A stretch of DNA of 64,000 bases, from NCBI GenBank assembly GCA_040220135.1, contig JAVJTT010000025.1, positions 106,146 to 170,145 on the forward strand, given 5' to 3'. The notes below the pieces were generated by a model. That model made no database searches, was not told the origin of the DNA, and saw nothing but the letters and a program-made list of their open reading frames with translations. The position numbers and the translations under genes were made by a program. Of the stretch, positions 1 through 64,000 are shown piece by piece; the stretch's first letter is position 1, and every line of letters begins with the position of its first letter. Origin of the DNA: Vicingaceae bacterium. Lineage in GTDB: Bacteria > Bacteroidota > Bacteroidia > Flavobacteriales_E > Vicingaceae.

Positions 1-1176
1 GGGTCCTACAGAAGTGAAAAGGACCGGAATAAAGGCCGGGATTGCGGCAGCCAATACCCAATGAACAGAAGACCCAACGGCTTGTCCTTGCGCCCTACTT
101 TCGACTGGAAAGACTTCCGCAATGAAGACCCATATTACTGTACCCTGACCTACAGCGTGAGCCGCGATAAAAGCCATAGTCGACCAAACAACAATAATTC
201 CACTCCATTCCGCATAAAAGGCAATAGCGATAACAGTCAAAGACAAGATATACCCGATAGAACCTAAATGCATAAGTTTTTTCCGCCCCCACCGATCAAT
301 CAAGTACATGCCTAGTAAAGTGAATACTAAATTTACTACACCAATTCCAACACTGCCCAAAAAAGCAGCTGATGTAGCAAGTCCTGCTGTCTCAAAAATC
401 CGAGGAGCGTAATACAAAATGGCATTTATGCCTGAAAATTGATTAAAAAAGGCCAAGGCAATTACCCAAAATAATGCTCTTTTATTTCGGCGAAAAAATG
501 ACAAGGAAGGTTTTAATTCTTTGAGCGACTCTTTCTTTTCTTGCCAGTCTAATCCAATTCGGTCAGCAATTTCTACTGCCTGCTTTCTGCGGCCCTTCAT
601 GCCTAACCACTTGGGACTTTCATCAAGTTTCACTACCAAAATACAATAAAACAAAGCGGGTAAAGCTTCTACTGCAAGCATCCAACGCCAAGCCGCATCT
701 TCGATAAACTGCAAAGCATAATTCGAACTCATGGCCACTAAAATTCCCAACACAATGCTAAACTGATAAAGGGCAACTCGTCTTCCCCTTAATTCTGCTT
801 TAGAAATTTCGGTAATGTAGGCTGGTACCGCAATGGTTGAAACTCCTATGGCTATTCCGCCTACAAAACGAAAGAAAATAAATACATATGTGTGATTAGC
901 TAAAGCCGAACCGATGGCAGAGATGAAAAAGCACAATCCAATGAACAGCAAGGTCTTTTTTCTACCCCATTGATCGGTTGGATGGTTCCCAAATAAAGCG
1001 CCTAAAACTGTTCCCCATAAGGCAGAAGCCATGATTAGCCAGCCGTGGAAAAGATCTGAAGTGTTCCAAAGTTCTTGTAAGCGCTGATCAGCTCCTGAAA
1101 TAACAACCGTATCGAAACCAAAAAGCAATCCGGCTAAAGCCGCTGTAAGTGAATAGCTAAATGATTTTTTCATCAT
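1..1176 (-). CDS. MFS sugar porter (sugar:H+ symporter family); C-terminus lies beyond the window start
   Basis: Absent from the ORF track because there is no stop inside the window. My minus-strand translation from ATGATG at 1176 gives an open 392-codon frame: MMKKSFSYSLTAALAGLLFGFDTVVISGA...WGRKKTLL...PAYITEISKAELRGRRVALYQ...DESPKWL...GINAILYYAPRIF...DRWGRKKL. These are sugar-porter signature motifs. Confidence 0.85.
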   Translation of the reverse strand, partial: MMKKSFSYSLTAALAGLLFGFDTVVISGADQRLQELWNTSDLFHGWLIMASALWGTVLGALFGNHPTDQWGRKKTLLFIGLCFFISAIGSALANHTYVFIFFRFVGGIAIGVSTIAVPAYITEISKAELRGRRVALYQFSIVLGILVAMSSNYALQFIEDAAWRWMLAVEALPALFYCILVVKLDESPKWLGMKGRRKQAVEIADRIGLDWQEKKESLKELKPSLSFFRRNKRALFWVIALAFFNQFSGINAILYYAPRIFETAGLATSAAFLGSVGIGVVNLVFTLLGMYLIDRWGRKKLMHLGSIGYILSLTVIAIAFYAEWSGIIVVWSTMAFIAAHAVGQGTVIWVFIAEVFPVESRAQGQAVGSSVHWVLAAAIPAFIPVLFTSVGP

Positions 1177-1178
1177 AC

Positions 1179-2459
1179 CTACTGAGCAGAGTATAGTGCC
1201 ATAAGTTCTTGGTGAAACTGATTCAACTCTTCCTTTAGATTCATTATTGAGAAAGAAAGACGGATAGCATCCAAATCTGCTTCGTAAATGTATCGGCAAA
1301 CAAAGCCATTTTGCCGCAGTTTCTCTACCATTTCTTGGTTACCTCCACGGTCCAGTCGAAAAGTAAAAATTGAAGAAGCAAACTCTTCCTTTTGAGGACT
1401 CAATATGGTAATTGCCTCTTCTTTTTCCAACTTCTCACGAAAGGAGTTTCTTAACTCTTTGCCTCTTGCCTGAATCCGAGCAATTCCAATGTTTTTTATC
1501 ATCTCCAAAGAGGCAGCCATAGCAGCCACTTGAATAGAGTTTCTCGTACCATACTCCCAACGAGATGCTTCTTGTCTTAATTTCAAACTCTTCCCTTCTA
1601 GATCAAAATGTTGATCACTAAACGCTCCTGCATAACCGGCATTGCATTTCTCAATGATATTCTGGTTTACATAAAGCAATCCGGAACCGATAGGACCAAA
1701 CATCCACTTGTGCCCACTGGCCGCGTAAAAATCCGGCTTGATAGACTTTAAATCAAGGGGAAACATTCCCAAAGCTTGAGCTCCATCTACACAGCTCATA
1801 ATGTTCTTTTCGCGACAAAAAGCTACAATTTCTTCAGCTGGCAAAACCAAACCGGTGGTGCAGCAAACATGAGAAAAGGAAATCATTTTGGTTTTCTCTG
1901 ACACGCTTTCTTTCAACTGCTGCAATACCTTCTCGCCGGTTAAGTCGAGTTCCACTACCTTTACTTTAATGCCTTTTTCTTTAGCCAAGGCTAACCAAGG
2001 TGCTGAACCACCAATATGCTCTTGATCTGTCAGAATTACTTCATCTCCACTTTTTAATGGAGCTACATTTGCCACCATGTTCATCCCTTCTGTGGCATTG
2101 CGACAAAAACAAATTTCCGCTGTTTTTGCATTTAAAAATGCGGCAAACTTCTCTCTCGATTCCTCAATTAACCATCTACCATCCCTTCCATTTTCAGCCA
2201 AGCCAACACTCTGGCTTTGTATTTCTTTTACTGTCGGACTACTCGCGGGACCGAGACTTGCTACATTAAAGTAAACCTTCCTTTTAAAAAGCGGAAATTC
2301 TGCCCTTACCTTCCGCCACAATGAGTCTCCACTTAAAGCTGAAAAATCAACTTTAGCACTTTTACTTTGGCTAGCACCAAAAGCTGTAAAAGGACCAATG
2401 GTGCTCGCATAAATAGCAGCCAAAGCATTCTTTTTTATAAAATCTCTTCGATTACTCAT
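1179..2459 (-). CDS. Class V aminotransferase-fold PLP enzyme (cysteine desulfurase / epimerase-like) with twin-arginine signal
   Basis: ORF 1179..2465. ATG at 2459 gives MSNRRDFIKKNALAAIYAS (Tat-type RRxF[IL]K motif). PLP-lysine motif SGHKWMFGP. Confidence 0.8.
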   Translation of the reverse strand: MSNRRDFIKKNALAAIYASTIGPFTAFGASQSKSAKVDFSALSGDSLWRKVRAEFPLFKRKVYFNVASLGPASSPTVKEIQSQSVGLAENGRDGRWLIEESREKFAAFLNAKTAEICFCRNATEGMNMVANVAPLKSGDEVILTDQEHIGGSAPWLALAKEKGIKVKVVELDLTGEKVLQQLKESVSEKTKMISFSHVCCTTGLVLPAEEIVAFCREKNIMSCVDGAQALGMFPLDLKSIKPDFYAASGHKWMFGPIGSGLLYVNQNIIEKCNAGYAGAFSDQHFDLEGKSLKLRQEASRWEYGTRNSIQVAAMAASLEMIKNIGIARIQARGKELRNSFREKLEKEEAITILSPQKEEFASSIFTFRLDRGGNQEMVEKLRQNGFVCRYIYEADLDAIRLSFSIMNLKEELNQFHQELMALYSAQ

Positions 2460-2556
2460 AAACAAAACTTAAAGTACAGGCTTTTGAAGATTTCCGCAAT
2501 AACGAAGATAAAACTACAAAAATCAATTCCGAAGCAATGAAAAGTGCTAGATCACA

Positions 2557-4608
2557 CTAATAGTCGTCATCAACTTGGGTCGGCAAATTACCGATGACTT
2601 TAAATTCAGTTCGCCTGTTTTGTGCTCTTCCTTCGGGATTATCAGAACCATCAGACTTCTCATTCGGTGCAATGGGCTTGGTTTCCCCATACCCTTTGGC
2701 AATCAAACGACTAGAAGCAATTCCTTTTTCTGTTAAGAAATCAACTACCGCTTGAGCTCTTTTATCGGATAAGCTTTTATTGTAGGCTGCCGAGCCCTTG
2801 CTGTCAGTATGTGCCGCTACTTCAACTTTAATGCTTGGATTATCTCGGAGTATACCGAAAAGTGATTGGCTTAGCTTTTCTTTTGCTTCTGCAGTTAGCT
2901 CAGCACTGTTATAACCGTATTCAATTTCTTCCATCACAATGGACTCTTCAGACATGCGTTCGGTTTCAAAGTTGAGTTCAAACTCTTTATCCGAATTCAC
3001 ATTTTCAGTGCTAATCTCTTCAAAACGAGAAAAATAGCCATCTTTATTTAACTCCACTACATAGTCCATGCCCGGTTCTAAGTTAACTTCAAAGTCGCAA
3101 TCTTTCATTAATAGCTTGCGCGAAAGGTACTTTTCATCTTCTCCATTCTTGATGTATAGCTTTAACCAAGTGCTATCTAGACAGCCCTCTTTGGTTCGAG
3201 CCATTCCTTTCAACTTAATATCCAATAAGCGGGTGTAGTTAAACTCATAAATGTCATCGCAACAATAGTCGTTTAGGTTGGCCCCACCCTTTCGATTAGA
3301 AACAATAAAGCCTCCTTTCCTCTTGGGGTGCAAAGTAAAATCCAGATCATCAGCCGAAGAGTTCAGGTCTTTCCCCATGTGTTCCGGCTCTTCCCACTTG
3401 CTTTTCTCACCATTTGCACGATAAATATCCAAACCTCCTAAGCCCACTAGTCCATTTGAGCTAAAGTAAAGTCGATGCGTTTCTAAGTCGTAATATGGAG
3501 TAGCTTCTGTAGCAATGGTATTGATCTTGGAACCCGCATTTCTAGGACTTCTGAACTCTCTGCGTTTCCACCGATACTCAGTGTACCAAATGTCCATTTC
3601 TCCTTTTCCACCCGGTCTATCTGAAGCAAAGTAAATGATCTCTCGGTTTCGTTTTGACTCTCTTCCAATAGCAGGTTGTGTAGTAGTATAGTTGGGAAGA
3701 TTTACTTCCCCTTCAATTTTCTTAGCTGAAGTCCACCCTTTGTCTCTTTTGTCGGCATAATAAAGGTGACAAATCACTTTATGGGCTTCATTTCGCTTGC
3801 AAAGGGTAAAGTAAATTCGGCTTCCGTCTTGGCGCAAAACAGCATTTCCCACATCCATGTCCTCTCGATTAAAAGGCCCGGTCAATTCTCCTTTGGGAAT
3901 CCACGCTCCACCTTCTTTTACAGCCACGTAAAATTTTCTTCTTGGAAGGGTATTACTATCCAATTCTTGCCTATCGTATACTTCTAATTGGTCCTTTCGC
4001 AAAGAACCGTATATCAAGGTGTTCTCATCATAAGGAACTGGAGAAAATTCAATGTGCGCCTTGTTTAATTCACCATTTAAGTGCTTGACTACGGCTAGCT
4101 TCTCTTCCCCTTCAGCTTGCATGGCAAACTCACAACTCTCTAACCCAATATCAGTTAGCTTTCTGTACTTTCTATCGTCCAGGCCTCTTGCATAATCTTC
4201 AAAGGCTAAAAAGTTCTCTTTGGCCTCTTTGTATTTGCCTAAGGTCATTTGGACTTGAGCTAAATAGAAATAAGATTTAGGAAAAGAAGCAGGAGCCGCT
4301 TCAATTACTTCTTTGTATTTTTTCTCGGCCTTGGTAAAACTTTTACTTATCCTCAATAGGTTGGCTACTTGAAAGGCCACACCAATGTTTTTAGGTTCAC
4401 GCTTTAACCATTCTTCATAATAATTAAGCGCGATATAAGTATCGCCTATACGGACTGCGTTTCTGGCGGTTACCTTAACTTCTCGCTTCGATACGTTCTC
4501 TAAATTTGGCTGCTGTGCTTTTAGTGTTTTTGGAGTAACAAGAGTTACTGCTAAAAAGAAAAGCAAACTGCTAAGAAAAGATATGTGAATTGGTTTAGAA
4601 ACGATCAC
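2557..4608 (-). CDS. OmpA family protein (TPR + TolB/PD40-like beta-propeller region + C-terminal OmpA peptidoglycan-binding domain)
   Basis: 683-aa ORF with GTG start overlapping the upstream stop. Signal peptide present. C-terminus VEVAAHTDSKGSAAYNKSLSDKRAQAVVDFL...NRRTEF is the OmpA_C signature. Position after a PorP/SprF gene is typical. Confidence 0.85.
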   Translation of the reverse strand: MIVSKPIHISFLSSLLFFLAVTLVTPKTLKAQQPNLENVSKREVKVTARNAVRIGDTYIALNYYEEWLKREPKNIGVAFQVANLLRISKSFTKAEKKYKEVIEAAPASFPKSYFYLAQVQMTLGKYKEAKENFLAFEDYARGLDDRKYRKLTDIGLESCEFAMQAEGEEKLAVVKHLNGELNKAHIEFSPVPYDENTLIYGSLRKDQLEVYDRQELDSNTLPRRKFYVAVKEGGAWIPKGELTGPFNREDMDVGNAVLRQDGSRIYFTLCKRNEAHKVICHLYYADKRDKGWTSAKKIEGEVNLPNYTTTQPAIGRESKRNREIIYFASDRPGGKGEMDIWYTEYRWKRREFRSPRNAGSKINTIATEATPYYDLETHRLYFSSNGLVGLGGLDIYRANGEKSKWEEPEHMGKDLNSSADDLDFTLHPKRKGGFIVSNRKGGANLNDYCCDDIYEFNYTRLLDIKLKGMARTKEGCLDSTWLKLYIKNGEDEKYLSRKLLMKDCDFEVNLEPGMDYVVELNKDGYFSRFEEISTENVNSDKEFELNFETERMSEESIVMEEIEYGYNSAELTAEAKEKLSQSLFGILRDNPSIKVEVAAHTDSKGSAAYNKSLSDKRAQAVVDFLTEKGIASSRLIAKGYGETKPIAPNEKSDGSDNPEGRAQNRRTEFKVIGNLPTQVDDDY

Positions 4609-5608
4609 AAGGCAATGTCATTTTATTCGGTATAAATTCCGGAGCAGTATAGATCAAAGAAATCTCAAAGGTGCTTTTATTGCCTCCATAGCTGCTCAGC
4701 TCACTCACATTAAAGTCGTAGCTAATACCTACTTCAACATTCTTATAAGCTAAGCCGGCAAGCGGAATAACTGCATCGGCATTTCTGCCAAAGCCATCAC
4801 GGTATTGAATCCCGGCGAAAACATGTTGTAAATCTCCCATGTTCATCAATTGCTTTTCTATCTTTCCACCAATCATCATATCCTGAGCGGTTCGAGCTCT
4901 CATGTAAAGTAATTGGGGAGTTAGGCTTAGATCCGAAAGTAATTGAATTTCTGCTGCCGCATGAAGCACATAGCGCAAGGCTAAACGTGCTTCTGAGTCA
5001 TTAAAATAGCTGTCTTTGGGGTTGTTAACATGAAAAACCGCTAGCCCCCCCTTGGGTTTTATTTTACCGTAGTCCTTTGACCAAGCAAGCCCAAGGTTTA
5101 GATCAAAGAAGTTTTGTGATTCCGCCAAACCATCTTCCATATTGCTAAGGCTTTGATCGAACTCACCTTCTTGATAAACCCATTGGTTGGGAAATGTTTG
5201 TTTGCTAAAATCGGTGTTCTTTAAAGTAAAACCAAGTTGTATTCCCCCTCTAAGTTCATGTCCTCGATAAAACTTCTCGTAAGAAGAAGTCAAATGTATT
5301 TTATCGGTATTAAAGCCAAAATCTTGAAACTGATCTCGTAGCACTAAGATCCCGGCATTTATTTCGTCTCCTTTAAAGTAAATCTTCTGATCAAAGGCTG
5401 CAATAGAAGTGGTTAAAGGAGTGCTACTCAATTGGCCCCATTGACTGCGATGGTTCACCACCAAACGGTTTCTACCTTCATACATGCCACTTGTAGCGGG
5501 GTTTAAATTTTGCTGATTGGTGTAGTATTGCGATAAATGCACATCTTGCGAAAAGCCATAAAAGCAGCTCAAACAAAAGAAAAAGAAAGCAAAGAAGTTC
5601 TTTGTCAT
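4595..5608 (-). CDS. PorP/SprF family type IX secretion system membrane protein
   Basis: ATG at 5608 (TAATG overlap with the upstream stop). N-terminus MTKNFFAFFFFCLSCFYGFSQDVHLSQYYTNQQNLNPATSG matches the QD.HFSQY...NPA hallmark of the PorP/SprF family. About 337 aa. Confidence 0.8.
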   Translation of the reverse strand: MTKNFFAFFFFCLSCFYGFSQDVHLSQYYTNQQNLNPATSGMYEGRNRLVVNHRSQWGQLSSTPLTTSIAAFDQKIYFKGDEINAGILVLRDQFQDFGFNTDKIHLTSSYEKFYRGHELRGGIQLGFTLKNTDFSKQTFPNQWVYQEGEFDQSLSNMEDGLAESQNFFDLNLGLAWSKDYGKIKPKGGLAVFHVNNPKDSYFNDSEARLALRYVLHAAAEIQLLSDLSLTPQLLYMRARTAQDMMIGGKIEKQLMNMGDLQHVFAGIQYRDGFGRNADAVIPLAGLAYKNVEVGISYDFNVSELSSYGGNKSTFEISLIYTAPEFIPNKMTLPCDRF

Positions 5609-6381
5609 TACCAATTCGTTTGAGAAGAATTCAAATAAGTCTCGGCCATTTTTCGGTATTGTCCTACCGTAAACTCACATTGGCATTCATAATAAGACAT
5701 GATATTCCCTACATGCGCATTATAAAAATCATCGTTCGCATCTTTTTTTGTGGAAATGAATCTGCAGTCTTTTACATAACTTTCTTGAGGGTCACCAACC
5801 ACAAAGGGATCCGCCGGGGTGTCACAAATTTGATCGCCGGCGGTTTCACAATTACTTCCATCAGCTAGCTCTACTCCTGAGCCTTCAAAGGTATGTACCA
5901 ATCCAAAATAATGACCCAATTCATGCGAAATGGTATAATCACTTGGGCCCACACAACTTTTTAAAATGTTTACAAATCCTGAAGTTCCGATTCCACCGAC
6001 CGTGGCTTTACCACAAATGCCATCAACTTCTTCAATCCCTTCAATAAACATCATGTTTATGCGGTCCTTCAAGTCATTTTTAACTCTAATTTCAGGTCGT
6101 TCTTTATCTTCATGTAAAGAATCGTATTGATAGTTAGCTACGTAGTTAAAATCACAGATCTCAAAAGAAACACAAATGGGCTCGAAATGCTGGTTCAAGA
6201 AATCAATGTTATCTAAAATATCGGATTCCAATATATTGGCGTTGCCCGAGCTATCAAGGACAATGTGCGCTACTATGCTGAACTTTTTTTCAATGCAGGG
6301 TAAGGGAGCTTCATCTCTTTTTTGAGCCAAGGAAACAATGCTAATACTGACGACAAGCCCAAGAAGAAATAGAAATCGCAT
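5608..6381 (-). CDS. M43-type (pappalysin/cytophagalysin-like) zinc metalloprotease, secreted
   Basis: HELGHYFGLVHTF zincin motif and signal peptide MRFLFLLGLVVSISIVSLAQ. Probable ATG at 6381; the track start at 6399 is TTG. Confidence 0.75.
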   Translation of the reverse strand: MRFLFLLGLVVSISIVSLAQKRDEAPLPCIEKKFSIVAHIVLDSSGNANILESDILDNIDFLNQHFEPICVSFEICDFNYVANYQYDSLHEDKERPEIRVKNDLKDRINMMFIEGIEEVDGICGKATVGGIGTSGFVNILKSCVGPSDYTISHELGHYFGLVHTFEGSGVELADGSNCETAGDQICDTPADPFVVGDPQESYVKDCRFISTKKDANDDFYNAHVGNIMSYYECQCEFTVGQYRKMAETYLNSSQTNW

Positions 6382-6546
6382 AGGTTTTAAATGATTCAAT
6401 TAGCCGACTTTCAACACACGAAAGTACCATTAATTGAAATAAAAATAAGTGAAGACGTTTACAAAAAATGGTTTTTTTGAAAAGCTGAAATAATAGTACT
6501 TTAGTTGCTTGATTTTTTGATACCCAATCAGCTTGCTGAAAACCGC

Positions 6547-9500
6547 ATGAAACACTTATTCCTTACTCTTTTTAGCTGTCTTCTATTTAGTTCCTTCTTA
6601 TCGGCTCAAACGGCTGATTTTGAAGATGGTTGCGCTCCTTTAACCGTTAACTTCACTCCTCCTCCGGGTCTATCTTCCTACTTTTGGGACTTTAAAGACG
6701 GTACTACTTCCATTTTACAGTTTCCGTCGAATACCTTTATTAACCCCGGATCGTATGATGTTGAATTAAAACAAAGTGCCGGAGGACCAACCGTTGGCAC
6801 CATTACCATAGATGTCTTTACTAAACCTAGCATTCAAATCTCTGCAGATTTTCAAAAAGGATGTCGGCCTTTAAATGTTAACCTATCTGACGTTACCAAT
6901 CTAAGTCCTTCTGTTTCAGTGAATGCTTACAATTGGGTTTTCGGCGATGGTTCTACTGCTCAAGGCGAAATCATTAATAAGACTTTTAATCAGAGTGGTG
7001 ATTTTGATGTCACACTTGAACTAAAGACCAACCTTCCTTCTTGTGATATTACCAAGCAATTTGACGACTACATCAATGTTTCCAATCGTCCAAATGTTAG
7101 CTATATCACCAATCCAAGTAACGCCTCTGCTTGTTCGGCTCCTTTAACCGTTAGCTTCACCAACAATTCCTCTTCAACACACCCATTGAGCTACCAATGG
7201 AGCATGGGAAATGGCAGCAGTTTTAACACTACCAACCCACCGGATCAAACATACAGTACGGAAGGTGATTTTCCAGTTAAGTTAATTGCTATAGACACCA
7301 ATAACTGCGCTGATTCAAACATTCGAATAGTTTCTATTGGCTCTCCAAAAATAAACTTGGATGTGCCAGATACTTTTTGTTTGAACGCCCCAGATACCAT
7401 ATTCAATAGGTCTTCTAGTGGCAGTGTTTTTTGGGACTTTGGTGCTGACCATACTGTAGAAGGATATCATAACTTTAGAAATCCAATAATAAAATACAGC
7501 ACTCCAGGTACTAAAACCATTACTTTTAATGTGGCAGTGGGTGCCTGTGTTGCCGACACCACTTTTACGGTTTTTGTAGCAGATGCCAGTGCCGACTTTG
7601 CTTCCTCTCCCACTTTTGCCTGTTCTTTGCCTTATACCGTCAGTTTTACGCCATCTGCTAGCAACGGAACATTCAATTGGATTTTTGGCGATAGCAGTAT
7701 GTCCTCTCAACAGAACCCATCAGTTACTTATCCTATCATTGACGAATCACCTTATGTAATTCACAAGACTGAAGAGTTCGAAACTACTCTCATTTATACT
7801 GCAACAAATGGTTGCCAAGACACCATTAGAAAAAAAGACACCCTTTATCGCCCAACAGCTTTAATGATGCCAGATCGGGTGAAAGGATGTGTACCCTTAA
7901 CAGTGACTTTTTCAGACTCTAGCTTTTACTATCCAACTGATACCCTTGAACAATGGGAGTGGATCTTTGGAGATGGAAATTCTACCGTAAAGATGGACTC
8001 TACTGACGTTACGCATACTTACAGTATGACGGGAAAATACTGGGCCTATTTAGTGGTTACCAATGAAACCGGATGTGTAGATACTTCCTATCGCACCCAA
8101 ATAAGGGTTGGCGATGTAATGAGTCCTGATTTCACGGTAGACTTGAGTAATGTTTGTGTGGGTGACAGCGTGCAGTTTAATGACATTACCCCTGCTCCAT
8201 TAGGCGACAGTATAGATACTTGGAACTTCAATACGGAGAGCAACCGAATGTTTAGTTGCTTTCAAAGCTCTTCACCCAAGTGGGCCTATGACCGAGAAAG
8301 TGGTGGCCAAGATGTGACCATGACAGTTGGTTTCAATGGCTGCTACTCGAGCGTTAATAAAAGCAATCTAGTCAATGTAAGTGGTCCCGTGGCATTTATC
8401 AATTTTAAAACATTTTGCGACGACCCCTTAAGTGTACAGTTTTACGACAGCAGTCTAAATGCAACTTCTGTACTTTGGGACTTTGGAGACGGCACTACCT
8501 CCACAGCTACCGATCCATTTCATACTTATGCTAGTACAGGCGATTATACCGTAAGCCTACAAGCCGAAAACCCCGGCTCTAATTGTCCGGTAAACATCCA
8601 AACCACTGAAATAAACATTCGCGATATAAAAGCCGACTTTTCCGTTATTCCCGAAGCTTGTTATGGAGTTGAACACCAATTTGATGCTTCAGCTTCTGTA
8701 GATGTGTATGAGAATTGCTATCGTGGTTATAATTGGACTTTTGAAGATAGTACTATGCGTCCAATTACTACATCTTCCCCAATTATAAGGCCAAGGTTCT
8801 TTAATAATGGTTTTCAAGAAATCACTCTGGTTACCACAGATATAAACGGCTGTTTGGATACAGCATCCAAAGTCATTGAAGTATTTCAGCCACTTGCTGA
8901 TTTTAGCATTGACGACAATACCGTTTGTGCTCCTACCACGGTTAACTTTTCTGACTTATCGACTGCCGACACCACCATTGTTGGGTGGGAGTATCGCATC
9001 AATGACAACGACACCTTGTTCACTCAAAACCCTTCTTATTTGTTTGACTCTTTCCAGCCTATCAATGAAGTGATGTTCATTGTAAAAGACAGTTTAGGTT
9101 GTCAGGATACTGCTTTCAAGAATGTTGACATGTACGAGCCGATAACCAACTATACTGTAAACGATAGAACGGTTTGCTTGGGCGACCAAACTGATTTTAC
9201 CGCAACTGACTTTACCACTCAGGGTTCAAACCTAAATTTTAGATGGGTGTTTGGCAATGGAGACACTTCCTTTCTGCAAAACCCCTCTTTAGTTTATGGA
9301 ACATCCGGTAACTATACGGTTGAGCTTTTAATTGAAGAAGTAGCAACTGCTTGCACTAATCTGTATCAAGAGACAATTGATGTTGTAGAATACCCTGTGG
9401 CCGATTTTACCATTCCTAATTATACTTCGAAGTACTTATGTCAAGGAACAGTTCAGTTTAACAATACAAGTACTTCAGTACAACCACTGCAATACAGCTG

Positions 9501-10914
9501 GGATTTCGGCAATGGAAAAACTTCTGTTTTTGAAGACCCGGGAACGAGTTACCTAAGCAATGGTAATTACCAAGTCAGTCTGGCGGTTCAGATGAACCAA
9601 CCTTACGGTTGTGCCGATACTACTACAGAAACGGTTCGTATTCAAAGTCCTCAAGGCGATTTCCTGACCGATTTACACGGAGATACCATCTGCCGCTTAG
9701 AGTCAGTCTTTTTTACTCTAAAAGACACGGTAGATTTAGAGTATTTTAAATGGGAGTTTGGAGATGGTGATACCTTGGCCAATCAAGATTCCGTATCTCA
9801 TCAATACACCTTTGTTCCCCCTTCAGGGCAAACCATTGCTAAATTGGTCATGTCGAATGCCGATGGTTCTTGTCCACAAACGGTAGATACCATCATCAAC
9901 ATTCACGAAGTAACGGCTGACTTTAGAAGAAACAACGGCATAGATACTGCCTATTGTTTTGCTCCGGTTCAATTAACAAACTTGTCTAACAGGGCTACTT
10001 CTTGGACTTGGAATTTTGGTGATGGAAATACCCAAGATCAAGGCAATCAACTCAGCTATGAATATGACTCAGCAGGAACCTACGACATTACGCTCGCAGC
10101 CCGAAATGACAATTTAAATTGCAACGACAGCATAACCAAAAGAGTCATCCTTTTTCCCAATCCTGATTTCTTTATTGTGGGCGATACATTGTGTGAAGGA
10201 GAGACGGCAAGCGTTAACAGCTCGGTTTCTGAGCCATCTTGGACCTACAATTGGTCGGCTGATCCTACTTCAAATTTTCAAGGAAATGGCACAGCAAGTA
10301 TTTCCACCATTCCTTTGCTTACTACCGAGTATACCTTGAATGTAATTGACACTAATGGTTGTATCGGAGAAGATGTTGATACTGTATTTGTTATTCCCAA
10401 CTTAAACTTAACCGACTTTGACACTACCATAGTCATTGGTGATCGGATTAATCTGCCTGTTTATGCGAATGCAGGTTTGTTCAATTTTACTTGGACGCCA
10501 ACCGATGGACTAAGCTGCTTGGATTGCCTCCCTCCTAGTATACAACCGCTAGAAAAGGTAGAGTACAATTTAGTGATTGCCGATAAGCAAGGCTGCTTTG
10601 ATTATGATGTAGACTTTGTGGTGGATATCCACCCGGAAACATTCATAAAAATGCCAACCACTTTTTCTCCCAACGGAGATGGAGTGAATGATCTTATTTA
10701 TGTAGAAGGTTGGGGAATCAAAGAATTAGTGAGCTACCAAATTTTTAACCGCTGGGGCGAATTGGTGTTTGAAACCAACGACCTTGAAGAGGGTTGGGAT
10801 GGTTCTTACAAAGGCAAGATCCAAAACAATGATGTTTATGTGTTTAAAGTATTGGTAAACACTTGGCGCGACGAGGAAAAGACTTTAGAAGGCTACATTA
10901 ATTTAGTTCGCTAG
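6547..10914 (+). CDS. Giant PKD-repeat surface protein with T9SS type B (gliding-motility-associated) C-terminal domain
   Basis: ATG at 6547 gives MKHLFLTLFSCLLFSSFLSAQ. More than 12 repeats of the pattern F.D.S......W.FGDG.TS....P.H.Y...G.Y.V.L. C-terminus TFSPNGDGVNDLIYVEGWGIKE...FNRWGELVFE...GWDG.YKGK matches the type B CTD. Confidence 0.85.
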   Translation: MKHLFLTLFSCLLFSSFLSAQTADFEDGCAPLTVNFTPPPGLSSYFWDFKDGTTSILQFPSNTFINPGSYDVELKQSAGGPTVGTITIDVFTKPSIQISADFQKGCRPLNVNLSDVTNLSPSVSVNAYNWVFGDGSTAQGEIINKTFNQSGDFDVTLELKTNLPSCDITKQFDDYINVSNRPNVSYITNPSNASACSAPLTVSFTNNSSSTHPLSYQWSMGNGSSFNTTNPPDQTYSTEGDFPVKLIAIDTNNCADSNIRIVSIGSPKINLDVPDTFCLNAPDTIFNRSSSGSVFWDFGADHTVEGYHNFRNPIIKYSTPGTKTITFNVAVGACVADTTFTVFVADASADFASSPTFACSLPYTVSFTPSASNGTFNWIFGDSSMSSQQNPSVTYPIIDESPYVIHKTEEFETTLIYTATNGCQDTIRKKDTLYRPTALMMPDRVKGCVPLTVTFSDSSFYYPTDTLEQWEWIFGDGNSTVKMDSTDVTHTYSMTGKYWAYLVVTNETGCVDTSYRTQIRVGDVMSPDFTVDLSNVCVGDSVQFNDITPAPLGDSIDTWNFNTESNRMFSCFQSSSPKWAYDRESGGQDVTMTVGFNGCYSSVNKSNLVNVSGPVAFINFKTFCDDPLSVQFYDSSLNATSVLWDFGDGTTSTATDPFHTYASTGDYTVSLQAENPGSNCPVNIQTTEINIRDIKADFSVIPEACYGVEHQFDASASVDVYENCYRGYNWTFEDSTMRPITTSSPIIRPRFFNNGFQEITLVTTDINGCLDTASKVIEVFQPLADFSIDDNTVCAPTTVNFSDLSTADTTIVGWEYRINDNDTLFTQNPSYLFDSFQPINEVMFIVKDSLGCQDTAFKNVDMYEPITNYTVNDRTVCLGDQTDFTATDFTTQGSNLNFRWVFGNGDTSFLQNPSLVYGTSGNYTVELLIEEVATACTNLYQETIDVVEYPVADFTIPNYTSKYLCQGTVQFNNTSTSVQPLQYSWDFGNGKTSVFEDPGTSYLSNGNYQVSLAVQMNQPYGCADTTTETVRIQSPQGDFLTDLHGDTICRLESVFFTLKDTVDLEYFKWEFGDGDTLANQDSVSHQYTFVPPSGQTIAKLVMSNADGSCPQTVDTIINIHEVTADFRRNNGIDTAYCFAPVQLTNLSNRATSWTWNFGDGNTQDQGNQLSYEYDSAGTYDITLAARNDNLNCNDSITKRVILFPNPDFFIVGDTLCEGETASVNSSVSEPSWTYNWSADPTSNFQGNGTASISTIPLLTTEYTLNVIDTNGCIGEDVDTVFVIPNLNLTDFDTTIVIGDRINLPVYANAGLFNFTWTPTDGLSCLDCLPPSIQPLEKVEYNLVIADKQGCFDYDVDFVVDIHPETFIKMPTTFSPNGDGVNDLIYVEGWGIKELVSYQIFNRWGELVFETNDLEEGWDGSYKGKIQNNDVYVFKVLVNTWRDEEKTLEGYINLVR

Positions 10915-11720
10915 AAATCAATACGAACCGCTTCACCGGTCAACAAGCCGGGTTTGAAGTTTGGGATTTCTCTGCCGTTAATGGCAATACTGACCGTATT
11001 AGGACCTGATGTTCCTTCGTTTAAGGCAAAAACCACAAGGTCATTAGCACCTCTATTGAGCGAATCCGTGGAAAAGGTGAAGTTCGTTCCGGCTTTTAAC
11101 AAGCTGTGGTTTTCAATAATCCACTGTCCATTTAAATAAACTGAAACAATGTCCCCATCCTCAGCAGCATTATCCCACAAGCGAATAGTAAAGAAGTTTT
11201 GCGAAGGCGGAATACTAACTGAACTGTCATTCACTTCATAAGAAGAAAGGTCTACGGTAGAACAGGAAGTATTAATTCGAATTTGTAAGGTATTACTTTT
11301 TACCCCTAGCTCATTCTCAGTGTTAAAATCTAAAACTAAATGATTTAGCTCTTGGGCTGTGGCAGCATCTACAAAAGTGGCTTCAAAACGATAAGTGACT
11401 ATGTCATCTCCAATGTTTAAATCATTTCTAGCTACTGTGGCAGAAAAGCTCTCGGCTAGTAGTTCTGAATTGTTGCGTCGGTAAAAAACCGGACGGTTAT
11501 TCACCTGATGTAAGCAGTCCGCTGACCGATTATACTGAAAGCTAACTTCAGCTACTATTTTCAAAGCACCTTGACAGGGATCTTCGATACGTTGATAGCC
11601 CGGAGAAGAAATTTTAAATCGCTTACACGCTTCCTGTTCTATCTCTAAATCCACAGATTTGTCGGTGCAGGCCGTAAAAAAAAGCAGCAAAGTAACAGTA
11701 TATGACAGCAGCCCTCTCAT
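10911..11720 (-). CDS. Hypothetical lipoprotein with a C-terminal module shared with the next gene
   Basis: ORF 10911..11813. Likely start is the ATG at 11720 (MRGLLSYTVTLLLFFTACTDK lipobox), 1 nt after the upstream stop at 11722. C-terminal WDNAAEDGDIVSVYLNGQWIIEN...ALNEGTSGPNT. Confidence 0.6.
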   Translation of the reverse strand: MRGLLSYTVTLLLFFTACTDKSVDLEIEQEACKRFKISSPGYQRIEDPCQGALKIVAEVSFQYNRSADCLHQVNNRPVFYRRNNSELLAESFSATVARNDLNIGDDIVTYRFEATFVDAATAQELNHLVLDFNTENELGVKSNTLQIRINTSCSTVDLSSYEVNDSSVSIPPSQNFFTIRLWDNAAEDGDIVSVYLNGQWIIENHSLLKAGTNFTFSTDSLNRGANDLVVFALNEGTSGPNTVSIAINGREIPNFKPGLLTGEAVRIDF

Positions 11721-11721
11721 C

Positions 11722-12882
11722 TTAGCGCTTTTTGTATTTGATTTGCAAAGTGCCACTTTCCTTAAAGTTGGATTGCAAGGTAATGCGGTGTTTCTTTTCT
11801 CCATCATCCACAATTAAAGCAGCGGTGTTGGGTTTTATCTCACCCAGGTTTAAGGCATGCAAAACAAAAGTGTTCATGCCTTCTCTCAAACTTACCTCCA
11901 TCTCGTATTTCTCCTTTTTTAGGCTATAGTTCTCTAAGATCCAATCCCCATTTAAGTTCACGGAAACTCGGTCTCCATCAACCGTTTGATGGTCCCAAAT
12001 AATGATCTTTACTTTTTCAGAACGCACCTTGATCTTATCTCTCACCGCTAGTTCTCGGTTTGAAATCGAGGTGGGTGTAGTGGTATCTTCCACCACTGAA
12101 TCTTTTTGGGAAACATCGACTGCAATCTCATCCAAGTCTAGTTTTTTCACTTTTTCTTGTTTGTCGAAATGACGAATTCGAAAATCAAAACGCAAGTTTA
12201 AAGCAATGGCATTTCCCTTAGAGCTTAAATCGTCTTTTGTAATCTCTTGGGTCACATTATCTGTGACTACATAATTGCTCTCATAGGCTTTTGATTGACC
12301 CAAGTTGTAACGAAGCCCTAAACTTAAAAGATTTCCTTTATAGAACTTATGTTGCACTCCAAGTTCCGGCACCAAAGAAAGGTTTGACTCCTGATAAGTG
12401 GTGGTATATTGTAAGGTTCTATCTATGCCGAGGCTGCTAATGCCAAAGCTTTCGCTTGCTGACGAGTTCGAAGCCCCGTAAATGTTTTGGGAAATAGCAA
12501 ATTTACCATAGAGGTAAGTATCGGTTTGTTTGATCTTAAAGTAAGCAGACAAGGCCGCATAATAATTCCAATGTAAGTTGGTGTTTTTAATGCTGATGGA
12601 AAAATCCTCAGTTTCTGTTTCAAAATCATCGTCGCGCAACCTAACACGACTCCAGTGCTGACCAATACCAGCCTCTATACCAATAACATCAAACAAGCGA
12701 AAACTAGCCGAAAATTGACCACCCATGGTGGGCGAATAGTTCTTTTGCCCTAATAAATTGTCGTTTATTGCAGTGCCTCCAAGTATTCCTCCATGCAGCT
12801 CTCCACCCACATACAAATCGTGTTGCGCATAACTCAATTGCTGCCCAAGCAGAAAAGCAAGAAGATAAAGTAGCTTTTTCAA
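11722..12882 (-). CDS. Outer-membrane beta-barrel-like protein fused to the same C-terminal module
   Basis: TTG start, signal MKKLLYLLAFLLGQQLSYAQ. The N-terminal ~240 aa has alternating aromatic/Gly-rich beta-strand character. C-terminal WDHQTVDGDRVSVNLNGDWILEN...ALNLGEIKPNT. Confidence 0.6.
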   Translation of the reverse strand: MKKLLYLLAFLLGQQLSYAQHDLYVGGELHGGILGGTAINDNLLGQKNYSPTMGGQFSASFRLFDVIGIEAGIGQHWSRVRLRDDDFETETEDFSISIKNTNLHWNYYAALSAYFKIKQTDTYLYGKFAISQNIYGASNSSASESFGISSLGIDRTLQYTTTYQESNLSLVPELGVQHKFYKGNLLSLGLRYNLGQSKAYESNYVVTDNVTQEITKDDLSSKGNAIALNLRFDFRIRHFDKQEKVKKLDLDEIAVDVSQKDSVVEDTTTPTSISNRELAVRDKIKVRSEKVKIIIWDHQTVDGDRVSVNLNGDWILENYSLKKEKYEMEVSLREGMNTFVLHALNLGEIKPNTAALIVDDGEKKHRITLQSNFKESGTLQIKYKKR

Positions 12883-12925
12883 TCAGTGACTTTTGGGTAG
12901 GTAAAGATGAGTAATAAAGTAATTG

Positions 12926-12962
12926 CAAAAAAATAGCCTACTAAAGAGTAGGCTATTTTTTT
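12926..12962. terminator. Bidirectional rho-independent terminator hairpin
   Basis: Perfect 10-bp stem ATAGCCTACT (12933-12942) / AGTAGGCTAT (12947-12956) with loop AAAG, flanked by an A-run and a T-run. Lies just downstream of the minus-strand gene ending at 12984. Confidence 0.6.
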
Positions 12963-12983
12963 ATCAGTAAAGTAAATAATTGA

Positions 12984-13760
12984 TTAACCAGGTCCCATGC
13001 CAATCTCTGGATCTGCAGGTCCATTGCAAAAACCTTGTTTATACTGCACTGCAATTGAAGCATGAATAAAAAGTGATGAAAAACCAGGATTTTGAGTAGA
13101 GACTGTTATTGATATGGTATTTTGTCCACCTTGACAAAAGTTTGTGATTGGAATGGGGGGATTATTTAAATACCTACCACATGTAGGAGGTGAATAGACT
13201 ATAGGTGGCGAAGGCATATTTATTAAATTTCCATTTATTTTAATTGCTACAATTTCATCATCACCCATAATTTTTGGAATACCTATTTCTGCATAATAAA
13301 TATGATCACATGTCAAATTAAAATTTCTTTTGTAAACTGCATTTCCGCTTGGGATATTGAAAGAAATGTTATTGTTAATTGTCAAATCTGAAGTTATCCA
13401 TCTTGCTGCTATTCCACAATTCGGATGATTAAACATTGGACTTACCGCACCACCTGGTGTTTCAACATTTCCGGTACTTACTAATGCGTTTTGAAACTGA
13501 CTAGCCCCTTGACGTTTAACTTTCCATTTTACATCAGCACTGCCAGGTGCTCCATAAGAACTGAATCCGTTAAGTCCAGTTGAAATATTTATCGCTTGAG
13601 AATTCGCCTTCTCATTCGGTATTTTCTCCTTCTCTATTATTGTTTTGGAGTTATCTACTACGTTTTCCGTTTGATTCGACTTGAGACTCTCTTCTTTTTC
13701 ACAGGCCGAAAACACTGCAAGGGCAAAAATGGAAATTAATAATAATGCTTGATTTTTCAT
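12984..13760 (-). CDS. Hypothetical secreted lipoprotein
   Basis: 258-aa ORF with signal plus lipobox MKNQALLLISIFALAVFSACEKE. Contains GDDEIVAIKINGNLI, a weak echo of the DGD.VSV.LNG.WI motif in the two downstream genes. Confidence 0.6.
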   Translation of the reverse strand: MKNQALLLISIFALAVFSACEKEESLKSNQTENVVDNSKTIIEKEKIPNEKANSQAINISTGLNGFSSYGAPGSADVKWKVKRQGASQFQNALVSTGNVETPGGAVSPMFNHPNCGIAARWITSDLTINNNISFNIPSGNAVYKRNFNLTCDHIYYAEIGIPKIMGDDEIVAIKINGNLINMPSPPIVYSPPTCGRYLNNPPIPITNFCQGGQNTISITVSTQNPGFSSLFIHASIAVQYKQGFCNGPADPEIGMGPG

Positions 13761-13910
13761 AATTATATAGTTTTAGTTATATCAGTAAAAGTAAGTGCAT
13801 TAGAAGCTTATAGAAGGTTGATTTTATTATCCGGGCTTTATTTTTTACTAACTGCCAATAATGTTTTGTTAACTAGTGAAACGGATCAGGTCTCATAAAT
13901 CTTAGGCTAG

Positions 13911-14531
13911 CTAGTCTATTGCACTAAGTAAGGGTGCCGCTTTATGACAAAATATAAAATTTGACTGACTCTCAAAAAGTCCGATAACCTCCTCCCTACT
14001 TACGTTGGTTTTTGAATTAGACATCAAAGCTGAGTAAGAGGAGTACTTCCAATCTTCCATTTCATTTGTCAAACCTGCCTCAATTGGATTATAATGAATG
14101 TAATGGATTAGCTTTCTTAAGTATTTTTCATCATCAATTCGCTTTCGCTTGAATGGTTTCATAAAAAGACTTCCTTTTCGCTGATGCACTTTGTTGAATG
14201 CTTGCGTATAAGAACTAAAGAAGTTTGAAAACTATTTACTGATTGCTAAACCATAGTTGAACTCTGCCAAAGTTTGAAACTTTGGCAGAGTTTGGTCTTT
14301 TAATAACTCTGATTTTAGGTCTTTCTCCTCTTTAACCCTTACCAAAAAATGAAAATGATTTGGCATTAAACAATAGCAGAAGGTATCGACAAGTGGACTA
14401 ATGTATTCCTCATACTTTTTTAAGAAATAGCGATAGTTATCATCTGTCAAAAACAGCTTTTCATTGCCATTTGCCCGATTATAAACATGGTAAAGCCCTT
14501 CTTCCTCAAATATTGCTAGCTTATTTTTCAT
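13911..14531 (-). pseudogene. REP-associated tyrosine transposase (RAYT / IS200-like Y1 transposase) interrupted by one in-frame TAG
   Basis: Track ORFs 14232..14531 and 13911..14189 are in the same frame: (14231-14189)=42. The 14 codons between them read FSNFFSSYTQAFNK. HUH motif MPNHFHFLV and catalytic-Tyr motif YIHYNPIEAGL are present. A single TAG sits at 14232-14234. Confidence 0.75.
14261..14291. repeat. REP-like palindrome inside the RAYT coding sequence
   Basis: ACTCTGCCAAAGTTT-G-AAACTTTGGCAGAGT, with 15-nt perfect arms. Its core CTGCCARRGTTT resembles the REP arms at 14601-14633. It encodes LPKFQTLAEF, ~30 nt upstream of the premature TAG. Confidence 0.6.
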
Positions 14532-14542
14532 TTGTAGATTTC

Positions 14543-14633
14543 AGACCTTCTAGGTTTCTAAAACCTAGAAGGTCTTATCAATTCATCATCATATCATTTC
14601 AGACCTGCCAGGTTTTGGAAACCTGGCAGGTCT
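14543..14633. repeat. Tandem pair of REP-type hairpins immediately upstream of the RAYT gene
   Basis: Hairpin 1: AGACCTTCTAGGTTT (14543-14557) / AAACCTAGAAGGTCT (14561-14575). Hairpin 2: AGACCTGCCAGGTTT (14601-14615) / AAACCTGGCAGGTCT (14619-14633). Both have perfect 15-bp stems, 3-nt loops and shared AGACCT..AGGTTT ends. They may also terminate the gene ending at 14650. Confidence 0.75.
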
Positions 14634-14649
14634 AATCTTATGAAAATTA

Positions 14650-15690
14650 CTATTTTAAATAAGGAACTTGAGAAGTAGAAACATTAGGGACCTGAATAGT
14701 CCTTTCTGCTTTTTCAACCTTGTGCACAATCGCAACTACTTCTAATATAACATTAATTCCATGCATACTATCAGGATTCTTAAGACCAAGATAAAATTTA
14801 CCTCTTGCGAATTCATCTTTTAATTTTACCACCTCAGACTTTATATTCTTCCTGCCCTTTGCAGGATAACACCTCCACTCTGAATCTCTCTTTTGATAAA
14901 ATAAGCTTGCGTTTTCATAATCTGCAAATAAGTAAACATCACAATAATCATCTGCTGGTGGACGGGATATTGAAGAAATTGCAAATTCAGTAGCTCCTGT
15001 TTGATCAACTAAATTTGTAAGCTGAGACAATAGGCTCATTGATGAATTTACATTTTTAATCGCGTCTTTTTCTCTAAACGCAGCTATTTCATAATACCAT
15101 TCAACTGTACCCTTAGGTAGATCTACTTCATAAATAAGCCTTGATTTCCCGCCTTTGAAAGTAGCATTACTCCCACTATTCATATAAATTTCTGAGCTAT
15201 CTATAATTGAATATGGGACATATGCTTCTTTTACCACATACTCCTCTTTTGTGGCTGTATAAGTAGTATCATAAACTGTTTTCCAATAAACCGTAGAATT
15301 GAAACTATCATCTTCTTCCGCCGGAATACGTTCTATCTTGATCTTACCGATACGCTTGCCTAAAGCAGGGTTGTAAAAGCGAAATTGATAGATTCCGGTA
15401 CTGGGGACCGGAATTCTTTTCTGCTTGACTGTTTCTATTTCATATTCTGAAAACAAGGAACGACCGGACTGAAAATCCTTTATTTCCAATTCTTTCAATC
15501 CTTTCTTTCGCTTTTCTTCAAAAGTGAGCACTATCTCATCGCCTGCTTTGAAGCCTAAGTAAATAAACTCCTCACTTAAGGCCCCAATTTTGGTGGTTTG
15601 GTTGGTTAAAGGGATTGGGGTTTGTGCAAAAGCGACTTGAAACGTAAAACATAAACCAATAAAAAAACTGACTACTACTTTTTCCATCAT
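14650..15690 (-). CDS. Hypothetical secreted protein
   Basis: 346-aa ORF with signal peptide MMEKVVVSFFIGLCFTFQVAFAQ. Starts 14 nt after the DUF2130 gene stop. No motif recognised. Confidence 0.6.
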   Translation of the reverse strand: MMEKVVVSFFIGLCFTFQVAFAQTPIPLTNQTTKIGALSEEFIYLGFKAGDEIVLTFEEKRKKGLKELEIKDFQSGRSLFSEYEIETVKQKRIPVPSTGIYQFRFYNPALGKRIGKIKIERIPAEEDDSFNSTVYWKTVYDTTYTATKEEYVVKEAYVPYSIIDSSEIYMNSGSNATFKGGKSRLIYEVDLPKGTVEWYYEIAAFREKDAIKNVNSSMSLLSQLTNLVDQTGATEFAISSISRPPADDYCDVYLFADYENASLFYQKRDSEWRCYPAKGRKNIKSEVVKLKDEFARGKFYLGLKNPDSMHGINVILEVVAIVHKVEKAERTIQVPNVSTSQVPYLK

Positions 15691-15704
15691 AACTAATATT
15701 GGAT

Positions 15705-16976
15705 TTATTCTAATTCTTCTTGTTCTTCCTCTTCTTCTTTGCCCAATTCTAGAGCCTTAACGCTTTGCACTGCATTTCCGGCAATGCCTTTAATTGAACC
15801 ATACATATCAACGGTATTGGTAATTACTTTGTCAATCTGCTTTTCTCTCGACTTCCAAATGCGTTGCATGGAGCGCTTTTCTTTTTCGAGGTCATCTTTC
15901 ATTTGTGAGAAACCTTCCACAATAGCTTCAATTTGCATGCGGAAAGTGTTGCTGGTTAAGAAGTCGTAAAGCATGTGCATTTTGTCTCCTTTATTCTCTT
16001 GAGAAGCAACGGCTAAACTCAATTGAATCACAGATTCTCGAATCACGGTACAAAGTCCCTTAAACTCTTCAAAACTGCACACCCAAACGCCATCAATAAT
16101 CCCCAAGCGATCTAATGAGGAAGGCATAGCTTCGCTTACCAAAATTCCCACATCGGCGCCTTTGTCGCGCATATCTGCTTTAAACTTTTCGATCCAGCTT
16201 GGTTGAAAGTCTTTGGTACGTTTACTTTCGTAGTAGACTTTTCCACAATTTTGACGAGAACGGGTATTGACAATTTGAATACAATCTCCGCCTCTAGCGC
16301 CTTTTTTCACTTCTTCAATGGAGTCTAATGGAAATTGAGCGGCCAACCATTCTTCTATGGCAAGTTCCTGCACTTCCCCTTGCATTTGCATAGAGCCTTG
16401 CTCCTGCTTGCGTTTCATTTCTTCGGTCAGCTTTTTTTGGTCTTCCAATTGCTTTTGAAGTTCTCTGAACTTTAATTCGTTCTTGTCTTCTTCTGACTTT
16501 CTTATTTTATCTCTTTCAGCGAGTAATAGCTCATTTAATTTCTTTTCGGCTTCTGCCTCGGCCGCTTCTTTGAGTTCTCCTTTCTCACGCTTTAAACGTT
16601 CGATCTCAACCTTAGAGCGATTTAACTCCTTTACTTGCTCAGACTTTTCGTTGAGTTCTTTTTGTAAGGCTTCAAATTGCTCTGACTGCTCTTCAGACAA
16701 CTTTGACTTCAGCTTTTCTTCAATTTCCTTTCGATCTTCTTTTAGCTGCTTTTCAAGCCGCTCTTGAAAAAGCTCATTTTCCTTCTTTCTCTTCTGCTCA
16801 AACTCTTCTTTTGCTTTTTTTAAGCTATCGGCTTCTTGCTGATACTTTTGCTTTTCTTCGGCTAATTGAGTTTGGTATTTCTGTTTGATCTCATCTTCTA
16901 ATTGATGAGCCAAAATATCTTGCACATCTATAGACTCTCCACAATTGGGACAGTTTATTTGAGTGTTGTCTTTCAT
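15705..16976 (-). CDS. DUF2130-type protein: zinc-ribbon-like N-terminus, long K/E coiled coil, C-terminal PD-(D/E)xK-like nuclease domain
   Basis: 423 aa. N-terminus INCPNCGESIDV, then ~190 aa K/E-rich. C-terminus GEVQELAIEEWL..FPLD.I..VKKGARGGD231CIQIV...GKVYYE250SK252RTKDFQPSWIEKFK matches my memory of the DUF2130 consensus and a D...ExK nuclease motif (16221-16286). Confidence 0.7.
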   Translation of the reverse strand: MKDNTQINCPNCGESIDVQDILAHQLEDEIKQKYQTQLAEEKQKYQQEADSLKKAKEEFEQKRKKENELFQERLEKQLKEDRKEIEEKLKSKLSEEQSEQFEALQKELNEKSEQVKELNRSKVEIERLKREKGELKEAAEAEAEKKLNELLLAERDKIRKSEEDKNELKFRELQKQLEDQKKLTEEMKRKQEQGSMQMQGEVQELAIEEWLAAQFPLDSIEEVKKGARGGDCIQIVNTRSRQNCGKVYYESKRTKDFQPSWIEKFKADMRDKGADVGILVSEAMPSSLDRLGIIDGVWVCSFEEFKGLCTVIRESVIQLSLAVASQENKGDKMHMLYDFLTSNTFRMQIEAIVEGFSQMKDDLEKEKRSMQRIWKSREKQIDKVITNTVDMYGSIKGIAGNAVQSVKALELGKEEEEEQEELE

Positions 16977-16986
16977 GTTTTCAATT

Positions 16987-19401
16987 TTAAGTTACCTCAA
17001 CTTCTTCTTCTGACTGTGACTCTCCAATACTGTTAAGCAAAGCTTGATATTGTTCAGAATCTTCTTCTTTTATTCTTTCAATTATAAGTTTGGCTGCTGT
17101 ATTCATTTCAGGGACTTCAACAACTGTTTCACCTCTTTCGAAAATCCCACTTAAATGCGAGTACTCATTATTCAACCTATCTGTAAATACTGCAGGTATA
17201 TTTTCATTTCCAAAGAACTTTTTCAGTTTATCAATTTGACTTGTTGAATCAGGGTATTTATAGTATAGGTATAATTCTAAAAATTTTCTTGCATTGTTAC
17301 CGAAATTATAAAATGCTGTATAACTGCTATCATCAACATTCTCCATAGTTGAACACTTATAAACTTGACTAAATAAATAATTAAACTCAGAAACATAATT
17401 CCTCAAAAATGTAGGCATTAGTTTTATCACTGAGTTCTTATCATTGCGTTCAATAACTAAGTATCTATATTTAGTTTTAGTCTCCTTGGTAGTATTAGCT
17501 CCAGGCAACCTTTTCAAGTATTTCAAAAAGTTTAAATTATGAGTTGAAATAAATAATTGCTCAAAATCATCTTCTCCATATATCTGAGTATTTATTAATG
17601 TGTAAATGAAAAAGATATGATTACTGTCAAGACTTGAAATAGGGTCATCAATCCAAATAATAGGTTTTTTACCTCTAGTTTCTATATCTTGAAGCTTTGC
17701 CATAAAATAGCAAAATGCAATTAGACTATTTTCGCCTTCACTTAAATGAAATGCTTTTTTATTCTCTCTATGTATTTCAAATCTGTACTGCTTACTACCT
17801 GTATCTTCATCTTCAAACTCAATGGCTTTTAATGATAAGAAGTTATGCTCAAAATAATTGTTTAGTAATTCATTAACCTTATCAGCTCCTTTGCTCTCAT
17901 CTTTCAACTCCCTTTGTTTAGCTGAAATCAGACTTAAAATTTCATCTATTTCAACTTGCTTATCGTCTCTTTTTTTCTTTTCCTCCTCAAGCTTGCCAAT
18001 AAGCGAAGCTATATTAGAGACCTGCTCATCATACTTTATTGTAGCTATGAAGTCATAAATCTCTCGTAAACGTAAATTTTTCTTAGCTTTCTCTTGGTCT
18101 TTACTTAACTTTTCGGTGTATTGGTTAGATTTTACTCGTAACTCTTCTATTTTTTCTATTGCTGTGTCTACTTGTGATTTCACACTATCTGGAGCTTCAA
18201 AATGTTGAGCATTTATAATGTCATTTTTTCTTTTTTCTAATTGCAATATTAATAAACCAAGCGAACTTTGATAATCTTTAATACTATTATCAAATGCTTC
18301 TTTCACAGCTTCAAACTCATCATTATATTTCGAATAAAAATTATCCTTTTCTACAATTTCTATTGAATCTAAAGACTTGCTTTCAATTTTAATTTTTGTA
18401 ATTAAGTCAGTGATTTCCTTTTCCAACTTATCCGATTCTTCATCAAAGTGTTTATCTAATCCACCCCATCGTGTTTCTTTAATTTTACTATTACAGAAGG
18501 CACAAGTATCTAATTTATCTTTGTGTAAATCTCGTCCTTCTTTTACCCATCTATTTAATACAGCATCTTTAACCAATTGCTCAATCTTATCTGATTGAGC
18601 AATTGGTTTTTCTATTAATTCCTTTGACTTGCCGGAAAAAATGTCAAATGATAAAGTCAATTCTTTTAAATCTGGAATATCATCTTTAGCTTGTTCTAAA
18701 AGTATCTTTTCTTCTAATGTTTTTTCTTCATCTGAAATAGGATTAAATTCTTCTTTTTTAACCTTTAATATTTCCTTCTTTAGTTTAGCATTAGTGTAAT
18801 TTTGATCTCCATATTTTTCAGAATTATATCTAATCCCACTTGGATTACCAATAGCTTTTTCATTAAGTTGTGAAGCTAAAGTTCTTTCAGCAGTCTTGTA
18901 TACCGATTTAGCGGTATTATAATTTGTTTGAAGAGATTTTAAATCTTTATACAAAGCTGTTTCTTCATTCTCTTCATTAACTCCTAATTTTTCTTTTAGA
19001 ACCTTTATCTCCTCTTCAATTGCATTATTGTCTTCACCAAGTATGGCAAAGGGTTGAACATTTTCATCGGGATTTATAATGAACTTTAAATTATGTTTAA
19101 TAAAGTCTTCATTAAAAACCCTTATTATCTTGCTGTGAGATAAAAAACCAGCTTGTGTAACATCTTCATTATCTATTATTGAAATACAGCATTCAGGATT
19201 TTGATATTTGTCCGATATAACGCCGGTTTCCATAGCTCTAACAACTCGAGATAGCGTTGTTTTTCCTGAATAATTCCGGCCATAAATGATATTAGTTTTC
19301 TTAAATGCTAAAACATTGGAATCTTCATCAATTACTTCTGAATCCCAGTTAAAATCATTGAATACTGCAAGATTTTTAATATATCTAATTTTCTCTATCA
19401 T
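16987..19401 (-). CDS. RloC-like AAA_13 ABC-type ATPase with Rad50-like zinc hook and C-terminal PrrC-type anticodon-nuclease region
   Basis: 804 aa. Walker A G41RNYSGKTT; ~400-aa K/E-rich coil containing C300AFC303 (18493-18504); LSEGENSL signature; Walker B IIWIDDPISSLD; FISTHN; C-terminal ARKFLE (R-x3-E) followed 40 aa later by NEYSH. Confidence 0.7.
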   Translation of the reverse strand: MIEKIRYIKNLAVFNDFNWDSEVIDEDSNVLAFKKTNIIYGRNYSGKTTLSRVVRAMETGVISDKYQNPECCISIIDNEDVTQAGFLSHSKIIRVFNEDFIKHNLKFIINPDENVQPFAILGEDNNAIEEEIKVLKEKLGVNEENEETALYKDLKSLQTNYNTAKSVYKTAERTLASQLNEKAIGNPSGIRYNSEKYGDQNYTNAKLKKEILKVKKEEFNPISDEEKTLEEKILLEQAKDDIPDLKELTLSFDIFSGKSKELIEKPIAQSDKIEQLVKDAVLNRWVKEGRDLHKDKLDTCAFCNSKIKETRWGGLDKHFDEESDKLEKEITDLITKIKIESKSLDSIEIVEKDNFYSKYNDEFEAVKEAFDNSIKDYQSSLGLLILQLEKRKNDIINAQHFEAPDSVKSQVDTAIEKIEELRVKSNQYTEKLSKDQEKAKKNLRLREIYDFIATIKYDEQVSNIASLIGKLEEEKKKRDDKQVEIDEILSLISAKQRELKDESKGADKVNELLNNYFEHNFLSLKAIEFEDEDTGSKQYRFEIHRENKKAFHLSEGENSLIAFCYFMAKLQDIETRGKKPIIWIDDPISSLDSNHIFFIYTLINTQIYGEDDFEQLFISTHNLNFLKYLKRLPGANTTKETKTKYRYLVIERNDKNSVIKLMPTFLRNYVSEFNYLFSQVYKCSTMENVDDSSYTAFYNFGNNARKFLELYLYYKYPDSTSQIDKLKKFFGNENIPAVFTDRLNNEYSHLSGIFERGETVVEVPEMNTAAKLIIERIKEEDSEQYQALLNSIGESQSEEEVEVT

Positions 19402-19508
19402 TTCCTAAACTTTATCGGTGTTGCTTCATCCAATCTTTCCAATATAACCCCATCAGCATCCGGGTATTTTTCTTTGGTCAGGTTTACTATGCCTACTGAA
19501 GTTTTCAT
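19398..19508 (-). CDS. 36-aa micro-ORF translationally coupled to the RloC-like gene
   Basis: My translation is MKTSVGIVNLTKEKYPDADGVILERLDEATPIKFRK. Its TGA overlaps the ATG at 19401 (ATGA). Below the ORF-track size cutoff; no homology recognised. Confidence 0.3.
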   Translation of the reverse strand: MKTSVGIVNLTKEKYPDADGVILERLDEATPIKFRK

Positions 19509-19586
19509 TCTTTGTTAAAAAGCTAAGCTATAATTTAATATTGAGGATAGCATCAGTATAAATACTTGAAATTAATTTGCGAAAAA

Positions 19587-20252
19587 TTATTCTAAAGTAG
19601 AACCATCTTCAAAGATTACCTTTTCAGCTTTCCACACTACTTTTAAATCTTCTAGATCTTTATTTCGCAAAGCCTTGTCTTTATCGACAAATTGATTGTA
19701 GTCAGTTTGAGCATTCCATTTTACTTCTTGTCCTGCAGGTATTGGTTGGTCATAAACAAAATTTAGGGAAGAGATTGGCTCATCAAATAAATTAGTAAAA
19801 GTTATATTACCTTTTACCGCACGAATATTTTTATCAGAGTTATTCTTTATCACAAATTTATAAGTGATGTAATCTTGGTAGTCAACCTCTTTAAAACCTT
19901 TATCAAAACAAGAAACCATTACCACCTTATTTAATCTCTCTAATCTTTCGGCTTCTTCCCTAGCTGCTTTCTCTGCAAGTGCTTTTTGCTCCGCTTCCTT
20001 CTTTGCCTTTTCAACTTTCCACTTTTTGCCATCTTCTAATATTTTGGCATAAGTCATGTTTTCAAGTTCTTTATCTTGAAACTTGTAACGCATCATCGTT
20101 CCTAAAAGTAATTTGATCTCTGTTGAGTCCAATTCATTCTTCATGGCAAGCATATCTTCTTTTACCGTTTCATCTTTAAACTTTTTATCTAAAGGTGATG
20201 AACAAGAAAAAAGTATGAGTGCAATTCCTGTTAATAAAAACTGTTTCATCAT
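19587..20252 (-). CDS. Hypothetical lipoprotein with central K/E/A coiled segment
   Basis: ORF 19587..20303. ATGATG at 20252 gives MMKQFLLTGIALILFSCSS (lipobox). Contains KAKKEAEQKALAEKAAREEAERLERL. Confidence 0.6.
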   Translation of the reverse strand: MMKQFLLTGIALILFSCSSPLDKKFKDETVKEDMLAMKNELDSTEIKLLLGTMMRYKFQDKELENMTYAKILEDGKKWKVEKAKKEAEQKALAEKAAREEAERLERLNKVVMVSCFDKGFKEVDYQDYITYKFVIKNNSDKNIRAVKGNITFTNLFDEPISSLNFVYDQPIPAGQEVKWNAQTDYNQFVDKDKALRNKDLEDLKVVWKAEKVIFEDGSTLE

Positions 20253-20262
20253 TTCAATAAAT

Positions 20263-20466
20263 TTAAGTTGTGTGGCAATCGTTATTGCAGTAATAACATC
20301 CATTTACTTGATCATAATGTTCTTCTGCTTCTTCAGTAGCATCATCGCAATCTTCAAACTCACCTAAATACTTGGCACTAGATGGGAAGTATTCACATCC
20401 GTTTACATGAATCTCATGATCCCCATTTTCCTGTGCTTTTTCGTTTACGTAATATTTTTTCTTCAT
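20263..20466 (-). CDS. Small Cys/His-rich protein (putative metal-binding), unknown function
   Basis: ATG at 20466 gives MKKKYYVNEKAQENGDHEIHVNGCEYFP...LGEFEDCDDA...NGCYYCNNDCHTT, with 5 Cys plus His in 67 aa. Confidence 0.5.
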   Translation of the reverse strand: MKKKYYVNEKAQENGDHEIHVNGCEYFPSSAKYLGEFEDCDDATEEAEEHYDQVNGCYYCNNDCHTT

Positions 20467-20499
20467 TGTCTTTAGTTTTTTATTGAACATTATTTGATA

Positions 20500-20637
20500 T
20501 TAATCACCCTTTTTATGGTCGTGTTTTTTTAAGGGTGGATATTTCTTTTTCTTATCAGGTGTAACCCTTCTTCTTTTATCTAAAGAACCATCATCCTTCT
20601 TTGGTTTTGGTCCCGGTTTTATGGCTTCTGTTTTCAT
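20500..20637 (-). CDS. 45-aa lysine-rich micro-ORF
   Basis: My translation is MKTEAIKPGPKPKKDDGSLDKRRRVTPDKKKKYPPLKKHDHKKGD. It fills the gap between flanking genes on the same strand. Low complexity, so coding status is uncertain. Confidence 0.25.
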   Translation of the reverse strand: MKTEAIKPGPKPKKDDGSLDKRRRVTPDKKKKYPPLKKHDHKKGD

Positions 20638-20652
20638 GCTTTTTGATTTATT

Positions 20653-21153
20653 TTAAAGATTAAATTCTGAAATAACTTGTTCGTAATCAGAGACGTCGAT
20701 GCCACTTTTTTTTATCCGGTCTGATGAGGCAATGACAATGATTTTAAAGGTTTGAGACCCAGGATTTACTGGTGTTGTTCGATCTGAATCAGTCCAATAT
20801 ATTGAAACACCCCCTAATTTAGTCTCAACTTCAACAGATGTACTATAAGTTGAAGTTTGGTAAAACGTAATAGGTATTTGGTAGAAAGTGTCTTGGGTTT
20901 TTATATAGGCTAATACTGCTCCTGTATTTACTATATCTTGAGTGATTGCTGGAATAGATAGATTTGCTACCCAAGAAGGATCATCATACGTCCATGATGA
21001 AACCGTTAATGATGATGAAACATTAGCATTGCCATCAACCCCATCTTTTCCTGCAGGACCTGTAGGTCCTTCAGGCCCTTCCTTTTCACAACTAGCAAAA
21101 ATTGTTATAGTAGCTAAAATTAAAATAGCAATGATTGTCTTTAATAAATTCAT
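20653..21153 (-). CDS. Hypothetical lipoprotein with a short collagen-like G-X-Y stretch
   Basis: ORF 20653..21312. ATG at 21153 gives MNLLKTIIAILILATITIFASCEKE, followed by GPEGPTGPAGKDGVDG. Confidence 0.6.
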   Translation of the reverse strand: MNLLKTIIAILILATITIFASCEKEGPEGPTGPAGKDGVDGNANVSSSLTVSSWTYDDPSWVANLSIPAITQDIVNTGAVLAYIKTQDTFYQIPITFYQTSTYSTSVEVETKLGGVSIYWTDSDRTTPVNPGSQTFKIIVIASSDRIKKSGIDVSDYEQVISEFNL

Positions 21154-21172
21154 GTCTAAATTGTTTTGGTTT

Positions 21173-21577
21173 TTATTTTTGAATTTGCACTTGCTTTTCT
21201 GTTCTATACCTCCAGTTGGCAACTCCCCCATGATGTGAACATGCTCCTCTGCCGGTTGCACTGCTGTTACTGCCATCTCTACAGGTAGCGCCAATACGAT
21301 AGCTTGTTTCATGAACTAATGCTTTTCCTTCCTCGATATAAGTCTTAAATACATAGCCAAGATTGCCATCGTATCTTACTTTAGCCCAATCACCCTCTAC
21401 ACTAATAAATTCAACATTTGTGTACTGTTCTAACTTCTCTATAACTTCAGTGTCAGTACTTGGCCCAGTTCTAAAATTTAAATAGCTACCCGGCACATAA
21501 TAAGATGTAACTTCTTGTGAACTAATAGTACTTGAAAGAAATAGGAATATGGATAGTAGAGAAATAATTGATTTCAT
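21173..21577 (-). CDS. Secreted SH3-like + DUF3761-like domain protein
   Basis: Signal peptide present. YLNFRTGPSTDTEVIEKLEQYTNVEFISVEGDWAKVRYDG is a bacterial SH3 pattern. C-terminal GATCRDGSNSSATGRGACSHHGGVANW matches the DUF3761 pattern C.DG..S.S....G.CS.HGGV..W. Confidence 0.65.
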   Translation of the reverse strand: MKSIISLLSIFLFLSSTISSQEVTSYYVPGSYLNFRTGPSTDTEVIEKLEQYTNVEFISVEGDWAKVRYDGNLGYVFKTYIEEGKALVHETSYRIGATCRDGSNSSATGRGACSHHGGVANWRYRTEKQVQIQK

Positions 21578-21616
21578 TTGGTAAGTTGTTTCTTTTGAAT
21601 TTGAATTTGAATGATT

Positions 21617-21994
21617 TTATGTAACCTTAGAGGTCAAAAATTTTTGTACCTCGTATACATTAATTTTCTTGTTGAATTTCTTGCTTATTGAAGGGGTTTG
21701 CTCACTTGATATCCAGATTTTTAATTCAGCATCTAAATCAAGTGTACCAGCAGTTTCTAAAGAATATCTTGTAATATTCTTATAAGGCATTGATTTGTAT
21801 TCAACCTTTTTACCTGTCATCCCTTGAACATCGATCAAAACCAAGCGTCTATCCGTGAACATAAAAACGTCTCGAAACAATTTGAAGCCTAATTCAATCT
21901 TTTCATCCTCAAGCAGAAGACTTCCATATTTCTTACTTAGTTCTTCTGCTGAAACTTCACTTGCGTTTCCTAGTATGCTATTAAATAGTCCCAT
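21617..21994 (-). CDS. Bacterial PH domain protein (YokE-like, bPH_3)
   Basis: ATG at 21994 gives MGLFNSILGNASEVSAEELSKKYGSLLLEDEKIELGFKLFRDVFMFTDRRLVLIDVQG...YKSMPYKNITRYSLETAG, as I remember for the YokE-like PH family. Confidence 0.65.
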   Translation of the reverse strand: MGLFNSILGNASEVSAEELSKKYGSLLLEDEKIELGFKLFRDVFMFTDRRLVLIDVQGMTGKKVEYKSMPYKNITRYSLETAGTLDLDAELKIWISSEQTPSISKKFNKKINVYEVQKFLTSKVT

Positions 21995-22007
21995 AAATAT
22001 TTTGAAT

Positions 22008-22334
22008 TTAGATTGTACATATAATTTCACCCATTCTAGAATCAGAAGGATTGTATCCCTCTCTTATTGAACTAAAAGACTCATTTTCTAATTCCAGATC
22101 AGAGATTTTAGTTATTGAGTATAATTTCCAATCAGGTTTTTCCGAGCTACTACTAAACCCACTTAACCACCATGCTGATAAAGTGAGGTTCCCGGTAGAT
22201 TTAAGGTGCCCTAAAGTAAAAGGTTCTACAACTCGCCTGTTACCCTTGTAAATGAAAGAAATAACCTTTCGCTCTTTAATTGCCTGGCATATCAAATTTT
22301 GAATCATATCTACATTATATTTATGTTTATCCAT
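22008..22334 (-). CDS. Small WYL-like domain protein
   Basis: ORF 22008..22436; probable ATG at 22334. KVISFIYKGNRRVVEPFTLGHLKSTGNLTLSAWWLSGFSSSSEKPDWKLYSITKISDLEL resembles the WYL beta-barrel pattern. Confidence 0.45.
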   Translation of the reverse strand: MDKHKYNVDMIQNLICQAIKERKVISFIYKGNRRVVEPFTLGHLKSTGNLTLSAWWLSGFSSSSEKPDWKLYSITKISDLELENESFSSIREGYNPSDSRMGEIICTI

Positions 22335-22512
22335 CACATGCGCAACCTGACCCAACATGACAAGTTTTACTTTTTTCAATACACGTATCACCACAAGCTT
22401 TCCCCGTTGTACAAGTTTTGCAACACTCCTCGTCATCCTTTCCGCAGCTTCCTAATGTGACAGTCATTAGCAATACCATTATTGAAATAATCCTCATTAC
22501 ACTTATTTTCAT
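22327..22512 (-). CDS. Cys-rich small lipoprotein
   Basis: MKISVMRIISIMVLLMTVTLGSCGKDDEECCKTCTTGKACGDTCIEKSKTCHVGSGCACDG: a lipobox followed by 10 further Cys in the ~38-aa mature part. ATGA overlap with the nuclease gene stop. Confidence 0.5.
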   Translation of the reverse strand: MKISVMRIISIMVLLMTVTLGSCGKDDEECCKTCTTGKACGDTCIEKSKTCHVGSGCACDG

Positions 22513-23294
22513 TTCTTTAAGACTAGAATTTCACTTTCCAATCGACTTTCATCCTCATCTTTCAGTTTTTCAAAAAAGTCTACTTGGCTGAGGGCTTCTA
22601 ACTCATCTACCGTAAACTGATAGCTTTCTAAGCTTCCGCTATATTCCTCAGTAGAGTTATTCATGCGAAAGGCATACATCCGCATAGAATCAGGATAAAA
22701 GGCTATTTTATAAAGTTGATCCGGCACTCCTACCTTGTTTTCGCCAATAGTTTTATTTCCGGCTTTAAATAAACTTCCCGTTACCACAAAGGCAACGCAA
22801 TTCCATTCAAGCACTTTTTCACGTATGGCGGCTTCTAAATACTTCCAACCGTAGCGGTTTAATTCTTTTAACTGTGGAGAAACATTGGTGTAGGTAAAGG
22901 TTTCGTCTTTTAGCTCTTGGCTGTAGACAAAGTCACCTGCCGGCACATAATGCCCTCTGTCGTAGCCGCTTTTGTAGTAATCGGAACGTTTTGCAGAATA
23001 GACTTCTACCCTTTCATCAACTATAAAGTAATTGCTGCGTTGCGCTCTTATTCCATTTTTCTCCTGTAGCTGTTCTGGCGTAATGCGATGAATGGTGTAA
23101 TTCGGAACTTTTTGAGTTTGATTGAAATTCACCACAAAACCTTGGTACAGCACAAAGTCTTCAATGGGGTCTGCTTCAAAACGAAGGTGTGGACTGCTTA
23201 CTTTTTGCTCAACTAAAGCTGTAGTACTTAGTGTGCATGCTTCTAAGGCCACGACAATCAATAAGAAACCTATTAATTTAAATAGCAACCTCAT
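22509..23294 (-). CDS. Secreted DNA/RNA non-specific endonuclease (Endonuclease_NS, DRGH family)
   Basis: Signal peptide MRLLFKLIGFLLIVVALEAC. Active-site motif SGYDRGHYVPAGDF and downstream TNVSPQ (metal-binding Asn). Confidence 0.85.
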   Translation of the reverse strand: MRLLFKLIGFLLIVVALEACTLSTTALVEQKVSSPHLRFEADPIEDFVLYQGFVVNFNQTQKVPNYTIHRITPEQLQEKNGIRAQRSNYFIVDERVEVYSAKRSDYYKSGYDRGHYVPAGDFVYSQELKDETFTYTNVSPQLKELNRYGWKYLEAAIREKVLEWNCVAFVVTGSLFKAGNKTIGENKVGVPDQLYKIAFYPDSMRMYAFRMNNSTEEYSGSLESYQFTVDELEALSQVDFFEKLKDEDESRLESEILVLKK

Positions 23295-24460
23295 GATAGT
23301 AGATTAGTTGAGGTTATTTTCCACTCACCATGCTGAAAGTGAAAGTCATACTCTTCTAGCGGCAGAAAGCCGTAAAATTCAATTTGTCTTATCTTGTAAT
23401 GATCTGTATTTGCCGAGCATTCAAGCTTTACTCTTACACATCTAATGTTGGCTTGGTAAGCCACCTTGGCGGTATAATAGTCATCGTTTACTTGTTGTGC
23501 TTGCGGTACTTTGTAGCTTAACGGCTCACGATTTACCATTAGATATTCCAGATGATATTCAGGAAAGGCGTGATGCTTCAACAAATAAATATCACAGCTG
23601 TCAAAAAGGTGTTTTTGATAAGGCTTGAGCTCTTTTACTTCTATAATTCCGGCACTTTTAAGGTTTTTTCGGTACTCTAGCTCATTTTCCAATCCATAAA
23701 AATGGAAGTAGTTGCGTTTATAATTCTCTTTTTCTTCAAAAGGCTTATAAAATGAGATTAACCGGGCTAAGCTAATTGGTGCTTGAGCTTCCCATTTTCG
23801 GTATTGGGCTTGCATGTGCTTCTCCAATCGGCCAATTCGTTGATCTACTAATTCGGTTAAGATGCTTTTGGTTATCGGTAGGATGGTATCTTTCAACTGC
23901 ACCCTCAGTTCAGCACTATTCGTCAACCAATAAAAAGAAGTATCAATTCCATTTGCCTTAACCGCAACCAAGAGCGAATCTTGTGCTTCTTCCCTATTCC
24001 AACGCAAAGCAAACTCTCCGGCACCATTGCTTAAGGTTTTATAATCGTGATAAGGTAAACTCACTTGAGCGCCTTCTAAAGGGTCATCGCCTAAGCTTAA
24101 CTTGCCGTTTACAAATAGATAGGGAGTGCATGTTGAACTACTTGCTAAACCTACCGGATTAAAAAGATAAACAGCAAGAAAAAGCGTCAAGAGTAACCCA
24201 AGCTTAAATTCAGTTTTGTTCTCGCTCCATTTACTAAAGATAGAAGCAAAAAGTCCGGTTACGGCGATGGCTAAAGCAGCTCTCAGCACTGTAATTTGCT
24301 CAGTTGTGGGACATTCTAATACAAAAACAAAGATTGACACCACGATAACAAGTGCGAAATAGGTTATTATAGCCCATTTATAATCAACATTTCCTAAAGG
24401 ATGATTGACAATGTGGGTGATGATCTTGGCCGACTTGGTTTTCAGTTTGTCAATCTTCAT
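23291..24460 (-). CDS. Hypothetical membrane protein (3 N-terminal TM helices + ~270-aa soluble region)
   Basis: 389-aa ORF with hydrophobic segments WAIITYFALVIVVSIFVFVL, ITVLRAALAIAVTGLFASIF and LGLLLTLFLAVYLFNPVGL. 4-nt overlap with the nuclease gene and 11-nt overlap with the upstream gene. Confidence 0.6.
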   Translation of the reverse strand: MKIDKLKTKSAKIITHIVNHPLGNVDYKWAIITYFALVIVVSIFVFVLECPTTEQITVLRAALAIAVTGLFASIFSKWSENKTEFKLGLLLTLFLAVYLFNPVGLASSSTCTPYLFVNGKLSLGDDPLEGAQVSLPYHDYKTLSNGAGEFALRWNREEAQDSLLVAVKANGIDTSFYWLTNSAELRVQLKDTILPITKSILTELVDQRIGRLEKHMQAQYRKWEAQAPISLARLISFYKPFEEKENYKRNYFHFYGLENELEYRKNLKSAGIIEVKELKPYQKHLFDSCDIYLLKHHAFPEYHLEYLMVNREPLSYKVPQAQQVNDDYYTAKVAYQANIRCVRVKLECSANTDHYKIRQIEFYGFLPLEEYDFHFQHGEWKITSTNLLS

Positions 24461-25337
24461 CTTCCTGCTTCTGTTTACCGTAATAGTGATTCTCTATGTG
24501 TGGGGCATTCTTAGAATTCAATTGCCCGATAACAAATCCTTGGTTATGTCCTACCTCATTCTTAATCACTGTTTTCTTATAGCTCTTGGTTTTCTTTTTC
24601 TTCTTTTCCTCTCGGCTATACCACAGTTCAATAGAATAAAGTAACTGCACTAAAAAGCATAAGTCATCACTGTTGTTATGAAATCGCAGTTCTTTTTCAG
24701 CATCAATTACATCGTTAAAAAACTCAAGCTCAGATATCCTTTCTGCCAACCAGATTAATACAATATGATTGGCCTTTTCACTTTTTAAAAACAGTTTTAG
24801 GCTATTGCTTTTGAAAAAGGCAGGAGGAACAAAGCAAATTGGCAATTGCTTTTCCATTTTATTCATCAATTGCTCCTCCCACTCTTTTTCACCATCGAAG
24901 TCGGTCACATGATAGGCCAATTCTTGTCCGGGATAAAAGCTATCTTCTATAGCTTCTTTTAGTGGATGTTTTTTAGATCGAGGTAGTAAAAAATTAAAAA
25001 TATTGTGTTTAAGCTGTAGTTTATCTAATTGAGCTTTAACATGCAGATACTGTTCACGAAAGGTCTGATAGTCCTCAAAATTCAGGAAATTCAAATACTC
25101 TTGAAGATACTCGTCACTTATTTTGATTTCATCTTCATACTTAGATAGAGCAGTTGGAATCTTGTTATTATCAATTCGATAGGTATATTCTAGTTGTGTT
25201 TGGCTCCTATTTCCAAGCTCCAATTTTTCTTGGATTTTTTCAGACAAATCTCTTAACCCTGAATAGTCTCTTTGTAAACCGGCTTTCACCAACATCAAGT
25301 CAATCAACAAGGAAATTTCGAAAACGGGACACTTCAT
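24450..25337 (-). CDS. Hypothetical cytoplasmic protein
   Basis: 295-aa ORF with no signal peptide and a K-rich tract EEKKKKKTKSYKK. First gene of the tightly packed string. Confidence 0.55.
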   Translation of the reverse strand: MKCPVFEISLLIDLMLVKAGLQRDYSGLRDLSEKIQEKLELGNRSQTQLEYTYRIDNNKIPTALSKYEDEIKISDEYLQEYLNFLNFEDYQTFREQYLHVKAQLDKLQLKHNIFNFLLPRSKKHPLKEAIEDSFYPGQELAYHVTDFDGEKEWEEQLMNKMEKQLPICFVPPAFFKSNSLKLFLKSEKANHIVLIWLAERISELEFFNDVIDAEKELRFHNNSDDLCFLVQLLYSIELWYSREEKKKKKTKSYKKTVIKNEVGHNQGFVIGQLNSKNAPHIENHYYGKQKQEDED

Positions 25338-25437
25338 ATTTATTGAATTGAATCCCGAAATAAAGCAGCTGACTTTACCCTAGCAAAAAGACTTTCTGAA
25401 AGGGCTTATTTCTTCTCTGAAGTGGGGTGTTTTCTTT

Positions 25438-26211
25438 TTAAAGGGTTTGAATCTTCTCGAACAAAACCTCTCTGTATCTAGCTCCAATAGAAAACTCTTT
25501 TTCTCCTAGTAATACCTTGTTTCCTTTAATGGCTTGTACCTTTTGAATATTTATGCTTGCCGATTTACTAATTCTGATGACATTTTCTTTGCAGTATGGA
25601 GCTACTTGAAGACTTTCTAAAACAGTATTCATCGGCTTTGATATGTGATACTCTTTCTCAGTGGTTTTCAAACGGCAATAAGATGTATCAGCCATCAAAC
25701 ATTCTATCTCATTTAAATCAATGGTATACAAACCACCTTTCGCTTTTAACATGAAATGTTTTTTGAAAACGCGTCCTTCTTCTAAAGATTGATTATTTTT
25801 TGTTTTAGAATATTTCTTTTGAAAAGTATTAAGGGCTAACTCAATACTTCTTTGCAATGAAACAGCTGTAACGGGCTTGCTTAAAAAAGCATGCGGTTGA
25901 ACTTTCTTGGCTCGATTAAATGTGAATTGATCGGTTTGATCGGTTAAAAATATGATAGGAATCTCATAGTCCTGGATTAGTTTCGTTGCTGTTTCAATCC
26001 CATCCATTTCACCTTTTATCCGAATGTCCATCAAAATTAAGTCTGGCGGATTCTTGCTAACTTCATTCATTGCCATTTCTCCACTTTCTGCTACAGCACA
26101 AACTTCAAAGCCAACAGCTCGAATATCTTCACATAAACTTTCTGCTACTAAAAAATTATCTTCCACCACTAAAATTTGAATCACAGGCAATAGTTGTAAA
26201 TTGTGGTTCAA
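25438..26211 (-). CDS. LytTR-family two-component response regulator
   Basis: REC domain (ILVVEDN...DLILMDIRI...K) plus a C-terminal LytTR pattern (YTIDLNEIECLMADTSYCRLKTTEKEYHISKPMNTVLESL). Confidence 0.9.
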   Translation of the reverse strand: MNHNLQLLPVIQILVVEDNFLVAESLCEDIRAVGFEVCAVAESGEMAMNEVSKNPPDLILMDIRIKGEMDGIETATKLIQDYEIPIIFLTDQTDQFTFNRAKKVQPHAFLSKPVTAVSLQRSIELALNTFQKKYSKTKNNQSLEEGRVFKKHFMLKAKGGLYTIDLNEIECLMADTSYCRLKTTEKEYHISKPMNTVLESLQVAPYCKENVIRISKSASINIQKVQAIKGNKVLLGEKEFSIGARYREVLFEKIQTL

Positions 26212-26237
26212 TTTAAGGCTTTTCTCAAAAGTATAAA

Positions 26238-28088
26238 ATGAAAAAACGACTCTTCACTCTTCTTTATCTTTTTCTCTCATTAGCTTTAGTTAGAGCTAAT
26301 GAAAACCTTGAAAAACACAATTTAGAAGCCAAAGCTAAAAAGGCTTTAGTTGAGAAAAATGCAGATTCTGCTCGTTACTTTCTCCACCAGATTATAAGAA
26401 AATACCCGAAAGAAATAGTGATGGTAGCTAGGTCTTATAATAGTTTAGGAATGATTGACGTTCAAGAAGGTTTCACAAAGCGGGGTCTGGAATATTTACA
26501 TAAAGCTATTGATGCATTTGAAAAAAACAACAATGATACTCTCTTGGCCATAAGCCTATACAACACAGGTAAAAGCTATAAAATGCTAGCTCAGTATGAC
26601 AAAGCCGCTGAATTACTGCTTCGTGCTTTAGGTCTTTTTGAGGCTTTGGACAATCACTTTTATGCTTCGCTAACGAATAGTTCACTCGGAAATTTATATA
26701 AGGAATCAAACGATTTTGAAGTTGCTCTAAAGTTTCAAGATAAAGCCATTCAAATAGCACAAAAGACAGGTGACTCCTCTCGATTAGCGAAATTCCTTAA
26801 CAACAAAGGAAAAGTTTATACTGAAATGGAATTCTTTCAGGAGGCAATAAATTGCTTTGATTCCGCTTTAACGATCAAGAAATTAAAAGGCTTTGTTGCA
26901 TCTTCTGCCTATACTTTATACAATTTAGGAGAGGCTGAGTTTTTAAGGGGTAAATACCAAAAGGCAATCAACTATTTTAATCAAGCACTAGGTATTCATG
27001 AAAATTCTAAAAATAAAAGAGAAATCGCATACACCTACAACTTCTTAGGAAAAGCTTACAGTCGAATAAATGAAAAAAAGAAAAGCCTAAGCTTTCTAAA
27101 TAAAGCCCAAATTATAGCTGCGGAGTTAGATATGAACGACTTGCTTTTAAGCAATTATGAAGCCTTTTATCAATTATATGATAGTACAAATGATCTAAAA
27201 AATGCTTTAGCTAGCTACAAAAAATACAATCAGAAATACAAAGAGGTTATTGATCAAAAGAAGCAAGAAAAAATAAAGGAACTTCAAATAAAGTATGAAG
27301 TTGAAAAAAAGGAGCAAGAAAATAAACTTCTGATACAGAAAGCAGAAATAAATAAACTAAAAATTAATAAACAAGAAAACTCAATTTGGTTTTGGAGGTG
27401 GATTACTGTAATGGCATTTGTATTAATCCTATTCGTTTTGGTTTTAAGTCGTAAGTATTACACCCTCTTTGAAAAGGAAAAAAGACTAGCCAAAATGGAG
27501 AAAGACCTAAACATTGAACAGCACCATAGAATAAAGAATCACCTTCAAGTTTTAGCTGGAATACTGAGTTTTCAGCAACGAAAAATACAGGACCATACAG
27601 CGAAGGAGGTAATCTTAGAAAGTAGGAATCGGGTTAATGTTATAAAAATGTTACATCAACATTTTTATCAAAATGAAATCTATGATGGAACTGCTATACA
27701 AATGCATAGCTATCTGAAAGACATCATAGAAAATCTAATTTTACTTTTCGACAAGCGGGAAATTAAGACTGATTTAAAAATTAGTGATGTTGCGCTATCT
27801 CCTGACAAAGCCCTACCGCTTGGACTAATCATAAATGAGATCATCAGTAATGCGTTAAAGTATGGCCTGAATCAAAATAAGAAATCTTGTTTGACAGTTC
27901 TTTTTACGGAAGAAAATCGACAAATAACTTTAATTATTGAAGATAATGGAAATGGCTTTAAAAGTCTAACTGGTATTGACGCCTCTATAGGCCTAAATTT
28001 AATAGATCAATTAATTGATCAAATGGACGCCAAGCTAGAAAGAAACTTTAGATCAGGGACACAGTATGTCATAAAATTTAAAAGTTAA
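26238..28088 (+). CDS. Sensor histidine kinase: signal peptide, TPR repeats, TM helix, HisKA_2 + HATPase_c
   Basis: TPR-like repeats (YNSLGMI, LYNTGKSY, LNNKGKVY, LYNLGEAE, YNFLGKAY). TM helix WITVMAFVLILFVLVL. H-box EQHHRIKNHLQVLAGIL, N-box NEIISNALKYG, G-box IIEDNGNGF. Confidence 0.85.
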   Translation: MKKRLFTLLYLFLSLALVRANENLEKHNLEAKAKKALVEKNADSARYFLHQIIRKYPKEIVMVARSYNSLGMIDVQEGFTKRGLEYLHKAIDAFEKNNNDTLLAISLYNTGKSYKMLAQYDKAAELLLRALGLFEALDNHFYASLTNSSLGNLYKESNDFEVALKFQDKAIQIAQKTGDSSRLAKFLNNKGKVYTEMEFFQEAINCFDSALTIKKLKGFVASSAYTLYNLGEAEFLRGKYQKAINYFNQALGIHENSKNKREIAYTYNFLGKAYSRINEKKKSLSFLNKAQIIAAELDMNDLLLSNYEAFYQLYDSTNDLKNALASYKKYNQKYKEVIDQKKQEKIKELQIKYEVEKKEQENKLLIQKAEINKLKINKQENSIWFWRWITVMAFVLILFVLVLSRKYYTLFEKEKRLAKMEKDLNIEQHHRIKNHLQVLAGILSFQQRKIQDHTAKEVILESRNRVNVIKMLHQHFYQNEIYDGTAIQMHSYLKDIIENLILLFDKREIKTDLKISDVALSPDKALPLGLIINEIISNALKYGLNQNKKSCLTVLFTEENRQITLIIEDNGNGFKSLTGIDASIGLNLIDQLIDQMDAKLERNFRSGTQYVIKFKS

Positions 28089-28116
28089 TGTGGAAGAGCA
28101 AGTTGCTCTTCCACAT
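28088..28116. terminator. Bidirectional terminator hairpin between convergent genes
   Basis: ATGTGGAAGAGCA (28088-28100) / TGCTCTTCCACAT (28104-28116): a 13-bp perfect stem with a 3-nt loop. Lies between the stop at 28088 (+) and the stop at 28127 (-). Confidence 0.55.
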
Positions 28117-28126
28117 ATTAGCTACT

Positions 28127-28540
28127 TTAGTGCTCCATGCTTATGGTAACTGGGTTTGCATTTGGAAAACTGTAGTTTATTGATTCTACAGTTTGGTAGC
28201 CGCTAGCAGTAACAATGAAAGAATAGTCCGCACTATCATTTTCAAATTGAAACTCTCCCTCAACATTTGTAAAGGCTGTATCTAATGGGTTAACTTGATT
28301 TGCATCGTACAATACAACTCTTGCATTAGAAATTCGACTTGGAGAGGAGAGCTCTTGCACTACCCCATAAATGATTATCCATTCCTCTTCTTCACCACCT
28401 CCATCTTTTTGGAATCGACTTTGCTTCTTTTGAGAAGTTTCTGTTTTTATCTTTCCTGGTGTAATGTTTTCCTCTTCACAGCTTGTTAAAACAAGAACTG
28501 AAGAAAAAAGAACTGCAATAATTAGCGTTAAACTTTTCAT
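28127..28540 (-). CDS. Small lipoprotein with carboxypeptidase-regulatory-like (CarboxypepD_reg) domain
   Basis: Lipobox LVLTSCEEE. IYGVVQE...ISNARVVLYDAN...TNVEGEFQFEN...IVTASGYQ is a typical CarboxypepD_reg pattern. Confidence 0.55.
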   Translation of the reverse strand: MKSLTLIIAVLFSSVLVLTSCEEENITPGKIKTETSQKKQSRFQKDGGGEEEEWIIIYGVVQELSSPSRISNARVVLYDANQVNPLDTAFTNVEGEFQFENDSADYSFIVTASGYQTVESINYSFPNANPVTISMEH

Positions 28541-28943
28541 AACTTAAAGTTTTGTGATCCGGCCCTTAATTGGCATAAGTATCCTATTCAGCTAAAAGCC
28601 GGATCTGGTTTAAAATTGATTTTTAGATGTGCGGCCGCACAGTTGGGAAGGGATGAGTCACTGCTTCTACTCGAAATCATTTTACTTCCCATCAATCAAG
28701 TAGAAAGCAGATTTCTCATCTGTTTATCAGAAGCCGTTTTAGGTTTGTTACCTTTCAATGGCACTTTCAGTGAATAATTAAATACTAAAGTGCTTAACAA
28801 GTTGACTGAAAACAGTCTTTGGCTTCAAACAACAGTTCAAAGGTTCATAGAATGTCAGGAGTAATAATTCGGGAGGGCTCGGGAGGTCAGATATTTGGCC
28901 CTATTTCTCTTTGATTTTGTTTGAAATTGTTAGTTTTAAAAGC

Positions 28944-29666
28944 ATGGATATCAACGCAGATTTAGGTGAAGGAGCGGGAAATGACGAAGCGATTATGCCT
29001 TTGATCTCTTCTTGCAACATTGCTTGTGGCGGTCATGCCGGTGATGAGGAAAGTATTCGAAAAACCATTCGCTTGACCCAACAACACAATGTTAAAGTTG
29101 GAGCACATCCCGCCTACCCTAATCGCAAAAATTTTGGACGAAAGCGTTTAGATATAAGTCCACAAGATTTTGAAAGCTCATTGCGAGGGCAGCTACAGCT
29201 CTTCCAAAAAATTTGTTCCGAAGAAGGGGTTGAAATCCACCACATTAAACCCCATGGTGCTTTGTATAATCAAGGAGCCAATCGAGAAGATGATGTGGAA
29301 GTCATGCTGAAGGTATTTTCTGAGCTACTACCTGAAATGAAAATATACTTACAAGACAACTCTTTGCTGTATCAAAAAGCCAAGCAGCACTTCCCTATTT
29401 GCTTAGAAGCCTTTGTCGACCGAAAATATGCTGATGGAAATTCGTTGGTAAATAGAAGTCACGACCAAGCTTTGATAACAGAACCAAAAGAAGCTTGGCA
29501 GCAGTTGTATGACATTTACAAGCAACAAGAAGTTACTGATATAAGGGGCAATCAACATCATTTAAAAGCGCACACTTTTTGTATTCATGGTGATCATGCG
29601 GCATCTATTGATATCTTAACTTTCATACATGAACAATTGAAAGTAAATGACATTGCACTGGCATGA
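28944..29666 (+). CDS. pxpA: 5-oxoprolinase subunit A (LamB/YcsF family)
   Basis: ATG at 28944 gives MDINADLGEGAGNDEAIMPLISSCNIACGGHAGD; also HIKPHGALYN. 4-nt overlap with pxpB. Confidence 0.9.
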   Translation: MDINADLGEGAGNDEAIMPLISSCNIACGGHAGDEESIRKTIRLTQQHNVKVGAHPAYPNRKNFGRKRLDISPQDFESSLRGQLQLFQKICSEEGVEIHHIKPHGALYNQGANREDDVEVMLKVFSELLPEMKIYLQDNSLLYQKAKQHFPICLEAFVDRKYADGNSLVNRSHDQALITEPKEAWQQLYDIYKQQEVTDIRGNQHHLKAHTFCIHGDHAASIDILTFIHEQLKVNDIALA

Positions 29667-30340
29667 AGGTAAACCTTAAAAAAGTCGGAACACACTGCTT
29701 GATTTTGCAATGGGAGGAAACTATACCGCAGCAAATGCAGGCGGTTCAGACCTACATAAAAGACAAGTTCGATAAAGATGTTTTGGAAATGGTGCCAACG
29801 TATCGTGAGCTAGCTCTCTACCTACATTTTGAAAGCGATATATATGCACTAAAAGAAAGCTTAGAGGCAAACCTCCCCAAAATAGAAGTCAACCGAAGTC
29901 AAGAGGATGGTCAGGTATTTCAAATTCCGGTTTGTTACAGCCCAAAGTATGGAATGGATCTTAAGCCTTTAGCAAAAGCCAAAGAACTCAGTGTTGCAGA
30001 GCTAATCGAACGGCATACAGCGCCCACTTATCAGATTCACTTTTTGGGTTTTTTACCTGGCTTTCCCTATTTAAGTGGGCTAGATGAGAAGCTACAGCAT
30101 TCGCGTTTAGAAAGTCCTCGCCAAAAGATTCCGGCCGGTTCGGTGGGTATTGCCGGCACGCAGACGGGTATTTATCCTCATTCATCGCCGGGTGGTTGGA
30201 ACTTGATTGGTAGAACTCCGCTTAAACTGTTTGACATTGAGCAAAGTCCTCCTGCTCTCTTGAAGCCCATGCAGAAATTGAAATTTTATGCCATTAGTGA
30301 AAAGGAGTTTGAGGAAAAAGAAAAAGAGTTGAAAAGGTGA
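29663..30340 (+). CDS. pxpB: 5-oxoprolinase subunit B (KipI / allophanate hydrolase subunit 1 family)
   Basis: Motifs TYRELALYL, YQIHFLGFLPGFPYL and PAGSVGIAGTQTGIYP. Confidence 0.9.
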   Translation: MKVNLKKVGTHCLILQWEETIPQQMQAVQTYIKDKFDKDVLEMVPTYRELALYLHFESDIYALKESLEANLPKIEVNRSQEDGQVFQIPVCYSPKYGMDLKPLAKAKELSVAELIERHTAPTYQIHFLGFLPGFPYLSGLDEKLQHSRLESPRQKIPAGSVGIAGTQTGIYPHSSPGGWNLIGRTPLKLFDIEQSPPALLKPMQKLKFYAISEKEFEEKEKELKR

Positions 30341-30935
30341 AGAGTTGAATAGAATAAGAGATAAAAAGTTGAAAAGTAACTTGTCAACTAGATTGTCCCG
30401 ATTAATTAGAATGTCTGTCTGCCTCAGGCAGATATCGAGAACAACAAGCGGATAAGTGAAAATACCATGATGCTGAACCGCAAAGAACACAAAGAAGCCT
30501 CTAAGTGCGCTAAGAATTAAACTTTGAGAACTTATCTAGAGCTTGGAGCCCTTTGTGGTAAATCAAAAAGAGGAAGAGTTGAATAGTTAAAGAGTATAAA
30601 TATGAGAAAGTAGCTTGTCCGTTCGAGTGATCCCGAAACTTCGGGATTGTATCGAGAACGACAAGTGGATAAATAATAAAACTAGATGCTAAACCGTAAA
30701 GAACACAAAGAAGACACAAAGTGCATTAAGTACAGTTACTTTGAGAACTTAGCGGAAACTTAGCGCCCTTTGAGGTTAGAATAAGAGTTGAAGAGTTGAA
30801 AAGATGAAAAGTTAAAAAGGAGCTTGTCCGTTCGACAGGCCCGATTTATTAAGATGCCTGCCCGGATGAACTCTGTTAAGACGGGTATCGAGAACAACAA
30901 GCAGAAATAGAGCTTAGAACTAATAAGTTTACAAG
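30339..30935. repeat. 2.7 tandem copies of a ~217-234-nt structured unit filling the pxpB-pxpC spacer
   Basis: Unit starts GAAGAGTTGAA at 30339, 30573 and 30790. Conserved blocks: CTTGTC (30380, 30614, 30823); TATCGAGAAC(A/G)ACAAG (30433, 30650, 30886); GATGCT(G/A)AACCG(C/T)AAAGAACACAAAGAAG; CTTTGAGAACTTA; GCCCTTTG(T/A)GG. The internal hairpins are copy-specific. Confidence 0.75.
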
Positions 30936-31775
30936 ATGATCGAAGTAAAAAAAGCAGGCATATTAAGCAGTCTACAAGACCGTGGTCGCTTTGGTTACCG
31001 CGACCAAGGGGTGCCTCTTAGCGGTGCTATGGATCAGTACTCTGCCGCTTTTGCCAATCAATTGCTAGGCAACAAAGCTGATCGTGCAGTATTGGAATTT
31101 GCTTTGCAAGGTCCTACTCTATTTTTCAATGAAGCTTGTAAGATTGTAATCTGTGGAGCAGACTGGCAAGTTGAATTAAATGGAAATGCCATCGACTTAA
31201 ATACCGTGATTGAGGTACCCGATCAATCTACTTTAAAATGTAAAGGCGTAAAATCTGGTATATATGGCTACTTAGCCGTGCAAAATGGGTTTAGGGAAGA
31301 GAAAGTACTTGGTAGCTACAGTTATTACCAAGGAATAACTTCAAAGGCAAAGATCGAAAAAGGACAAGTTCTAAAATTTAGGGATAGCTATGATACCTCG
31401 CAGCAACATGCTTCGGTATCTTTTCAAGCTGACTTGATTGCTGCATCTAAACTAGCTGTCACTAAAGGACCTGAGTTTGATCAATTGAATGGTGAGCTAA
31501 TGGAATTATTGTTCAATAGAGAGTTCATCATTTCCAAAGACAGCAACCGCATGGCCTATACTTTAAATCATGAGCTTGAGCTTTCAGCTGAAGAGATTAC
31601 TACAGCTCCAGTTCAGCCGGGAACGGTTCAGCTTACCCCTTCCGGAAAATTAGTGGTGTTAATGCGCGATGCGCAAACTACCGGTGGTTACGCTAGAATC
31701 TTACAACTCACCCCTATGGGGGTCAATCAATTGGCGCAGAAACGGCCGGGAGAGAAAGTATCTTTTCAGCTCTAA
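30936..31775 (+). CDS. pxpC: 5-oxoprolinase subunit C (KipA / allophanate hydrolase subunit 2 family)
   Basis: MIEVKKAGILSSLQDRGRFGYRDQGVPLSGAMDQYSAAFANQLLGN and TTGGYARI. Confidence 0.9.
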   Translation: MIEVKKAGILSSLQDRGRFGYRDQGVPLSGAMDQYSAAFANQLLGNKADRAVLEFALQGPTLFFNEACKIVICGADWQVELNGNAIDLNTVIEVPDQSTLKCKGVKSGIYGYLAVQNGFREEKVLGSYSYYQGITSKAKIEKGQVLKFRDSYDTSQQHASVSFQADLIAASKLAVTKGPEFDQLNGELMELLFNREFIISKDSNRMAYTLNHELELSAEEITTAPVQPGTVQLTPSGKLVVLMRDAQTTGGYARILQLTPMGVNQLAQKRPGEKVSFQL

Positions 31776-31857
31776 ACTATATAAATCATTAATATCAATG
31801 ATTGACATGGCTTAGAAATAGAAGAAAATTTATGGGACTAATCAATTAGCCCCTGTC

Positions 31858-33462
31858 ATGAAAAAGTTCAACTCCATTTTTCTCTCTTTAATTTGTCTTG
31901 CCTTTTCCACAATATTAGCAACTAGCTCAGTTTTAGCCCAAGCGCCCAATGGCTTTAATTACCAAGCAGCAATCCGAAATGCTGACGGTTCAGTTAAAAA
32001 CCAAGAAAATGTAAAAATGGAGTTTTCCATCCTCCAAGGTTCAACAAGCGGAACAGTTCTTTACCGAGAAAGTCAAACCTTAACCACCAACGACTATGGA
32101 TTAGTAGATCATGTAATTGGTGAAGGCACTGTTATTTCTGGAAACTTTTCATCCATCAATTGGTCATCCGGCAGTAAGTTCTTGAAAGTTGAACTAGAAG
32201 AAGGTACCTCCTTGACAACCATTAGCAATTCAAAATTGCAAAGTGTTCCCTTTGCCATGTTTGCCGCTCAAGCTCCGAGCAGTGGGGGTTCTGGACAATG
32301 GAGTGCGAATGGCGCTAACATCAGTAACAATAATTCAGGGAATGTTGGCATTGGAACTAATTCGCCGACAGAAATGCTTCACATGAGAAACCAAAATGGA
32401 AATACGGTGCTTCGAATTGAAAATCCCACTCCAGTTTTTGAAAGTAGAATCGAATTAGTTAAAAATAACTTAGGTACCGCCACCCTTGGTTATGTGCAAG
32501 GCGATGCGCATATACGCATGCAGACAGATGGGAATGACATTATCTTTCAACCCAACCAAAGTGAAGCCATGCGGATGAAGCCTAATGGTAATATTGGAAT
32601 TGGTTCAGTAAACCCCTCTTCACCTTTAACGGTTTACGGCTCAGACAAGCCGATTAAATTTGGAGAAACTACCAATAGCAGCACACACGCATTTCTAACG
32701 GCGAATTCAAATTATTTTGGATTCCAAAACAGTAATGGCGACAATGTACTATCTGTTCGTCAGTCAAGCGGCAATGTAGGGATTGGAATCACAAACCCAA
32801 GTTACCCTTTAACCATTAGAAATGCATCAGATGGTATTGACGTAGCTGTCAACTCTTCATCGGCTGGTGATTTCGTCTTTATTGCTCGGTCAAACTTCGG
32901 AGTATTGACAGGACTTGCGGTAAAAGCAAACGGAAATGTTGGGGTTAACACTACCGTTCCTTCCACGGCATTTCATGTTCGACACCCTAGTAGCAGCTCT
33001 CAAGGACTTTCTATTAGTAATGCACAGGACAATGATCGCTGGCACTTACACTGCGCCGGTTCCAATACTTTAAACTTGTATTACAACAACTCATTCCGTG
33101 GATCTTTTAGTTCCACAAGTGGCGCCTACTCTTCTGCTTCTGATGAAAGGCTGAAAGAAAACATTAAGCCCCTGGAAAACGTGCTTGACAAAGTATTGAA
33201 GCTTAAGGTTAACCGCTACAATTTTAAAGAAGACAAAAGTCAAGAGTCGCAAATTGGTTTGTTAGCACAAGAAAGTGATCTGTTATTTCCGGAATTTATT
33301 CAAAAACCAGAAGATAGCGAGCAAGATGTTTACAGAGTAAATTATGCCGGCTTCAGTATGCTCGCTATAAAAGCCATTCAAGAACAAGAAATAAAAATTG
33401 AAGCCTTGGAAGATAGAATTGCCAAGCTGGAAGCTTTGATCAAGCAATCAACCGCAGAGTAA
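31858..33462 (+). CDS. Secreted tail-fibre-like protein with C-terminal Peptidase_S74 intramolecular chaperone domain
   Basis: Signal peptide present. Repeated GNVGIGT.NP...L.V units. C-terminus SASDERLKENIKPLENVLDKVLKLKVNRYNFKED...IGLLAQE...FPEFI...VNYAGFSMLAIKAIQEQ, then a coiled coil. Confidence 0.8.
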   Translation: MKKFNSIFLSLICLAFSTILATSSVLAQAPNGFNYQAAIRNADGSVKNQENVKMEFSILQGSTSGTVLYRESQTLTTNDYGLVDHVIGEGTVISGNFSSINWSSGSKFLKVELEEGTSLTTISNSKLQSVPFAMFAAQAPSSGGSGQWSANGANISNNNSGNVGIGTNSPTEMLHMRNQNGNTVLRIENPTPVFESRIELVKNNLGTATLGYVQGDAHIRMQTDGNDIIFQPNQSEAMRMKPNGNIGIGSVNPSSPLTVYGSDKPIKFGETTNSSTHAFLTANSNYFGFQNSNGDNVLSVRQSSGNVGIGITNPSYPLTIRNASDGIDVAVNSSSAGDFVFIARSNFGVLTGLAVKANGNVGVNTTVPSTAFHVRHPSSSSQGLSISNAQDNDRWHLHCAGSNTLNLYYNNSFRGSFSSTSGAYSSASDERLKENIKPLENVLDKVLKLKVNRYNFKEDKSQESQIGLLAQESDLLFPEFIQKPEDSEQDVYRVNYAGFSMLAIKAIQEQEIKIEALEDRIAKLEALIKQSTAE

Positions 33463-33480
33463 TCCCTTAAACCTCTTATC

Positions 33481-33975
33481 ATGAAAAGCTTTTACACTTT
33501 CCTTTTTACGCTATTACTTTCTGCTTCTGCTTTTAGCCAGATCATAGAAAGAAACACGCTTGGTGCTAATGGATTAACATACACGAGTTCTTCGGTAGTT
33601 GTTTCCCATACAGTTGGAGACCTTAGCATAGGCTCTTTCTCCAATTCTACAGTAAGCGTACTGGAAGGGTTTCAACAAAACTCTCCTAGCACTACCCATC
33701 TAAACAAGAAAAATATCAAGGTAGAAATAAAGGTTTTCCCCAACCCAACTTCCCAATTCCTCGACATTCAATTAATAAGCAAGAAAGCAGTTGCCCTTAG
33801 CATTGAAGTAAGAGACCTTCACGGTAAACTAATTCAAACCAAAGGCCTAAACGCAGCTGCTAATGTTTTGCAAAGTGAAAACCTAGACCTATCAAACCTT
33901 AGCTCGGGATACTATTTGGTGTCTCTAGTTTCAGCAGGAATCTCTTTAGGAGAAGCAAAAATTGTAAAAAAATAA
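33481..33975 (+). CDS. Small secreted protein with T9SS type A C-terminal sorting domain
   Basis: Signal peptide present. C-terminus KVFPNPTSQFLDIQL...IEVRDLHGKLIQT...LDLSNLSSGYYLVSL. Confidence 0.75.
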   Translation: MKSFYTFLFTLLLSASAFSQIIERNTLGANGLTYTSSSVVVSHTVGDLSIGSFSNSTVSVLEGFQQNSPSTTHLNKKNIKVEIKVFPNPTSQFLDIQLISKKAVALSIEVRDLHGKLIQTKGLNAAANVLQSENLDLSNLSSGYYLVSLVSAGISLGEAKIVKK

Positions 33976-34077
33976 AGGCCAATATTTTGGCTAAAGCCTC
34001 CAACCCAACTTGTGCTAGAGCAAAGCCAAAGTCTAAGGCTAAGTACTACAACTTTATCAGTTGGTATAGCCACCGGC

Positions 34078-35523
34078 TTATCGTACGATCATTTTAGCAC
34101 TGATTCTTTCACCATGAGCTTGGCTCAGTTGAAGGAAATAAACTCCAGAAGGCACATCTAAATTCAAATTCACTTTCTTTTGATTCAAATAATGAGCTTC
34201 GTGTATAAGCTGACCCGTATTATTTCTTACCCCCAGATAAACACTTCCTTTAAAAGGGCTTAAGTCAATTGTAAAGTTTCCATTTGTAGGATTTGGGAAA
34301 ACCTTCACTTGGTTAAGGGCTAGAGCTTGCTTTTCCGGAACAGAAGTTAACAAAGTGTCATAAAGATTGGGGCGATAAACTCTCAAAACAGAACGCATTA
34401 AGTTCACTTGTCCTTTGGTAAATGAATTTTGGCAAGCCCCGCTTGAATAGTCCATGTAATTTTCAACCATATTATTTAAATCTAAATTGTTGATGGTATC
34501 CAAACAGCTGTTTGTGTTAAAGTTACAAGCCCAGTTGCTAGAAGCATCGCTTCTTGGAGTATCTTGAATGAAATCATCTTCACTGCAGTTTCCATCTCCC
34601 CAAATGTGTCGTAAGCCAAGGTAATGACCTACTTCATGAACCATTACTTTTCCATCTGTTACTACTCCATTAAAGCTTTGGTAGGGCGCAGGAAGTTGGT
34701 TAGGATTATTACTTCCCACATTTACGTAATGAATCAATACTCCCTGCTCGTAAGGTGCAATAGAGTTTAACACAGAAGCCGGCCAATTAACATGGTTGAG
34801 GGGTGGAGTTGCTAAAGCAAAGAAGACAAGCTCTTCAAAATTGTTGAATTGAGGCTCGAAAATTCTGAGATCTCCCATCCACACATTGAGGTACTCATTG
34901 GTGTTCCATGGGTCTTTACCGCCCAAACTGTCTGACGTTAAGCGGAAATAATTGTAGTACAAACTATCATTTACCCATTGTGTAATTTGCTGATTTTGAC
35001 CTGGTCCGTAAGGTAAAACACCTCCAAAATGAGTAATACTAGTATTGGTTCTGCTTATTCCATTAGTCGGATTACCAGCCGGATCAAAGTCTGCCAATTT
35101 AAATTCTATTTTACTATCACCCACTAAGGGTTTAAAGTCAACCCTTGTGTTTGCGGTATCGGCATTTTGCCTTCTAAAACTCTCATTTAATATTTGAAGC
35201 TGATTAAAGATGACCGAATCCGGTATGTTTTCTTGACTATTGTTGTAAACCACATGAAAAACTACCGGAATGGTAAGTATAGTAGCGCTACTCTTTGACT
35301 GCTTTTGCTGCTTGATTATGTTATTGACTTGTTTAAGCAATTGGTCGGATAACTCCATAAAGCTCGCTTCCTCCTGCTCTACTTTTTCCATAAAATAATG
35401 GGCACCACATTCAGGAAATGTTGAGGCTGAAGAATTGATTTGGTTAGATACAACACCTTGAGCATTAAGCGTAAAAGCAAAAATTGATGCTGCAGCAATA
35501 AGGAGAATTTGTTTTTTCATCAT
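34078..35523 (-). CDS. M43-type zinc metalloprotease with T9SS type A C-terminal sorting domain
   Basis: HEVGHYLGLRHIWGDG. C-terminus VKVFPNPTNGNFTIDL...SGVYFLQL. Signal peptide present. Confidence 0.85.
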   Translation of the reverse strand: MMKKQILLIAAASIFAFTLNAQGVVSNQINSSASTFPECGAHYFMEKVEQEEASFMELSDQLLKQVNNIIKQQKQSKSSATILTIPVVFHVVYNNSQENIPDSVIFNQLQILNESFRRQNADTANTRVDFKPLVGDSKIEFKLADFDPAGNPTNGISRTNTSITHFGGVLPYGPGQNQQITQWVNDSLYYNYFRLTSDSLGGKDPWNTNEYLNVWMGDLRIFEPQFNNFEELVFFALATPPLNHVNWPASVLNSIAPYEQGVLIHYVNVGSNNPNQLPAPYQSFNGVVTDGKVMVHEVGHYLGLRHIWGDGNCSEDDFIQDTPRSDASSNWACNFNTNSCLDTINNLDLNNMVENYMDYSSGACQNSFTKGQVNLMRSVLRVYRPNLYDTLLTSVPEKQALALNQVKVFPNPTNGNFTIDLSPFKGSVYLGVRNNTGQLIHEAHYLNQKKVNLNLDVPSGVYFLQLSQAHGERISAKMIVR

Positions 35524-35621
35524 GCAATAAATAAATGTTAAGAATCAAAGATAAAGGGAATTTTGTTTAAAAACATAAAGGCAAAACCTAAAATCGGTCC
35601 ATTTAAGTTTGATTTTTGCGC

Positions 35622-36254
35622 TTAAAACTTAACTTCTATATTGCCTTTGGGGTCGTACTCTTGAATTTTAATTTTTGGAATAGCATTGTCTTGTATGTCT
35701 AAAAACTTGAGTTGTTCTAAATCCATTAAGAACAAAGGGATATCCTCAAGCTCATTATTCGTCAGGTAGAGAAACTTAAGCTTCTTTAAATTCACCATTT
35801 CACTTGGTAATTTCTTGATTCGATCACCTTCTAGGTGGAGTGACGACAAATTGGGAAGCTTACTTAACTGTAGTACGGTTCGCTCTACATTGAGCTTTTG
35901 GTCGTTATTCAAGTAAAGCTCCTCAATCTTCTGCAATTGAAAGAAGTTCTCAGGCAGTCTTTCAAAATCATTACCGCTGAGATCGAGAATTCTCAAATTT
36001 TCTAGTTCTAATATGGCTTCCGGAAAAGAACTTAGCTTGTCATCCTTCAAGCTCAAGTATTCTAAATTTTTAAATTGTTCAAATGGAACCTTAGAAAAAT
36101 CAAGCGTTTGATTACTTAAATCCAAACGAATCACCTCCTCTGCATTATCCAATGCCTCTTGCAAGTTGGTAAAGGTGAAATTCTTTTGGACTTTCTGCGC
36201 CTGTAGGCTCATACAGGCTAAGAGAGCAACTATGGTGATGTGGATTGATTTCAT
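35622..36254 (-). CDS. Leucine-rich repeat protein, secreted
   Basis: ORF 35622..36392. Likely ATG at 36254 (MKSIHITIVALLACMSLQAQ). Repeats LxxLxLxxNxL, e.g. LENLRILDLSGNDFERLP and LKKLKFLYLTNNELEDIP. Confidence 0.8.
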   Translation of the reverse strand: MKSIHITIVALLACMSLQAQKVQKNFTFTNLQEALDNAEEVIRLDLSNQTLDFSKVPFEQFKNLEYLSLKDDKLSSFPEAILELENLRILDLSGNDFERLPENFFQLQKIEELYLNNDQKLNVERTVLQLSKLPNLSSLHLEGDRIKKLPSEMVNLKKLKFLYLTNNELEDIPLFLMDLEQLKFLDIQDNAIPKIKIQEYDPKGNIEVKF

Positions 36255-37431
36255 AAATCTCAAAGTAGTATGATTGGCTGATGAATTTACGTTAAAATAA
36301 AACAACAAAGCTTTAAAAAGTTCTTTGAAATTATAAAACGACTTGCGGCCATCTTGTAGGTGGCGGGATTCAGACAAAAGCCTGCAACTCACTTCGTGAG
36401 TCAGTCTTTTTTAGTCTCTACCTTTTCAATTCATAGTAAAGAATGGGTAGGACTTATTAAATATTTGACATTCATATTATTGACACTTTATGAAAGAAAA
36501 GTGAAAGAATTTCTCCAATTAATTTCAATATCAACATTACAACATATCTCTATATTTACGCAACTTTATGATGAGTTTAATAGCTGTTATTCTTTTTCTC
36601 TCTATTTGGTCTGTTTTAACCCTCATTTATGCTTTTTACCCAAAGCGTTTAGGCAAATGGGGGCATTGGTTGAGTGTCTATGGTTGGATTAGCAAATGGG
36701 ATATGTTTACACAGTATCATTCGAATTCAAATAAAACTGAAATTTATTATCGCGATCAAAAACTTGTAAGTATCTTAAAATTTTGGGCAGTAAGTTTCAT
36801 TAATTAATAAAATGATTATCCGTTTACTTACCTAAGTTGATTAGCAAGGAGTACAAATGTCTTATTTTCAGTATTTAATTTTACTTTTTTCCATTGATGA
36901 AAAAGTAACCAAAAAAATCTAGGCCGGTTTCCTAATTTATGTCTTCCGCTCCTAAATGGCGATGATTTCAGTGATCTCCAAAGATCTGCTTTGGAGCTTC
37001 TTCAATCATTAGCCCCATTTAGTTCGTTCCAGTTATAAATTATGAAAATGGCCGTCTTTTGCATCATAAAAGGATGATCAAATTGGATTCATATAAGTTT
37101 TAGGTATAAATGCGGACATTCATTTTAATAATACTGAATTTGACTTGAAGCAAACCTGCCCATCCGGAAAGCAGTTTAAAGAATACTTTAACTATTGCAA
37201 CTACGAGAAGGACATTTAGCTATCGATTTTGAGAAACTAATCAATAGATAACAAAAGGCAGCCTTTAATTATCTTAAATTTAACCTAAAGCTGTCCTTAG
37301 AACTAGGTGAAGTAAACAATAACACAGCAATTTTATATTTCTCAAAAAACCTATTCAAACCATTCGCTACATTCCTAAATACTATTTCATTGTAAACAGT
37401 GACTTGAGCTTTCATAAATCTATGCTCTTAT

Positions 37432-37548
37432 TTATTCCTTATTTTTCCTTTCTTTCCTTTTAGCAGCTTTATCAGCTCTTTTTTCCTTTAAACTTTTTAA
37501 AGCCGTTTTTTTATCAGCTTTTTTACCACCGTCTTTTTCCTTTGACAT
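37432..37548 (-). CDS. 38-aa lysine-rich micro-ORF
   Basis: My translation is MSKEKDGGKKADKKTALKSLKEKRADKAAKRKERKNKE. Low complexity and isolated, so coding status is uncertain. Confidence 0.25.
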   Translation of the reverse strand: MSKEKDGGKKADKKTALKSLKEKRADKAAKRKERKNKE

Positions 37549-37659
37549 AGTTTTTAGTATTACATATTACGTTAGCAAATTCAGATCTTTTCTACTAAAA
37601 TGGATTACATAACTTGATTAAAAAATTACATCAATCACAGTTTTTATTTTGCCTAACTT

Positions 37660-37902
37660 CTAAAAACTAAAAATGTAAGCTATCAAAGCAGTAACAAGAA
37701 TCGTGATGAATAGTGTCGTACCTTTTAATACTACCTTTCTGAAATTATGCCAGTGCCTGCTATTAAAATCATCCGGGTATCTATCATAATAATCGTAATG
37801 AAACTTTTTAATATGTTGCAAGCGAATTTCTCCTCGAATCAGACCAACAATAAAAAGGCTTGATACAAAGACCGTTGTAGTGAGTAATATGGTCTGAATC
37901 AT
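37660..37902 (-). CDS. Small membrane protein (2 TM)
   Basis: 80-aa ORF with hydrophobic ends MIQTILLTTTVFVSSLFIVGLI and TTLFITILVTALIAYIFSF. Confidence 0.45.
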   Translation of the reverse strand: MIQTILLTTTVFVSSLFIVGLIRGEIRLQHIKKFHYDYYDRYPDDFNSRHWHNFRKVVLKGTTLFITILVTALIAYIFSF

Positions 37903-38045
37903 TTACTATTAGAGCTTAAGATGCTTTTCATCAGATACTTAAATTCACTAATTAGAAAGGGCATTAAAGACACAGCTCCCCCGATTCCGAACAGTAAGGT
38001 AATTGAGACTTTTAGAATAGAAATATCAAAAAAGGGAAGGTTCAT
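37899..38045 (-). CDS. 48-aa membrane micro-ORF coupled (ATGA) to the next small membrane protein
   Basis: My translation is MNLPFFDISILKVSITLLFGIGGAVSLMPFLISEFKYLMKSILSSNSK. Its TGA overlaps the ATG at 37902. Confidence 0.35.
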   Translation of the reverse strand: MNLPFFDISILKVSITLLFGIGGAVSLMPFLISEFKYLMKSILSSNSK

Positions 38046-38161
38046 TTTATTTGTTTTAGATTTTAAAATTAGCTTATGTCAACCTTAATATGTTACATAA
38101 CTAAGTTTTAGTTTTACATAAGTTAGGTGCTTTACCTTCTTACTTTTAGATAATCAGAGCT

Positions 38162-40813
38162 TTAGCCTTCCATATTTGGAATATCTGCTTTGGAAATAAT
38201 TAGTCTTTCTTCTTTTTCTTTTAAACTCCTAATCAGTTGAATAGATTCCGGTATTGCATCACTAATCACGGTAATGAATGACCCTTTTCTCCCTTCTTCA
38301 ATAACTTTAAGAATGGCCAAGTTTTCATTTGCCACCACATCTACTTTATTTACTTTGTTTGCACTTGCTATTCCTTTCATTAATAATTCCAGAATTTCTT
38401 CCTGGGTTCTGCCTCTGAGCTCAGCATCTTGTCTAATTATGATTTCATCGAATATTTCAGCACTCACTTTTCCTAGTTCAATAATGTCTTCATCTCTGCG
38501 ATCACCGGTTCCTGAAATTACCCCTACCTTTGGCGTTCCATCTGTCTTTTCTAAAAAACGACCAATGGCTTCCATACCTGAAGGATTATGTGCGTAATCC
38601 AATAAAACTGAGAACTCTTTAAATTCAAAGAGGTTCATCCTGCCGGGAGTTTGTGCCGGTGATGGCACAAAAGTTTGCAAGGCCAATCGAATGTCTTCTA
38701 ACTGCACTGACCTTAAAAAAGAAGCTAAAACTGCAGGAAGCACATTTTGAATATTAAAAACGGCTCGCCCGGAAAAGGTTAAAGGAATGTTTACTACTTT
38801 CTCTATTCTTACTTTCCAACCTCCTTTATTAATGCTGATGTAGCCGTTCTCATAAATAGCCGCTATACCGCCATTTTTACAATGTTCTACTACTTGCTTA
38901 TTCTTTTCATCCATACTAAATAAGGCCACATTTGATTTAATGTCTTTCCTCATTTTCAGAATCAATTCATCATCAGCATTCAAAATAGCATAACCGGATT
39001 GGCTTATATTTTCCACCACCACTGACTTCACTCTAGCCATTTGTTCAATGGATTCAATTCCTTTAAGACCCAAATGATCAGAAGTTATATTGGTAACAAT
39101 TCCAATGTCCGATTCACTAAAACCCAAGCCTTCCCTTAAAATTCCTCCTCTTGCTGTTTCCAATACGGCAAAATCCACGGTAGGGTCACTCAAGACAAAT
39201 TGGGCACTTTTGGGCCCGGTGCAATCGCCCACTTGCAGCAATCTATTTTGTACATAAATTCCATCTGATGTAGCATAACCAACTTTAAAACCAGCACTTT
39301 TAAAAATATGAGCAATTAGGCGCGTGGTGGTGGTTTTTCCATTGGTTCCCGTAATGGATACTATGGGTATTTTTGACTGTAAACCTTCAGGGTAGAGCAT
39401 GTCAATCAGCGGTTCAGCCACATTTCTTGCCAAGCCTTCTGTAGGATCTAAGTGCATGCGAAAACCCGGTGCTGCATTAACTTCAATTACTGCTCCATTT
39501 ATTTCTGAAATGGGATGTTCTAGATCATTAGCAATGATATCAATTCCACATACATCTAAGCCAATCACCCTTGAAATCCGTTCTGCCATAAAGCGATTAA
39601 AAGGATGCACTGTATCGGTGACATCTTTTGCAGTGCCTCCAGTGCTTAAATTGGCAGTAGTCTTTAACAATAATTTTCTATTTCTTGGCAAAACTGAATA
39701 GAGGTTCAGTTTTTTACGATCTAAAATGTGCTGTGTCATCTTATCAACCTTGATTTCGGTCAACATATTTTCATGACCAAATCCCCTTCTTGGATCAGCA
39801 TTCACTTTTTTAATCAATTGTTTGATGGTCGATCTTCCATCTCCAATAATATGGGCTGGAGTTCTCTTGGCAGCTGCCACCAATTTATGGTTGATTACCA
39901 ATAAACGAAAATCAAATCCATTGATCATTTTCTCTACAATCACTCTATCACTGTGCTTATTGGCTAGTTTAAAAGCAATGATGGCTTCTTTGAGGTTTTT
40001 CACATTTGTAGTAGCTCCTCTACCATGATTTGCATTTATAGGCTTTATGGCACAAGGAAAGTCAGCATCTTCTATTCCGGAGATAAGCTCCTCTTCCGTT
40101 TCCACAATAAAACCTTTGGGAACCGGTACACCGGCTTTATTCAACAGAAATTTAGTATCTTCTTTATCTCCGGCCAGATCAACTCCAATGCCACTAGTCT
40201 GGCTAGTAATAGTTGCCATTATGCGTTTTTGATACATCCCATATCCTAGCTGTACCAAAGAAGAACTATTTAAACGCATAGTAGGAATACCTCTTTTCAT
40301 GGCTTCCTCAACAATAGACAAGGTACTTGGGCCCAATTTATCTTCTTCCCGAATCTCTTTAAGCTTTTGTATATCCTCTTTCAAACTATACTCCTCACCT
40401 TTAATTAAAGCTTCAAGAATTCGAATAGAGGCGTAGGCTGCATAAATTCCGGCATTTTCTTGGGTATAGGTAAACACCACATTATAAACTCCGGGAGTTC
40501 CTACTCCTCTGGTTCTGCCAAAGCCGCAATCCATACCGGCAAGGGTTTGAATTTCTAAGGCAATGTGTTCAGCAATATGTCCCATCCAGGTACCTTCCTC
40601 TACTCTTTCAAAAAATCCACCATCATGCCCTTCAGAGCAATGGTGCTCATACAATGTAGGGATAAGCTTTTTTAAGCCCTCATAAAAGCCGTTAATTTTA
40701 TTGGAGGGAAGTTCTTCCATTTCTTCCAAGTCCAATTGCATAATAATAAGCTTATGCCTTCTGTTCGACCAATAATTAGGACCTCGCAGTACTTTAATAT
40801 CCAATACCTTCAT
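38162..40813 (-). CDS. cphA: Cyanophycin synthetase
   Basis: 883 aa. N-terminus MKVLDIKVLRGPNYWS. Central ATP-grasp region, then a Mur-ligase-like region (ITGTNGKTTTTRL). Confidence 0.95.
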   Translation of the reverse strand: MKVLDIKVLRGPNYWSNRRHKLIIMQLDLEEMEELPSNKINGFYEGLKKLIPTLYEHHCSEGHDGGFFERVEEGTWMGHIAEHIALEIQTLAGMDCGFGRTRGVGTPGVYNVVFTYTQENAGIYAAYASIRILEALIKGEEYSLKEDIQKLKEIREEDKLGPSTLSIVEEAMKRGIPTMRLNSSSLVQLGYGMYQKRIMATITSQTSGIGVDLAGDKEDTKFLLNKAGVPVPKGFIVETEEELISGIEDADFPCAIKPINANHGRGATTNVKNLKEAIIAFKLANKHSDRVIVEKMINGFDFRLLVINHKLVAAAKRTPAHIIGDGRSTIKQLIKKVNADPRRGFGHENMLTEIKVDKMTQHILDRKKLNLYSVLPRNRKLLLKTTANLSTGGTAKDVTDTVHPFNRFMAERISRVIGLDVCGIDIIANDLEHPISEINGAVIEVNAAPGFRMHLDPTEGLARNVAEPLIDMLYPEGLQSKIPIVSITGTNGKTTTTRLIAHIFKSAGFKVGYATSDGIYVQNRLLQVGDCTGPKSAQFVLSDPTVDFAVLETARGGILREGLGFSESDIGIVTNITSDHLGLKGIESIEQMARVKSVVVENISQSGYAILNADDELILKMRKDIKSNVALFSMDEKNKQVVEHCKNGGIAAIYENGYISINKGGWKVRIEKVVNIPLTFSGRAVFNIQNVLPAVLASFLRSVQLEDIRLALQTFVPSPAQTPGRMNLFEFKEFSVLLDYAHNPSGMEAIGRFLEKTDGTPKVGVISGTGDRRDEDIIELGKVSAEIFDEIIIRQDAELRGRTQEEILELLMKGIASANKVNKVDVVANENLAILKVIEEGRKGSFITVISDAIPESIQLIRSLKEKEERLIISKADIPNMEG

Positions 40814-40986
40814 AGATATGCTAGGTTTTTAAAAGCCGAATTCGTTTTCGGGCTTTGCCTTAAATAATGTTCGAAAGAAAAAATTACCGTTGAGAAAAGG
40901 GAGGAATCAAAAGCTATCTTTAATCTCTAAAAGATTATTCAACCAAGTTAAGATAATATTACAACGCTCAACACAAATAAACTACA

Positions 40987-41820
40987 TTGGGAATATTAAT
41001 CGCCATTGGCGGGGCAATCGATGCCGGAACAGGGCTAGATACGGAAAATAGCGAAAATACCGCAGAACGTTTTCTTGAGATAGGGATCTTAAAACGTATG
41101 ATTGAGGAGCTGGAAGGTAAGACCAATCGCATAGAAATTATAACTACGGCTTCTAAGATTCCGGAGGAAACCGGTCAACATTACGTAGATGCTTTTGAGC
41201 GCTTAGGAAATTCCAATACCGGAGTTATTAACATTAAAACCTCAAAAGACACTGAGAACCAATCTTTTTTCGAGCGAATTGAACAAGCAGAAGGTGTTTT
41301 AATGACGGGTGGAGATCAAAGTCGATTAAGTAGAATTTTTGGCGGTACTAAAATCCTTCAACTTTTGCACCAACGCTACCAAAGCAAGCATTTTGTTTTA
41401 GCCGGAACCAGTGCCGGAGCTATGGCTATGTCTGCCATAATGATCCTTGGCGGTAAAAGCGCCGAAGCTTTATTAAAAGGAGCGGTTCATTTATCTAAAG
41501 GATTAGGATTTATTGAGGGCGTTACCTTTGACTCTCATTTTATAAAACGCGGTAGAATTGGAAGGTTATGTCAAACCATTGCCACTCACCCATCTATTGT
41601 AGGAATAGGCCTAGGCGAAGATACAGCCTTGTTAATTAAAAATGGCGATCTGATGGAAGCTATTGGCTCAGGTTTGGTAATGATTGTGGAAGGAGACAAA
41701 ATAAAATACACCAATATTGAAGAAATAGAATTAGGCGATCCCATTTCTATTGAAAACTTGACCCTTCATGTTTTATCAAAAGGACATACCTATCTGCTTT
41801 CAGAACGAAATTTGATCTAA
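40987..41820 (+). CDS. cphB: Cyanophycinase (peptidase S51)
   Basis: TTG start. ILIAIGGAID, VLMTGGDQSRL and nucleophile elbow LAGTSAGAMAMS. Divergent from cphA. Confidence 0.9.
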   Translation: MGILIAIGGAIDAGTGLDTENSENTAERFLEIGILKRMIEELEGKTNRIEIITTASKIPEETGQHYVDAFERLGNSNTGVINIKTSKDTENQSFFERIEQAEGVLMTGGDQSRLSRIFGGTKILQLLHQRYQSKHFVLAGTSAGAMAMSAIMILGGKSAEALLKGAVHLSKGLGFIEGVTFDSHFIKRGRIGRLCQTIATHPSIVGIGLGEDTALLIKNGDLMEAIGSGLVMIVEGDKIKYTNIEEIELGDPISIENLTLHVLSKGHTYLLSERNLI

Positions 41821-41850
41821 TCCGACAAATATCCTTTCTGCAAAAGTTGT

Positions 41851-42828
41851 CTAAACTTCTTTATAAATGGCAACTTTTATTGCTTCTCCTTGCCTAACTA
41901 CTCCCCTGTACATTCCTTCAGTATTAAAGCAGATGCTGTAATTACCTTTGCTGTCAAGAGCAATTAAACCGGCTTCAGCTTGTTGATCATTCAACTTTTT
42001 ATGAATGACATAATTCACTGCTTCCTCCAAAGAATACTTTTTATACTCCATCAATGCAGCAACATCATAAGCCACTACATTTTTTATGAAATACTCTCCA
42101 TGTCCGGTGCAAGATACCGCGCATGTGTTATTATTAGCATAAGTTCCGGCCCCAATAATTGGTGTATCTCCAATCCTTCCAAACTTTTTATTGGTCATTC
42201 CTCCGGTAGATGTAGCCGCCGCTATGTTACCTTCTAAATCTAGGGCCACTGCACCTACAGTACCTAACTTCAAGCCTCCATTTTCAACGGTAGCTGTAGC
42301 ACTTTTGTGTTCTCCACTATGGTCTAACCAAACTCCCTGACTTTCTTTAGCCAGTTGCAGCTGGTCCCACCTATCATCTGAACGAAAGTATTCATCATCC
42401 TCAAATTTGCAATGATGTTGAAGGGCAAACTGTTCCGCCCCTTTTCCCATAAGCAAGATGTGTCCTGATTCTTGTAAAACTTTCAAAGCAGCACTAATGG
42501 GGTTTTTAATATTACACACTCCCGCAACAGCACCGGCATCTAGGTTTTTTCCATCCATGATAGATGCGTCCATTTCAATCTTTCCTTCATGGGTGAAAAC
42601 AGAACCTTTTCCTGCATTAAATAATATCGAGTCTTCCATTACCTTAATGGCAGCTTCAGTTGCTTCTAAGGCGGTTCCATTCTTTTGTAAAACCATTTCC
42701 CCTCTTGTCAGGGCAAGCGTTAAAACTTGTTTATAAGCAAGTTCTTTTTCCGCATTCATATTCTCTTTGAGAATGGTTCCTACTCCACCATGAATGGCTA
42801 AGAGGTACTTTGGGGCTTTATTTTTCAA
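41851..42828 (-). CDS. iaaA: Isoaspartyl dipeptidase / plant-type L-asparaginase (Ntn hydrolase)
   Basis: LAIHGGVGT and the GTVGAVALDLEGNIAAATSTGGMTNK autoprocessing/nucleophile Thr motif. Confidence 0.9.
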   Translation of the reverse strand: MKNKAPKYLLAIHGGVGTILKENMNAEKELAYKQVLTLALTRGEMVLQKNGTALEATEAAIKVMEDSILFNAGKGSVFTHEGKIEMDASIMDGKNLDAGAVAGVCNIKNPISAALKVLQESGHILLMGKGAEQFALQHHCKFEDDEYFRSDDRWDQLQLAKESQGVWLDHSGEHKSATATVENGGLKLGTVGAVALDLEGNIAAATSTGGMTNKKFGRIGDTPIIGAGTYANNNTCAVSCTGHGEYFIKNVVAYDVAALMEYKKYSLEEAVNYVIHKKLNDQQAEAGLIALDSKGNYSICFNTEGMYRGVVRQGEAIKVAIYKEV

Positions 42829-43012
42829 TATGTCATAGGGCGTAAGCGGTAAATGTAGATGAAATTATGCTAGCATTTTACATTAGTTTACTTCTTGAGT
42901 TAGCACTCTGATTAAAAATCTTACCTTTATTAAATTCTCATAAAAACAATTCCAAAACCTTAGAGCCTTTTCATGGCTTTTATTTCCTTTTCACTTACTA
43001 AATAAACTTATT

Positions 43013-43570
43013 ATGAAGTTATTTATTAAATACATGGTAAGCTTAAGGTGTAAGCTAATGGTGAAAGAGGAACTAAAAAAACTTGGCTTGCATTATGTCA
43101 TAGTTGATCTGGGAATGGTAGAAATATTGGAAGATATAACAGAAGAGCAAAAAATCAAGTTAAAGGCGAACTTACTAAAATCAGGTCTTGAATTACTGGA
43201 TGACAAAAAAAGCATTCTAATTGAAAAGATAAAGACGGTAATTATTGAAATGATCCACTACTCAGATGAGTTCGCTGATATTAATTATTCAGATTATATC
43301 AGTGAAAAAGTGGGTTATGATTACACCTATCTTTCTAATATATTTTCAGAGGTAAAGGGAATGACCATTCAACACTTTATTATCATTCATAAGATTGAAA
43401 AAGTGAAAGAATTATTGTTGTATGATGAATTATCGCTTTCTGAAATTTCTTATAAGCTCAATTATAGCAGTGTTGCTCATTTATCCAATCAGTTTAAAAA
43501 AATAACCGGTTTAACTCCTAGTTTTTTCAAGAAATTAAAGGCAAAACGCCAAAATTTAGAAGACCTGTAA
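43013..43570 (+). CDS. AraC-family (HTH_18) transcriptional regulator
   Basis: C-terminal LSEISYKLNYSSVAHLSNQFKKITGLTPSFFKK. Confidence 0.8.
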   Translation: MKLFIKYMVSLRCKLMVKEELKKLGLHYVIVDLGMVEILEDITEEQKIKLKANLLKSGLELLDDKKSILIEKIKTVIIEMIHYSDEFADINYSDYISEKVGYDYTYLSNIFSEVKGMTIQHFIIIHKIEKVKELLLYDELSLSEISYKLNYSSVAHLSNQFKKITGLTPSFFKKLKAKRQNLEDL

Positions 43571-43656
43571 CCAACTGTGAGTTAGAAAATGTAAGGGCCG
43601 ATTGGGAAAATTACCTTCATAATTCTTACCACTGCTATTGTCTTTATCATAGTTTT

Positions 43657-43923
43657 TCATGAATTTCTAATTTGATCAAGTAATAGTTCTTTCTTCTCTA
43701 GATATTCTTCCTTACTAATTTCACCTAAAGCAAGTCTCCTTTTCAAAATTTCAAGGGGCATTTCATTAAAGCTTCGTTGTCCGGGAAAACGGTACGGAAT
43801 AGCATAAATCCAAAATATAACCAGACCCCAAACTACCCACCATATAAGGTGCATGCCCCAAAAATGATAACCTTCATACATATCCATAACACAACTTTTA
43901 AGTTTAGTATTGGTAAAATTCAT
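43657..43923 (-). CDS. SHOCT-domain small membrane protein
   Basis: A TM-like segment WGMHLIWWVVWGLVIFWIYAI followed by LEILKRRLALGEISKEEYLEKKELL (SHOCT pattern). Confidence 0.65.
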   Translation of the reverse strand: MNFTNTKLKSCVMDMYEGYHFWGMHLIWWVVWGLVIFWIYAIPYRFPGQRSFNEMPLEILKRRLALGEISKEEYLEKKELLLDQIRNS

Positions 43924-44282
43924 CTATTAAACGATGAATCACATTATAGCTCAGTGCCTATTATTTGCATAATTGACAGTTATATGAAGAAATAAATGGA
44001 AGATTTACTTTTACTTAAAAGCCCTTAAATATGTAATTTATATAATTCAAGATGGAAATTCTATAACAACTTTGATTTATTGCAGGAGTAACTTTGCCTT
44101 AATAAGTTTCCCGAAAGCAATTTTGAATAGATTAAGTAGGGAAAAAAAGGATAGAATTTAGACTACAGAAGCTGCTCATATTAGTTAAAAGCTCAAGTAC
44201 GTCATAGTCCTGATGCTGAAAACTCCAGAAGTGAAAGAATAACTCCTTCTTCAGTACTAAAACCAGAGCATTTCATCCTTTT

Positions 44283-44313
44283 AGCACTATGCATTGTCAT
44301 AGTGCTTTTTTTA
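44283..44313 (+). terminator. Orphan rho-independent terminator-like hairpin
   Basis: AGCACTATG (44283-44291) / CATAGTGCT (44298-44306) followed by TTTTTTT. There is no annotated plus-strand gene upstream. Confidence 0.45.
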
Positions 44314-44437
44314 TTGAACCCGAATTATGCAATAGAAGTTCACAATAAGTGAACGAACTATTGCATCCATGAAGGTTAATCCCGATTTAGAGATTCACAA
44401 AAATGGAGAAAGCCATTTTGGATGAAACTCTTTATCG

Positions 44438-44475
44438 CTATGCATTAGAAATTGATATCAATTTCTAATGCATAG
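44438..44475. promoter_or_regulatory. 38-bp perfect palindrome upstream of the porin-family gene
   Basis: CTATGCATTAGAAATTGAT|ATCAATTTCTAATGCATAG has perfect dyad symmetry. It ends 134 nt before the ATG at 44609. Confidence 0.5.
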
Positions 44476-44608
44476 GGTTTAGTGATAACAGATACTACGA
44501 AAAGTAAAAGATATAACAATTAGCGACATTTCTGTAACAACCTAATTTACAATGACCTTTACTTTTGATCTGTTGTAAAAATTCATTTACAGTTTAATAA
44601 TCAAAAAG

Positions 44609-45247
44609 ATGAAATGCATCATAATTTCAAGTTTAGCACTGCTGCTTTTTAGCAGTCCAATCATGGCACAAAAAGACTATAGTGATCTAAGAGAAGATAT
44701 GACCTTTGGATTAAAAGCAGGTATTAACTATGCTAACGTATGGGATGAGAAAGGTCAGGATTTTCAAGCCGACCCAAGAGTTGGTTTCGCCGGTGGCCTA
44801 TTTGCCAGTATTCCAATCAATAAATATTTAGGCATTCAACCGGAAGCCTTGATTTCTCAAAAAGGCTATGAAGGATCCGGAACTATCTTAGGTTCTCGAT
44901 ATACCTCCTCAAGAACTACCACTTACTTGGATATTCCACTACAATTGCAATTTAAACCAAGCGAGTTTATCACCCTTGTTGCAGGCCCACAATATTCTTA
45001 TTTGCTAAAGCAAAAAGACAAGTACACTTTTGGTCCTAATAGCACTGAACAAGAGCAAGAGTTTGACAATGACAATATTAGAGACAATACGCTAGGCTTT
45101 GTAGCTGGTGTAGATTTAATGATGAAACAAGTGGTTTTCTCTGCTCGTGCCGGATGGGACTTACAAAATAACCATGGAGATGGAAACTCTTCTACCCCAA
45201 GGTATAAAAATCAGTGGTTACAATTTACTTTAGGGTTTGTTATTTAA
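44609..45247 (+). CDS. Outer-membrane beta-barrel (porin family / OMP_b-brl_2) protein
   Basis: Signal peptide present. GLKAGINYANV...GFAGGLFASIP...YLDIPLQLQFKP...LQFTLGFVI, with a terminal aromatic/hydrophobic strand. Confidence 0.75.
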   Translation: MKCIIISSLALLLFSSPIMAQKDYSDLREDMTFGLKAGINYANVWDEKGQDFQADPRVGFAGGLFASIPINKYLGIQPEALISQKGYEGSGTILGSRYTSSRTTTYLDIPLQLQFKPSEFITLVAGPQYSYLLKQKDKYTFGPNSTEQEQEFDNDNIRDNTLGFVAGVDLMMKQVVFSARAGWDLQNNHGDGNSSTPRYKNQWLQFTLGFVI

Positions 45248-45663
45248 ACAATACTAGCTTAATTTCTGCTGCTAAACATTCCTTTGAAACTGTTTAAAAC
45301 CAGTGATTAGGAGTGTTTTTTTTTAGTAAATGCAACTTTTTGCAAAAGTGTGATTCTTGCAATTTTTGTCTTAGGTAATGTAACTTCAGCAATAAAGCAG
45401 AATCTCACTTTTGCAAAAATAAAAAAGGACAAAATCATGACCATCAATTCTCTCTTGAACGATAAGGTTTTTCATCTTGAGACAAGCATAAATTCCGGTT
45501 CAAGGTATATAAAATTAAAAACCACAAAATTGTTAAGTTTTAAACTTCCTCTATCTGAGCAGTTGTTAAACCCTGAAAAACAGAAAAGTTCAGAATTAAT
45601 AATTCCGAAACTAGGAAGGGTAAAACTGAAAATTGTATCTAGAAGAAATTTAAAACCTATGTT

Positions 45664-45849
45664 ATGGAAATAGTAAGAAGCTGGAGAGAACAAAAGATCA
45701 TGTTAAAAGATAGATTCGCCAATTTGCGTGATGCAGATTTTGAGTTTAAAGAAGGATACAAAGAGCTTATGTTAGATCGACTTGCTTTGAAACTAAAAAA
45801 AACGAGAGCAGAGTTAAAATTGCTATTTGCTGAATTGCAGACTTATTGA
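45664..45849 (+). CDS. Small CsbD-like stress protein (tentative)
   Basis: 61 aa. W.EQK..LKDRFANLRDADFEFKEGYKELMLDRLALKLKKTRAEL loosely follows the CsbD pattern. Confidence 0.35.
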   Translation: MEIVRSWREQKIMLKDRFANLRDADFEFKEGYKELMLDRLALKLKKTRAELKLLFAELQTY

Positions 45850-46570
45850 TCAAAAAAAACATCTCTACTATCAATTAGCTTTAGCAAAGCTATTGCTTTA
45901 ATATGCTAAAATTATCAAGTAAATACGTTACTTTAAACAATAACTTGAAGGGAAATTGCTAGGAGCATCCAACTCTACCAAATCAGGTTTTTCGTGAGTG
46001 GCATCCAATTTCACCTTTGGAGCCAATCCGGCTGCTAGCGCCTCTTTCCATCTTAAAACGTAGAAACACCAAAAGTCGCTAGTTTATAATCCTAGAAATT
46101 GATACTCGGAACGAGGAGTAAAAAGGTCATTGCCATTTAAATTGGTATAGGCTATAAACTCTTCAGTTAATTATGCACAAACGTCTCTGTAAGAACTTCC
46201 AATCTCTAATTTGAAGGTTTTTCTCTGTCGGGGTGGCAGTCAAAAGTTCGAACTTTTTTGAAGGAGGACATGGAGTTGATATCCTCAATAAATCAAGATA
46301 TTAAACACTTTTAGGAGTATACAAAAACTGAACTATAATAATCTAAGAACACTATTTCTTGCCCCTTCCCATGAATGCAACTTCTATTAACTGATTTAAA
46401 CCCTTTGATACAATACTTTTCTAAATAGTACCCCATTAAATAAATTAGATCTACTCGGTTAATTCCAGTCTGATTACTATCAGCGTAAAGGGTGACAATA
46501 CTCATGTTTTTAATTCTTGCAATTCCACACCTTTGATGTATAATTAAAGGGCTTTTAACCAAAAAAATAT

Positions 46571-47086
46571 ATGGAATCGATAAAGTCAATAGACGAGTTA
46601 ATAGAATTATTAAAAAAGAAAAATGCAAATGATAGTTATTTAGATATCATGCAGTCTATTGATATTCCGATTGGAGAATTTGAAAAGTATTATTCATGGA
46701 AAAGAGATGGGTATACAAGAAATTGCTTGACTAAAACAGATGATTTTGAATTACTATTGATCTGTTATGAAAAAGGTCAGGAAACTCCCATTCATGATTT
46801 TGATGCGAAACAAACATGGATTCATACCCTACAAGGTAAGTTATGTGAAGAGCGTTTTAGAGTGTCTGAAGACGGAAGCAGCTTAGAACAATTAAGCTCA
46901 ATGACTCTAGGCACCAATGACTATTCCTTTATGAGTAAAGTTGGAATACACCGCTATAAAAATGTATACGAAGCAAGAACCGTGTCGTTAAACCTTTATT
47001 GCAAACCGATTGAACATTGGACACAATACGATGAGAACGCACAAAGGACTGATGTAAAGGTAGGTCATGACTCTGTTTACGTATAA
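46571..47086 (+). CDS. Cupin, cysteine-dioxygenase-like protein (tentative)
   Basis: 171 aa. FELLLICYEKGQETPIHDFDAKQTWIHTLQGKLCEERF resembles the CDO-type cupin motif, but with HDF instead of HDH. Confidence 0.4.
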   Translation: MESIKSIDELIELLKKKNANDSYLDIMQSIDIPIGEFEKYYSWKRDGYTRNCLTKTDDFELLLICYEKGQETPIHDFDAKQTWIHTLQGKLCEERFRVSEDGSSLEQLSSMTLGTNDYSFMSKVGIHRYKNVYEARTVSLNLYCKPIEHWTQYDENAQRTDVKVGHDSVYV

Positions 47087-47097
47087 AAATAAATAAG

Positions 47098-47505
47098 ATG
47101 CAAAACAAAATGAAAACAGGAATTTGGATAGATTTCGATAAGGCTTACATTATTGAGCTTGATAAGAATAAAGAAGGAATTAAAAAGATTGATTCAAACA
47201 TAGAACATTTTCACCTTCATGGCGGCTCTCGCTCTAAAATGGCATACGGACCACAGGATAATGTTTCAGAAAGCAAGCTATTGGCGAGAAATCAGCAACA
47301 GCAGAAATCTTTTTACAAAACAGTAATTAATCAAATTAATGCTAAGGCCAACATCGTTGTTTTTGGACCTGCTGAGGCAAAAGTCAATTTAAAGAAAGCG
47401 ATTTTAAATGTGCAGGCTTTCAAAGATAAGAATATCCCTGTGGAGGCTTGCGACAGTATGACGGAGAATCAGATGAAGGCTTGGGTAAGAAATTATACTC
47501 CATAA
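47098..47505 (+). CDS. Hypothetical protein
   Basis: 135-aa ORF 11 nt after the previous gene. No confident motif. Confidence 0.5.
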   Translation: MQNKMKTGIWIDFDKAYIIELDKNKEGIKKIDSNIEHFHLHGGSRSKMAYGPQDNVSESKLLARNQQQQKSFYKTVINQINAKANIVVFGPAEAKVNLKKAILNVQAFKDKNIPVEACDSMTENQMKAWVRNYTP

Positions 47506-47700
47506 GATGTATTGTTCCGAGTTTGAAGTTATCGAAATAAAGAATGGGATGTTCTCTTTTCAATTCTTGTACAAAAATGATTAACAAATTTTCAATAGCA
47601 AGACTTTTGACTCTTTGCATGATTGTCACGAAACAATCGCAAAAGTTAGAGTTAGGGCGAGAAACACCCACCTTTCGGCCACTCAAATAAAACAATTGTT

Positions 47701-48552
47701 ATGAATAAGATATTATTTCCTACCGATTTTTCTGAAAATGCTCATCATGCCTTTCGATTTGCAAAAATGATGGCAAGAGCTAAAAAAGCAAAACTAATTT
47801 TGATTTATGCCTATAATTTGCCACTCGCTGCTCCCGTAAATGCATTCACTTCGAGAGAACAGACGTTGAATTTAATTGAACAAGATTTAAGAGATGTCGC
47901 ACAGAAACATATGAAGGTTTACACGGATGAATTGGACTTGATGGAAGACCCTTATGACCTTATAATAAAGGAGGGCATGGCTGTTGAAAAGATTGCCAAA
48001 TTCTGTAGAAAAGAAACAATAGACCTCATCGTAATGGGTACCAAAGGGCAAACTGACCATAGAGGTTTTCTAATGGGAAGTGTTACGGCTAAGCTGATTG
48101 AAAAAGTAAGTATTCCTCTGTTGGCTATACCTGATTCGGTAGAGATTCGACCATTCAGAAAAATTGTTTTTGCTAGCGATTTATTATTCAATTCTTCAGA
48201 AGAGATTCAAAAAGCCATGAATTTTGCCAAACTAAATAAAAGCAGCTTAACTTTCTTGCACATTAAAACAGACTCTGAAAAAGAAGAAAATGACTTGAGT
48301 GAATTAAAACACAATATAAAACGCAACAGAGATCAGAATATACAAGTAGTAGAGATTTTAGCCGATACGGTTGTACATGGTATTGATACTTACCTACAAG
48401 AAAACAAAACAGACTTGTTGATGCTATGTAATCACACCAAGTCCTTTTTTGAAAAGCTATTTCATAAGAGTATCAGCAAGCAAATGGTACTGCACAGCAA
48501 AGTTCCTTTGCTCATATTTAGTAAAGAAATTCATCCTATCGTTTTTTTCTAA
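47701..48552 (+). CDS. Universal stress protein (tandem USP domains)
   Basis: MNKILFPTDFSENAHHAF..., DLIVMGTKGQT...GSVT..L and a second half with LLMLCNHTKSFFEKLFHKSISKQMVLHSKVPLLIF. Confidence 0.85.
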   Translation: MNKILFPTDFSENAHHAFRFAKMMARAKKAKLILIYAYNLPLAAPVNAFTSREQTLNLIEQDLRDVAQKHMKVYTDELDLMEDPYDLIIKEGMAVEKIAKFCRKETIDLIVMGTKGQTDHRGFLMGSVTAKLIEKVSIPLLAIPDSVEIRPFRKIVFASDLLFNSSEEIQKAMNFAKLNKSSLTFLHIKTDSEKEENDLSELKHNIKRNRDQNIQVVEILADTVVHGIDTYLQENKTDLLMLCNHTKSFFEKLFHKSISKQMVLHSKVPLLIFSKEIHPIVFF

Positions 48553-48628
48553 AGAGTAATATATCAATTAAACGACAGCTTGATTAATAAGTAAATGTCT
48601 CATATTCAATAAATAATAAACAAACAAA

Positions 48629-49225
48629 ATGGATTTAAAAAGAAAATTAAACGATTGGAAATCGCAAGCAGAATCATTAAAACTGCAAATGCACTTAGGG
48701 AAAAAAGAGGCTGAAGATGCTTTTGAAGAGAAAAAGAAAGAGATGTCTGATTGGTTAGATGAGGTTAGCGATGATATAAAGGACTTACAGAAAGAAAGCC
48801 AAGAAGACCTTAGGGGTTTAAGATCAAAAGTGGAGAGCTTGCAATTGCAACTTGCTTTAAAAAAGGCAGATAGTTTAGATCAATTAAAAGAAAATCAAAA
48901 GACAATAAATAATGGCTTTAATGACCTTAAATATGAATTAAATAAAAGCATTGAAAATGGGAAAGATAACCTTAAAAAATGGGCAGACTTAACCGAACAT
49001 AAAGTAGATCAATATCACTCTAGGTTTGATTTGTTCAGGCTTCAATTAAGCTTAGGCATGATGGAAGGAGAAGATAAGTTTGAAGAAAAAAGAAAAGAGG
49101 TTGTCAGTAAAATTTCTGAGTTCAAACAAAAACTTGAAAGTTTGGAAAATAAAGCAGACCTAAAATGGGGTAACTTTAAAAATGAAATTGGTTCTGCTTG
49201 GGATCATGTAAAAAAAGCATTTTAA
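48629..49225 (+). CDS. Hypothetical coiled-coil protein with internal repeats
   Basis: 198 aa. Repeated LKLQMHLGKKEAEDAFEEKKKEM / FRLQLSLGMMEGEDKFEEKRKEV / LQLQLALKKADSLDQLKENQ. Confidence 0.6.
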   Translation: MDLKRKLNDWKSQAESLKLQMHLGKKEAEDAFEEKKKEMSDWLDEVSDDIKDLQKESQEDLRGLRSKVESLQLQLALKKADSLDQLKENQKTINNGFNDLKYELNKSIENGKDNLKKWADLTEHKVDQYHSRFDLFRLQLSLGMMEGEDKFEEKRKEVVSKISEFKQKLESLENKADLKWGNFKNEIGSAWDHVKKAF

Positions 49226-49238
49226 AAGAATAAAGATT

Positions 49239-49385
49239 ATGATACAGCATTGGGTATTGAGTAATCACACCAAAACCTTTTTTGAAAAGTTATTTCATAA
49301 GAGTGATAGCAAGCAAATGATACTGCACAGCAAAGTTCCTATACTCATTTTCAGTAAAGCGATTTATCGCATCTTATTTTACTAA
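49239..49385 (+). pseudogene. Relic of the 3' end of a USP gene
   Basis: 49261-49359 aligns to 48428-48526 with ~11 mismatches in 99 nt by hand. It reads SNHTKTFFEKLFHKSDSKQMILHSKVPILIFSK, and its TAA overlaps the ATG at 49385 (TAATG). Confidence 0.55.
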
Positions 49386-49837
49386 TGCCTTCGATTAAAA
49401 CTTTGAATGATAGAGTTGATGCTCTGAATTATTCGGTTGAAGAACTTATTCTATTCTTTAAACAGCAGATTAACTTTCAACAATATGTTTACCCTAAATG
49501 GACAATGAAAGATGTCTTAGGACACTTAACTTTTTGGCATGAAAGCTTTGCTAGTAATGTAGAAGACTTGTACCATGAAAGAAAACCATGTCCACTTTCA
49601 GGAAAGCTCTCTGAAGTAAACAAAAGAAGCGTTGAGAGCAACCGGAATACTTCTATTTCAACACTCATTAAACGCTTAAAAACTGCACAAAATAGCCTTA
49701 AAAAGCATATCCATTGTAAGCATATTGATATGATTCCCTACAAGAAAGGATCAAGAGATTATTCTAAGGAAGAACATTTAGAGCTTGTTCAGCATCATAT
49801 TCAAAAGCACTTAAAAGATTTGAAAACTGCTGTTTAA
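49385..49837 (+). CDS. DinB/ClbS-like four-helix-bundle protein (tentative)
   Basis: 150 aa. WTMKDVLGHLTFWHESFASNVEDL resembles the DinB/DfsB pattern. Confidence 0.35.
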   Translation: MPSIKTLNDRVDALNYSVEELILFFKQQINFQQYVYPKWTMKDVLGHLTFWHESFASNVEDLYHERKPCPLSGKLSEVNKRSVESNRNTSISTLIKRLKTAQNSLKKHIHCKHIDMIPYKKGSRDYSKEEHLELVQHHIQKHLKDLKTAV

Positions 49838-49871
49838 GTTCATCTTTGAATTCAAACAATAATTCCAAACT

Positions 49872-50762
49872 TCAATCAACTCCTTCCTCCTCCAAACTAA
49901 TCGAGAAGTCACCTTTTTCTTCTTTTGCCTGATGAAAAACCAAAGCAGGAATTTGAATGCCATCCAACACTTTTCTTGTAAAACTTTTGTGAAATAGATC
50001 TTCGAACCAATTCCTATGATGGGTAGACATGATGACCATATCCGCCTCTTTCTCAATCATCTTTTCTACCAAGCCATCCAATTTATCGGAATAGACCAAT
50101 CGCTCGAAATGAAACCGATAATTAAGGTCTGCTTCATCTTCAAATAGATCTTTAAAGGCACGAAATACTTCTTTACTGGTTTCGCTCTCCTTTTTGCTTA
50201 AATGCAGAAAGGTAATTTTAGAATCAAAAGTTCGAATTAAGCCCTTTGCTAACTTTGCATCGCTTAAGGAGTAATCGGTAGCAAAAACGATATTGTCCAC
50301 TTTCTTGAAAGAATAGCCCTCCGGTATAATCATAACCGGACACTCCACCTCTTTAATGATTCGATAGCTGTTAGTGCCAAAAAAGAATTGGTGCATGTTG
50401 TCAATCCCATTGGTCCCGGCAATCATTAAATCAAAGTTTTTACCATCTGTATAATGAGCTAAGGTTTTCTCTAAGCTTTCAATACTTGTACCCACAAAAT
50501 AACCACAGGGTATAGCGTATTCTTCCTTAATTTCTTCACACCAATCCTGTAAAATTTCTGACAATTCCTTTTGCTTTCTGCCTATGGCATTGGGGAAATT
50601 AGACTTTGAGGGCATTTCATGTATAATTGGAAGCTCATACATGTTCCAAAGGGTTAAAGAAGCATTTAGCTCTTTGGATAGCTTTGCGGCGTATTCCATT
50701 GCATTGGTTGACGATTCTGAAAAATCTATGGGGCAAAGTATTTTCTTTATTCTACTTCTCAT
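49872..50762 (-). CDS. Universal stress protein (tandem USP domains)
   Basis: IKKILCPIDFSESSTNAMEYA..., DLMIAGTNG..., ADMVIMSTHHRNWFEDLFHKSFTRKVL..IQIPALVF. Confidence 0.85.
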   Translation of the reverse strand: MRSRIKKILCPIDFSESSTNAMEYAAKLSKELNASLTLWNMYELPIIHEMPSKSNFPNAIGRKQKELSEILQDWCEEIKEEYAIPCGYFVGTSIESLEKTLAHYTDGKNFDLMIAGTNGIDNMHQFFFGTNSYRIIKEVECPVMIIPEGYSFKKVDNIVFATDYSLSDAKLAKGLIRTFDSKITFLHLSKKESETSKEVFRAFKDLFEDEADLNYRFHFERLVYSDKLDGLVEKMIEKEADMVIMSTHHRNWFEDLFHKSFTRKVLDGIQIPALVFHQAKEEKGDFSISLEEEGVD

Positions 50763-51360
50763 CTAAATATCGTTTTGAGAGTTTATTCTTAGTTGGAAGC
50801 CAAAAAATTCCTTTTACATCAGCTTTCCATTTTGGAAGAATAAATATGAGGGTAATTTCTTCAACTGTTTCTAATAAACTGATGGCAATGGTTAAATAGA
50901 AGAGCCATTCTACCGCTTCATAGAAGAAGAGAACTAAAAAAAAGCTACCTTGAATCAAGGCTGCTGTTTTTGCTAAATAGGTATGAAAACTACTTGGTTT
51001 TCCATATTTGAAATAGGCAAGACTGAGTTGAATGATGTAGATACCCATAGCGGGAACGATAAAATTTATATGATTGATGATAAAGTCGGTTTCAAAATAA
51101 ATAACAGCTCCAACACAAACCAGAAATAAATAAGCATCTGCAAAAGAGTCAAGAGCTGCTCCATGCGGGGAAACTATTTTTAAACGATGTGCTATAAATC
51201 CATCTAAGGCATCTGTAAACAAAGCAACAAGTAAAACCCATTGAAATATTGTTCGGTAATCGTTCACTATCAGTCCAATTAATAGTGAACTAAAAATTAC
51301 CCTTGAAACAGAAATCCAATCAGCAATATTTAAACGAGATAGTTTGAATGAATTCAACAT
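50752..51360 (-). CDS. CDP-alcohol phosphatidyltransferase family protein
   Basis: DALDGFIAHRLKIVSPHGAALDSFADAYLF matches D-x2-DG-x2-AR-x8-G-x3-D-x3-D. Multiple TM segments. ATG at 51360. Confidence 0.8.
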   Translation of the reverse strand: MLNSFKLSRLNIADWISVSRVIFSSLLIGLIVNDYRTIFQWVLLVALFTDALDGFIAHRLKIVSPHGAALDSFADAYLFLVCVGAVIYFETDFIINHINFIVPAMGIYIIQLSLAYFKYGKPSSFHTYLAKTAALIQGSFFLVLFFYEAVEWLFYLTIAISLLETVEEITLIFILPKWKADVKGIFWLPTKNKLSKRYLDEK

Positions 51361-51362
51361 GG

Positions 51363-51755
51363 TTAAATTGATTTTAAAACCCATTTTAACTTTGAAGATA
51401 TTTCATCGGCTATTGAAACCAAGGCTTCGTTTTCAACTGCCATCATAGAAGCAATGGGATTTACAACACTTACTGTAAATGAATCTTGTTTATCACTTTC
51501 GGCAATAACAATGTTACAGGGTAGAAACACACCGATATGTTCTTCAGCTTTAAGAGCTTGATGTGCAAAGCGAGGATTGCAAGCCCCTAAAATTTGATAC
51601 TTCTTAAAGTTAACTTTTAACTTTTCTTTAAAAGCTTGTTGTAAATCAATTTCAGTAAGTACTCCAAATCCCTCTAATTCTAAAGCTTTTTTGGTACCGG
51701 CTACCAATTTTTCAAAAGTGGTATTATCAAAATTTCTTGTAAAGCAATACTCCAT
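51363..51755 (-). CDS. DUF302 domain protein
   Basis: LELEGFGVLTEIDLQQAFKEKLKVNFKKYQILGACNPRFAHQAL. Confidence 0.8.
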   Translation of the reverse strand: MEYCFTRNFDNTTFEKLVAGTKKALELEGFGVLTEIDLQQAFKEKLKVNFKKYQILGACNPRFAHQALKAEEHIGVFLPCNIVIAESDKQDSFTVSVVNPIASMMAVENEALVSIADEISSKLKWVLKSI

Positions 51756-52049
51756 TGTGGTTAATATTTAGAACAAAGAGCGTTCTATTCTTGTGATGCG
51801 GAAATGATGGTCAGCAGTTATAAAATTGACTTTTGTCAGGAATTATTGGGTAGGTACTGAATCTAAAGGAATGCTTTCAATTTCCAAACTGATTTATCAG
51901 ATGTTTGAGCCATGTCAGACTCTAGTGCAATTTTTGAAAGCTCGGCTACTGACCTTTATCAGGTTTTAAACTGATGATGAGCATGCCCTAAGCCATGGCA
52001 TTAACCAATTTTGTAGCTTGTTTCACTACTCAACGAAATTTAGCACAAG

Positions 52050-53735
52050 ATGCAAAACATAGATATTTGGAAGTTTTTAGCAGGCTTGGGTATTTTTTTA
52101 ATGGGTCTTTTTTTTATAGAAGAATCCCTGAAAAATATGGCAGGCGGATCCTTTAAACGTTTTCTAAGAAAGCATACCAACAACCGGATTAAAGCCATTT
52201 TAAGCGGGACGGTAGTTACAGCAATTTTGCAAAGCAGTTCTGTTGTTTCTTTAATTGTGTTGGCATTTGTAGGTGCTGGTGTTATGAACTTGAGCAATGC
52301 CTTAGGTGTAATTGTAGGCTCTAATTTAGGCACCACCTTTACCGGATGGATTGTAGCTACGCTCGGTTTTCAGTTAAATATTGAGAGCTTTTCCATGCCA
52401 TTTATTGCCATTGGTGGCTTGTCTTTATTGTTTTTGAAAGACAAAAAGAAGCTTGTAGAATTAGGTCGTTTTGTCATGGGCTTTGGGCTGCTCTTTCTTG
52501 GGCTCAACTTTATGAAAATAAGTGTAGAGCAGTTTGCTGATAATTTCAACTTAGATAGGTATGTTCAATATGGGCCTTACCTTCTCTTAATTGTAGGATT
52601 CGTTCTAACTGCCATTATTCAGTCAAGCTCTGCTGCCATGGTTATTACCTTGAGTGCTTTACATGGTGGGTTAATCAATTTAGAGGGAGCAGCAGGCATT
52701 GTAATTGGCAGCGATTTGGGTACTACCATTACTGTGGTTTTGGGTAGTTTAAACGGAACTGCGGCTAAAAAAAGGGTAGCCCTAAGTCATGTTGGTTTTA
52801 ACACCCTTACCGCGCTTATCGCCCTTATTTTTCTTTATCCGCTTTTGAATCTTATCAGCAATACGTTCTCTATACAAGATGAATTAATGGCATTGGTTGC
52901 CTTTCACAGTATTTTTAATGTAATTGGAATAATTGTATGCTTCCCCTTTTTAGGACTTTTTGCACGCTTCTTAGAAAATCGTTTTCAATCGCAAAATAGC
53001 AGACCGAGCCTTTACATTAGCAAAGTATCTACTGAAGTTCCTGAAGCTGCTATTGCTGCATTAAAAAATGAACTACTACACCTAACTGAGCTTTTGTTTT
53101 TACTGCATCTAAAGGTACTTCAGTTGAAGACAGAGTTATTTAATTTTAAAAGGAATAGCAAAGAACAAGAAAGCTTATTGTATGATAAATCTTACGATTA
53201 CCTAAAAATTTACGAAGCCATAAAGCTTTTAGAGAGCGAATTAGTCCCTTATTACCTCAAAATTCAAAATGAGAAATTAGAGGCGGAAGAATCTAATGCC
53301 CTAAATCAATTAATTCGAGCAATCCGATACGCTATGGAATCTGCAAAGGGGATTAAAGATATAGCCCATAATATTGAAGGTTTTGAACGATCTGCAAATG
53401 ACAATAAAATTGCATTGTATGAATTATTAAAAGGTCGTTTGATTGAGTTTTACCTCAATCTATATCATATTCTAAATCAAGAAGTAGCTCTAACAGAATT
53501 TGAGTTTTTGGCAGATGCTGCCAAAGAGAATCAACAAATTTTTGATCATTTTTTGACGGAGGCTTACCAACAAATTAATCAGCAGAATTTAAGTGAAATG
53601 GAAATTCCGACTATTTTAAATGTGAACCGAGAAATATACAACGCCAATTTAGCTCTAATATTTACCTTGAAAGATCTCTTGCTTTCGGCGGAGAGTGCTA
53701 ATAGTTTTACTTTAATTCCTCATGGGAATGATTAG
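52050..53735 (+). CDS. Na+/phosphate cotransporter family protein with PhoU-like C-terminal region
   Basis: FLAGLGIFLMGLFFIEESLKNMAG..FKRFL, two QSSS(V/A) motifs (LQSSSVVSL, IQSSSAAMV), and a helical C-terminal ~230 aa. Confidence 0.85.
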   Translation: MQNIDIWKFLAGLGIFLMGLFFIEESLKNMAGGSFKRFLRKHTNNRIKAILSGTVVTAILQSSSVVSLIVLAFVGAGVMNLSNALGVIVGSNLGTTFTGWIVATLGFQLNIESFSMPFIAIGGLSLLFLKDKKKLVELGRFVMGFGLLFLGLNFMKISVEQFADNFNLDRYVQYGPYLLLIVGFVLTAIIQSSSAAMVITLSALHGGLINLEGAAGIVIGSDLGTTITVVLGSLNGTAAKKRVALSHVGFNTLTALIALIFLYPLLNLISNTFSIQDELMALVAFHSIFNVIGIIVCFPFLGLFARFLENRFQSQNSRPSLYISKVSTEVPEAAIAALKNELLHLTELLFLLHLKVLQLKTELFNFKRNSKEQESLLYDKSYDYLKIYEAIKLLESELVPYYLKIQNEKLEAEESNALNQLIRAIRYAMESAKGIKDIAHNIEGFERSANDNKIALYELLKGRLIEFYLNLYHILNQEVALTEFEFLADAAKENQQIFDHFLTEAYQQINQQNLSEMEIPTILNVNREIYNANLALIFTLKDLLLSAESANSFTLIPHGND

Positions 53736-53803
53736 ATTTTTTCATATTTGAACAATTTTGATTTATTTGTTATTTATTAACCATGACTTCTCTCACATTT
53801 TAA

Positions 53804-54625
53804 ATGAATAAAATCTTACTCTGCACCGATTGTTCGGAAAATGCTAAACAAGCAACCGATCAATGCCTATTTCTTTTTAAAGATCAACCCACAACTTATC
53901 TGTTGCTCTATACTTATTCTATAGAAGATAAGAACGTTAAAGATCTTGTTGCGTATAATGATGGTCTAAAAAAACATGTTAATCAATGTTTAGAGGCTGA
54001 AGTTGAACGTATCAAAAAGCTGCCTTATGCTCAAAATATTTCAATTGTCACCCGATCTGTATTTGGTAAAACGGAAAATGTGATTAAACGATTTATTGCA
54101 AAAAGTGAGGTAGACTTGATTGCTATTGGCAATCAAGGAAACAATTACTCTACCACTCGGTTATTCGGTTCTACGGCAGAAAGATTATTGTACGACATAG
54201 AACGCCCCAAGCTAATTGTTCCTAAACAACTGAGAACACCATCCTCTGCTAAGGAGGTCTTAGTAGTTCAAGAAAATGAACTACATAACATGGAATGGTG
54301 GTCAACAGTTACGGCCATTTCTAAGCTCGACAATTTGAGTTTTAAATTGGTCGTACTTCCCAACGCAAAAGGAAATAAAGCCGAAATCTCTATTCCTTCT
54401 TCTATTCATAAATACCTTACTTCTTTAACTGATTTTTCTACATCTACCACTTCTGAGCTAAAGGAGCAAATTCAGAAGGTCATTCAGGCAGAAAAGCCAA
54501 GCTTATTACACCTGAACATTAAAGACCTGTATTTAGCAGAGCAACTGCTGAAAGAAAGTCAACCCATTAATTCTGTTTTCAATAAAGTTCCATTTTTTGT
54601 GCAGCCGTTTCGTAATATGCGATAA
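53804..54625 (+). CDS. USP-like protein (divergent tandem USP)
   Basis: MNKILLCTDCSENAKQATDQ..., DLIAIGNQGNNYSTTRLFGSTAERLL. Confidence 0.65.
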   Translation: MNKILLCTDCSENAKQATDQCLFLFKDQPTTYLLLYTYSIEDKNVKDLVAYNDGLKKHVNQCLEAEVERIKKLPYAQNISIVTRSVFGKTENVIKRFIAKSEVDLIAIGNQGNNYSTTRLFGSTAERLLYDIERPKLIVPKQLRTPSSAKEVLVVQENELHNMEWWSTVTAISKLDNLSFKLVVLPNAKGNKAEISIPSSIHKYLTSLTDFSTSTTSELKEQIQKVIQAEKPSLLHLNIKDLYLAEQLLKESQPINSVFNKVPFFVQPFRNMR

Positions 54626-54751
54626 TTAAATATGCAATCAGATTCACTTATTGCTTTATTAGGAATTGTAACAGTAGACACAGATTATTACAGAAAAGTT
54701 AGAAGAACTCTATCAGTCAATGCAAACCTACCTTATAAAGTCAGTTTATTA

Positions 54752-54767
54752 TCTGATAAAAATCAGA
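54752..54767. promoter_or_regulatory. Palindrome TCTGAT-AAAA-ATCAGA upstream of hsp20 (candidate operator)
   Basis: Perfect 6+6 dyad, 88 nt upstream of the ATG at 54855. Related CTGA-N6-TCAG sites occur at 51949-51962 and 55739-55752. Confidence 0.3.
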
Positions 54768-54854
54768 CTGCTAGTTGATTAGCATCATTTTCAAACCGAT
54801 TCTTCAAGCTCAAATTTGTTATGTAAATATTTTTAATCATTTAAAACAAAAACC

Positions 54855-55295
54855 ATGAGCTTATTAGTAAAAAGAAACGGCAACAACTTTATTAGACCAT
54901 TTCCATCTGTATTTTCAGATTTTTTTGACGATGATAATCTCTTTGAAAGAAATTATCTAAAGCCTGCATTACCTGCTGTAAATGTAAAGGAGAACAAAAA
55001 TAACTTTGAAATTGAGTTGGCTGCTCCAGGCATGAAAAAAGATGACTTTAAAGTAGATGTGGATAACGGAGTTTTGTCTATCTCTTCCGAGAAGGAAGAA
55101 AGCAGTGAAGAAACGGAAGAAAACTACACTCGAAAAGAGTTTAGTTACTCCTCCTTCAAAAGAGCATTTACCCTGCCTGATAACGTAGACAACGAAAACA
55201 TTAAGGCAAAGTATAGCGATGGTGTTTTAGGCATAACCTTGAAAAAGAAAAAGGAAGCAGCAGTGCAAGCACCTAAAACCATCAGTATTCAGTAA
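54855..55295 (+). CDS. Hsp20/alpha-crystallin family small heat-shock protein
   Basis: PAVNVKENKNNFEIELAAPGMKKDDFKVDVDNGVLSISSEK...F.R.F.LP..VD...I.A.Y.DGVL.I.L.K. Confidence 0.9.
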   Translation: MSLLVKRNGNNFIRPFPSVFSDFFDDDNLFERNYLKPALPAVNVKENKNNFEIELAAPGMKKDDFKVDVDNGVLSISSEKEESSEETEENYTRKEFSYSSFKRAFTLPDNVDNENIKAKYSDGVLGITLKKKKEAAVQAPKTISIQ

Positions 55296-55327
55296 TACCT
55301 TTAACCAATTGGATCTTCAAGAAGAAA

Positions 55328-55364
55328 GAAGCAATCTACTAAAAGTGAGATTGCTTCTTTTTTT
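55328..55364 (+). terminator. Rho-independent terminator after hsp20
   Basis: GAAGCAATCT (55328-55337) / AGATTGCTTC (55348-55357) followed by TTTTTTT. Confidence 0.65.
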
Positions 55365-55424
55365 AAAGCCTATTCCTGATTAAATAATTCGGGTTTAAAT
55401 AAATTATATCTAAAATCAAGCAGC

Positions 55425-55724
55425 ATGTCAAAATTTAACGCTCTAATCAATAGTGAAACGCCTGTTTTGGTAGATTTCTTTGCAGAATGGTGTGGTCCAT
55501 GCAAAACCATGTCGCCCATTTTAAAACAAGCAGCAGGAATGCTCAAAAACAAGGTAAAAATTATTAAGGTGGACATTGACAAAAATCCCGCGGTTGCCCG
55601 AAAATATAATGTTCGAGGGGTACCCAATTTTATTCTATTTCATAAAGGCGAAATTAAATGGCAGCAATCAGGAGTTATGTCGGCGCAGCAAATGGTTAAT
55701 CTCATTCAGCAGAAAATAGCTTAA
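55425..55724 (+). CDS. trxA: Thioredoxin
   Basis: 99 aa with VLVDFFAEWCGPCKTMSPIL. Confidence 0.9.
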   Translation: MSKFNALINSETPVLVDFFAEWCGPCKTMSPILKQAAGMLKNKVKIIKVDIDKNPAVARKYNVRGVPNFILFHKGEIKWQQSGVMSAQQMVNLIQQKIA

Positions 55725-55834
55725 TCTATTCTCTCTACCTGACAATTATCAGTCTTTCAACTGATGGTTTTCATTTTTTCTCCCTTGATTCCGTAGCAAC
55801 TTTGAAAGGTAATTAAACTCTAAAAATAAGTAAG

Positions 55835-56290
55835 ATGGAATTTCGATTAAGACCCACCAACAATTTTGTAAATGAAGCCGATTGGCAAGAATTGCACACC
55901 TTATCTCTTCATTGGAAATCTGACATGGCTTTTTACTCCGATGAACTTCGTTTTCTGAGAAAACTGATTGACAAATACTTTGTGTGGTTAATGAAAGCGG
56001 AGAGCATTAAGGCAACTCAAGATTTACTGAATCGCCTTACAAAAACGCAGTCTAGGGCCGAGGATATTGTTTCCACTATTGACAAACATGTAAAGCACAT
56101 TGCAAAAGAAATAAAGTACCCTTTGGTACATAACGATAAAGCCTTCAGAGATGAACACGCTGAATTGGAAGAGCTAATTGCTGCCTTTGTTAAGGATTTT
56201 AGAGTGCTGAAGAAAAAAGTGTTTGATTTGACTGAAGACGTTTTAGTGGAAGAAAAAATCAAGCATTTAGCTGCTCGTTATGAAGATTGA
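55835..56290 (+). CDS. Hypothetical protein
   Basis: 151-aa helical ORF upstream of the J-protein gene. No motif recognised. Confidence 0.5.
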   Translation: MEFRLRPTNNFVNEADWQELHTLSLHWKSDMAFYSDELRFLRKLIDKYFVWLMKAESIKATQDLLNRLTKTQSRAEDIVSTIDKHVKHIAKEIKYPLVHNDKAFRDEHAELEELIAAFVKDFRVLKKKVFDLTEDVLVEEKIKHLAARYED

Positions 56291-56483
56291 AAATTTAGAA
56301 ACGGCTAATTCTTATCGTATTTACTTTCATAGACTTTACAATGACCGATATGAAAAGTCGATTCAAAAGGTTGAAAGAAATAAAGACCATTTAGCCGTGT
56401 TTCTTGAAAACCAAGAGGAAAGAATCCTTTTTAGAAAAGAGCAAATTAACGGTTGGGGTGATTTTTCAAACTTATTGAAGTAA
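56280..56483 (+). CDS. Hypothetical small protein
   Basis: 67-aa ORF overlapping the previous gene by 11 nt and ending 5 nt before the J-protein gene. Confidence 0.4.
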
Positions 56484-56488
56484 GTAGA

Positions 56489-57394
56489 ATGGAATACAAA
56501 GATTATTATAAAACATTAGGAGTACCAAAAACCGCAACTGCAGCTGAAATAAAAAAGGCATTTCGAAAGTTGGCAGTAAAATACCACCCAGACAAAAACC
56601 AAGGAGACAAAGCAGCTGAAGAAAAATTTAAGGAAGCCAACGAAGCGAATGAAATTTTAAGCGATCCTGAAAAGCGGAAACAATACGACGAATTAGGAGC
56701 TAATTGGAAGAACCGTCAACAATCAGCTAATTCAGCTCAATCTCAGCAAGGATACGGTTATCAGGGAGACCCTTCTCAGTTTTATGGAAGTGAAGGGGAT
56801 TTTTCAGACTTTTTTGAACACATTTTCAATCAAAGCAGACAAGGTGGAGGAAGACGGACTGCCTATAAAGGGCAGGACTTACAAGGAGAAATGGTCTTAA
56901 CCTTTGAGGAAGCTTATTTCGGAACCTCAAGGATTATTCAATTGGATAATCAAAAAATTAGAATTAAAACCAAAGCGGGTAGCAAGGATCAACAAGTTTT
57001 AAAAATTCCGGGTAAAGGTTTAGCGGGAATGAATAAGGGTACAAAAGGAGACTTGTATGTAAAGCTAACCGTATTGCCCGATCATCGTTATCAACGAAAA
57101 GGAGATGATTTAGTAATGCCATTGAACGTTGATTTATACACCGCTATTCTTGGTGGTAAGCTTACCGTTGCTACCATGAAAGGAAATATTAAGCTAACTA
57201 TTCCCGCAGGTACACAGCCTGATAATCTACTTCGTGTAAAGGGAAAAGGAATGCCCGTTTACAATAAAAAGGGGAACTATGGAGACTTATTGGTAAAAGT
57301 AAAGGTGCAAATACCAAAGCAATTATCTGTTGAAGAAAAAGAGCTTTTAAAGAAGCTACAACAATTAAAAACAAAAGAAACAACAACCGCTTAA
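56489..57394 (+). CDS. DnaJ-class co-chaperone lacking the zinc finger (CbpA-like)
   Basis: J domain [34 protein letters not shown]-rich linker. DnaJ C-terminal domains ([18 protein letters not shown]...GDLYVKL). No CxxCxGxG repeats. Confidence 0.85.
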
Positions 57395-57404
57395 ATCTAA
57401 TACG

Positions 57405-57770
57405 ATGACAACTACTTTGGTAACATTTTGGGAATTAGAAGAAAGTCAGTTTTTAGCACGACTTCGCAAAGTCATTGAAGAATCGCAACTATTGTATACT
57501 GCCTCTCAATTAAAACAGCTTTTAGAAATTGAAAATGACGATGAAGTAAATTGGGCAATTCAGAAAGCAATCCAAGTTTTACAAAGGTTAAAGATGGATA
57601 GTAGGCTACATTTTAAACAGGTCTATTGTGCACAAGATGAAGTCATTCGTATTGATTGGCGACTCTCTTCTTTTGCCTACTTATTGGTAATACTGAATTG
57701 TGATTCAGAGCATCCCATAGTTGCTAAAACTCAAGTGGAATTAATTCGCACTAAAATTGAGTTATATTAA
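57405..57770 (+). CDS. Hypothetical protein (in the position of a CbpM-type modulator but not recognisably MerR-like)
   Basis: 121-aa ORF 10 nt after the J-protein gene. Confidence 0.45.
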   Translation: MTTTLVTFWELEESQFLARLRKVIEESQLLYTASQLKQLLEIENDDEVNWAIQKAIQVLQRLKMDSRLHFKQVYCAQDEVIRIDWRLSSFAYLLVILNCDSEHPIVAKTQVELIRTKIELY

Positions 57771-57779
57771 ATATAAAAT

Positions 57780-57841
57780 GATCAGTTTTCTACCTGACCA
57801 AAGTCATTCTATTTCAATAGGTCGCTTTCTAACTTTGATTG
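57780..57841 (+). repeat. 62-nt promoter-like repeat, copy 1 (contains TAACTTTG -7 box at 57830-57837)
   Basis: GATCAGTTTTCTACCTGACCAAAGTCATTCTATTTCAATAGGTCGCTTTCTAACTTTGATTG. 57 of 62 nt are identical to 59088-59149. Confidence 0.65.
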
Positions 57842-57980
57842 AAACAAATGTTAAGGATATGAATAAAAATTACTTCTCAACAAGCAAAAGAAATTGAAAA
57901 AGAGCGCAGAAGGCAAAATGAACTCTTTATTAATAATATAAAATAAATGATAATCAAATAAATACTAAAAATTGAAAACT

Positions 57981-58754
57981 ATGGGTCGAGTAGATAATAA
58001 AGTAGCCATTGTCACAGGAGGTGCTTCTGGCCTAGGAAAATCAAGTGCTTTTTTAATGGCACGTGAAGGCGCTAAAATTATAATAACAGATTTGGATGAA
58101 GAAAACGGGGCCAAAGTAGTGCAATTGATCAAAGATGATGGTGGCGAAGCGATATTCATTAAACATGATGTATCCAAAGAGGATCAATGGAAAAAAGTAA
58201 TCGCAACTACGCTCAAAAAATTTGGAAAACTTCATATTGTAGCTAATGCTGCTGGTATTGGTGTTGGTGGAACAGTAGAGGAAGTTACACTTGCAGATTG
58301 GAAAAAGCTTTTAAATATCAATCTGGATGGGAGTTTTCTTGGAACTCAATATGGAATTAAAGCTATGAAAGAGACAGGAGAGGGAGGATCAATTATTAAT
58401 TTTTCTTCCATCGAAGGTCTAGTTGGCGATGCTAATTTACCTGCATATAACGCAAGCAAGGGTGGAGTAACTATATTTACCAAGTCCGCTGCACTTCATT
58501 GTGCAAAACAGGGGTATGGAATCCGTGTTAATTCCATTCACCCTGCCTATATATGGACACCAATGGTAGAGAACTTTCTTAAAGCTCAAGGTGATGTAAA
58601 AAAAGGAAAAAAAATGCTAGAAAGCTTGCATCCTATTGGACATTTAGGAGAACCTGATGACATCGGTTATGGAGTTTTATATCTAGCTTCAGATGAAGCT
58701 AAATTTATTACTGGTTCCGAATTGGTAATTGATGGAGGTTATACTGCACAATAA
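57981..58754 (+). CDS. SDR family oxidoreductase (glucose 1-dehydrogenase / 3-oxoacyl-ACP reductase-like)
   Basis: ATG at 57981. VAIVTGGASGLGK, NAAG, and the S...YNASK catalytic motif. Confidence 0.9.
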   Translation: MGRVDNKVAIVTGGASGLGKSSAFLMAREGAKIIITDLDEENGAKVVQLIKDDGGEAIFIKHDVSKEDQWKKVIATTLKKFGKLHIVANAAGIGVGGTVEEVTLADWKKLLNINLDGSFLGTQYGIKAMKETGEGGSIINFSSIEGLVGDANLPAYNASKGGVTIFTKSAALHCAKQGYGIRVNSIHPAYIWTPMVENFLKAQGDVKKGKKMLESLHPIGHLGEPDDIGYGVLYLASDEAKFITGSELVIDGGYTAQ

Positions 58755-59087
58755 AAACAGTATAAATTTTTTGAATGAAGTTACTAGAATAAGTCGTAAA
58801 ATACTGCGGAAAAGTAATTGAATATCAGCTGCTTTTGCACTTAGAAACACATGTTATTTTACAGAATATTCCAAAATAGTAGTAATGAGGAATTAAGGGT
58901 AAAAATCTAATTATACAAATTAAGTTTTTATTGCAGCATTCAATTAAAAATATTTTAAAAAAAACTGTCGCATTGGTATATGCCGAGCGATTATAAAACA
59001 ATCAAACAAAAAACGAAGTATGCGACATTTTAAGAGGAAAGCTGTATTATTAATAAGTCTTGATCTAATTTGAATTGATCTAAAAAA

Positions 59088-59149
59088 GATCAGTTTTCTG
59101 TCTGACCAAATTCATTCTATTTCATTAAGTCGCTTTCTAACTTTGATTG
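59088..59149 (+). repeat. 62-nt promoter-like repeat, copy 2 (TAACTTTG at 59138-59145, 21 nt before the ATG at 59166)
   Basis: GATCAGTTTTCTGTCTGACCAAATTCATTCTATTTCATTAAGTCGCTTTCTAACTTTGATTG. Confidence 0.65.
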
Positions 59150-59165
59150 CAAAAATGGCAAGGCT

Positions 59166-59462
59166 ATGAAAAAAATCACCAAAAAAAAAGCAACAGAGAA
59201 TGGCAGTCTATTAGGCATTAATTGGCAAGAAGTAAACCTTAATGAATTTTCAGATGGCATTAATGTTGAATTTGAACATGGCAGTAGGTATCCTGAAACC
59301 AATGTAACCAATGACGATTTAAAGCTTACAGGAAAAATAGCTTGGGCTCACTTAAAAGAATTTCCCGACTACTATACTCGCTTAGAAAAAATGGAAAAAG
59401 AAGCAGAAGCATATTGGCTTGGAAAAAGTCAAATTCAATCTAAAGATGGAAACCATTTATAA
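59166..59462 (+). CDS. Hypothetical protein (possibly DUF5661-like)
   Basis: 98 aa. GINVEFEHGSRYPETNVTNDDLKLTGKIAWAHLKEFPDYYTRLEKME. The family name is from memory only. Confidence 0.45.
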   Translation: MKKITKKKATENGSLLGINWQEVNLNEFSDGINVEFEHGSRYPETNVTNDDLKLTGKIAWAHLKEFPDYYTRLEKMEKEAEAYWLGKSQIQSKDGNHL

Positions 59463-59841
59463 AAAGCAATCCATGACTGAAAAAACAGAACTCATGAAAA
59501 AGATGAAGGCCGATACTACTTTGTGGATCTGTGATGTAGATTATTGGAATGATGAAGTAGATGACTGTCAGTTGCTGTTGGAAAAGAACTTAGCTCAAAT
59601 AGACGAATTAGAAGAACGAAAGCGGTTAGAGCAGTTTCAGAATCAAATTATTTACTACAGGGATGAATTATTGCCCGAACTTAAACACGATTTAGTTCAG
59701 CATCAGAAAGTATTGGAAAGTAATACTCCATTAGAAAAGTTAGTAAAATCTAATGAAGAACTAAATATGCGGCAAATGGCTATTCATGAGCAGATGAAAG
59801 AAAGAAGAAGACAATTGAATCTATTTATTAATAATATATAA
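59446..59841 (+). CDS. Hypothetical helical protein
   Basis: ORF 59419..59841 (TTG). ATG options at 59446 or 59473. Loose W..D..YW.DE similarity to the 55835 product (W.S...FY.DE). Confidence 0.4.
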   Translation: METIYKKQSMTEKTELMKKMKADTTLWICDVDYWNDEVDDCQLLLEKNLAQIDELEERKRLEQFQNQIIYYRDELLPELKHDLVQHQKVLESNTPLEKLVKSNEELNMRQMAIHEQMKERRRQLNLFINNI

Positions 59842-59852
59842 CACTAGAAATC

Positions 59853-60050
59853 ATGAAAAAAAATGTAGGAGGGTACGATATATTTATACGTTATTTTTTA
59901 GCTGCCATGGCATTTGGAATTGGTTACCATTATGGCTCTTGGTGGGGCTTGGTAGGTATTGTGCCACTACTGACAGCTTATTTTAATTTTTGTCCGTTAT
60001 ATCGAATATTTGGATGGTCTACGTGCAAAAGGAGAATTAAGGAAGAATAA
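59853..60050 (+). CDS. DUF2892 (YgaP-like) small membrane protein
   Basis: 65 aa. GGYDIFIRYFLAAMAFGIGY...GLVGIVPLLTAYFNFCPLYRIFGWSTC. Confidence 0.65.
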   Translation: MKKNVGGYDIFIRYFLAAMAFGIGYHYGSWWGLVGIVPLLTAYFNFCPLYRIFGWSTCKRRIKEE

Positions 60051-60053
60051 AAG

Positions 60054-60827
60054 ATGGAAAAATATAAATTGGGCTTAACACTATCCGGTGGAGGAATGAG
60101 TTGTGCTGCCCAAATTGGAGTGCTCAAAGTATTTGAGGAAGAAGGTATTTCTCCCTCTATCATTTCAGGAGCAAGTGGAGGAGCCATTGTTGGTGCTTTA
60201 TTGGCGAAAGGAATTCCCTGCGAAGAAATCTTGAAGATATTTAAAAAGGTAGACTTGTTTTCTTTTACCCATTTTATCCATAAAAAACCGGGCTTATTTG
60301 ATATTGAAAGTTATCAAATTTTAGAGCAATACTTTCCTGAGGACTCCTTTGAATCATTGAAAATCCCGCTGATTATTAATGCTACGCACCTTCAAAAAGG
60401 AACAACCGTTTATTTCTTCGAAGGAAAACTCATCAAGAAGATTTTTGCATCATCCGCTTTTCCCGCACTCTTTGCTCCGGTAAACATCAATAATAAACTG
60501 TTTGCCGATGGTGGAATTTTAGAGAATCTACCTACTTCTGCGATCAGAAAGAAGTGTCAGAAACTAATTGCCATTAACGTAAATGCTGTACCTGAAATTT
60601 CCGCTCCTTTTATAGATACTACCATGGAAGTTTTTAGCAGAGCCATACGGTTAACACTGAACCATCAAAAAACCTTCAAGCAGGAAGATTGTGATGTACT
60701 GATTACTCCAAATGCCGTTGCTGAGCATCCTCTTTTCTCTAAAAACTCAGTAGATAAATTGTTTGAAATTGGTTATAAAGAAGGGAAGAAGCAAATCAAC
60801 CAACTCAAAAAACTTTTATCTCCATGA
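60054..60827 (+). CDS. Patatin-like phospholipase
   Basis: GLTLSGGGMSCAAQIG (oxyanion), GASGGA (G-x-S-x-G), ADGG (catalytic Asp). Confidence 0.85.
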   Translation: MEKYKLGLTLSGGGMSCAAQIGVLKVFEEEGISPSIISGASGGAIVGALLAKGIPCEEILKIFKKVDLFSFTHFIHKKPGLFDIESYQILEQYFPEDSFESLKIPLIINATHLQKGTTVYFFEGKLIKKIFASSAFPALFAPVNINNKLFADGGILENLPTSAIRKKCQKLIAINVNAVPEISAPFIDTTMEVFSRAIRLTLNHQKTFKQEDCDVLITPNAVAEHPLFSKNSVDKLFEIGYKEGKKQINQLKKLLSP

Positions 60828-61354
60828 AAACCCTTCTCATTTCTTATTCTTTAAGTGGCAACAATGAAGCCGTGGCAAATCGGATAGCGAAACAACTTCC
60901 TGCTGATCATTTACAATTAACAGAGTCATCGAAAAGAGGATTTTTTCGAATTTCTATCGATCTAATTTTCAATAGAACGCCTAAGGTACAACCTACCGCC
61001 ATTCCTATGGAAGATTATGATTTTGTTGTGCTAATCGGACCTGTTTGGATGGGGAAAATTGCTTTTCCGCTCAGGTCATGTTTGAGCCAATTAAAAAAGA
61101 ACCTCAAGCCCTATGCTTTTGTCTCTGTTTGTGGTGGTTCAAACGGCAAGCATCCAACATTGGAAGTAGAATTATTAAAAAGAACAGGCATAGAACCTAC
61201 TGCAGTGATAGAAATGCACATTGCCAATCTTTTGCCTCAAAATGTAGAACCAAGCTATAAGGCTATTAATGCTTATCAATTAACAGACGAGGATTTTGAT
61301 CAGTTAAGCCTCAACGTAATAGAACAACTAAAAACGGTTTTAGATAAAATGTGA
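60824..61354 (+). CDS. Flavodoxin-like fold protein
   Basis: MKTLLISYSLSGNNEAVANRIAKQL and FVVLIGPVWMG. 4-nt overlap with the patatin gene. Confidence 0.55.
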   Translation: MKTLLISYSLSGNNEAVANRIAKQLPADHLQLTESSKRGFFRISIDLIFNRTPKVQPTAIPMEDYDFVVLIGPVWMGKIAFPLRSCLSQLKKNLKPYAFVSVCGGSNGKHPTLEVELLKRTGIEPTAVIEMHIANLLPQNVEPSYKAINAYQLTDEDFDQLSLNVIEQLKTVLDKM

Positions 61355-61499
61355 TTGAATGTGTAAGTAAAATCCATTAACCAATTGGGACTAATATAGA
61401 AAAGAGATAATCAAAAGAATATACATCTTGGTTCAACGGGATAATATACAACAGATCAAGTAGAATTACTCTTGGGTAAACATACCGCATACCCCACAA

Positions 61500-61798
61500 T
61501 CACTGCAAATAGCCAAAAGCAATACTAACCATGATTAAATTAATTCCCAACACAAATATGGCGTAAGGAACAAAGAAACTGATCAATAACAAACCACCGC
61601 CAATTAACTCTATGTAAGAAGAAACAAATGCTGACATTTTCGAAACCACAGGGGCACTTTTCTTTGTCTACACCCTTCTTAAAATACTCGACAGTTCTCT
61701 TCTAATCCAATCCTGAAAATTTTATCATAAGCCTGAAACAAGAATAAACTACCAAGAATAACTCTTAGCATAAAAGGAAGAAATGGATCTACAGCCAT
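61500..61798 (-). pseudogene. DoxX-like membrane protein gene broken by at least two frameshifts
   Basis: My translation gives frame 1 MAVDPFLPFMLRVILGSLFLFQAYDKIFRIGLEENCRVF*, a second frame EYFKKGV..., and a third frame MSAFVSSYIELIGGGLLLISFFVPYAIFVLGINLIMVSIAFGYLQ*. Confidence 0.45.
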
Positions 61799-61888
61799 TT
61801 TATTGGATTTAAATAATGATAATCGTTAGGTGGAGAAATGATTGAGGTCAAACAATATGGATTGCTCTGTTAACGGTAAATTAAAAAA

Positions 61889-62728
61889 TCACATACCATT
61901 AATTCCATTTTGAAAAGCTTTTAAAACACTAAGGGCATATTCAATTTCCCAATCTTTAGCTCTTGCCCACTCTTTGGCTATGACCGACTTTTTACCATTA
62001 GTAAGATTATTCTCTAATACATTTTGAATTCTGCTCTCTAAGTTTTTTGACTTACTTAAATGTAATTTTGCTTTTCGTCCTAAAACTTCTGCAGCAATTT
62101 TAAGTTGATCAAATCCTTCAGCGGGAAATGTATCGTGATGGAATTCGACTATTTCATCATAATTCAAATTGAAATAATGCTCTATTATTCTCAAAATGTC
62201 TGAAAGGTCATTTTCTCGTTCTTCAGGTCTGTCACTCCAAGCAACTAACTTTAAAATTACCATTCCTTCTAAGGGTGGTATGTTTACTATTTTCTCCTCA
62301 ATGTGAACTGTTGAAGGGTTTTGTAACACTTCTTTAAATCCTAATACATGTAAATCAGTGTAACGCTCGTTAAATTGAATAGTGTCTTGCTCTTCAATTT
62401 CTCCAAACGGAAGTAAATCTATCGCAACATTGTATTGGTCAGAGTAAAAAGTTCTTGGAGCTTTTACACTTTTAAACCCTTCTTTTTCAAGCGAACTACT
62501 TAGCTCTTCATACTCTTGCAAGGTAGCTATCATAATGGCCAAATCAATGTCCTTTGTTCCTCTATTTGGTTCAATTCCATCTTTCAATAACTCCAATGCA
62601 ATTGCACTTACACCTATTAAATAATAGGGAATATTGTGATGAACCAATACCTTGTCAATGCAATCGAAGGCTTCTTTAAAATGAGGTATGGCTAACTCTT
62701 TATAGCTTTGCTTCGATGTATTTTTCAT
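61889..62728 (-). CDS. Nucleotidyltransferase, AbiEii/AbiGii-toxin-like (tentative)
   Basis: 279 aa. YYLIGVSAIALELL...RGTKDIDLAI follows the NTase G[GS]-x(n)-D-x-D pattern as in DUF1814/AbiEii. Overlaps the upstream gene by 29 nt. Confidence 0.5.
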   Translation of the reverse strand: MKNTSKQSYKELAIPHFKEAFDCIDKVLVHHNIPYYLIGVSAIALELLKDGIEPNRGTKDIDLAIMIATLQEYEELSSSLEKEGFKSVKAPRTFYSDQYNVAIDLLPFGEIEEQDTIQFNERYTDLHVLGFKEVLQNPSTVHIEEKIVNIPPLEGMVILKLVAWSDRPEERENDLSDILRIIEHYFNLNYDEIVEFHHDTFPAEGFDQLKIAAEVLGRKAKLHLSKSKNLESRIQNVLENNLTNGKKSVIAKEWARAKDWEIEYALSVLKAFQNGINGM

Positions 62729-63671
62729 AAATCATTTTTGCCGTTTCTCTGTTCCTTTTTCCTCCTTCGAGTATTAATTCCGCATAAATCAGAATAGGAG
62801 GAGTCGTTTTTTCCTCTTCTAAATTGTTCCAAAACAAATCAAGCACTTCCACCGCTCCTTTCTTATCGGGAACAAGCCTATAGTTTCTTAATAGGTCGAT
62901 AGTATCTTCTTTGGTATAGAGAATAAATTTTTCAGGTCTTAAATGATTCGTCAACAAGTCTGCTGCAGGCTCTCCTCCCCAAACAGTTTGTTTGCTATCC
63001 AAATTTAGTTCTTGCCAATTATCCTTAAGATCATATCGATCCTTAATTAACTTGGGTCTCAAATCCGTGGCATATTGGTTAATCCATCTATCTAAAAGCT
63101 CTTTTCGATGTTCCCAAACGTAGGTTTTTCTGTTAAGTGCCAGCAAGTAGCCTGTTTCTTTCAACCCATTTATTACCTGAGGAATATTTCCTAAACCAAC
63201 TCCTGCTATTTCAGCTATTTCTCTTTGTGTTTGATTGACCAAATCAGCATTCAACAAAAAGTGAAAAACAACCTTAAGTCCTGTTTTGGTAAAAGCCCTA
63301 TTGGTATTTTCTTTCTTGAGTTTTTCTTTTTTATTAGTATCAATAAAAAGATAAAACTCTTTGTTTTGGATGAATAAATTTCCGTTGCTTTCTAGGTAGG
63401 CAATTCCTTTCTTTCGCAATTCCTCCTTTATTTTAGGAAAGATATTTTCAGCAATTACAATTAAATTGGCATGCTGATGATGTAGCTTTTCAATTGGCTG
63501 CAATTGATGCAGTCTCAGTTCTTTTTTTACTTCTGCTACAAAATTGTACACCTTACCATTTATGGTCAATTGAAGCTTTCCGTCCAACTCTCCACTATCA
63601 AGTAAAAACCCTTCAATATCAATTGTATGCTTTAGGTTTATTAATGCCTTATGTATGACCTCTTGCTTCAT
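62700..63671 (-). CDS. wHTH regulator, AbiEi-antitoxin-like partner (tentative)
   Basis: 323 aa. Central wHTH QREIAEIAGVGLGNIPQVINGLKETGYL. C-terminal WGGEPAADLLTNHLRPEKFILYT. Confidence 0.4.
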   Translation of the reverse strand: MKQEVIHKALINLKHTIDIEGFLLDSGELDGKLQLTINGKVYNFVAEVKKELRLHQLQPIEKLHHQHANLIVIAENIFPKIKEELRKKGIAYLESNGNLFIQNKEFYLFIDTNKKEKLKKENTNRAFTKTGLKVVFHFLLNADLVNQTQREIAEIAGVGLGNIPQVINGLKETGYLLALNRKTYVWEHRKELLDRWINQYATDLRPKLIKDRYDLKDNWQELNLDSKQTVWGGEPAADLLTNHLRPEKFILYTKEDTIDLLRNYRLVPDKKGAVEVLDLFWNNLEEEKTTPPILIYAELILEGGKRNRETAKMIYEKYIEAKL

Positions 63672-63858
63672 TGTTCACAAATATACTAAGTTCACGTAAC
63701 GTGAACAAGTTTATTTTATGAACATAACTAATAAAGATAAATGACTTCTATTTTTAAGTAATCGTTGTTAACGCTATGTATAAATTGAGTGATAAGTGAA
63801 TTAATTGTTTTTATAATTATTCCATGCATCACGTAACTGATTGGCTATAGGAGTTAGG

Positions 63859-64000
63859 CTAATCGGGATCCGTTGTCTCCATATCGGCTGTTAGGCGTCT
63901 ATATTCAGTCTCTGCAAGTCCTGAAGTCACTAAATATTTTAAATCAATGGTTGGATATTCATTTTCAATAACATCTACAAGATCATCAGAAAATGAACTG
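63859..64000 (-). CDS. 3' end of an unidentified gene running in from beyond the window end
   Basis: My translation of the open frame from 63999 is SSFSDDLVDVIENEYPTIDLKYLVTSGLAETEYRRLTADMETTDPD*, with TAG at 63859-63861. Confidence 0.3.
   Translation of the reverse strand, partial: SSFSDDLVDVIENEYPTIDLKYLVTSGLAETEYRRLTADMETTDPD

Follow-up and report, generated by a model that had tools for sequence, protein, structure and literature searches.

An apparently acquired RloC-like gene next to a resident DUF2130 nuclease-like gene in a Vicingaceae bacterium: a recurrent but optional pairing

We find that the window (the whole 64,000-nt stretch of DNA that was analysed) carries a gene for an RloC-like protein of the AAA_13 family directly upstream of, and co-oriented with, a gene for a nuclease-like protein of the DUF2130 family. 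Comparison with related loci gives the two genes separate evolutionary histories. Distant bacteria show the pairing again, but it is optional, and thus looks like a facultative partnership and not a new system dedicated to these two genes. RloC, an anticodon nuclease that responds to DNA damage, has been known since 2008 and is the subject of studies by Davidov and Kaufmann (2008) and Klaiman et al. (2012, 2014). Our reading of the locus, which we hold with evenly balanced confidence, is that an acquired RloC cassette is co-transcribed with a DUF2130 DNA-processing nuclease as a facultative functional partner, and that DUF2130 may supply or sense a DNA signal.

The locus contains four co-directional minus-strand ORFs of 36, 804, 423 and 346 aa. 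The stop codon of the first overlaps the start of the AAA_13 gene as ATGA, 10 nt separate the AAA_13 and DUF2130 genes, and a further 14 nt separate DUF2130 from the 346-aa ORF. Checked against the sequence, the ORF coordinates, overlap and gaps given in an earlier sequence-only reading of the locus are exact, and all the residues that it named are present. The features are as follows.

14650..15690, minus strand: 346-aa signal-peptide ORF, a local host gene
15705..16976, minus strand: DUF2130 gene, 423 aa, with an N-terminal CPxC knuckle, a ~190-aa helical coil and a C-terminal predicted PD-(D/E)xK core with helical tail (Pfam, AF2 model)
16221..16367, minus strand: putative DUF2130 catalytic residues E204 (16365-16367) and D231...E250-x-K252 (16221-16286), from alignment
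16941..16952, minus strand: DUF2130 CPNC motif, residues 9-12 (C9, C12)
16977..16986, minus strand: 10-nt spacer between the AAA_13 and DUF2130 genes, where nucleotide identity to relatives collapses
16987..19401, minus strand: RloC-family gene, 804 aa, with a Rad50-like ABC ATPase head, a coiled-coil insert, a CxxC zinc hook and a predicted C-terminal HEPN-type anticodon-nuclease region (Pfam, PADLOC, motifs, AF2 model)
17155..17289, minus strand: putative anticodon-nuclease triad R705-X3-E709-X39-S748-H749
17536-17547, minus strand: H-loop motif STHN, residues 619-622
17644-17661, minus strand: Walker B motif IIWIDD, residues 581-586
17731-17745, minus strand: ABC signature LSEGE, residues 553-557
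18493..18504, minus strand: CAFC zinc-hook motif (C300/C303) at the apex of the coiled-coil insert
19258..19281, minus strand: Walker A motif (P-loop) GRNYSGKT, G41-T48 (K47)
19398..19508, minus strand: 36-aa ORF overlapping the AAA_13 start, not conserved

The 804-aa protein matches PF13166 (AAA_13) over residues 26-753 with 446.7 bits (Pfam cut-off 36), as the sequence-only reading had anticipated. RloC is defined by a C-terminal Arg-X3-Glu-X36-52-His motif in which Ser often precedes the His (PMC2610378), and this motif is found here together with the ABC ATPase motifs and a CX2C zinc-hook coiled-coil insert between Walker A and the signature. Across 128 homologues the R, S and H of the triad and both hook cysteines are invariant, with the triad E and the Walker A pair K47/T48 each conserved in 127. 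The AF2 model (pLDDT 80) finds its best PDB matches in Rad50/SMC heads (E 1e-9), and C300/C303 fall in a low-confidence loop between long helices (residues 126-517). By every published sequence-level criterion the protein is RloC-like, and its sequence determinants predict wobble-nucleotide excision, a Zn response and a DNA-dependent ATPase.

The locus had been proposed as an undescribed system. The PADLOC PDC-S06 model PDLC04887 matches the AAA_13 protein at full length (residues 1-796, 996.4 bits), as do seven more PDC-S06 models, so the gene is already flagged there as a candidate for phage defence and the locus is not wholly undescribed. Taken by itself, the AAA_13 gene is an ordinary new member of a catalogued family; in the literature that we found, PDC-S06 is an annotation label only. 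PADLOC-DB v2 has no model for DUF2130.

The 423-aa protein matches PF09903 (DUF2130, COG4487) with 273.6 bits over residues 167-413, covering profile positions 2-254 of 255 (cut-off 26.7). The family has been placed in the PD-(D/E)xK superfamily (PMC3424549). Residues E204, D231, E250 and K252 are all invariant in our alignment of 87 diverse members (A6, 34-53% identity), as are both cysteines of the CPNC motif, which is modelled as a beta-hairpin knuckle. The best Foldseek matches of the AF2 model (pLDDT 85, core strands 219-300) are Hjc resolvases, restriction endonucleases, Cas4 and Mrr-like viral proteins, at modest E-values (3e-3 PDB, 3e-5 BFVD). On sequence and modelled fold, DUF2130 is thus a PD-(D/E)xK nuclease-like protein with a predicted Hjc- or restriction-enzyme-like fold. 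A literature search for biochemistry on any DUF2130 member found none. The family is large (more than 1400 clusters at 50% identity), and its members occur in phage replication/recombination modules, on plasmids and bordering many defence operons.

The composition of the locus bears out the suggestion that the RloC-like gene is more A+T-rich than its neighbours. Its GC content is 0.294 (GC3 0.214), as against 0.398 (GC3 0.394) for DUF2130 and 0.365 for the whole window, and no other 2 kb of the window has a GC content as low as the 18-20 kb bin. The AAA_13 3' part has 85-98% nucleotide identity to locus L001, but identity falls at the junction, to only about 62-80% in the adjoining DUF2130; by this comparison the 10-nt spacer is also the recombination breakpoint between acquired cassette and resident gene. 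Those DUF2130 genes that accompany this type of AAA_13 do not have their nearest relatives among themselves. DUF2130 is strongly conserved (70-85% identity across Bacteroidota orders) and tracks taxonomy within the Flavobacteriaceae. The low GC and the identity break agree with the earlier proposal of acquisition, and the AAA_13 gene looks like a horizontally acquired cassette that has been placed upstream of a resident DUF2130. Upstream of an intact DUF2130, loci L040, L058 and (a weak case) L047 have relics of an AAA_13 3' end, showing that DUF2130 is kept without AAA_13.

Since the 10-nt spacer is too short for a promoter, we infer that the AAA_13 and DUF2130 genes are co-transcribed. No terminator-like site lies on the minus strand at any gene junction of the locus, and the sole one on that strand is within the 3' end of the 346-aa ORF, which is possibly co-transcribed. 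That ORF and the 36-aa ORF had been counted as operon members, a view that the related loci do not support. The 36-aa ORF has no homologue in any related locus fetched; shared homology of the AAA_13 cassettes begins ~17 nt ahead of the ATG, and the small ORFs that relatives have here are unrelated remnants of methyltransferase tails. On these comparisons the 36-aa ORF is probably not a gene of the module. The 346-aa ORF has no match in Pfam, PADLOC, NCBIfam or PHROG and no homologue adjoining DUF2130 or AAA_13 in any fetched locus, which by sequence comparison places it outside any conserved module. The RAYT/REP element reported nearby is real in that a RAYT match and two 42-nt REP-like palindromes (14538-14637) are present, but the match is split over two ORFs (13911-14189 and 14232-14531) scoring 25.8 and 40.4 bits against an NCBIfam cut-off of 80, and is probably a pseudogene.

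The tight pairing claimed from this one locus is conserved beyond this genome, but is neither obligate nor specific. DUF2130 adjoins AAA_13 in 2/64 informative AAA_13 loci (62/64 are without it), and AAA_13 adjoins DUF2130 in 4-5/63 DUF2130 loci (58-59/63 are without it), neither set of loci being wholly phylogenetically independent. Within the closest AAA_13 sub-clade the proportion rises to 4/8 contexts. The same type of pair is found in the window, in L001 (split by an IS), in L003 and in L167, and two other AAA_13 subtypes are paired with DUF2130 in L057/L067 and L073/L083. In L153 and L124 the pair lies between or after type III R-M genes, with a stop/start overlap of the two genes in L153. 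In L200-L202 the gene order is reversed, a gene for type III Res or type I HsdR is next to the pair, and DUF2130 is only 31% identical. Intact pairs are always co-oriented and spaced within about 25 nt. The two genes are therefore not adjacent in most genomes carrying either, yet their adjacency recurs in distant lineages whatever the gene order, spanning several AAA_13 subtypes, DUF2130 lineages at 31%, 57% and 70-85% identity, and R-M operons. The sequence-only reading had staked itself on family matches, conserved catalytic residues and adjacency elsewhere, and as all three were found it holds on these points.

By analogy with characterised RloC, the Rad50-like ATPase, coiled coil and zinc hook would keep the HEPN-type RNase (R705/E709/H749) inactive, and DNA ends or damage would switch it on. 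The active enzyme would then excise the tRNA wobble nucleotide, so stopping translation and aborting the infection. In the facultative partnership that we propose, the RloC cassette would have landed about 10 nt upstream of the resident DUF2130 and come to be transcribed jointly with it. DUF2130 would act on invading or branched DNA, or on DNA ends, and thereby generate, hold or process the signal sensed by the RloC ATPase, a role comparable to what Mre11/SbcD does for Rad50/SbcC, or to that of the R-M enzyme linked to PrrC. The two proteins would also be able to work singly. All enzymatic activities in this scheme, and any physical or functional interaction between RloC and DUF2130, are ones that we infer. 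Consistent with partnership are the recurrent co-oriented pairs and, as a parallel case, the coupling of RloC-like genes to sbcD-sbcC in 15 other loci, 12 of them with a 4-nt overlap. The RloC ATPase is DNA-dependent and break-responsive (PMC3458546), and its discoverers remarked that Rad50 and SbcC have a partner DNase but RloC does not (PMC2610378). Against partnership stand the minority status of the pairing, the AAA_13 relics, the joining of DUF2130 to unrelated defence genes (see below) and the observation that RloC of G. kaustophilus, by itself, shows activity and toxicity in E. coli (PMC2610378).

The strongest alternative, credible though less likely than not, is that the two genes are merely co-located. 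The region upstream of DUF2130 would then be a landing pad that expresses promoter-less defence cassettes, the proteins would not cooperate, and DUF2130 would be a housekeeping recombination or repair nuclease. A defence gene lies directly upstream on the same strand in about 23/80 Bacteroidota DUF2130 loci, and our tally includes many unrelated kinds; downstream of DUF2130 are heterogeneous ordinary housekeeping genes. Across phyla, DUF2130 is linked no less closely to SIR2-HerA, OLD/Gabija-like, RhuM and R-M genes, associations that we did not find in the literature, so its link is not specific to AAA_13. Non-defence genes upstream include those for DinB, DnaE2 and DEAD-box helicases, and phage relatives of DUF2130 sit in replication modules. 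A landing pad also fits the conservation and taxonomic signal of DUF2130, the breakpoint exactly at the junction, the retention of DUF2130 after loss of AAA_13, and the duplicated 5' DUF2130 fragments that precede the complete gene in L009 and L048. However, it cannot explain the L153 pair between type III mod and res, or the reversed L200-L202 pairs beside R-M genes; across all of these loci DUF2130 is only 31-57% identical. It also leaves unexplained that, on plasmids from other phyla, DUF2130 lies ahead of Gabija-like genes and of type I R-M genes, and no co-transfer or mosaic signal was seen in the DUF2130 5' end.

DUF2130 might instead silence or regulate the RloC nuclease, as the EcoprrI R-M enzyme does for PrrC (PMC2610378), and be titrated off by a phage factor or DNA damage. 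The tight linkage and the stop/start overlap in L153, with its possible translational coupling, would suit such a role, and both proteins have a CxxC beside a coiled coil, through which they could in principle meet. We nevertheless regard this as improbable: RloC has its own internal silencer (PMC3458546) and usually travels alone, DUF2130 persists without AAA_13, and the invariance of the DUF2130 catalytic residues argues for an enzyme and against a mere inhibitor. Very improbable indeed, and largely refuted by the locus censuses, is an obligate two- to four-gene system (36-aa ORF, RloC, DUF2130 and 346-aa protein) that requires both tRNA and DNA cleavage; co-directional ORFs with minimal spacing and intact catalytic motifs in both enzymes speak for it, but the two outer ORFs are conserved nowhere, either main gene usually occurs without the other, and their histories here differ.

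The facultative partnership has several points of contact with known systems. The RloC proteins of Geobacillus kaustophilus and Acinetobacter baylyi share the Pfam family, the ~800-aa length, the ABC motifs, the CX2C coiled coil and the triad, and published rloC is described as laterally acquired, as the AAA_13 gene here also appears to be. What differs is the Bacteroidota origin and the presumed co-transcription with DUF2130, of which we found no mention as a neighbour in the RloC literature (PMC2610378, PMC3458546). PDC-S06 is a single-gene PADLOC candidate, to which this locus adds DUF2130. PrrC-EcoprrI likewise combines an ABC ATPase with a HEPN anticodon nuclease having the same catalytic triad, and would share the principle of an RNase that a linked DNA-directed enzyme restrains or is coupled to. 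PrrC is about half the size (~400 aa), lacks the coiled-coil/zinc-hook insert and is always inside a type Ic hsd locus. We reject an assignment of the 804-aa protein as PrrC: it carries the insert, and the PrrC model covers only residues 501-662, in the ATPase part (37 bits). Pfam and PADLOC matched no hsd genes or other R-M families among the neighbouring ORFs scanned (11.7-23.3 kb), in agreement with the earlier view that no R-M genes are present here. That view does not extend to the relatives, however, since MmeI-type methyltransferases, whole or as relics, precede closely related AAA_13 genes, and pairs elsewhere lie inside type I or III R-M operons. The R-M-linked ABC-HEPN neighbourhoods surveyed by Anantharaman et al. 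2013 share with these relatives MmeI-type, type I and type III R-M, RhuM and Fic neighbours; R-M, RhuM and Fic genes are absent at this locus, and DUF2130 is not among the associated genes of that survey. Finally, Mre11-Rad50 and SbcD-SbcC also join a protein with a Rad50-like head, a coiled coil and a zinc hook to an adjoining nuclease gene, and in the 15 loci mentioned above RloC-like genes are built right into sbcD-sbcC operons. But Mre11/SbcD is a calcineurin-type phosphoesterase where DUF2130 is PD-(D/E)xK, and Rad50 has no RNase domain where RloC does.

More speculatively, and with a good deal less than even confidence, DUF2130 could be a widespread but unrecognised DNA nuclease with a place in defence. 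It would be a partner, exchangeable between ATPase-driven immune proteins of the RloC-like (Rad50-type), HerA (SIR2-HerA) and OLD/Gabija types, that senses or processes DNA for them. Together with RloC, it would make up a machine like Mre11-Rad50 in which tRNA is destroyed once phage DNA is detected or cut; the CxxC motifs and coiled coils of the two proteins possibly join them. If so, the coupling of RloC to sbcDC in other lineages would follow the same logic with a canonical nuclease. DUF2130 and SbcCD are two concrete candidate partners genetically coupled to RloC genes, and this makes the source of the DNA tethering or activating signal of RloC testable by simple genetics. That DUF2130 borders many defence operons, across several phyla, and is absent from PADLOC-DB v2 makes the family a reasonable new candidate for defence-system screens.

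Re-calling of the ORFs placed all four members of the proposed operon exactly where the sequence-only reading had put them:

19398-19508, minus strand: 36-aa ORF
16987-19401, minus strand: 804-aa ORF (AAA_13, RloC-like)
15705-16976, minus strand: 423-aa ORF (DUF2130)
14650-15690, minus strand: 346-aa ORF

The sequence also shows the ATGA overlap and the spacers of 10 nt and 14 nt described between them. Both proteins of the pair are 100% identical to those on a MAG contig of Vicingaceae (Bacteroidota). The AAA_13 gene is as A+T-rich as had been judged by eye (GC 0.294, GC3 0.214, against a window mean of 0.365) and the lowest-GC 2-kb bin of the whole window is that at 18-20 kb; the DUF2130 gene has a GC of 0.398 and a GC3 of 0.394. 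Since the 10-nt spacer is too short to hold a promoter and no terminator-like site was found at the AAA_13/DUF2130 junction, we infer that the two genes share one transcript. A sigma-70 scan is mute on any internal promoter, because its count (21 sites) is not above that in shuffled sequences (22.2) and its consensus is unlike Bacteroidota promoters, which differ from that of sigma-70.

The RAYT/REP element reported beside the locus is present, but its RAYT gene is split and each half falls below the NCBIfam cut-off. The region 13911-14637 is probably a decayed unit with the following parts:

13911-14189 and 14232-14531: two ORFs of a RAYT-like tyrosine transposase
14260-14292: perfect 16-bp hairpin, in the RAYT region
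14538-14579 and 14596-14637: two 42-nt REP-like palindromes, beside the RAYT ORFs

Antisense within the AAA_13 gene lies a perfect inverted repeat (18571-18608; 16-bp arms, 6-nt loop) that is followed by a plus-strand T-run and has a terminator-like score. Upstream of the cluster, a 238-aa lipoprotein-like ORF (19587-20303, minus strand) matches two PHROG families without known function (phrog_31085, E 5e-7), and a 142-aa ORF (22008-22436, minus strand) has weak PADLOC WYL-domain matches (23 bits); on plasmids of Aliarcobacter (L207, 64-867) and Chryseobacterium (L208, 1013-2002), too, DUF2130 has a WYL-domain gene nearby, L-numbers denoting loci fetched for comparison, with locus-internal coordinates. 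Two adjacent, slightly overlapping minus-strand ORFs of 300 and 386 aa (10911-11813 and 11722-12882) have a common C-terminal segment, …DGD.VSV.LNG.WI.EN.SL…, and their sequences suggest paralogous secreted or outer-membrane proteins.

Three features defined RloC in 2008 (PMC2610378): the motifs of an ABC ATPase, a CX2C zinc hook borne on a coiled-coil insert and, in the C-terminal part, Arg-X3-Glu-X36-52-His, where Ser often precedes the His. Every motif of this definition was found in the 804-aa protein, in agreement with the architecture assigned to it: Walker A at G41-T48, LSEGE at 553, Walker B at 581-586, STHN at 619-622, the zinc-hook cysteines C300/C303 and the nuclease motif R705-X3-E709-X39-S748-H749. 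The predicted AAA_13 Pfam match was recovered at 446.7 bits (residues 26-753), and conservation of the zinc-hook and catalytic residues held in an alignment of 128 homologues, all of which have C300, C303, R705, S748 and H749, and 127 of which have E709. The AlphaFold model (mean pLDDT 80) has as its best solved match the Rad50 of Mre11-Rad50 complexes (E 1e-9), followed by SMC, MukB and JetC heads. The locus, proposed as an undescribed operon, is not wholly undescribed: for the AAA_13 gene PADLOC-DB has a full-length model, the single-gene candidate defence system PDC-S06 (996 bits), while its PrrC model covers the ATPase part only (37 bits). In the literature found, PDC-S06 appears as an annotation label only, and PDB sequence searches with the 804-aa or the 423-aa protein gave nothing useful. 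Given the PADLOC-DB model and the full RloC motif set, the AAA_13 gene belongs to a known kind; by its sequence the 804-aa protein is an RloC-family member, with a predicted tRNase activity, and the family is already catalogued.

The expected DUF2130 match of the 423-aa protein was also obtained (273.6 bits, residues 167-413). An exhaustive search at E <= 1e-30 gave 1432 clusters at 50% identity for the family, and the residues proposed as catalytic are conserved: D231, E250 and K252, like C9, C12 and E204, are invariant in a diverse set of 87 members (34-53% identical). In the model (mean pLDDT 85) an N-terminal beta-hairpin knuckle is followed by helices (residues 18-214) and then by an alpha/beta core (219-300), and the protein ends in a helical tail. 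Its best solved matches, all with modest E-values, are archaeal Hjc Holliday-junction resolvases, restriction endonucleases, Cas4 and the DdmD and SPARDA nuclease domains, and viral structure matches include Mrr-like and PD-(D/E)XK nucleases. Alignment and predicted fold thus characterize DUF2130 as a conserved nuclease-like protein. Within the Bacteroidota clade DUF2130 varies unusually little, with 70-85% identity over Flavobacteriales, Bacteroidales, Cytophagales and Sphingobacteriales. The literature on DUF2130, PF09903 and COG4487 and that on rlo genes yielded no functional information on DUF2130, the 2012 PD-(D/E)XK survey (PMC3424549) giving its function as 'unknown'; PADLOC-DB v2 has no DUF2130 model and no defence literature on DUF2130 was found.

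Neither flanking ORF survives as part of the module. The 36-aa ORF, considered as an operon member and as a conserved leader or antitoxin, was rejected on finding no conservation among relatives, and the 346-aa ORF was rejected on finding no homologue in any related locus. Small ORFs upstream of AAA_13 in three relatives carry a methyltransferase-like C-terminal tail, EID.MVY.L.GL.EEEIK.VEG:

L003, 7844-7990
L166, 1038-1208
L004, just upstream of 8001

The MmeI-type methyltransferase gene upstream of AAA_13 in L001 (4934-7990) ends in the same tail, and these sequences suggest an ancestral methyltransferase-then-AAA_13 order that has partly decayed.

Tight pairing of RloC with DUF2130 was the central claim of the sequence-only reading, and four censuses show that the adjacency recurs beyond this genome yet is optional and non-specific. 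Each census is a sample of 80 loci with mechanically called ORFs, and not all loci are phylogenetically independent. Among 80 species-representative loci centred on DUF2130, 63 were scanned, and AAA_13 lies immediately upstream in 4/63 (5/63 with one AAA_13-like ATPase), always on the same strand; these copies fall into two subtypes that are distant from that of the window. Centring instead on AAA_13, in 80 metagenome loci, DUF2130 is downstream in two of the 64 that were informative (>=400 nt downstream). The closest AAA_13 relatives (>=70% identity) have DUF2130 directly downstream in four of eight distinct contexts, namely the window, L001 (where an IS fragment splits it), L003 and L167, and not in L004, L165, L166 and L169. 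On viral contigs with distant DUF2130 relatives, AAA_13 adjoins DUF2130 in 3/35.

The histories of the two genes in this clade of Bacteroidota are separate. The DUF2130 genes that accompany AAA_13 of the window's type do not have one another as nearest relatives: those in the window and L003 share 78% identity, about the clade background, and the L167 copy is closest to those of other Flavobacteriaceae (92%). Between the window and L001, nucleotide identity is 85-98% in the AAA_13 3' region, falls off in the last ~90 nt of AAA_13 and the spacer, and is only ~62-80% across DUF2130; on the 5' side, cassette homology begins ~17 nt before the AAA_13 ATG. Transfer of the pair as a unit was rejected, since the DUF2130 copies are not closest relatives over the whole gene or the first 120 residues and the DUF2130 5' end lacks raised nucleotide identity; among these Bacteroidota the pair has therefore not moved as a unit. 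In two loci, and weakly in a third, AAA_13 has been lost and DUF2130 retained, with a degraded AAA_13 3' end, resembling the AAA_13 of L083/L073, in the 60-110 nt upstream of the intact gene:

L040, ~9340-9442
L058, ~9900-10000
L047, ~9940-10000 (weak)

The L040 and L058 relics are visible only in nucleotide alignment, tblastn for AAA_13 relics upstream of DUF2130 giving no match at E 1e-3. Separately, L009 (6390-6491, directly following the upstream gene) and L048 (7906-8037) have a short duplicated DUF2130 5' fragment ~0.9 kb upstream of the full gene, which may be a scar of cassette exchange.

Pure co-location, the main rival to a functional partnership, in which the site upstream of a conserved repair nuclease serves as a landing pad, explains these Bacteroidota data well, and we regard it as a genuine, if minority, possibility. 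It fails to explain the plasmid contexts of DUF2130 and the pairs embedded among restriction-modification (R-M) genes. In L153 the pair sits between type III R-M Mod and Res genes with overlapping stop and start codons; L124 has Mod, AAA_13 and DUF2130, where the contig end cuts. The near-duplicates L200/L201 have type III Mod, Abi_C, type III Res, DUF2130, AAA_13 and a helicase, and L202 has type I HsdR, DUF2130 and AAA_13; L200-L202 are labelled viral yet are rich in R-M genes. That the pair persists here at 31-57% DUF2130 identity to the window's, in both orders (reversed in three of these loci) and in R-M settings, speaks for more than a local insertion hotspot, since genes that stay adjacent through such divergence and changes of order are usually functionally linked.

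DUF2130 also keeps company with other defence genes. In an estimated ~23/80 Bacteroidota loci (L005-L084, DUF2130 at about 10001-11270 in most; tallied from neighbour-family summary tables), a defence-type gene directly precedes DUF2130 in the same orientation, usually at close spacing: SIR2-HerA (~8), AAA_13 or AAA_13-like (5), AAA_15 OLD-like (3), RhuM (3) and singletons (Schlafen/AlbA_2, reverse transcriptase, SMC-like ATPase, Bro-N protein). MmeI-type methyltransferases are often one or two genes farther up. Elsewhere the upstream gene is of a housekeeping type (DinB, DnaE2 and DEAD-box RNA helicases are examples), and heterogeneous host genes lie downstream. The association extends outside Bacteroidota, on either side of the gene, as seen on plasmids (L207, L208, L209, L210, L212). 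On that of Aliarcobacter (L207), DUF2130 is followed 1 nt on by Gabija-like genes, an OLD-type endonuclease and a UvrD helicase, with a methyltransferase and RhuM beyond them; on two from Chryseobacterium it is directly upstream of type I R-M operons; on a Sulfurimonas plasmid it is two genes upstream of a reverse-transcriptase-like gene; and on a Bradyrhizobium plasmid it follows an AAA+ ATPase, annotated 'AAA family ATPase' and found not to be AAA_13, with SIR2 and PIN genes a few kb off. Distant relatives on phage contigs belong to modules for DNA replication and recombination, where their neighbours are genes for a family A DNA polymerase, helicases, ssDNA-binding proteins, RecT and YqaJ. 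Those on the viral contigs L172-L206 are 30-37% identical, with an Enc34-type ssDNA-binding protein among the neighbours.

A parallel linkage emerged on the AAA_13 side, where 15 loci have an RloC-like gene immediately upstream of sbcD, recognised by its DWHLG, GDVFD, GNHD and GHLH motifs:

L114, L115, L126-L129, L132, L133, L136, L138, L139, L148, L150, L158, L159: AAA_13 at ~6000-8440 or equivalent, then sbcD

In 12 of the 15 the RloC-like gene and sbcD share 4 nt at the stop/start junction, and sbcC, with its own CPLCG hook, follows in at least 11. These loci fall into 9 groups at 90% identity (pairwise identity 44-100%, contig GC 0.36-0.54), and all keep the RloC motifs. R-M genes occur within two genes of AAA_13 in at least 22/80 loci, in line with the 'restriction-linked' character of these genes. 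The Anantharaman et al. 2013 survey gives R-M, RhuM and Fic/Doc as neighbours of ABC-HEPN proteins, DUF2130 and SbcCD not being listed, and the RloC papers examined mention linkage to neither DUF2130 nor sbcDC. RloC has been noted to lack a DNase partner of the kind found with Rad50 and SbcC (PMC2610378), and its ATPase is DNA-dependent and break-responsive (PMC3458546).

The observation of the gene pair is thus confirmed and its first interpretation partly supported. In the best-supported account, an RloC cassette would have been recently acquired directly upstream of a resident DUF2130 gene and would be co-transcribed with it. That DUF2130 is a facultative partner of RloC is the reading we favour, at about even confidence. 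A silencing role for DUF2130 seems improbable, and an obligate multi-gene system, set beside the optional pairing and unconserved flanking ORFs, is the least credible of all. The AAA_13 gene itself is a new member of a familiar family; the by-products of most interest are the broader DUF2130-defence association and the RloC-sbcDC operons. The coupling of RloC to DUF2130 is a new pairing worth testing, a putative partnership, in its enzymatic activities as in its protein-protein contact, in which DUF2130 would work on DNA and may supply the DNA signal for unlocking the RloC tRNase, or process it.

Follow-up and report, generated by a model that had tools for sequence, protein, structure and literature searches.

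A modular gene locus linked to a LytTR two-component system and carrying an exported nuclease in Bacteroidia

The window analyzed here is a 64,000-nucleotide stretch of the genome of a Vicingaceae bacterium (assembly GCA_040220135.1, contig JAVJTT010000025.1, positions 106,146 to 170,145). A recheck of its open reading frames confirmed eleven minus-strand genes (g1 to g11) at exactly the coordinates given by a sequence-only reading. The recomputed junctions also agreed with that reading: overlaps of 11 nt (g1/g2), 4 nt (g2/g3), 4 nt (g3/g4) and 8 nt (g4/g5) were followed by gaps of 13, 39, 19, 15, 33 and 10 nt. A LytTR response regulator gene lies 100 nt from g1, and g11 is 78 nt from a 36-aa ORF that overlaps an RloC-like gene. 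Most of the earlier domain calls held, except that the WYL assignment of g5 proved weak. Lipoboxes were legible in g3, g4, g8 and g11. Homologues of each of g1–g10 exist in other genomes, even for the 45-aa g9, indicating that these are genuine genes and not chance frames.

Three proteins make up the core of the module: a lipoprotein with a CarboxypepD_reg domain, a histidine kinase whose TPR sensor is periplasmic, and a response regulator of the LytTR type. The 137-aa lipoprotein (28127..28540, minus strand), which has a CarboxypepD_reg-like domain (Pfam CarboxypepD_reg, 9e-8), adjoins the kinase gene in nearly all loci examined, with kinase-adjacent homologues in L003, L005, L009, L034, L035/36, L041, L074, L076, L077, L079, L080, L082 and L087. 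By domain search and hydrophobicity scan, the sensor kinase (26238..28088, plus strand; Pfam TPR_12, HisKA_2 and HATPase_c) consists of a signal peptide, approximately 350 aa of periplasmic TPR repeats, one TM segment (residues 382–411), and the HisKA_2 and HATPase domains; orthologues were present in all loci (27–53% identity). The response regulator (25438..26211, minus strand) combines a REC domain (Pfam Response_reg, 3e-20) with a LytTR DNA-binding domain (LytTR, 3e-8), and a Bacteroidetes-type -7 motif, TACTTTTG, was found immediately upstream of it at 26226-26233.

Ahead of g1, a LytTR box was predicted at 25392..25421 (minus strand), composed of two 9-bp direct repeats, TTCAGAGAA and TTCAGAAAG, with a 12-nt spacer. 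The end of the proximal repeat is 54 nt from the g1 ATG; about 29 nt downstream of the box comes TATTTCG, a weak -7-like motif. The box was the top-scoring paired site across the 3.64-Mb genome. A 9+12+9 box (repeat consensus TTCrGAAAg) stood at an equal distance from the first gene in 12 of the 12 loci whose spacer is sufficiently long. This conserved, predicted site backs the earlier proposal of LytTR control. No terminator-like hairpin was detected on the minus strand from 28116 to 14702, nor was a Bacteroidetes -7 motif detected between any two genes of the string, which makes a single transcription unit plausible; we infer that the string may be co-transcribed and induced.

The first gene, g1 (24450..25337, minus strand), encodes a 295-aa protein in which a helical N-domain is followed by a central alpha/beta domain, then by a K-rich linker and finally by a conserved tail (NEVGHNQGFVIGQL..HYYG). 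In the 389-aa product of the second gene, g2 (23291..24460, minus strand), three TM segments (three hydrophobic segments within residues 25–108) are accompanied by a beta-sandwich resembling CarboxypepD_reg, by a long helix and, at the C-terminus, by the domain g2C. The latter is the signature domain of the module, found by profile search as a single copy in 12 of 401 Bacteroidia species genomes. Among 1.84 billion representatives searched, g1 had 26 relatives, three of which (P0010, P0022 and P0033) were natural g1+g2 fusions encoding one transmembrane protein. These fusions, together with the overlap of the two genes in the window, indicate that g1 and g2 are halves of one protein, g1 being the cytoplasmic half and g2 the membrane and periplasmic half; the predicted topology would place g2C in the periplasm. 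Seven sister loci had a TIR-1TM-g2C protein in place of g1+g2, the TIR domain of which matched Pfam TIR_2 at 1e-17 to 1e-22. The central domain of g1 is possibly a degenerate TIR that has apparently lost its catalytic Glu, which is not kept; the likeness is weak (hhalign probability of 37% and a TIR_2 match in 1 of 22 g1-family members, 2e-4). AlphaFold models of g1 and g2 were unusable (pLDDT 48 and 40). Searches of Pfam, NCBIfam and PDB gave no match to g1, g2, g10 or the distal 346-aa gene described below (y346), and PADLOC gave none to g1, g2, g10 or one y346 homologue.

The nuclease gene g3 (22509..23294, minus strand) encodes a 261-aa lipoprotein of the EndoG/NucA-type, non-specific beta-beta-alpha-Me class (Pfam PF01223 Endonuclease_NS, 1e-47) in which both the catalytic DRGH and the Asn metal ligand are intact. 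Homologues in eight loci were 48–77% identical, and g3 was the most conserved gene in f1-type loci (75–77%). Sister loci without g3 had HNH (about 100 aa) or DEDDh enzymes instead, both without a signal peptide, and a TIR domain. The nuclease is thus a swappable part of the module, contrary to the initial view that it stands at its centre. The post-nuclease gene varied among loci (g4, or genes for 128-aa, 117-aa, 122-aa or DUF3761 proteins), while the nuclease itself stayed 75–77% identical. Only a lipoprotein signal and the catalytic domain make up g3, which carries no T6SS, T9SS CTD, Rhs or comparable domain for delivery; domain searches detected neither a toxin-delivery domain nor the NuiA-type inhibitor family.

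The genes g4, g5, g7, g8, g9 and g10, together with y346, recur across loci as members of a shared pool whose order changes between loci. Many pool genes were also found without this two-component system, and their function may be a general one in the envelope or in stress. All of those in the string lie on the minus strand. The 61-aa Cys-rich lipoprotein g4 (22327..22512; homologues in L005, L009 and L074) has C-x-K-D-D-E after the lipobox and the motif CCKxCxxGKACGDxC...C..GCACDG. The cytoplasmic, weakly WYL-like g5 (22008..22334; approximately 100–108 aa) matched Pfam WYL at 1e-3, which is under the gathering score, and PADLOC WYL at 1e-5. The alignment with its L074 homologue (7e-27) begins at the second Met, so that the g5 start is uncertain; a start at this Met would turn the g4/g5 overlap into a 19-nt gap. 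The pool also includes g6 (21617..21994), a 125-aa bPH_1 protein (Pfam bPH_1, 6e-50) sharing 93.6% aa but only 80% nt identity with its L005 counterpart; other loci had bPH variants (bPH_2 in L009 and bPH_3 in L035/36). That the WYL and bPH proteins act as ligand sensors is speculation.

The most widely kept accessory gene in the module was g7 (21173..21577), encoding a secreted 134-aa protein with SH3b (Pfam SH3_3, 3e-11) and DUF3761 (28.1 bits against a cut-off of 29) domains, with homologues in L038 (40%), L035/36, L074, L079, L080, L082, L087 and L097. The 166-aa lipoprotein g8 (20653..21153) has a short collagen-like G-x-y run, GPEGPTGPAGKDGVDG (Pfam Collagen E = 0.039), and homologues in L076, L077 (two copies) and L090. 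The conserved, highly basic g9 (20500..20637; 45 aa, 17 K/R) recurred in L074 (1e-22, 86% nt identity), L085 and L094. Alignment of the 67-aa cytoplasmic Cys/His protein g10 (20263..20466) gave the motif H-E-x-H..C...C...C-x2-C-x3-C-H, and the protein is probably metal-binding. It was present in 27 of 401 genomes (8 of 12 with g2C and 19 of 389 others; Fisher p = 6e-8), and shared one locus with g2C in six, indicating that g10 is strongly linked to the module.

At the distal end, the 221-aa lipoprotein g11 (19587..20252, minus strand) had no homologue in any sister locus. More than 317 homologues with 63–79% identity were found elsewhere, including in Zobellia, Salegentibacter and Dokdonia, in contexts containing an OLD nuclease, HsdR, AbiEi or an integrase. 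Hence g11 is a widespread Flavobacteriaceae lipoprotein of unrelated defence or mobile settings and a hitch-hiker here, outside the module, which probably came with the RloC-DUF2130 insertion. This inserted block (15705..19508, minus strand; PADLOC PDC-S06, 3e-300; Pfam AAA_13 and DUF2130) consists of the 36-aa ORF, an RloC-like AAA_13 ATPase and DUF2130, and splits the array, with g10 and g11 on one side and y346 on the other. The L005 array continues directly into a 345-aa orthologue without the RloC block. The secreted 346-aa y346 (14650..15690, minus strand) is 73% identical to this last gene of the L005 array and had homologues inside the operon in L079, L080, L087 and L097. Therefore, the eleven-gene unit proposed earlier has to be redrawn, with g11 outside it and y346, beyond the insertion, as a recurrent member.

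The module was seen at 16 loci in four Bacteroidia families, the four families emerging from a class-wide profile search with locus labelling. The core order, whose conservation elsewhere had been chosen beforehand as the point on which the sequence-only reading could fail, was found in these 16 loci. G009, from a second genus, retains the order lipoprotein, kinase, regulator-g1-g2-nuclease at 52–77% identity. This order was also found in metagenomic strains, the downstream arrays of which differed, and the neighbourhood was unchanged around remote g1 relatives (E down to 1e-3). The module was absent from both same-genus genomes examined and from a phylum-wide sample of 400 genomes. Three orthologous f1 loci each adjoined a different defence system, namely RloC-type PDC-S06 (window), Cas9-Cas1-Cas2 (G009) and SIR2-short pAgo (L005); these neighbours, seen in three or four contexts, amount to no more than guilt by association. 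Sequence comparison shows that the core and the LytTR box are conserved, that g1 and g2 occur fused, that the TIR domain and the nuclease are swapped in and out, and that the small genes are pool members whereas g11 is excluded. The string represents, in this window, a modular locus that is conserved elsewhere, neither a fixed eleven-gene operon nor a chance mosaic, and ten of its eleven genes are members of a rare, undescribed Bacteroidia gene module. The impression that the composition matches no known operon was borne out, in that the unit is coherent and has no described counterpart.

On balance, we lean towards a horizontally mobile Bacteroidia locus that works as a single LytTR-controlled regulon. 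In this model, the TPR-sensor kinase, accompanied by the small CarboxypepD_reg lipoprotein, would detect a presumed envelope or extracellular cue and phosphorylate the LytTR regulator, which would bind the two direct repeats, with their 12-bp spacer, some 50 nt ahead of g1 and turn on a long co-directional transcript. The g1 and g2 products would form a transmembrane receptor-like protein, with g1 in the cytoplasm and the CarboxypepD_reg and g2C half in the periplasm. The exported nuclease lipoprotein g3 would be the effector in this lineage, and g4–g10 and y346 would supply small secreted, lipoprotein and cytoplasmic proteins, a set that seems to turn over quickly between strains. As for the biological role of the module, we infer that an inducible response at the level of the envelope, serving conflict with or defence against phage, foreign DNA or competitors, is the most likely one, by a modest balance of the evidence; a housekeeping role is less likely. 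Two points count against a defence reading: an exported nuclease has no access to intracellular phage DNA, and transcriptional induction is slow for abortive-infection-type defence.

A general envelope-stress regulon is an unlikely but reasonable alternative, in which the kinase senses envelope damage, the regulator induces small protective membrane and periplasmic proteins, and the nuclease only clears released DNA, the system having no role aimed specifically at phage or competitors. Stress regulons often include the kinds of gene found here in the pool and among the array neighbours (bPH, TM2/DUF4236, TerB, Pmp3, DUF1508, SHOCT and KTSC), in L085, L088 and L091 the same pool genes follow another TPR-kinase/regulator pair, a gene preceding the nuclease gave weak matches to LrgA and DUF6232, and the majority of module products are exported. 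However, an AbTIR-like TIR with its catalytic Glu and exchangeable HNH and DEDDh nucleases in sister loci form a pattern typical of conflict systems, the module is rare and patchy with strain-level content turnover, and the locus sits among defence genes. Use of extracellular DNA or remodelling of the biofilm matrix, with a nutrient or surface cue inducing a surface nuclease and DNA- or cell-wall-binding helpers, seems improbable. It would suit an intact, exported, non-specific g3 that is the best conserved gene of f1-type loci, the cell-wall-binding SH3b domain of g7, and Cys motifs of sister proteins that faintly resemble Ada-Zn (E = 0.23) or Excalibur (E = 0.005), but TIR-type sister loci without the nuclease keep the remaining module, the HNH and DEDDh replacements have no signal peptide, no linked gene encodes a phosphatase, nucleotidase or transporter, and most relatives, including those of the same genus, are without the module.

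More doubtful still is interbacterial antagonism, the second reading offered earlier, with the secreted nuclease as a toxin and the Cys-rich and other small proteins as its cognate immunity factors or inhibitors. The overlapping small genes that come after the secreted nuclease fit this reading, as do the variable downstream arrays, which resemble orphan-immunity arrays, and bacteriocin loci in Firmicutes are under LytTR regulators. This reading loses ground because g3 has no delivery domain, the nuclease is conserved rather than diversifying, with the following gene changing without matching nuclease changes, g4 and the 128-aa protein, the candidates for immunity, are lipoproteins that are themselves exported, with g7, g8 and y346 likewise exported, and no NuiA-like inhibitor was detected; an inhibitor or immunity role of the small proteins is thus unsupported. 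Chance juxtaposition at a hotspot piling up small accessory genes unlinked to each other or to the regulator is very improbable: near-identical strains do differ in array content, g11 and the RloC-DUF2130 block can be shown to be passengers with no relation to the rest, and pool genes occur elsewhere, but the same gene families accompany the same two-component system across four families, g10 and g2C co-occur, the LytTR box is conserved, g1-g2 fusions exist, and no terminators or promoters were found between the genes.

Parts of this LytTR-linked module resemble known systems. The SGYDRGH and NVSPQ motifs of g3 align with those of EndoG, EXOG, Anabaena NucA and Serratia nuclease (PDB matches). 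The sister-locus TIR domains matched AbTIR, PdTIR and TcpB at 1e-37 to 1e-39 and retain the W-x3-E glutamate. Furthermore, the predicted LytTR box has a layout identical to the 9+12+9 repeat architecture of ComE promoters (PMC4005675).

Eleven minus-strand open reading frames (g1 to g11) span positions 25337 to 19587, and their junctions were exactly those given by the sequence-only reading, with overlaps of 11, 4, 4 and 8 nt and gaps of 13, 39, 19, 15, 33 and 10 nt. The outer distances also agreed with it, at 100 nt from the LytTR regulator to the string and 78 nt from the string to an ORF of 36 aa, which in turn overlaps with the RloC-like gene. The regulator (25438–26211) consists of REC and LytTR domains (Pfam Response_reg, 3e-20; LytTR, 3e-8). 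A divergent gene 26 nt away (26238–28088) encodes the kinase, a protein with a single transmembrane (TM) segment and TPR and HisKA_2 domains, and a CarboxypepD_reg lipoprotein (Pfam; 28127–28540) lies beside it. The downstream flank is formed by an AAA_13 gene (PADLOC PDC-S06), a DUF2130 gene and y346, a gene for a 346-aa secreted protein (14650–15690). Most of the domain calls of the sequence-only reading were confirmed by Pfam (g3, g6 and g7), with the exception of the WYL domain of g5, which stayed below threshold (PF13280, 19.4 bits where the cut-off is 21.8; PADLOC generic WYL model, 1.3e-5). The g6 product matched bPH_1 (PF08000) above the gathering score over profile positions 1–121 of 122 (6e-50, 168.8 bits), and g7 matched SH3_3 and DUF3761 near threshold. 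A scan of the string with NCBIfam gave SH3 matches for g7 and otherwise nothing. No family was matched in Pfam or NCBIfam by g1, g2, g4, g8, g9, g10 or g11, and PDB-sequence profile searches with g1, g2, g10 and y346 found no match.

Among 40 relatives, g2 together with a close nuclease orthologue and a kinase orthologue was found, beyond the window, only in a Flavobacteriales MAG (G009), and none of the three was present in either of two same-genus genomes. A locus search by the exact gene pattern with g2 returned one locus. The order of lipoprotein, kinase and regulator-g1-g2-nuclease was kept in G009 and in three metagenomic strain variants at 52–77% identity, and the genes after the nuclease differed even among strains with identical g2. 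In G009 these genes encode a 128-aa lipoprotein, an HNH protein and Cas9-Cas1-Cas2. In the orthologous locus L005 they encode 128-aa, HNH, EGF-like, bPH_1, g4-like, KTSC and TM2/SHOCT proteins and, further on, a y346 orthologue and a SIR2-short pAgo system; in L009 they encode 117-aa, HNH, bPH_2, g10-like and g4-like proteins. The neighbourhood of remote g1 relatives likewise comprised a lipoprotein, a TPR-HisKA_2 kinase, a LytTR regulator, g1 (with or without g2), an Endonuclease_NS protein and small genes. The latter included homologues of g7 (40% identity at the most distant locus) and g10 (43%) and genes for HNH, bPH_3, TM2 and DUF1508 proteins. A class-wide search with locus labelling identified a further arrangement in genome G297 (locus L074), regulator-g1-g2-...-nuclease-g4-g9-g5-...-g10-TM2. 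Judged from these neighbourhoods, the module extends beyond two genera in both age and spread.

A second subtype was recognized in seven loci, in which a protein composed of a TIR domain, one TM segment and the C-terminal domain of g2 (g2C) stands in place of g1 and g2, and an HNH or DEDDh enzyme replaces the exported nuclease. These loci carry y346, g7, g10 and small lipoproteins with a Y-H-x3-C motif, and in L076, L079, L080, L082 and L087 a protein with the N-terminal domain of g1 is encoded on the other side of the kinase gene, past the lipoprotein gene. By a sharper profile, g2C was present in single copy in 12 of 401 Bacteroidia species genomes (7 genera in 4 families) and absent from a separate 400-genome sample of the phylum.

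In all 12 loci with a spacer of at least about 80 nt between the regulator and the next gene, this spacer contained two 9-bp direct repeats (consensus TTCrGAAAg) separated by 12 nt. The proximal repeat ended 35–62 nt before the start codon, or 49–62 nt in all loci except L074, and T-rich sequence and a weak −7-like element came after the repeats. The predicted LytTR box of the window (25392–25421) was the top-scoring paired site of the entire 3.64-Mb genome, a ranking that is slightly circular because the matrix contained the site's own half-sites. The genome held 38 paired sites of at least 17 bits, compared with 8–16 in shuffled genomes. Two features of LytTR regulons were present, namely paired 9-bp direct repeats with a 12–13-nt spacer upstream of a promoter, which form a candidate operator, and a REC-LytTR regulator encoded beside a histidine kinase. 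From 14000 to 26400 on the minus strand, Bacteroidetes −7 motifs were confined to the regulator gene, the region upstream of it and the interior of g11, and no terminator-like hairpin was found on this strand from 28116 to 14702. A sigma-70 promoter scan was uninformative (47 sites, 48.8 expected). Because the box is conserved, hairpins between the genes are absent and −7 motifs are confined to the regulator region and g11, the simplest reading would be a single box-dependent transcript from g1 onward.

Word-indexed protein searches gave three relatives for g2 and five for g1, and a g1 profile run against 1.84 billion representatives gave just 26. In three of these 26 (556, 636 and 651 aa) g1 and g2 are fused through one or three TM segments. 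These natural fusions and the 11-nt overlap of the two genes constitute Rosetta-stone evidence that g1 and g2 would act as one transmembrane protein. The predicted cytoplasmic part is g1, and the periplasmic part is predicted to consist of a CarboxypepD_reg-like sandwich and g2C; the former assignment is supported by many weak matches of the g2 profile to the N-termini of TonB receptors. AlphaFold models built from alignments of four to five sequences reached pLDDT values of 48 (g1) and 40 (g2), too low for any fold match to carry meaning. The TIR domain of the sister loci matched Pfam TIR_2 at 1e-17 to 1e-22 and AbTIR, PdTIR and TcpB at 1e-37 to 1e-39, with an invariant glutamate in the W-x3-E motif. 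The central alpha/beta domain of g1 aligned weakly with this TIR domain (hhalign probability 37%). One of 22 members of the g1 family matched TIR_2 (2e-4), and the catalytic glutamate is not conserved in the family. Similar tails were observed in g1-family proteins and stand-alone sister TIR proteins (g1 C-terminus at window 24450–24560; L076 11009–11572; proteins P0017 and P0024). They consist of a K-rich linker followed by a segment of the S-G-x-V-x-L-G-x-I-G-x-I-K-A-x-Y-I-S-x-R-D-M-H-I-N-I type or by NEVGHNQGFVIGQL..HYYG, and may be docking peptides for a membrane partner.

The g3 product matched Endonuclease_NS (PF01223) over profile positions 19–222 of 223 (1e-47, 163 bits against a cut-off of 23) and aligned with EndoG, EXOG, Anabaena NucA and the Serratia nuclease. 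The DRGH motif and the metal-ligand Asn of its beta-beta-alpha-Me site are intact, and SGYDRGH and NVSPQ were matched in the EndoG chains 3ism and 3s5b. The protein consists of a lipobox and the catalytic domain, with no further domain. Among the loci orthologous to that of the window, g3 was the most conserved gene (75–77% identical).

The small genes recurred across loci in changing order. We found g4 in L005, L009 and L074, g5 in L074, g6 as bPH_1 in L005 and as other bPH classes elsewhere, g7 in at least nine loci, g8 in L076, L077 and L090, g9 in L074, L085 and L094, and y346 in five loci besides the window. The g10 gene was present in 27 of 401 genomes and in 8 of the 12 g2C genomes (Fisher p = 6e-8), in six of these at the same locus. 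The same small genes cluster without the two-component system of the module in L085, L088 and L091, behind a different TPR-kinase/regulator pair, and the TerB-422aa-300aa triad of these loci also lies inside the G297 module. The small genes are a shared pool rather than a fixed set, and their distribution hints that arrays of small genes linked to two-component systems form a wider class in Bacteroidia. In this second kind of array (L085 7100–15400; L088 7100–15200; L091), the regulator has 222 aa, and g10, g9, TM2/DUF4236, a Y-H-x3-C lipoprotein and the triad are shared with module loci. Recent horizontal transfer of the bPH gene was rejected, as 93.6% aa identity with just 80% nt identity points to purifying selection. 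An integron-like cassette mechanism, which calls for an integrase and for attC-type recombination sites between cassettes, was also rejected, as gaps of 10–39 nt or overlaps are too short for it and no integrase is adjacent.

The g11 gene (19587–20252) encodes a 221-aa lipoprotein with hundreds of homologues throughout the Flavobacteriaceae (63–79% identity), whose neighbours in Zobellia and Salegentibacter include HsdR, AbiEi, an integrase and a nuclease of the OLD family. No g11 homologue was found in any sister locus. It is probably a passenger that arrived with the adjacent RloC-DUF2130 block. The defence and mobile genes that recur beside g11 (its copies lie at 8001–8666 in both L098 and L100) also include PDDEXK_4, the HsdR being of type I, and g11 may be a defence-island marker gene. 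The L005 array runs directly into the y346 orthologue (73% identity), and because it does so without the 36-aa ORF, the RloC-like gene and the DUF2130 gene, these are taken as an insertion in the window. The inserted block (15705–19508) lies between g10/g11 and y346; its RloC-like AAA_13 gene matched PDC-S06 at 3e-300. It looks like a defence cassette within the LytTR-driven operon, and possibly borrows the transcription of that operon. Just past y346, a RAYT pseudogene with REP hairpins was observed (13911–14531). It is related to a fragment of a RAYT-type transposase (...FFSSYTQAFNK...IHYIHYNP...) that separates cas9 from cas1 in G009 (L003 2220–2582). In both genera the locus has this family of elements at the border of its variable end.

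Several smaller observations concern the cargo. With its flanks, g9 (window 20497–20650; L074 5398–5551) is 86% identical to G297 at the nucleotide level, compared with about 70% for neighbouring genes. This constraint is unusually strong for a tiny gene and could be caused by a peptide function or an overlapping RNA element. A Cys motif that recurs in exported proteins, (V/I)Y-x-T-x-x-G-x-K-Y-H-x3-C...P-C-x2-C, is found either by itself, in small lipoproteins, or in fusions that place it behind SH3b (L079 10358–10822; L080 9342–9674; L076 9340–9732 and 16201–16530; C-termini of g7 homologues in L035, L079 and L080), and the g10 pattern H-x3-C...C-x2-C is similar to it. Matches of the Cys motifs in sister proteins to Ada_Zn_binding (E = 0.23, insignificant) and Excalibur (E = 0.005) are leads only. 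Three secreted proteins of 258, 386 and 300 aa encoded at 10911–13760 cluster weakly with the CarboxypepD_reg lipoproteins of L035 and L036 (E ~1e-4), and the C-terminal module common to the three may be a CarboxypepD_reg-like domain that has diverged.

At the level of sequence, the comparison of loci demonstrates how the core is composed, that the operator is conserved, that g1 and g2 are linked, that effectors are swapped and that the small genes form a pool. The locus can be described as an accessory operon under two-component control whose nuclease is of a known type. As to its mechanism, we infer that the periplasmic TPR kinase and the lipoprotein would sense an envelope or extracellular cue and that the LytTR regulator would then activate the box promoter. 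The cell would produce the receptor-like g1/g2 protein, place the non-specific nuclease on the envelope or outside it, and deploy the small envelope proteins. A role in conflict or defence is the one we favour, with a confidence at or just above an even chance. We favour it because the equivalent position in the sister loci is held by an AbTIR-like TIR domain with its catalytic residue, because nuclease types are swapped as effectors are in conflict systems, because the locus is rare, patchy and fast-changing, and because three orthologous loci adjoin three different defence systems (RloC/PDC-S06, CRISPR-Cas9 and SIR2-pAgo). However, an exported nuclease is unable to reach intracellular phage DNA, transcriptional control is slow, and the neighbourhood is guilt by association only.

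It is possible rather than probable that the locus is the founding example of an undescribed Bacteroidia family of transcriptionally induced, envelope-sensing immune systems. In such a family the TPR kinase and LytTR regulator would switch on a protein shaped like a Toll-like receptor, with a periplasmic g2C sensor and a cytoplasmic TIR domain, for which the lineage of the window would have swapped in the split, degenerate TIR-like g1. The same switch would induce interchangeable nuclease effectors (exported EndoG-type, HNH or DEDDh) and an arsenal of small factors, secreted proteins and lipoproteins, that evolves fast.

The predicted envelope sensing could also be that of a general envelope-stress regulon, which we consider unlikely, and the exported nuclease could serve extracellular-DNA use or biofilm remodelling, which appears less plausible still. 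Even if the role were in stress or DNA scavenging, the regulon, operator and families would be new and experimentally tractable. The sequence-only reading had allowed for interbacterial antagonism with the small proteins as inhibitors or immunity factors of the nuclease. A cognate pair of this kind is disfavoured, because the gene following the nuclease varies (g4, 128-aa, 117-aa, 122-aa or DUF3761 proteins) while the nuclease stays 75–77% identical, because the followers are exported lipoproteins, and because no gene of the string matched the NuiA inhibitor family even at E values up to 10. There is no co-varying cognate immunity gene directly downstream of g3, and a test of g3 as a polymorphic toxin found no delivery or trafficking domain in Pfam; we regard toxin-immunity antagonism as very improbable. 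Chance juxtaposition is scarcely credible, and our initial view of a random mosaic of accessory genes, then held with fair confidence, was ruled out by the sister loci.

If the favoured reading of a conflict or defence module is true, the locus defines a conserved, so far unnamed module whose operator can be read from sequence alone, which makes its regulation directly testable. The natural fusions would join two orphan proteins as parts of a single membrane protein of receptor-like type, and the effector swap would be clear, one position holding TIR, a TIR-like domain, an EndoG-type nuclease, HNH or DEDDh. At least six new small-protein families without a Pfam or NCBIfam entry (g1, g2C, g4, g9, g10 and y346) would be added. 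Bacterial conflict systems would also gain a layer that is based on transcription and faces the envelope, in a phylum with poorly charted defence, and a membrane-anchored bacterial TIR protein with a topology parallel to that of animal Toll-like receptors.

No description of the module was found in the literature on DUF3761, on LytTR with nucleases in Bacteroidetes/Flavobacterium or on transmembrane TIR with LytTR. No system-specific PADLOC 2.0 model matched g1–g4, g6–g10, the lipoprotein or the L079 homologue standing in for y346; among the module genes only g5 matched, by the generic WYL model, with generic TPR and REC matches for the kinase and regulator. The inserted RloC-like gene was the only scanned window gene to match a system model (PDC-S06). 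Like the EndoG/Serratia NucA/Anabaena NucA family, g3 has the full catalytic domain and is exported as are the bacterial members. Unlike NucA with NuiA, it is a lipoprotein with no linked NuiA-type inhibitor, and it differs from the family in standing behind a split membrane protein in a two-component-controlled operon and in being replaced by other nucleases in sister loci.

The TIR domain of the sister loci resembles the bacterial TIR NADases (AbTIR, PdTIR and TcpB/BtpA) and TIR defence proteins (Thoeris ThsB and the PADLOC candidate PDC-S66) in keeping the catalytic Glu, and g1 holds the equivalent position with a faint TIR-like signal. Unlike in Thoeris and other TIR defence, the TIR is predicted to form the cytoplasmic end of a membrane protein whose periplasmic domain is novel, in Toll-like-receptor topology. 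It stands under a two-component system of the LytTR type, a ThsA, SAVED or STING partner is absent, and the g1 of the window appears to lack the catalytic Glu. Detocs combines a cytoplasmic sensor, the buffer receiver DtcB and a regulator to which an enzymatic effector is directly fused (bioRxiv 10.1101/2023.01.24.525353). The module is like Detocs in having a TPR-bearing histidine kinase and response regulator outside ordinary physiology, swappable effectors and a defence-island location. Its composition departs from the Detocs definition of kinase, stand-alone receiver and effector-fused regulator: the TPR domain is periplasmic, a stand-alone or buffer receiver is absent, and the output is a LytTR DNA-binding domain with a conserved operator, and thus transcription.

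In its REC-LytTR regulator encoded beside a kinase, the module is like ComDE of Streptococcus pneumoniae and AgrCA of Staphylococcus aureus. In pneumococcus the same regulatory cascade leads also to the membrane-bound Endonuclease_NS nuclease EndA and the SH3b-bearing hydrolase CbpD, whose likeness to g3 and the SH3b cargo here is resemblance only. AgrA binds two direct repeats upstream of promoters (PMC4227749), and ComE promoters contain two imperfect 9-bp direct repeats with a 12-nt linker (PMC4005675), which is the layout of the window and is kept in 12 loci. The repeat sequence, TTCrGAAAg, differs, the host belongs to Bacteroidia, and the genes under control are not related to those of the Firmicutes systems. 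Where these have a polytopic receptor for a peptide pheromone, the kinase here is a HisKA_2 protein whose large TPR sensor lies in the periplasm, and a test for Agr/Com/Blp systems found no pheromone precursor, processing/ABC exporter gene or polytopic HPK10-type kinase in the locus. The regulatory logic is that of a ComE/AgrA-type LytTR regulon, with a different type of kinase, no pheromone genes and a cargo of its own.

Follow-up and report, generated by a model that had tools for sequence, protein, structure and literature searches.

REP-type elements are poorly characterised outside Proteobacteria. In E. coli, REP hairpins between malE and malF raise expression of the upstream gene, while the BOX elements of Streptococcus pneumoniae (boxA-boxB(n)-boxC) are modular intergenic repeats with fold potential in which one module occurs in variable tandem number. 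A superfamily of CGTC-tagged REPs that "apparently lack a dedicated transposase" has been reported in Bacteroidetes (Di Nocera, De Gregorio and Rocco 2013, PMC3733652).

Here we describe a 595-nt spacer within the pxpABC operon of a Vicingaceae bacterium, which lies in a 64,000-nucleotide stretch of DNA (the window). The spacer resembles the BIMEs of E. coli, especially BIME-2, in which REPs are combined with linker motifs: both consist of an extragenic palindromic unit and short motifs, arranged head to tail in variable number, and both are placed after genes, between convergent or co-directional genes and within operons, malE-malF being the classic case. Unlike BIMEs, the palindrome (module A, below) has no GT[AG]G tag, no RAYT association was found for it, its inner hairpins are exchangeable and its tiers nest in alternating orientation. 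The units at the pxp locus also exceed those of BIMEs in length (~220 nt) and contain purine microrepeats as well as an unstructured module of ~95 nt. The array may also be likened to BOX elements, although the sequences are unrelated and the host phylum is different. We propose that the spacer is probably a BIME-like mosaic of dispersed, non-coding REP/MITE-type repeats that uncoupled the translation of pxpC.

The pxpB-pxpC junction

Pfam analysis identified three neighbouring genes with LamB_YcsF, CT_C_D and CT_A_B domains, as in a pxpABC 5-oxoprolinase, and thereby upheld the gene names first assigned from the sequence:

pxpA, 28911..29666, + strand: LamB/YcsF family, from the ORF list (PF03746 LamB_YcsF, E = 1.2e-74)
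pxpB, 29663..30340, + strand: CT_C_D (PF02682, E = 2.2e-64)
Tail before pxpC, 30902..30935, + strand: possible remnant of the ancestral pxpB 3' end
pxpC, 30936..31775, + strand: CT_A_B, intact (PF02626, E = 4.2e-69)

A coordinate check confirmed the predicted 4-nt overlap of pxpA and pxpB (29663-29666) and the 595-nt separation of pxpB (stop 30338-30340) from pxpC (ATG 30936), which defines a spacer at 30341-30935. Relatives feature the identical pxpABC order with overlaps of 4 nt and 8 nt, and the 8-nt pxpB/pxpC overlap (ATGATTGA) was present in 5/5 related loci examined. Because all five loci keep this overlap, the spacer is considered a lineage-specific insertion and pxpC to be uncoupled here, as the original prediction had proposed. 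Both other genomes of the genus (G001 and G002) lack pxpBC, and the nearest PxpC homologue in a search of 5.8 billion proteins has 62% identity. An exact-protein look-up with pxpC found no other assembly, so the insertion cannot be dated by a closer relative.

PxpB ends ...AISEKEFEEKEKELKR* and is ~11 residues shorter than its homologues, five of which end ...YQI(E/R)(V/T)S(N/Y/H)D* on the ATGATTGA overlap; the final pxpB codons run into a purine microrepeat. The start of pxpC (MIEV...) is identical in homologues. This comparison shows that PxpB has lost ~11 C-terminal residues and that the 8-nt translational coupling to pxpC is gone. The tail of the spacer (TTAGAACTAATAAGTTTACAAG-ATGATCGA) is weakly similar to TTGGAGGTAAGTC-ATGATTGA in a homologue, for which reason we infer, rather than read off, that it may be a leftover of the ancestral pxpB 3' end whose old TGA stop is now CGA.

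There is no canonical match to the Bacteroidetes -7 box (TAnnTTTG) in the spacer, where the only promoter-like match, 12 nt ahead of the pxpC start codon, is a near -7 box (TAAGTTTA), and sigma-70 promoter and terminator scans of the spacer were at chance level. We suggest that pxpC would still be co-transcribed through the spacer and translated by independent initiation.

Architecture of the spacer

Alignment of the units confirmed the predicted head-to-tail array of ~2.7 copies, with start-to-start spacings of 234 and 209-217 nt among the three units. When scored against the whole 3.6-Mb genome, unit 1 matched unit 2 over 127 nt at 78% identity (E = 5.8e-21) and unit 3 at E = 1.1e-4, so the similarity among units is well past chance. 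The units are 23-35% diverged, and Tandem Repeats Finder (TRF) called no ~220-nt period in the spacer. Each unit consists of three modules in the order P-A-B, comprising purine-rich 8-nt microrepeats (P), a hairpin element (A) and a conserved sequence of ~95 nt (B), where module A is laid out as outer stem-GAGTG-inner hairpin(s)-GTATCGA-outer stem:

P1, 30341..30379, + strand: purine-rich microrepeats AAGAGTTGAA / AAAGTTGAAAAG; repeat family D1
A1, 30380..30448, + strand: degenerate module A, from alignment with seven long-form copies; fold z = -1.6
B1, 30469..30559, + strand: ~95-nt module B, GATGCTGAACCGCAAAGAACACAAAGAAG...ACTTTGAGAACTTA...GCCCTTTGTGGT; fold z = -1.0
P2, 30560..30613, + strand: purine-rich microrepeats, from the P alignment; repeat families D1 and D2
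A2, 30614..30665, + strand: canonical short-form module A
B2, 30685..30776, + strand: second module B copy; fold z = -1.1
P3, 30777..30822, + strand: purine-rich microrepeats including AGAGTTGAAAAGATGA (30792-30807); TRF period 8 over 30786-30819
A3, 30823..30901, + strand: degenerate long-form module A with two inner hairpins; fold z = -1.5

The repeat register of P1 reaches back to ~30316 inside pxpB, and TRF reports two periods, 8 and 16 nt, for 30316-30377. Copy 3 does carry a near-copy of the pxpB terminus, as had been noticed (AGAGTTGAAAAGATGA, compared with AGAGTTGAAAAGGTGA at 30325-30340), and both short hairpins of the original prediction are present: TCTGCC-TCA-GGCAGA at 30418-30432 and ATCCCGAA-AC-TTCGGGAT at 30630-30647. 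The core of A1 reads GATTG in place of GAGTG and the pairing of its first inner hairpin is lost; directly 5' of TATCGAG it carries a CTGCC-TCA-GGCAG hairpin cassette, which also precedes GTATCGA in a G001 element. A3 features GACAG in place of GAGTG, and is 86% identical to a long-form copy on another contig (C21:337420) and 73% identical to A1. A2 (CTTGTC-C-GTTC-GAGTG-ATCCCGAA-AC-TTCGGGAT-T-GTATCGA-GAAC-GACAAG) shares 94% identity with a copy at C26:102695 across 52 nt and is the best match to a covariance model of the family, R1 (30620-30660, 64.6 bits, E = 1.9e-16), which detected neither A1 nor A3. Judged by the mutated core bases and broken stems of A1 and A3, only A2 is intact in the pxp array, and there are no inverted doublets inside the array itself. 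The earlier description of a structured ~220-nt unit holds strongly for the A2 hairpin only (-24.4 kcal/mol, z = -4.7); the values are weaker for A1 (z = -1.6), A3 (z = -1.5) and the two 3' halves (z = -1.0 and -1.1).

Copies at other loci

A search with the units found copies of all three modules elsewhere in this genome (G000) and in relatives, so the sequences of the pxp array are not confined to it, and the earlier alternative of a small mobile or repeat element gained support. Matches to A and B lie on contigs C6, C9, C13, C20, C21, C24 and C26 of G000, and module matches were also found in G001, G002, G009, G012, G016 and G035. B1 aligns with copies from contig C21 and from G001. B2 is 77% identical to B1, 79% to a C21 copy and 78% to a G001 copy, and identity between a C21 copy and a G001 copy is 84%.

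These data bear on whether slippage or unequal recombination at the pxpB 3' end could have seeded a private tandem duplication that later diverged, with the similar sequences elsewhere as secondary copies. The terminus of pxpB, AGAGTTGAAAAGGTGA, reappears where unit 3 begins, and sequences similar to the pxpB end lie at the unit junctions (repeat family D7). This terminus is native to pxpB, because its last codons (ELK) align with homologues. Tandem growth is also known in the genus, as G001 features ~210-nt arrays and a 9-copy GAAGAGTA run. However, the two other species of the genus have P, A and B yet no pxpBC, and module A, being present in many families of the class, cannot derive from the pxp locus. 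The three A modules of the array differ in subtype (one short form, one long form, and one long form with another hairpin cassette), three species have the same purine microrepeats at another locus, and each unit resembles the others no more closely than it resembles copies from other loci or another species. The array is not a recent duplication, and the proposal that it arose by a duplication including the pxpB 3' end is doubtful. A private origin is largely refuted by the distribution data, and we consider it very unlikely.

A P-A(-B) composite also lies between a ZnuA-type binding-protein gene and an ABC ATPase gene in three species of the genus, in the same orientation in G000 (444 nt), G001 (247 nt) and G002 (138 nt). 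In two other genera the genes at this junction are separated by 0 nt or overlap by 11 nt, while purine-microrepeat spacers are found in other genera of the family (~240 nt in G005 and 110 nt in G009). The orientation of P-A-B relative to the operon is constant at both loci and in all three species; this observation runs counter to the preferred reading of a mosaic of dispersed repeats, as an RNA-level role would predict it.

Such a role is conceivable if P-A-B is a functional intercistronic RNA module, transcribed with the operon, whose hairpins and purine tracts adjust how strongly the upstream cistron is expressed relative to the downstream one by 3'-end protection, processing or partial termination, and if the pxp array is a multi-copy version of the znu module. 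The composite directly follows an upstream stop codon, in the same orientation, at two G000 operon junctions, in three species in the case of znu, and the znu junction follows a binding-protein gene, the classic setting for REP hairpins that raise upstream expression. The znu spacers of G005 and G009, set against the two genera without one, the better fold of the + strand of the pxp spacer (-136.9 kcal/mol, z = -3.7) versus the - strand (-120.6 kcal/mol, z = -2.3), and an orthologous A element conserved far above its flanks (see below) fit the same reading. Nevertheless, the composition of the znu junction is different in each species (P+A, P+A+B or P+A+B+P+B+B), A1, A3 and the A module of the G000 znu locus have mutated core bases and broken stems, no supported consensus fold was obtained for module B, and family copies of A show no orientation preference. 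An intercistronic RNA module is therefore unlikely.

Module A as a dispersed hairpin family

Module A was found in 61/87 genomes and 17/25 genera of the bacterial family, with 0 to 56 copies per genome, and in 37/401 sampled genomes of the class, representing at least 13 families. Exact matches to the core come from Crocinitomicaceae, Vicingaceae, Salibacteraceae and several genera of Flavobacteriaceae. The predicted outer stems of the CTTGTC/GACAAG type and the inner stems are borne out by strong covariation: across 16 copies from five genomes, 99.5% of cells are paired and 10/12 pairs change on both sides, a level that was reached by 0/500 shuffles. Among 129 unique copies the stems are variable and the loop bases 97-100% invariant, with the successive positions of the 5' tag GAGTG conserved in 127, 128, 126, 128 and 125 copies, respectively. 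At 31-42 nt, the core is a short imperfect extragenic palindrome, in keeping with the 20-40 nt of classical REPs.

The genuine G000 copies are all intergenic (seven between convergent, eight between co-directional and none between divergent genes), and those of G012 and G072 lie between 7 convergent, 17 co-directional and 4 divergent gene pairs. Relative to co-directional genes, seven copies are sense and nine antisense. In many genomes, copies often form inverted doublets or tiers nested in alternating orientation, and G012 has at least eight near-identical three-tier copies of ~110 nt, some with an extra inserted hairpin. Because there is no orientation bias, inverted doublets and alternating nested tiers occur, and some genomes carry near-identical multi-copy sets, module A probably acts as DNA, in the form of a single-stranded hairpin with a putative protein partner, and not as a strand-specific RNA.

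One three-tier A element at an orthologous site of G000 and G001 is ~96% identical over ~150 nt, whereas the adjoining intergenic DNA cannot be aligned and identity in the flanking genes is 78-82%. This conservation points to purifying selection or gene conversion, which is unexpected for pure junk. Non-Watson-Crick pairs on the GAGTG strand are mainly G.T (22), with few A.C (6), a count biased by an alignment that was fitted to the model; the excess of G.T suggests that one strand of module A could be functional. The sequence also permits a kink-turn-like layout (5'-outer stem-GA-GUG-inner stem plus 5'-inner stem-UGU-AUC-GA-outer stem), in which a helix, a 3-nt bulge and tandem sheared G.A/A.G pairs are followed by a second helix. 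An RNA role for this motif is disfavoured, since the lack of orientation bias of module A would argue against it.

No transposase or other mobilising protein was identified for module A. A RAYT link was rejected for want of adjacency and co-occurrence: there are no R1 matches within ~1.5 kb of 12 Y1_Tnp loci, the odds ratio between the presence of module A and of Y1 (RAYT) is 1.0 over 87 genomes (Spearman rho 0.14), and G072, G076, G099 and G068 carry 12-25 module A copies and no Y1_Tnp. An autonomous element bounded by distant A ends (0.4-6 kb pairs) was also discarded, as the enclosed genes are ordinary (only a TonB-dependent receptor, a dienelactone hydrolase and a GIY-YIG protein) and include no transposase. 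A TCGA/TCGAG target-site duplication around a GTG...GTA element was dismissed because the base 5' of GAG covaries with its partner (C-G 108, T-A 12); this base is no repeat of the 3' copy. The element is palindromic throughout. The surroundings of 12 near-identical G012 copies showed no target-site duplication, and we therefore infer mobility from the distribution and the near-identical copies only.

RNA and coding potential of the units

Rfam 15 provided no relevant match at E <= 10 in 29500-31800, nor at E <= 1 in five related loci. Given this result and the balance of sense and antisense copies, the strand-specific structured RNA or tandem sRNA genes envisaged in the original prediction are unlikely, and the sRNA reading is further weakened by the degeneration of 2/3 hairpin modules of the array. 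The AACCGYAAAG/CTTTGWGGT stem suggested for module B also fails: its two between-unit differences are non-compensatory, and RNAalifold analysis of five homologues gave -3.9 kcal/mol with an unfavourable covariation term, so the AACCG/CGGTT pairing has no covariation support. On this modelling, module B is without a supported consensus fold.

The units might instead encode small proteins, either as a module B micro-ORF, (M)MLNRKEHKE..., or as minus-strand ORFs of 46-102 aa. B1 and B2 do both begin ATG...CTRAACCGYAAAGAACACAAAGAAG, where their differences are synonymous, but in homologous B copies the ATG is missing or the frame contains a TAA (AACCGCTAAG, in the two G001 copies), the ATG of the C21 copy lies in a different frame, and the two micro-ORFs of the window diverge fully after 10 codons and have different end points. 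A Pfam search with the minus-strand ORFs gave nothing at E <= 0.1. Lacking conservation and Pfam matches, both sets of ORFs were rejected, and a coding function is extremely improbable.

Relationship to REP families

Module A features the inverted doublets of classical REPs and of REPINs (Bertels and Rainey), for example GTCAGTTCGAGTG-hairpin-GTATCGAGAAC...GTTCTCGATAC-hairpin-CACTCGAACTGAC, and has the tag GAGTG instead of the GT[AG]G foot tetranucleotide. Its copy number is patchy between related genomes, as for REPINs and the RAYT subclasses 2.4/2.6 of Bacteroidetes, but in contrast to these it is neither adjacent to Y1 transposase genes nor correlated with them.

With CGTC-tagged REPs, module A shares a ~8 bp stem beginning with A-T, a 4-nt loop, short unpaired flanks, frequent inverted dimers and mostly convergent or unidirectional gene placement (PMC3733652). 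Its stem, ATCCCGA(A)/(T)TCGGGAT, features A-T at pair 1 (95/100), T-A at pair 2 (121/126) and loops that are mostly 4 nt, in agreement with the stem and loop of that superfamily (8-9 bp, A-T start, loop 4-5 nt). However, the tag that abuts the inner stem is GAGTG rather than CGTC, TGTC or CCTC; in many copies (C/T)GTC is found further out, 0-4 nt before GAGTG and hence 5-9 nt away from the inner stem (G000, CTTGTCAGTTCGAGTG; G012, TTGTCGAGTG). The 3' tail is (T/A)GTATCGA rather than CCA, and a covarying outer helix closes the whole of module A, so its tags make up an internal loop instead of free ends. The core is absent from the REP table of Quentin et al. 2018 (PMC6006769), searches of the REP literature by sequence strings retrieved no description of it, and a search for Flavobacteria with "repetitive extragenic palindromic" found only typing papers. 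This hairpin-repeat family seems to be undescribed in Rfam and the REP literature searched.

Discussion

In our preferred reading of the spacer as a BIME-like mosaic, a cluster of repeats would have inserted into a formerly overlapping pxpB/pxpC junction and then grown there. Module A would be a member of a REP/MITE-like family that spread through Flavobacteriales, with an invariant asymmetric internal loop (5'-GAGTG / 5'-GTATCGA) between the outer stem and the exchangeable inner hairpin(s). The spacer hairpins may function as 3'-end barriers that favour the upstream mRNA, like the REPs between malE and malF in E. coli.

A further possibility, which we put forward tentatively, is that module A represents a new REP-like superfamily in Bacteroidia that is recognised by a non-RAYT protein, with some copies under purifying selection for a host function and the pxp and znu composites as host-used cistron uncoupling. 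The defining trait of such a superfamily would be the invariant asymmetric GAGTG/GTATCGA loop, in which tandem G.A pairs could form, flanked by covarying helices that take exchangeable hairpin cassettes.

At the pxp locus, repeat DNA would explain an odd arrangement in which a coupled pair is broken, PxpB is shortened and pxpC initiates alone, and the insertion provides a natural test of how important coupling is for a three-subunit enzyme. The hairpin family combines a near-invariant internal loop with freely covarying stems, and has a patchy distribution in Flavobacteriales and other Bacteroidia with no linked transposase. The searchable family model R1 would aid genome annotation and offer a concrete target for finding the protein that recognises these elements.

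The pxpB/pxpC spacer is a diverged modular array

Three pxp genes are encoded on the same strand of the window:

28911-29666, + strand, pxpA (Pfam LamB_YcsF, 1.2e-74)
29663-30340, + strand, pxpB (Pfam CT_C_D, 2.2e-64)
30936-31775, + strand, pxpC (Pfam CT_A_B, 4.2e-69)

As originally described, pxpA and pxpB share a 4-nt overlap, and 595 nt separate pxpB from pxpC. This spacer aligns as about 2.7 units, the first beginning near 30339 and the next two near 30573 and 30790. When the whole 3.6-Mb genome was searched, unit 1 matched unit 2 with E = 5.8e-21 and unit 3 with E = 1.1e-4. Divergence among the units is 23-35%, and the long period of the array was not reported by Tandem Repeats Finder. 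The hairpins described earlier and a near-copy of the pxpB terminus (30792-30807) were also found in the sequence; the spacer pattern is real and non-random.

Three modules were defined: P (purine microrepeats such as GAAGAGTTGAAAAG), A (a CTTGTC...GACAAG hairpin element) and B (the 3' half, ~95 nt), with copies numbered along the array. The description of the units as structured applies strongly to only one of the array's three hairpin modules, which folds significantly better than shuffled sequence. This module is the sole canonical A in the array:

30614-30665, A2 (64.6 bits to R1, the covariance model of module A; fold z = -4.7)

The invariant GAGTG is replaced by GATTG in A1 (z = -1.6) and by GACAG in A3 (z = -1.5), and the first inner hairpin is unpaired in both. 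Neither B1 (z = -1.0) nor B2 (z = -1.1) folds better than shuffled sequence. For five B homologues, the consensus fold has an energy of -3.9 kcal/mol, and its covariation term is unfavourable. The AACCG/CGGTT stem proposed for B is absent from the predicted fold and shows no compensatory changes preserving pairing; B is therefore a conserved sequence with no supported fold. A micro-ORF in B is not conserved and was rejected as coding, given an in-frame TAA in the copies of G001 (another species of the genus) and an ATG in a different frame in the copy on contig C21 of the source genome (G000), and minus-strand ORFs of the spacer had no Pfam match. The main rival explanation, that the spacer is a dedicated intercistronic RNA module, appears rather improbable.

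Insertion into an overlapping gene junction

The pxpABC genes, with a 4-nt pxpA/pxpB overlap, were identified in three genomes from this bacterial family (G005, G009 and G013) and on the contigs of two PxpC homologues that rank among the closest (60% and 62% identical). No closer relative was found in the collections searched, and pxpBC is absent from both other species of the genus (G001 and G002). Comparison of pxpB-pxpC spacing showed an 8-nt overlap, ATGATTGA, in all five related loci, in contrast to the 595-nt gap here. The pxpC start in the window reads ATGATCGA, so the ancestral pxpB stop is gone. PxpB ends in AISEKEFEEKEKELKR, whereas its homologues run on to EFEKISAELKNNNYQIRTSND, which indicates that PxpB is native to about ELK and that ~11 residues were lost. 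These comparisons show that the insertion made PxpB shorter and abolished the pxpB/pxpC overlap. The 34 nt ahead of pxpC, judged by a weak similarity, may hold a remnant of the old pxpB end.

Module copies elsewhere and the age of the array

BLAST of the units against their own genome identified A copies on contigs C6, C9, C13, C20, C24 and C26 and a complete P-A-B composite on C21, in line with the suggestion of a small mobile or repeat element. The C21 operon encodes, in order, a DtxR-like regulator, a binding protein, an ATPase and an ABC-3 permease, and its remaining junctions are all tight.

Module composites and arrays outside the pxp locus
G000, C21:337355-337800 (L030:1482-1925): P-A-B composite filling the 444 nt that separate the genes of the ZnuA-type binding protein and the ABC ATPase
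G001, L025:1443-1693: P+A+B at the orthologous znu junction, 247 nt
G002, L024:1500-1640: P+A at the orthologous znu junction, 138 nt
G001, L153 (G001:C1:184000-188549): hipBA toxin-antitoxin pair (HipA_C, 2.2e-54; HTH_3 antitoxin), arrays at 1400-1900 and 4080-4550

The composite P-A(-B) is therefore common to the binding-protein/ATPase junction of all three species of the genus. In two other genera the genes at this junction abut (0 nt) or overlap by 11 nt; in two further genera they are separated by unrelated purine microrepeats, 110 nt long in one and ~240 nt in the other. In G001, ~210-nt tandem arrays composed of P and the CTTTG-rich arm of B lie to either side of the hipBA pair and include a 9-copy GAAGAGTA microsatellite; tandem growth of modules thus recurs within the genus.

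B1 and B2 are 77% identical, compared with 79% between B2 and a C21 copy and 84% between a C21 copy and a G001 copy. A3 shares 86% identity with the C21 long-form A but only 73% with A1; A2, a short-form element, is 94% identical to a copy at C26:102695. The units therefore resemble one another no more than they resemble copies at other loci or from another species and, on these identities, the array is not a recent duplication. The proposed duplication including the pxpB 3' end is doubtful; the likeness between the pxpB terminus and P may instead reflect microhomology at the insertion point.

Module A is a widespread hairpin-repeat family

Module A comprises an outer stem, GAGTG, an inner hairpin (usually ATCCCGA-loop-TCGGGAT), (T/A)GTATCGA and the returning outer stem. 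In a set of 16 copies drawn from five genomes, paired cells make up 99.5% and 10 of the 12 pairs vary at both positions, which supports the predicted CTTGTC/GACAAG stems; none of 500 shuffles reached this pairing and covariation, and slid controls dropped to 30-65% paired. Among 129 unique aligned copies, unpaired bases are 97-100% invariant and helices vary freely, and from its sequence the loop could form tandem G.A pairs beside a G-C pair, or a kink-turn-like fold.

R1 matches occur in 61 of the bacterial family's 87 genomes, representing 17 of its 25 genera (0 to 56 copies per genome). When the class was sampled evenly at 401 genomes, 37 had matches at E <= 1e-6, and these span at least 13 families. 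A scan of one genome per species located the exact core in Crocinitomicaceae, Vicingaceae, Salibacteraceae and the Flavobacteriaceae genera Gillisia, Croceivirga, Salinimicrobium, Sungkyunkwania, Winogradskyella, Mesonia and Maribacter. The core was also seen several times in a few MAGs assigned to unrelated phyla, labelled Cloacimonadota (L058, L059, L062, L064, L083, L102, L104), Dojkabacteria (L060, L065, L087) and Deltaproteobacteria (L098), where mis-binning, mislabelling or horizontal spread could account for it.

All genuine G000 copies are intergenic, at convergent (7), co-directional (8) and divergent (0) gene pairs; the corresponding counts in G012 and G072, of the same bacterial family, are 7, 17 and 4. 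Orientation at co-directional genes is sense in 7 cases and antisense in 9. Many genomes feature inverted doublets (GTCAGTTCGAGTG-hairpin-GTATCGAGAAC...GTTCTCGATAC-hairpin-CACTCGAACTGAC) or, alternatively, tiers that nest with alternating orientation. Among 12 loci of G012 (L139-L150) are at least eight three-tier copies, near-identical and ~110 nt long, reading CCCCGAC-TATCC-TCGATAC-...-TTGTC-GAGTG-ATTCCGAT-GAAA-TCGGAAT-AGTATCGA-GACA-...-CACTC-AGGAG-CCGTCGGGG, some with an additional ~40-nt hairpin at the CACTC|AGGAG junction, which suggests recent amplification. Inner hairpins act as cassettes; A1 shares its CTGCC-YHA-GGCAG hairpin with an element of G001, where it immediately precedes GTATCGA. 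A three-tier A at an orthologous site (G000:C9:171280-171440, L039:1470-1620; G001:C15, L031:1440-1620) is ~96% identical, next to unalignable intergenic DNA and between flanking genes of 78-82% identity; the G001 copy has one additional 20-nt hairpin just ahead of GTATCGA. Module A behaves as a DNA element with the habits of REP/REPIN/BIME-type repeats. In a single case, in a Gillisia MAG, a 150-aa GIY-YIG domain protein adjoins a module-A cluster (L101:5442-5894).

Comparison with known repeat families

Classical REPs are defined by a GT[AG]G tag and a link to a Y1/RAYT transposase, and module A has neither: no R1 match lies near any of 12 Y1/RAYT genes and, across 87 genomes, its presence is unrelated to that of Y1/RAYT (odds ratio 1.0). 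CGTC-tagged REPs occur in Bacteroidetes, often as dimers, with an 8-bp stem that starts with A-T, a loop of 4 nt and no dedicated transposase (Di Nocera et al., PMC3733652); module A has several of these features in common with them, but tag and tail differ. Its core is not listed among the REPs tabulated by Quentin et al. (PMC6006769) and had no match in the full-text literature searched by sequence, and the suggested Rfam check returned no family for module A or the spacer. The hairpin family appears to be undescribed, although the type of element of which it is a variant is known.

An amber-interrupted RAYT with its own REP hairpins (core CTGCCAAAGTTT) has been described at 13911-14633 in the window, where R1 detected no module A and a genome search with Pfam Y1_Tnp (E <= 1e-4) gave no match. 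The genome thus holds at least two unrelated hairpin-repeat families.

Consequences for the pxp operon

No canonical Bacteroidetes -7 box is present in the spacer, where scans for promoters and terminators were at chance level, so pxpC is most likely still co-transcribed with pxpAB, with its translation most likely initiated independently at the A/T-rich tail. In E. coli operons, REPs delay 3'-to-5' degradation of the mRNA upstream of them, and by analogy the A2 hairpin could do the same here; the same composite after the binding-protein gene would fit such a message-protecting role. P-A-B orientation is constant at both the pxp and znu junctions which, together with the conserved orthologous three-tier A, would be compatible with a host-level function. 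Overall, we consider it probable that the spacer is a BIME-like mosaic of REP/MITE-type repeats, which would have invaded the pxpB/pxpC junction and then grown within it.
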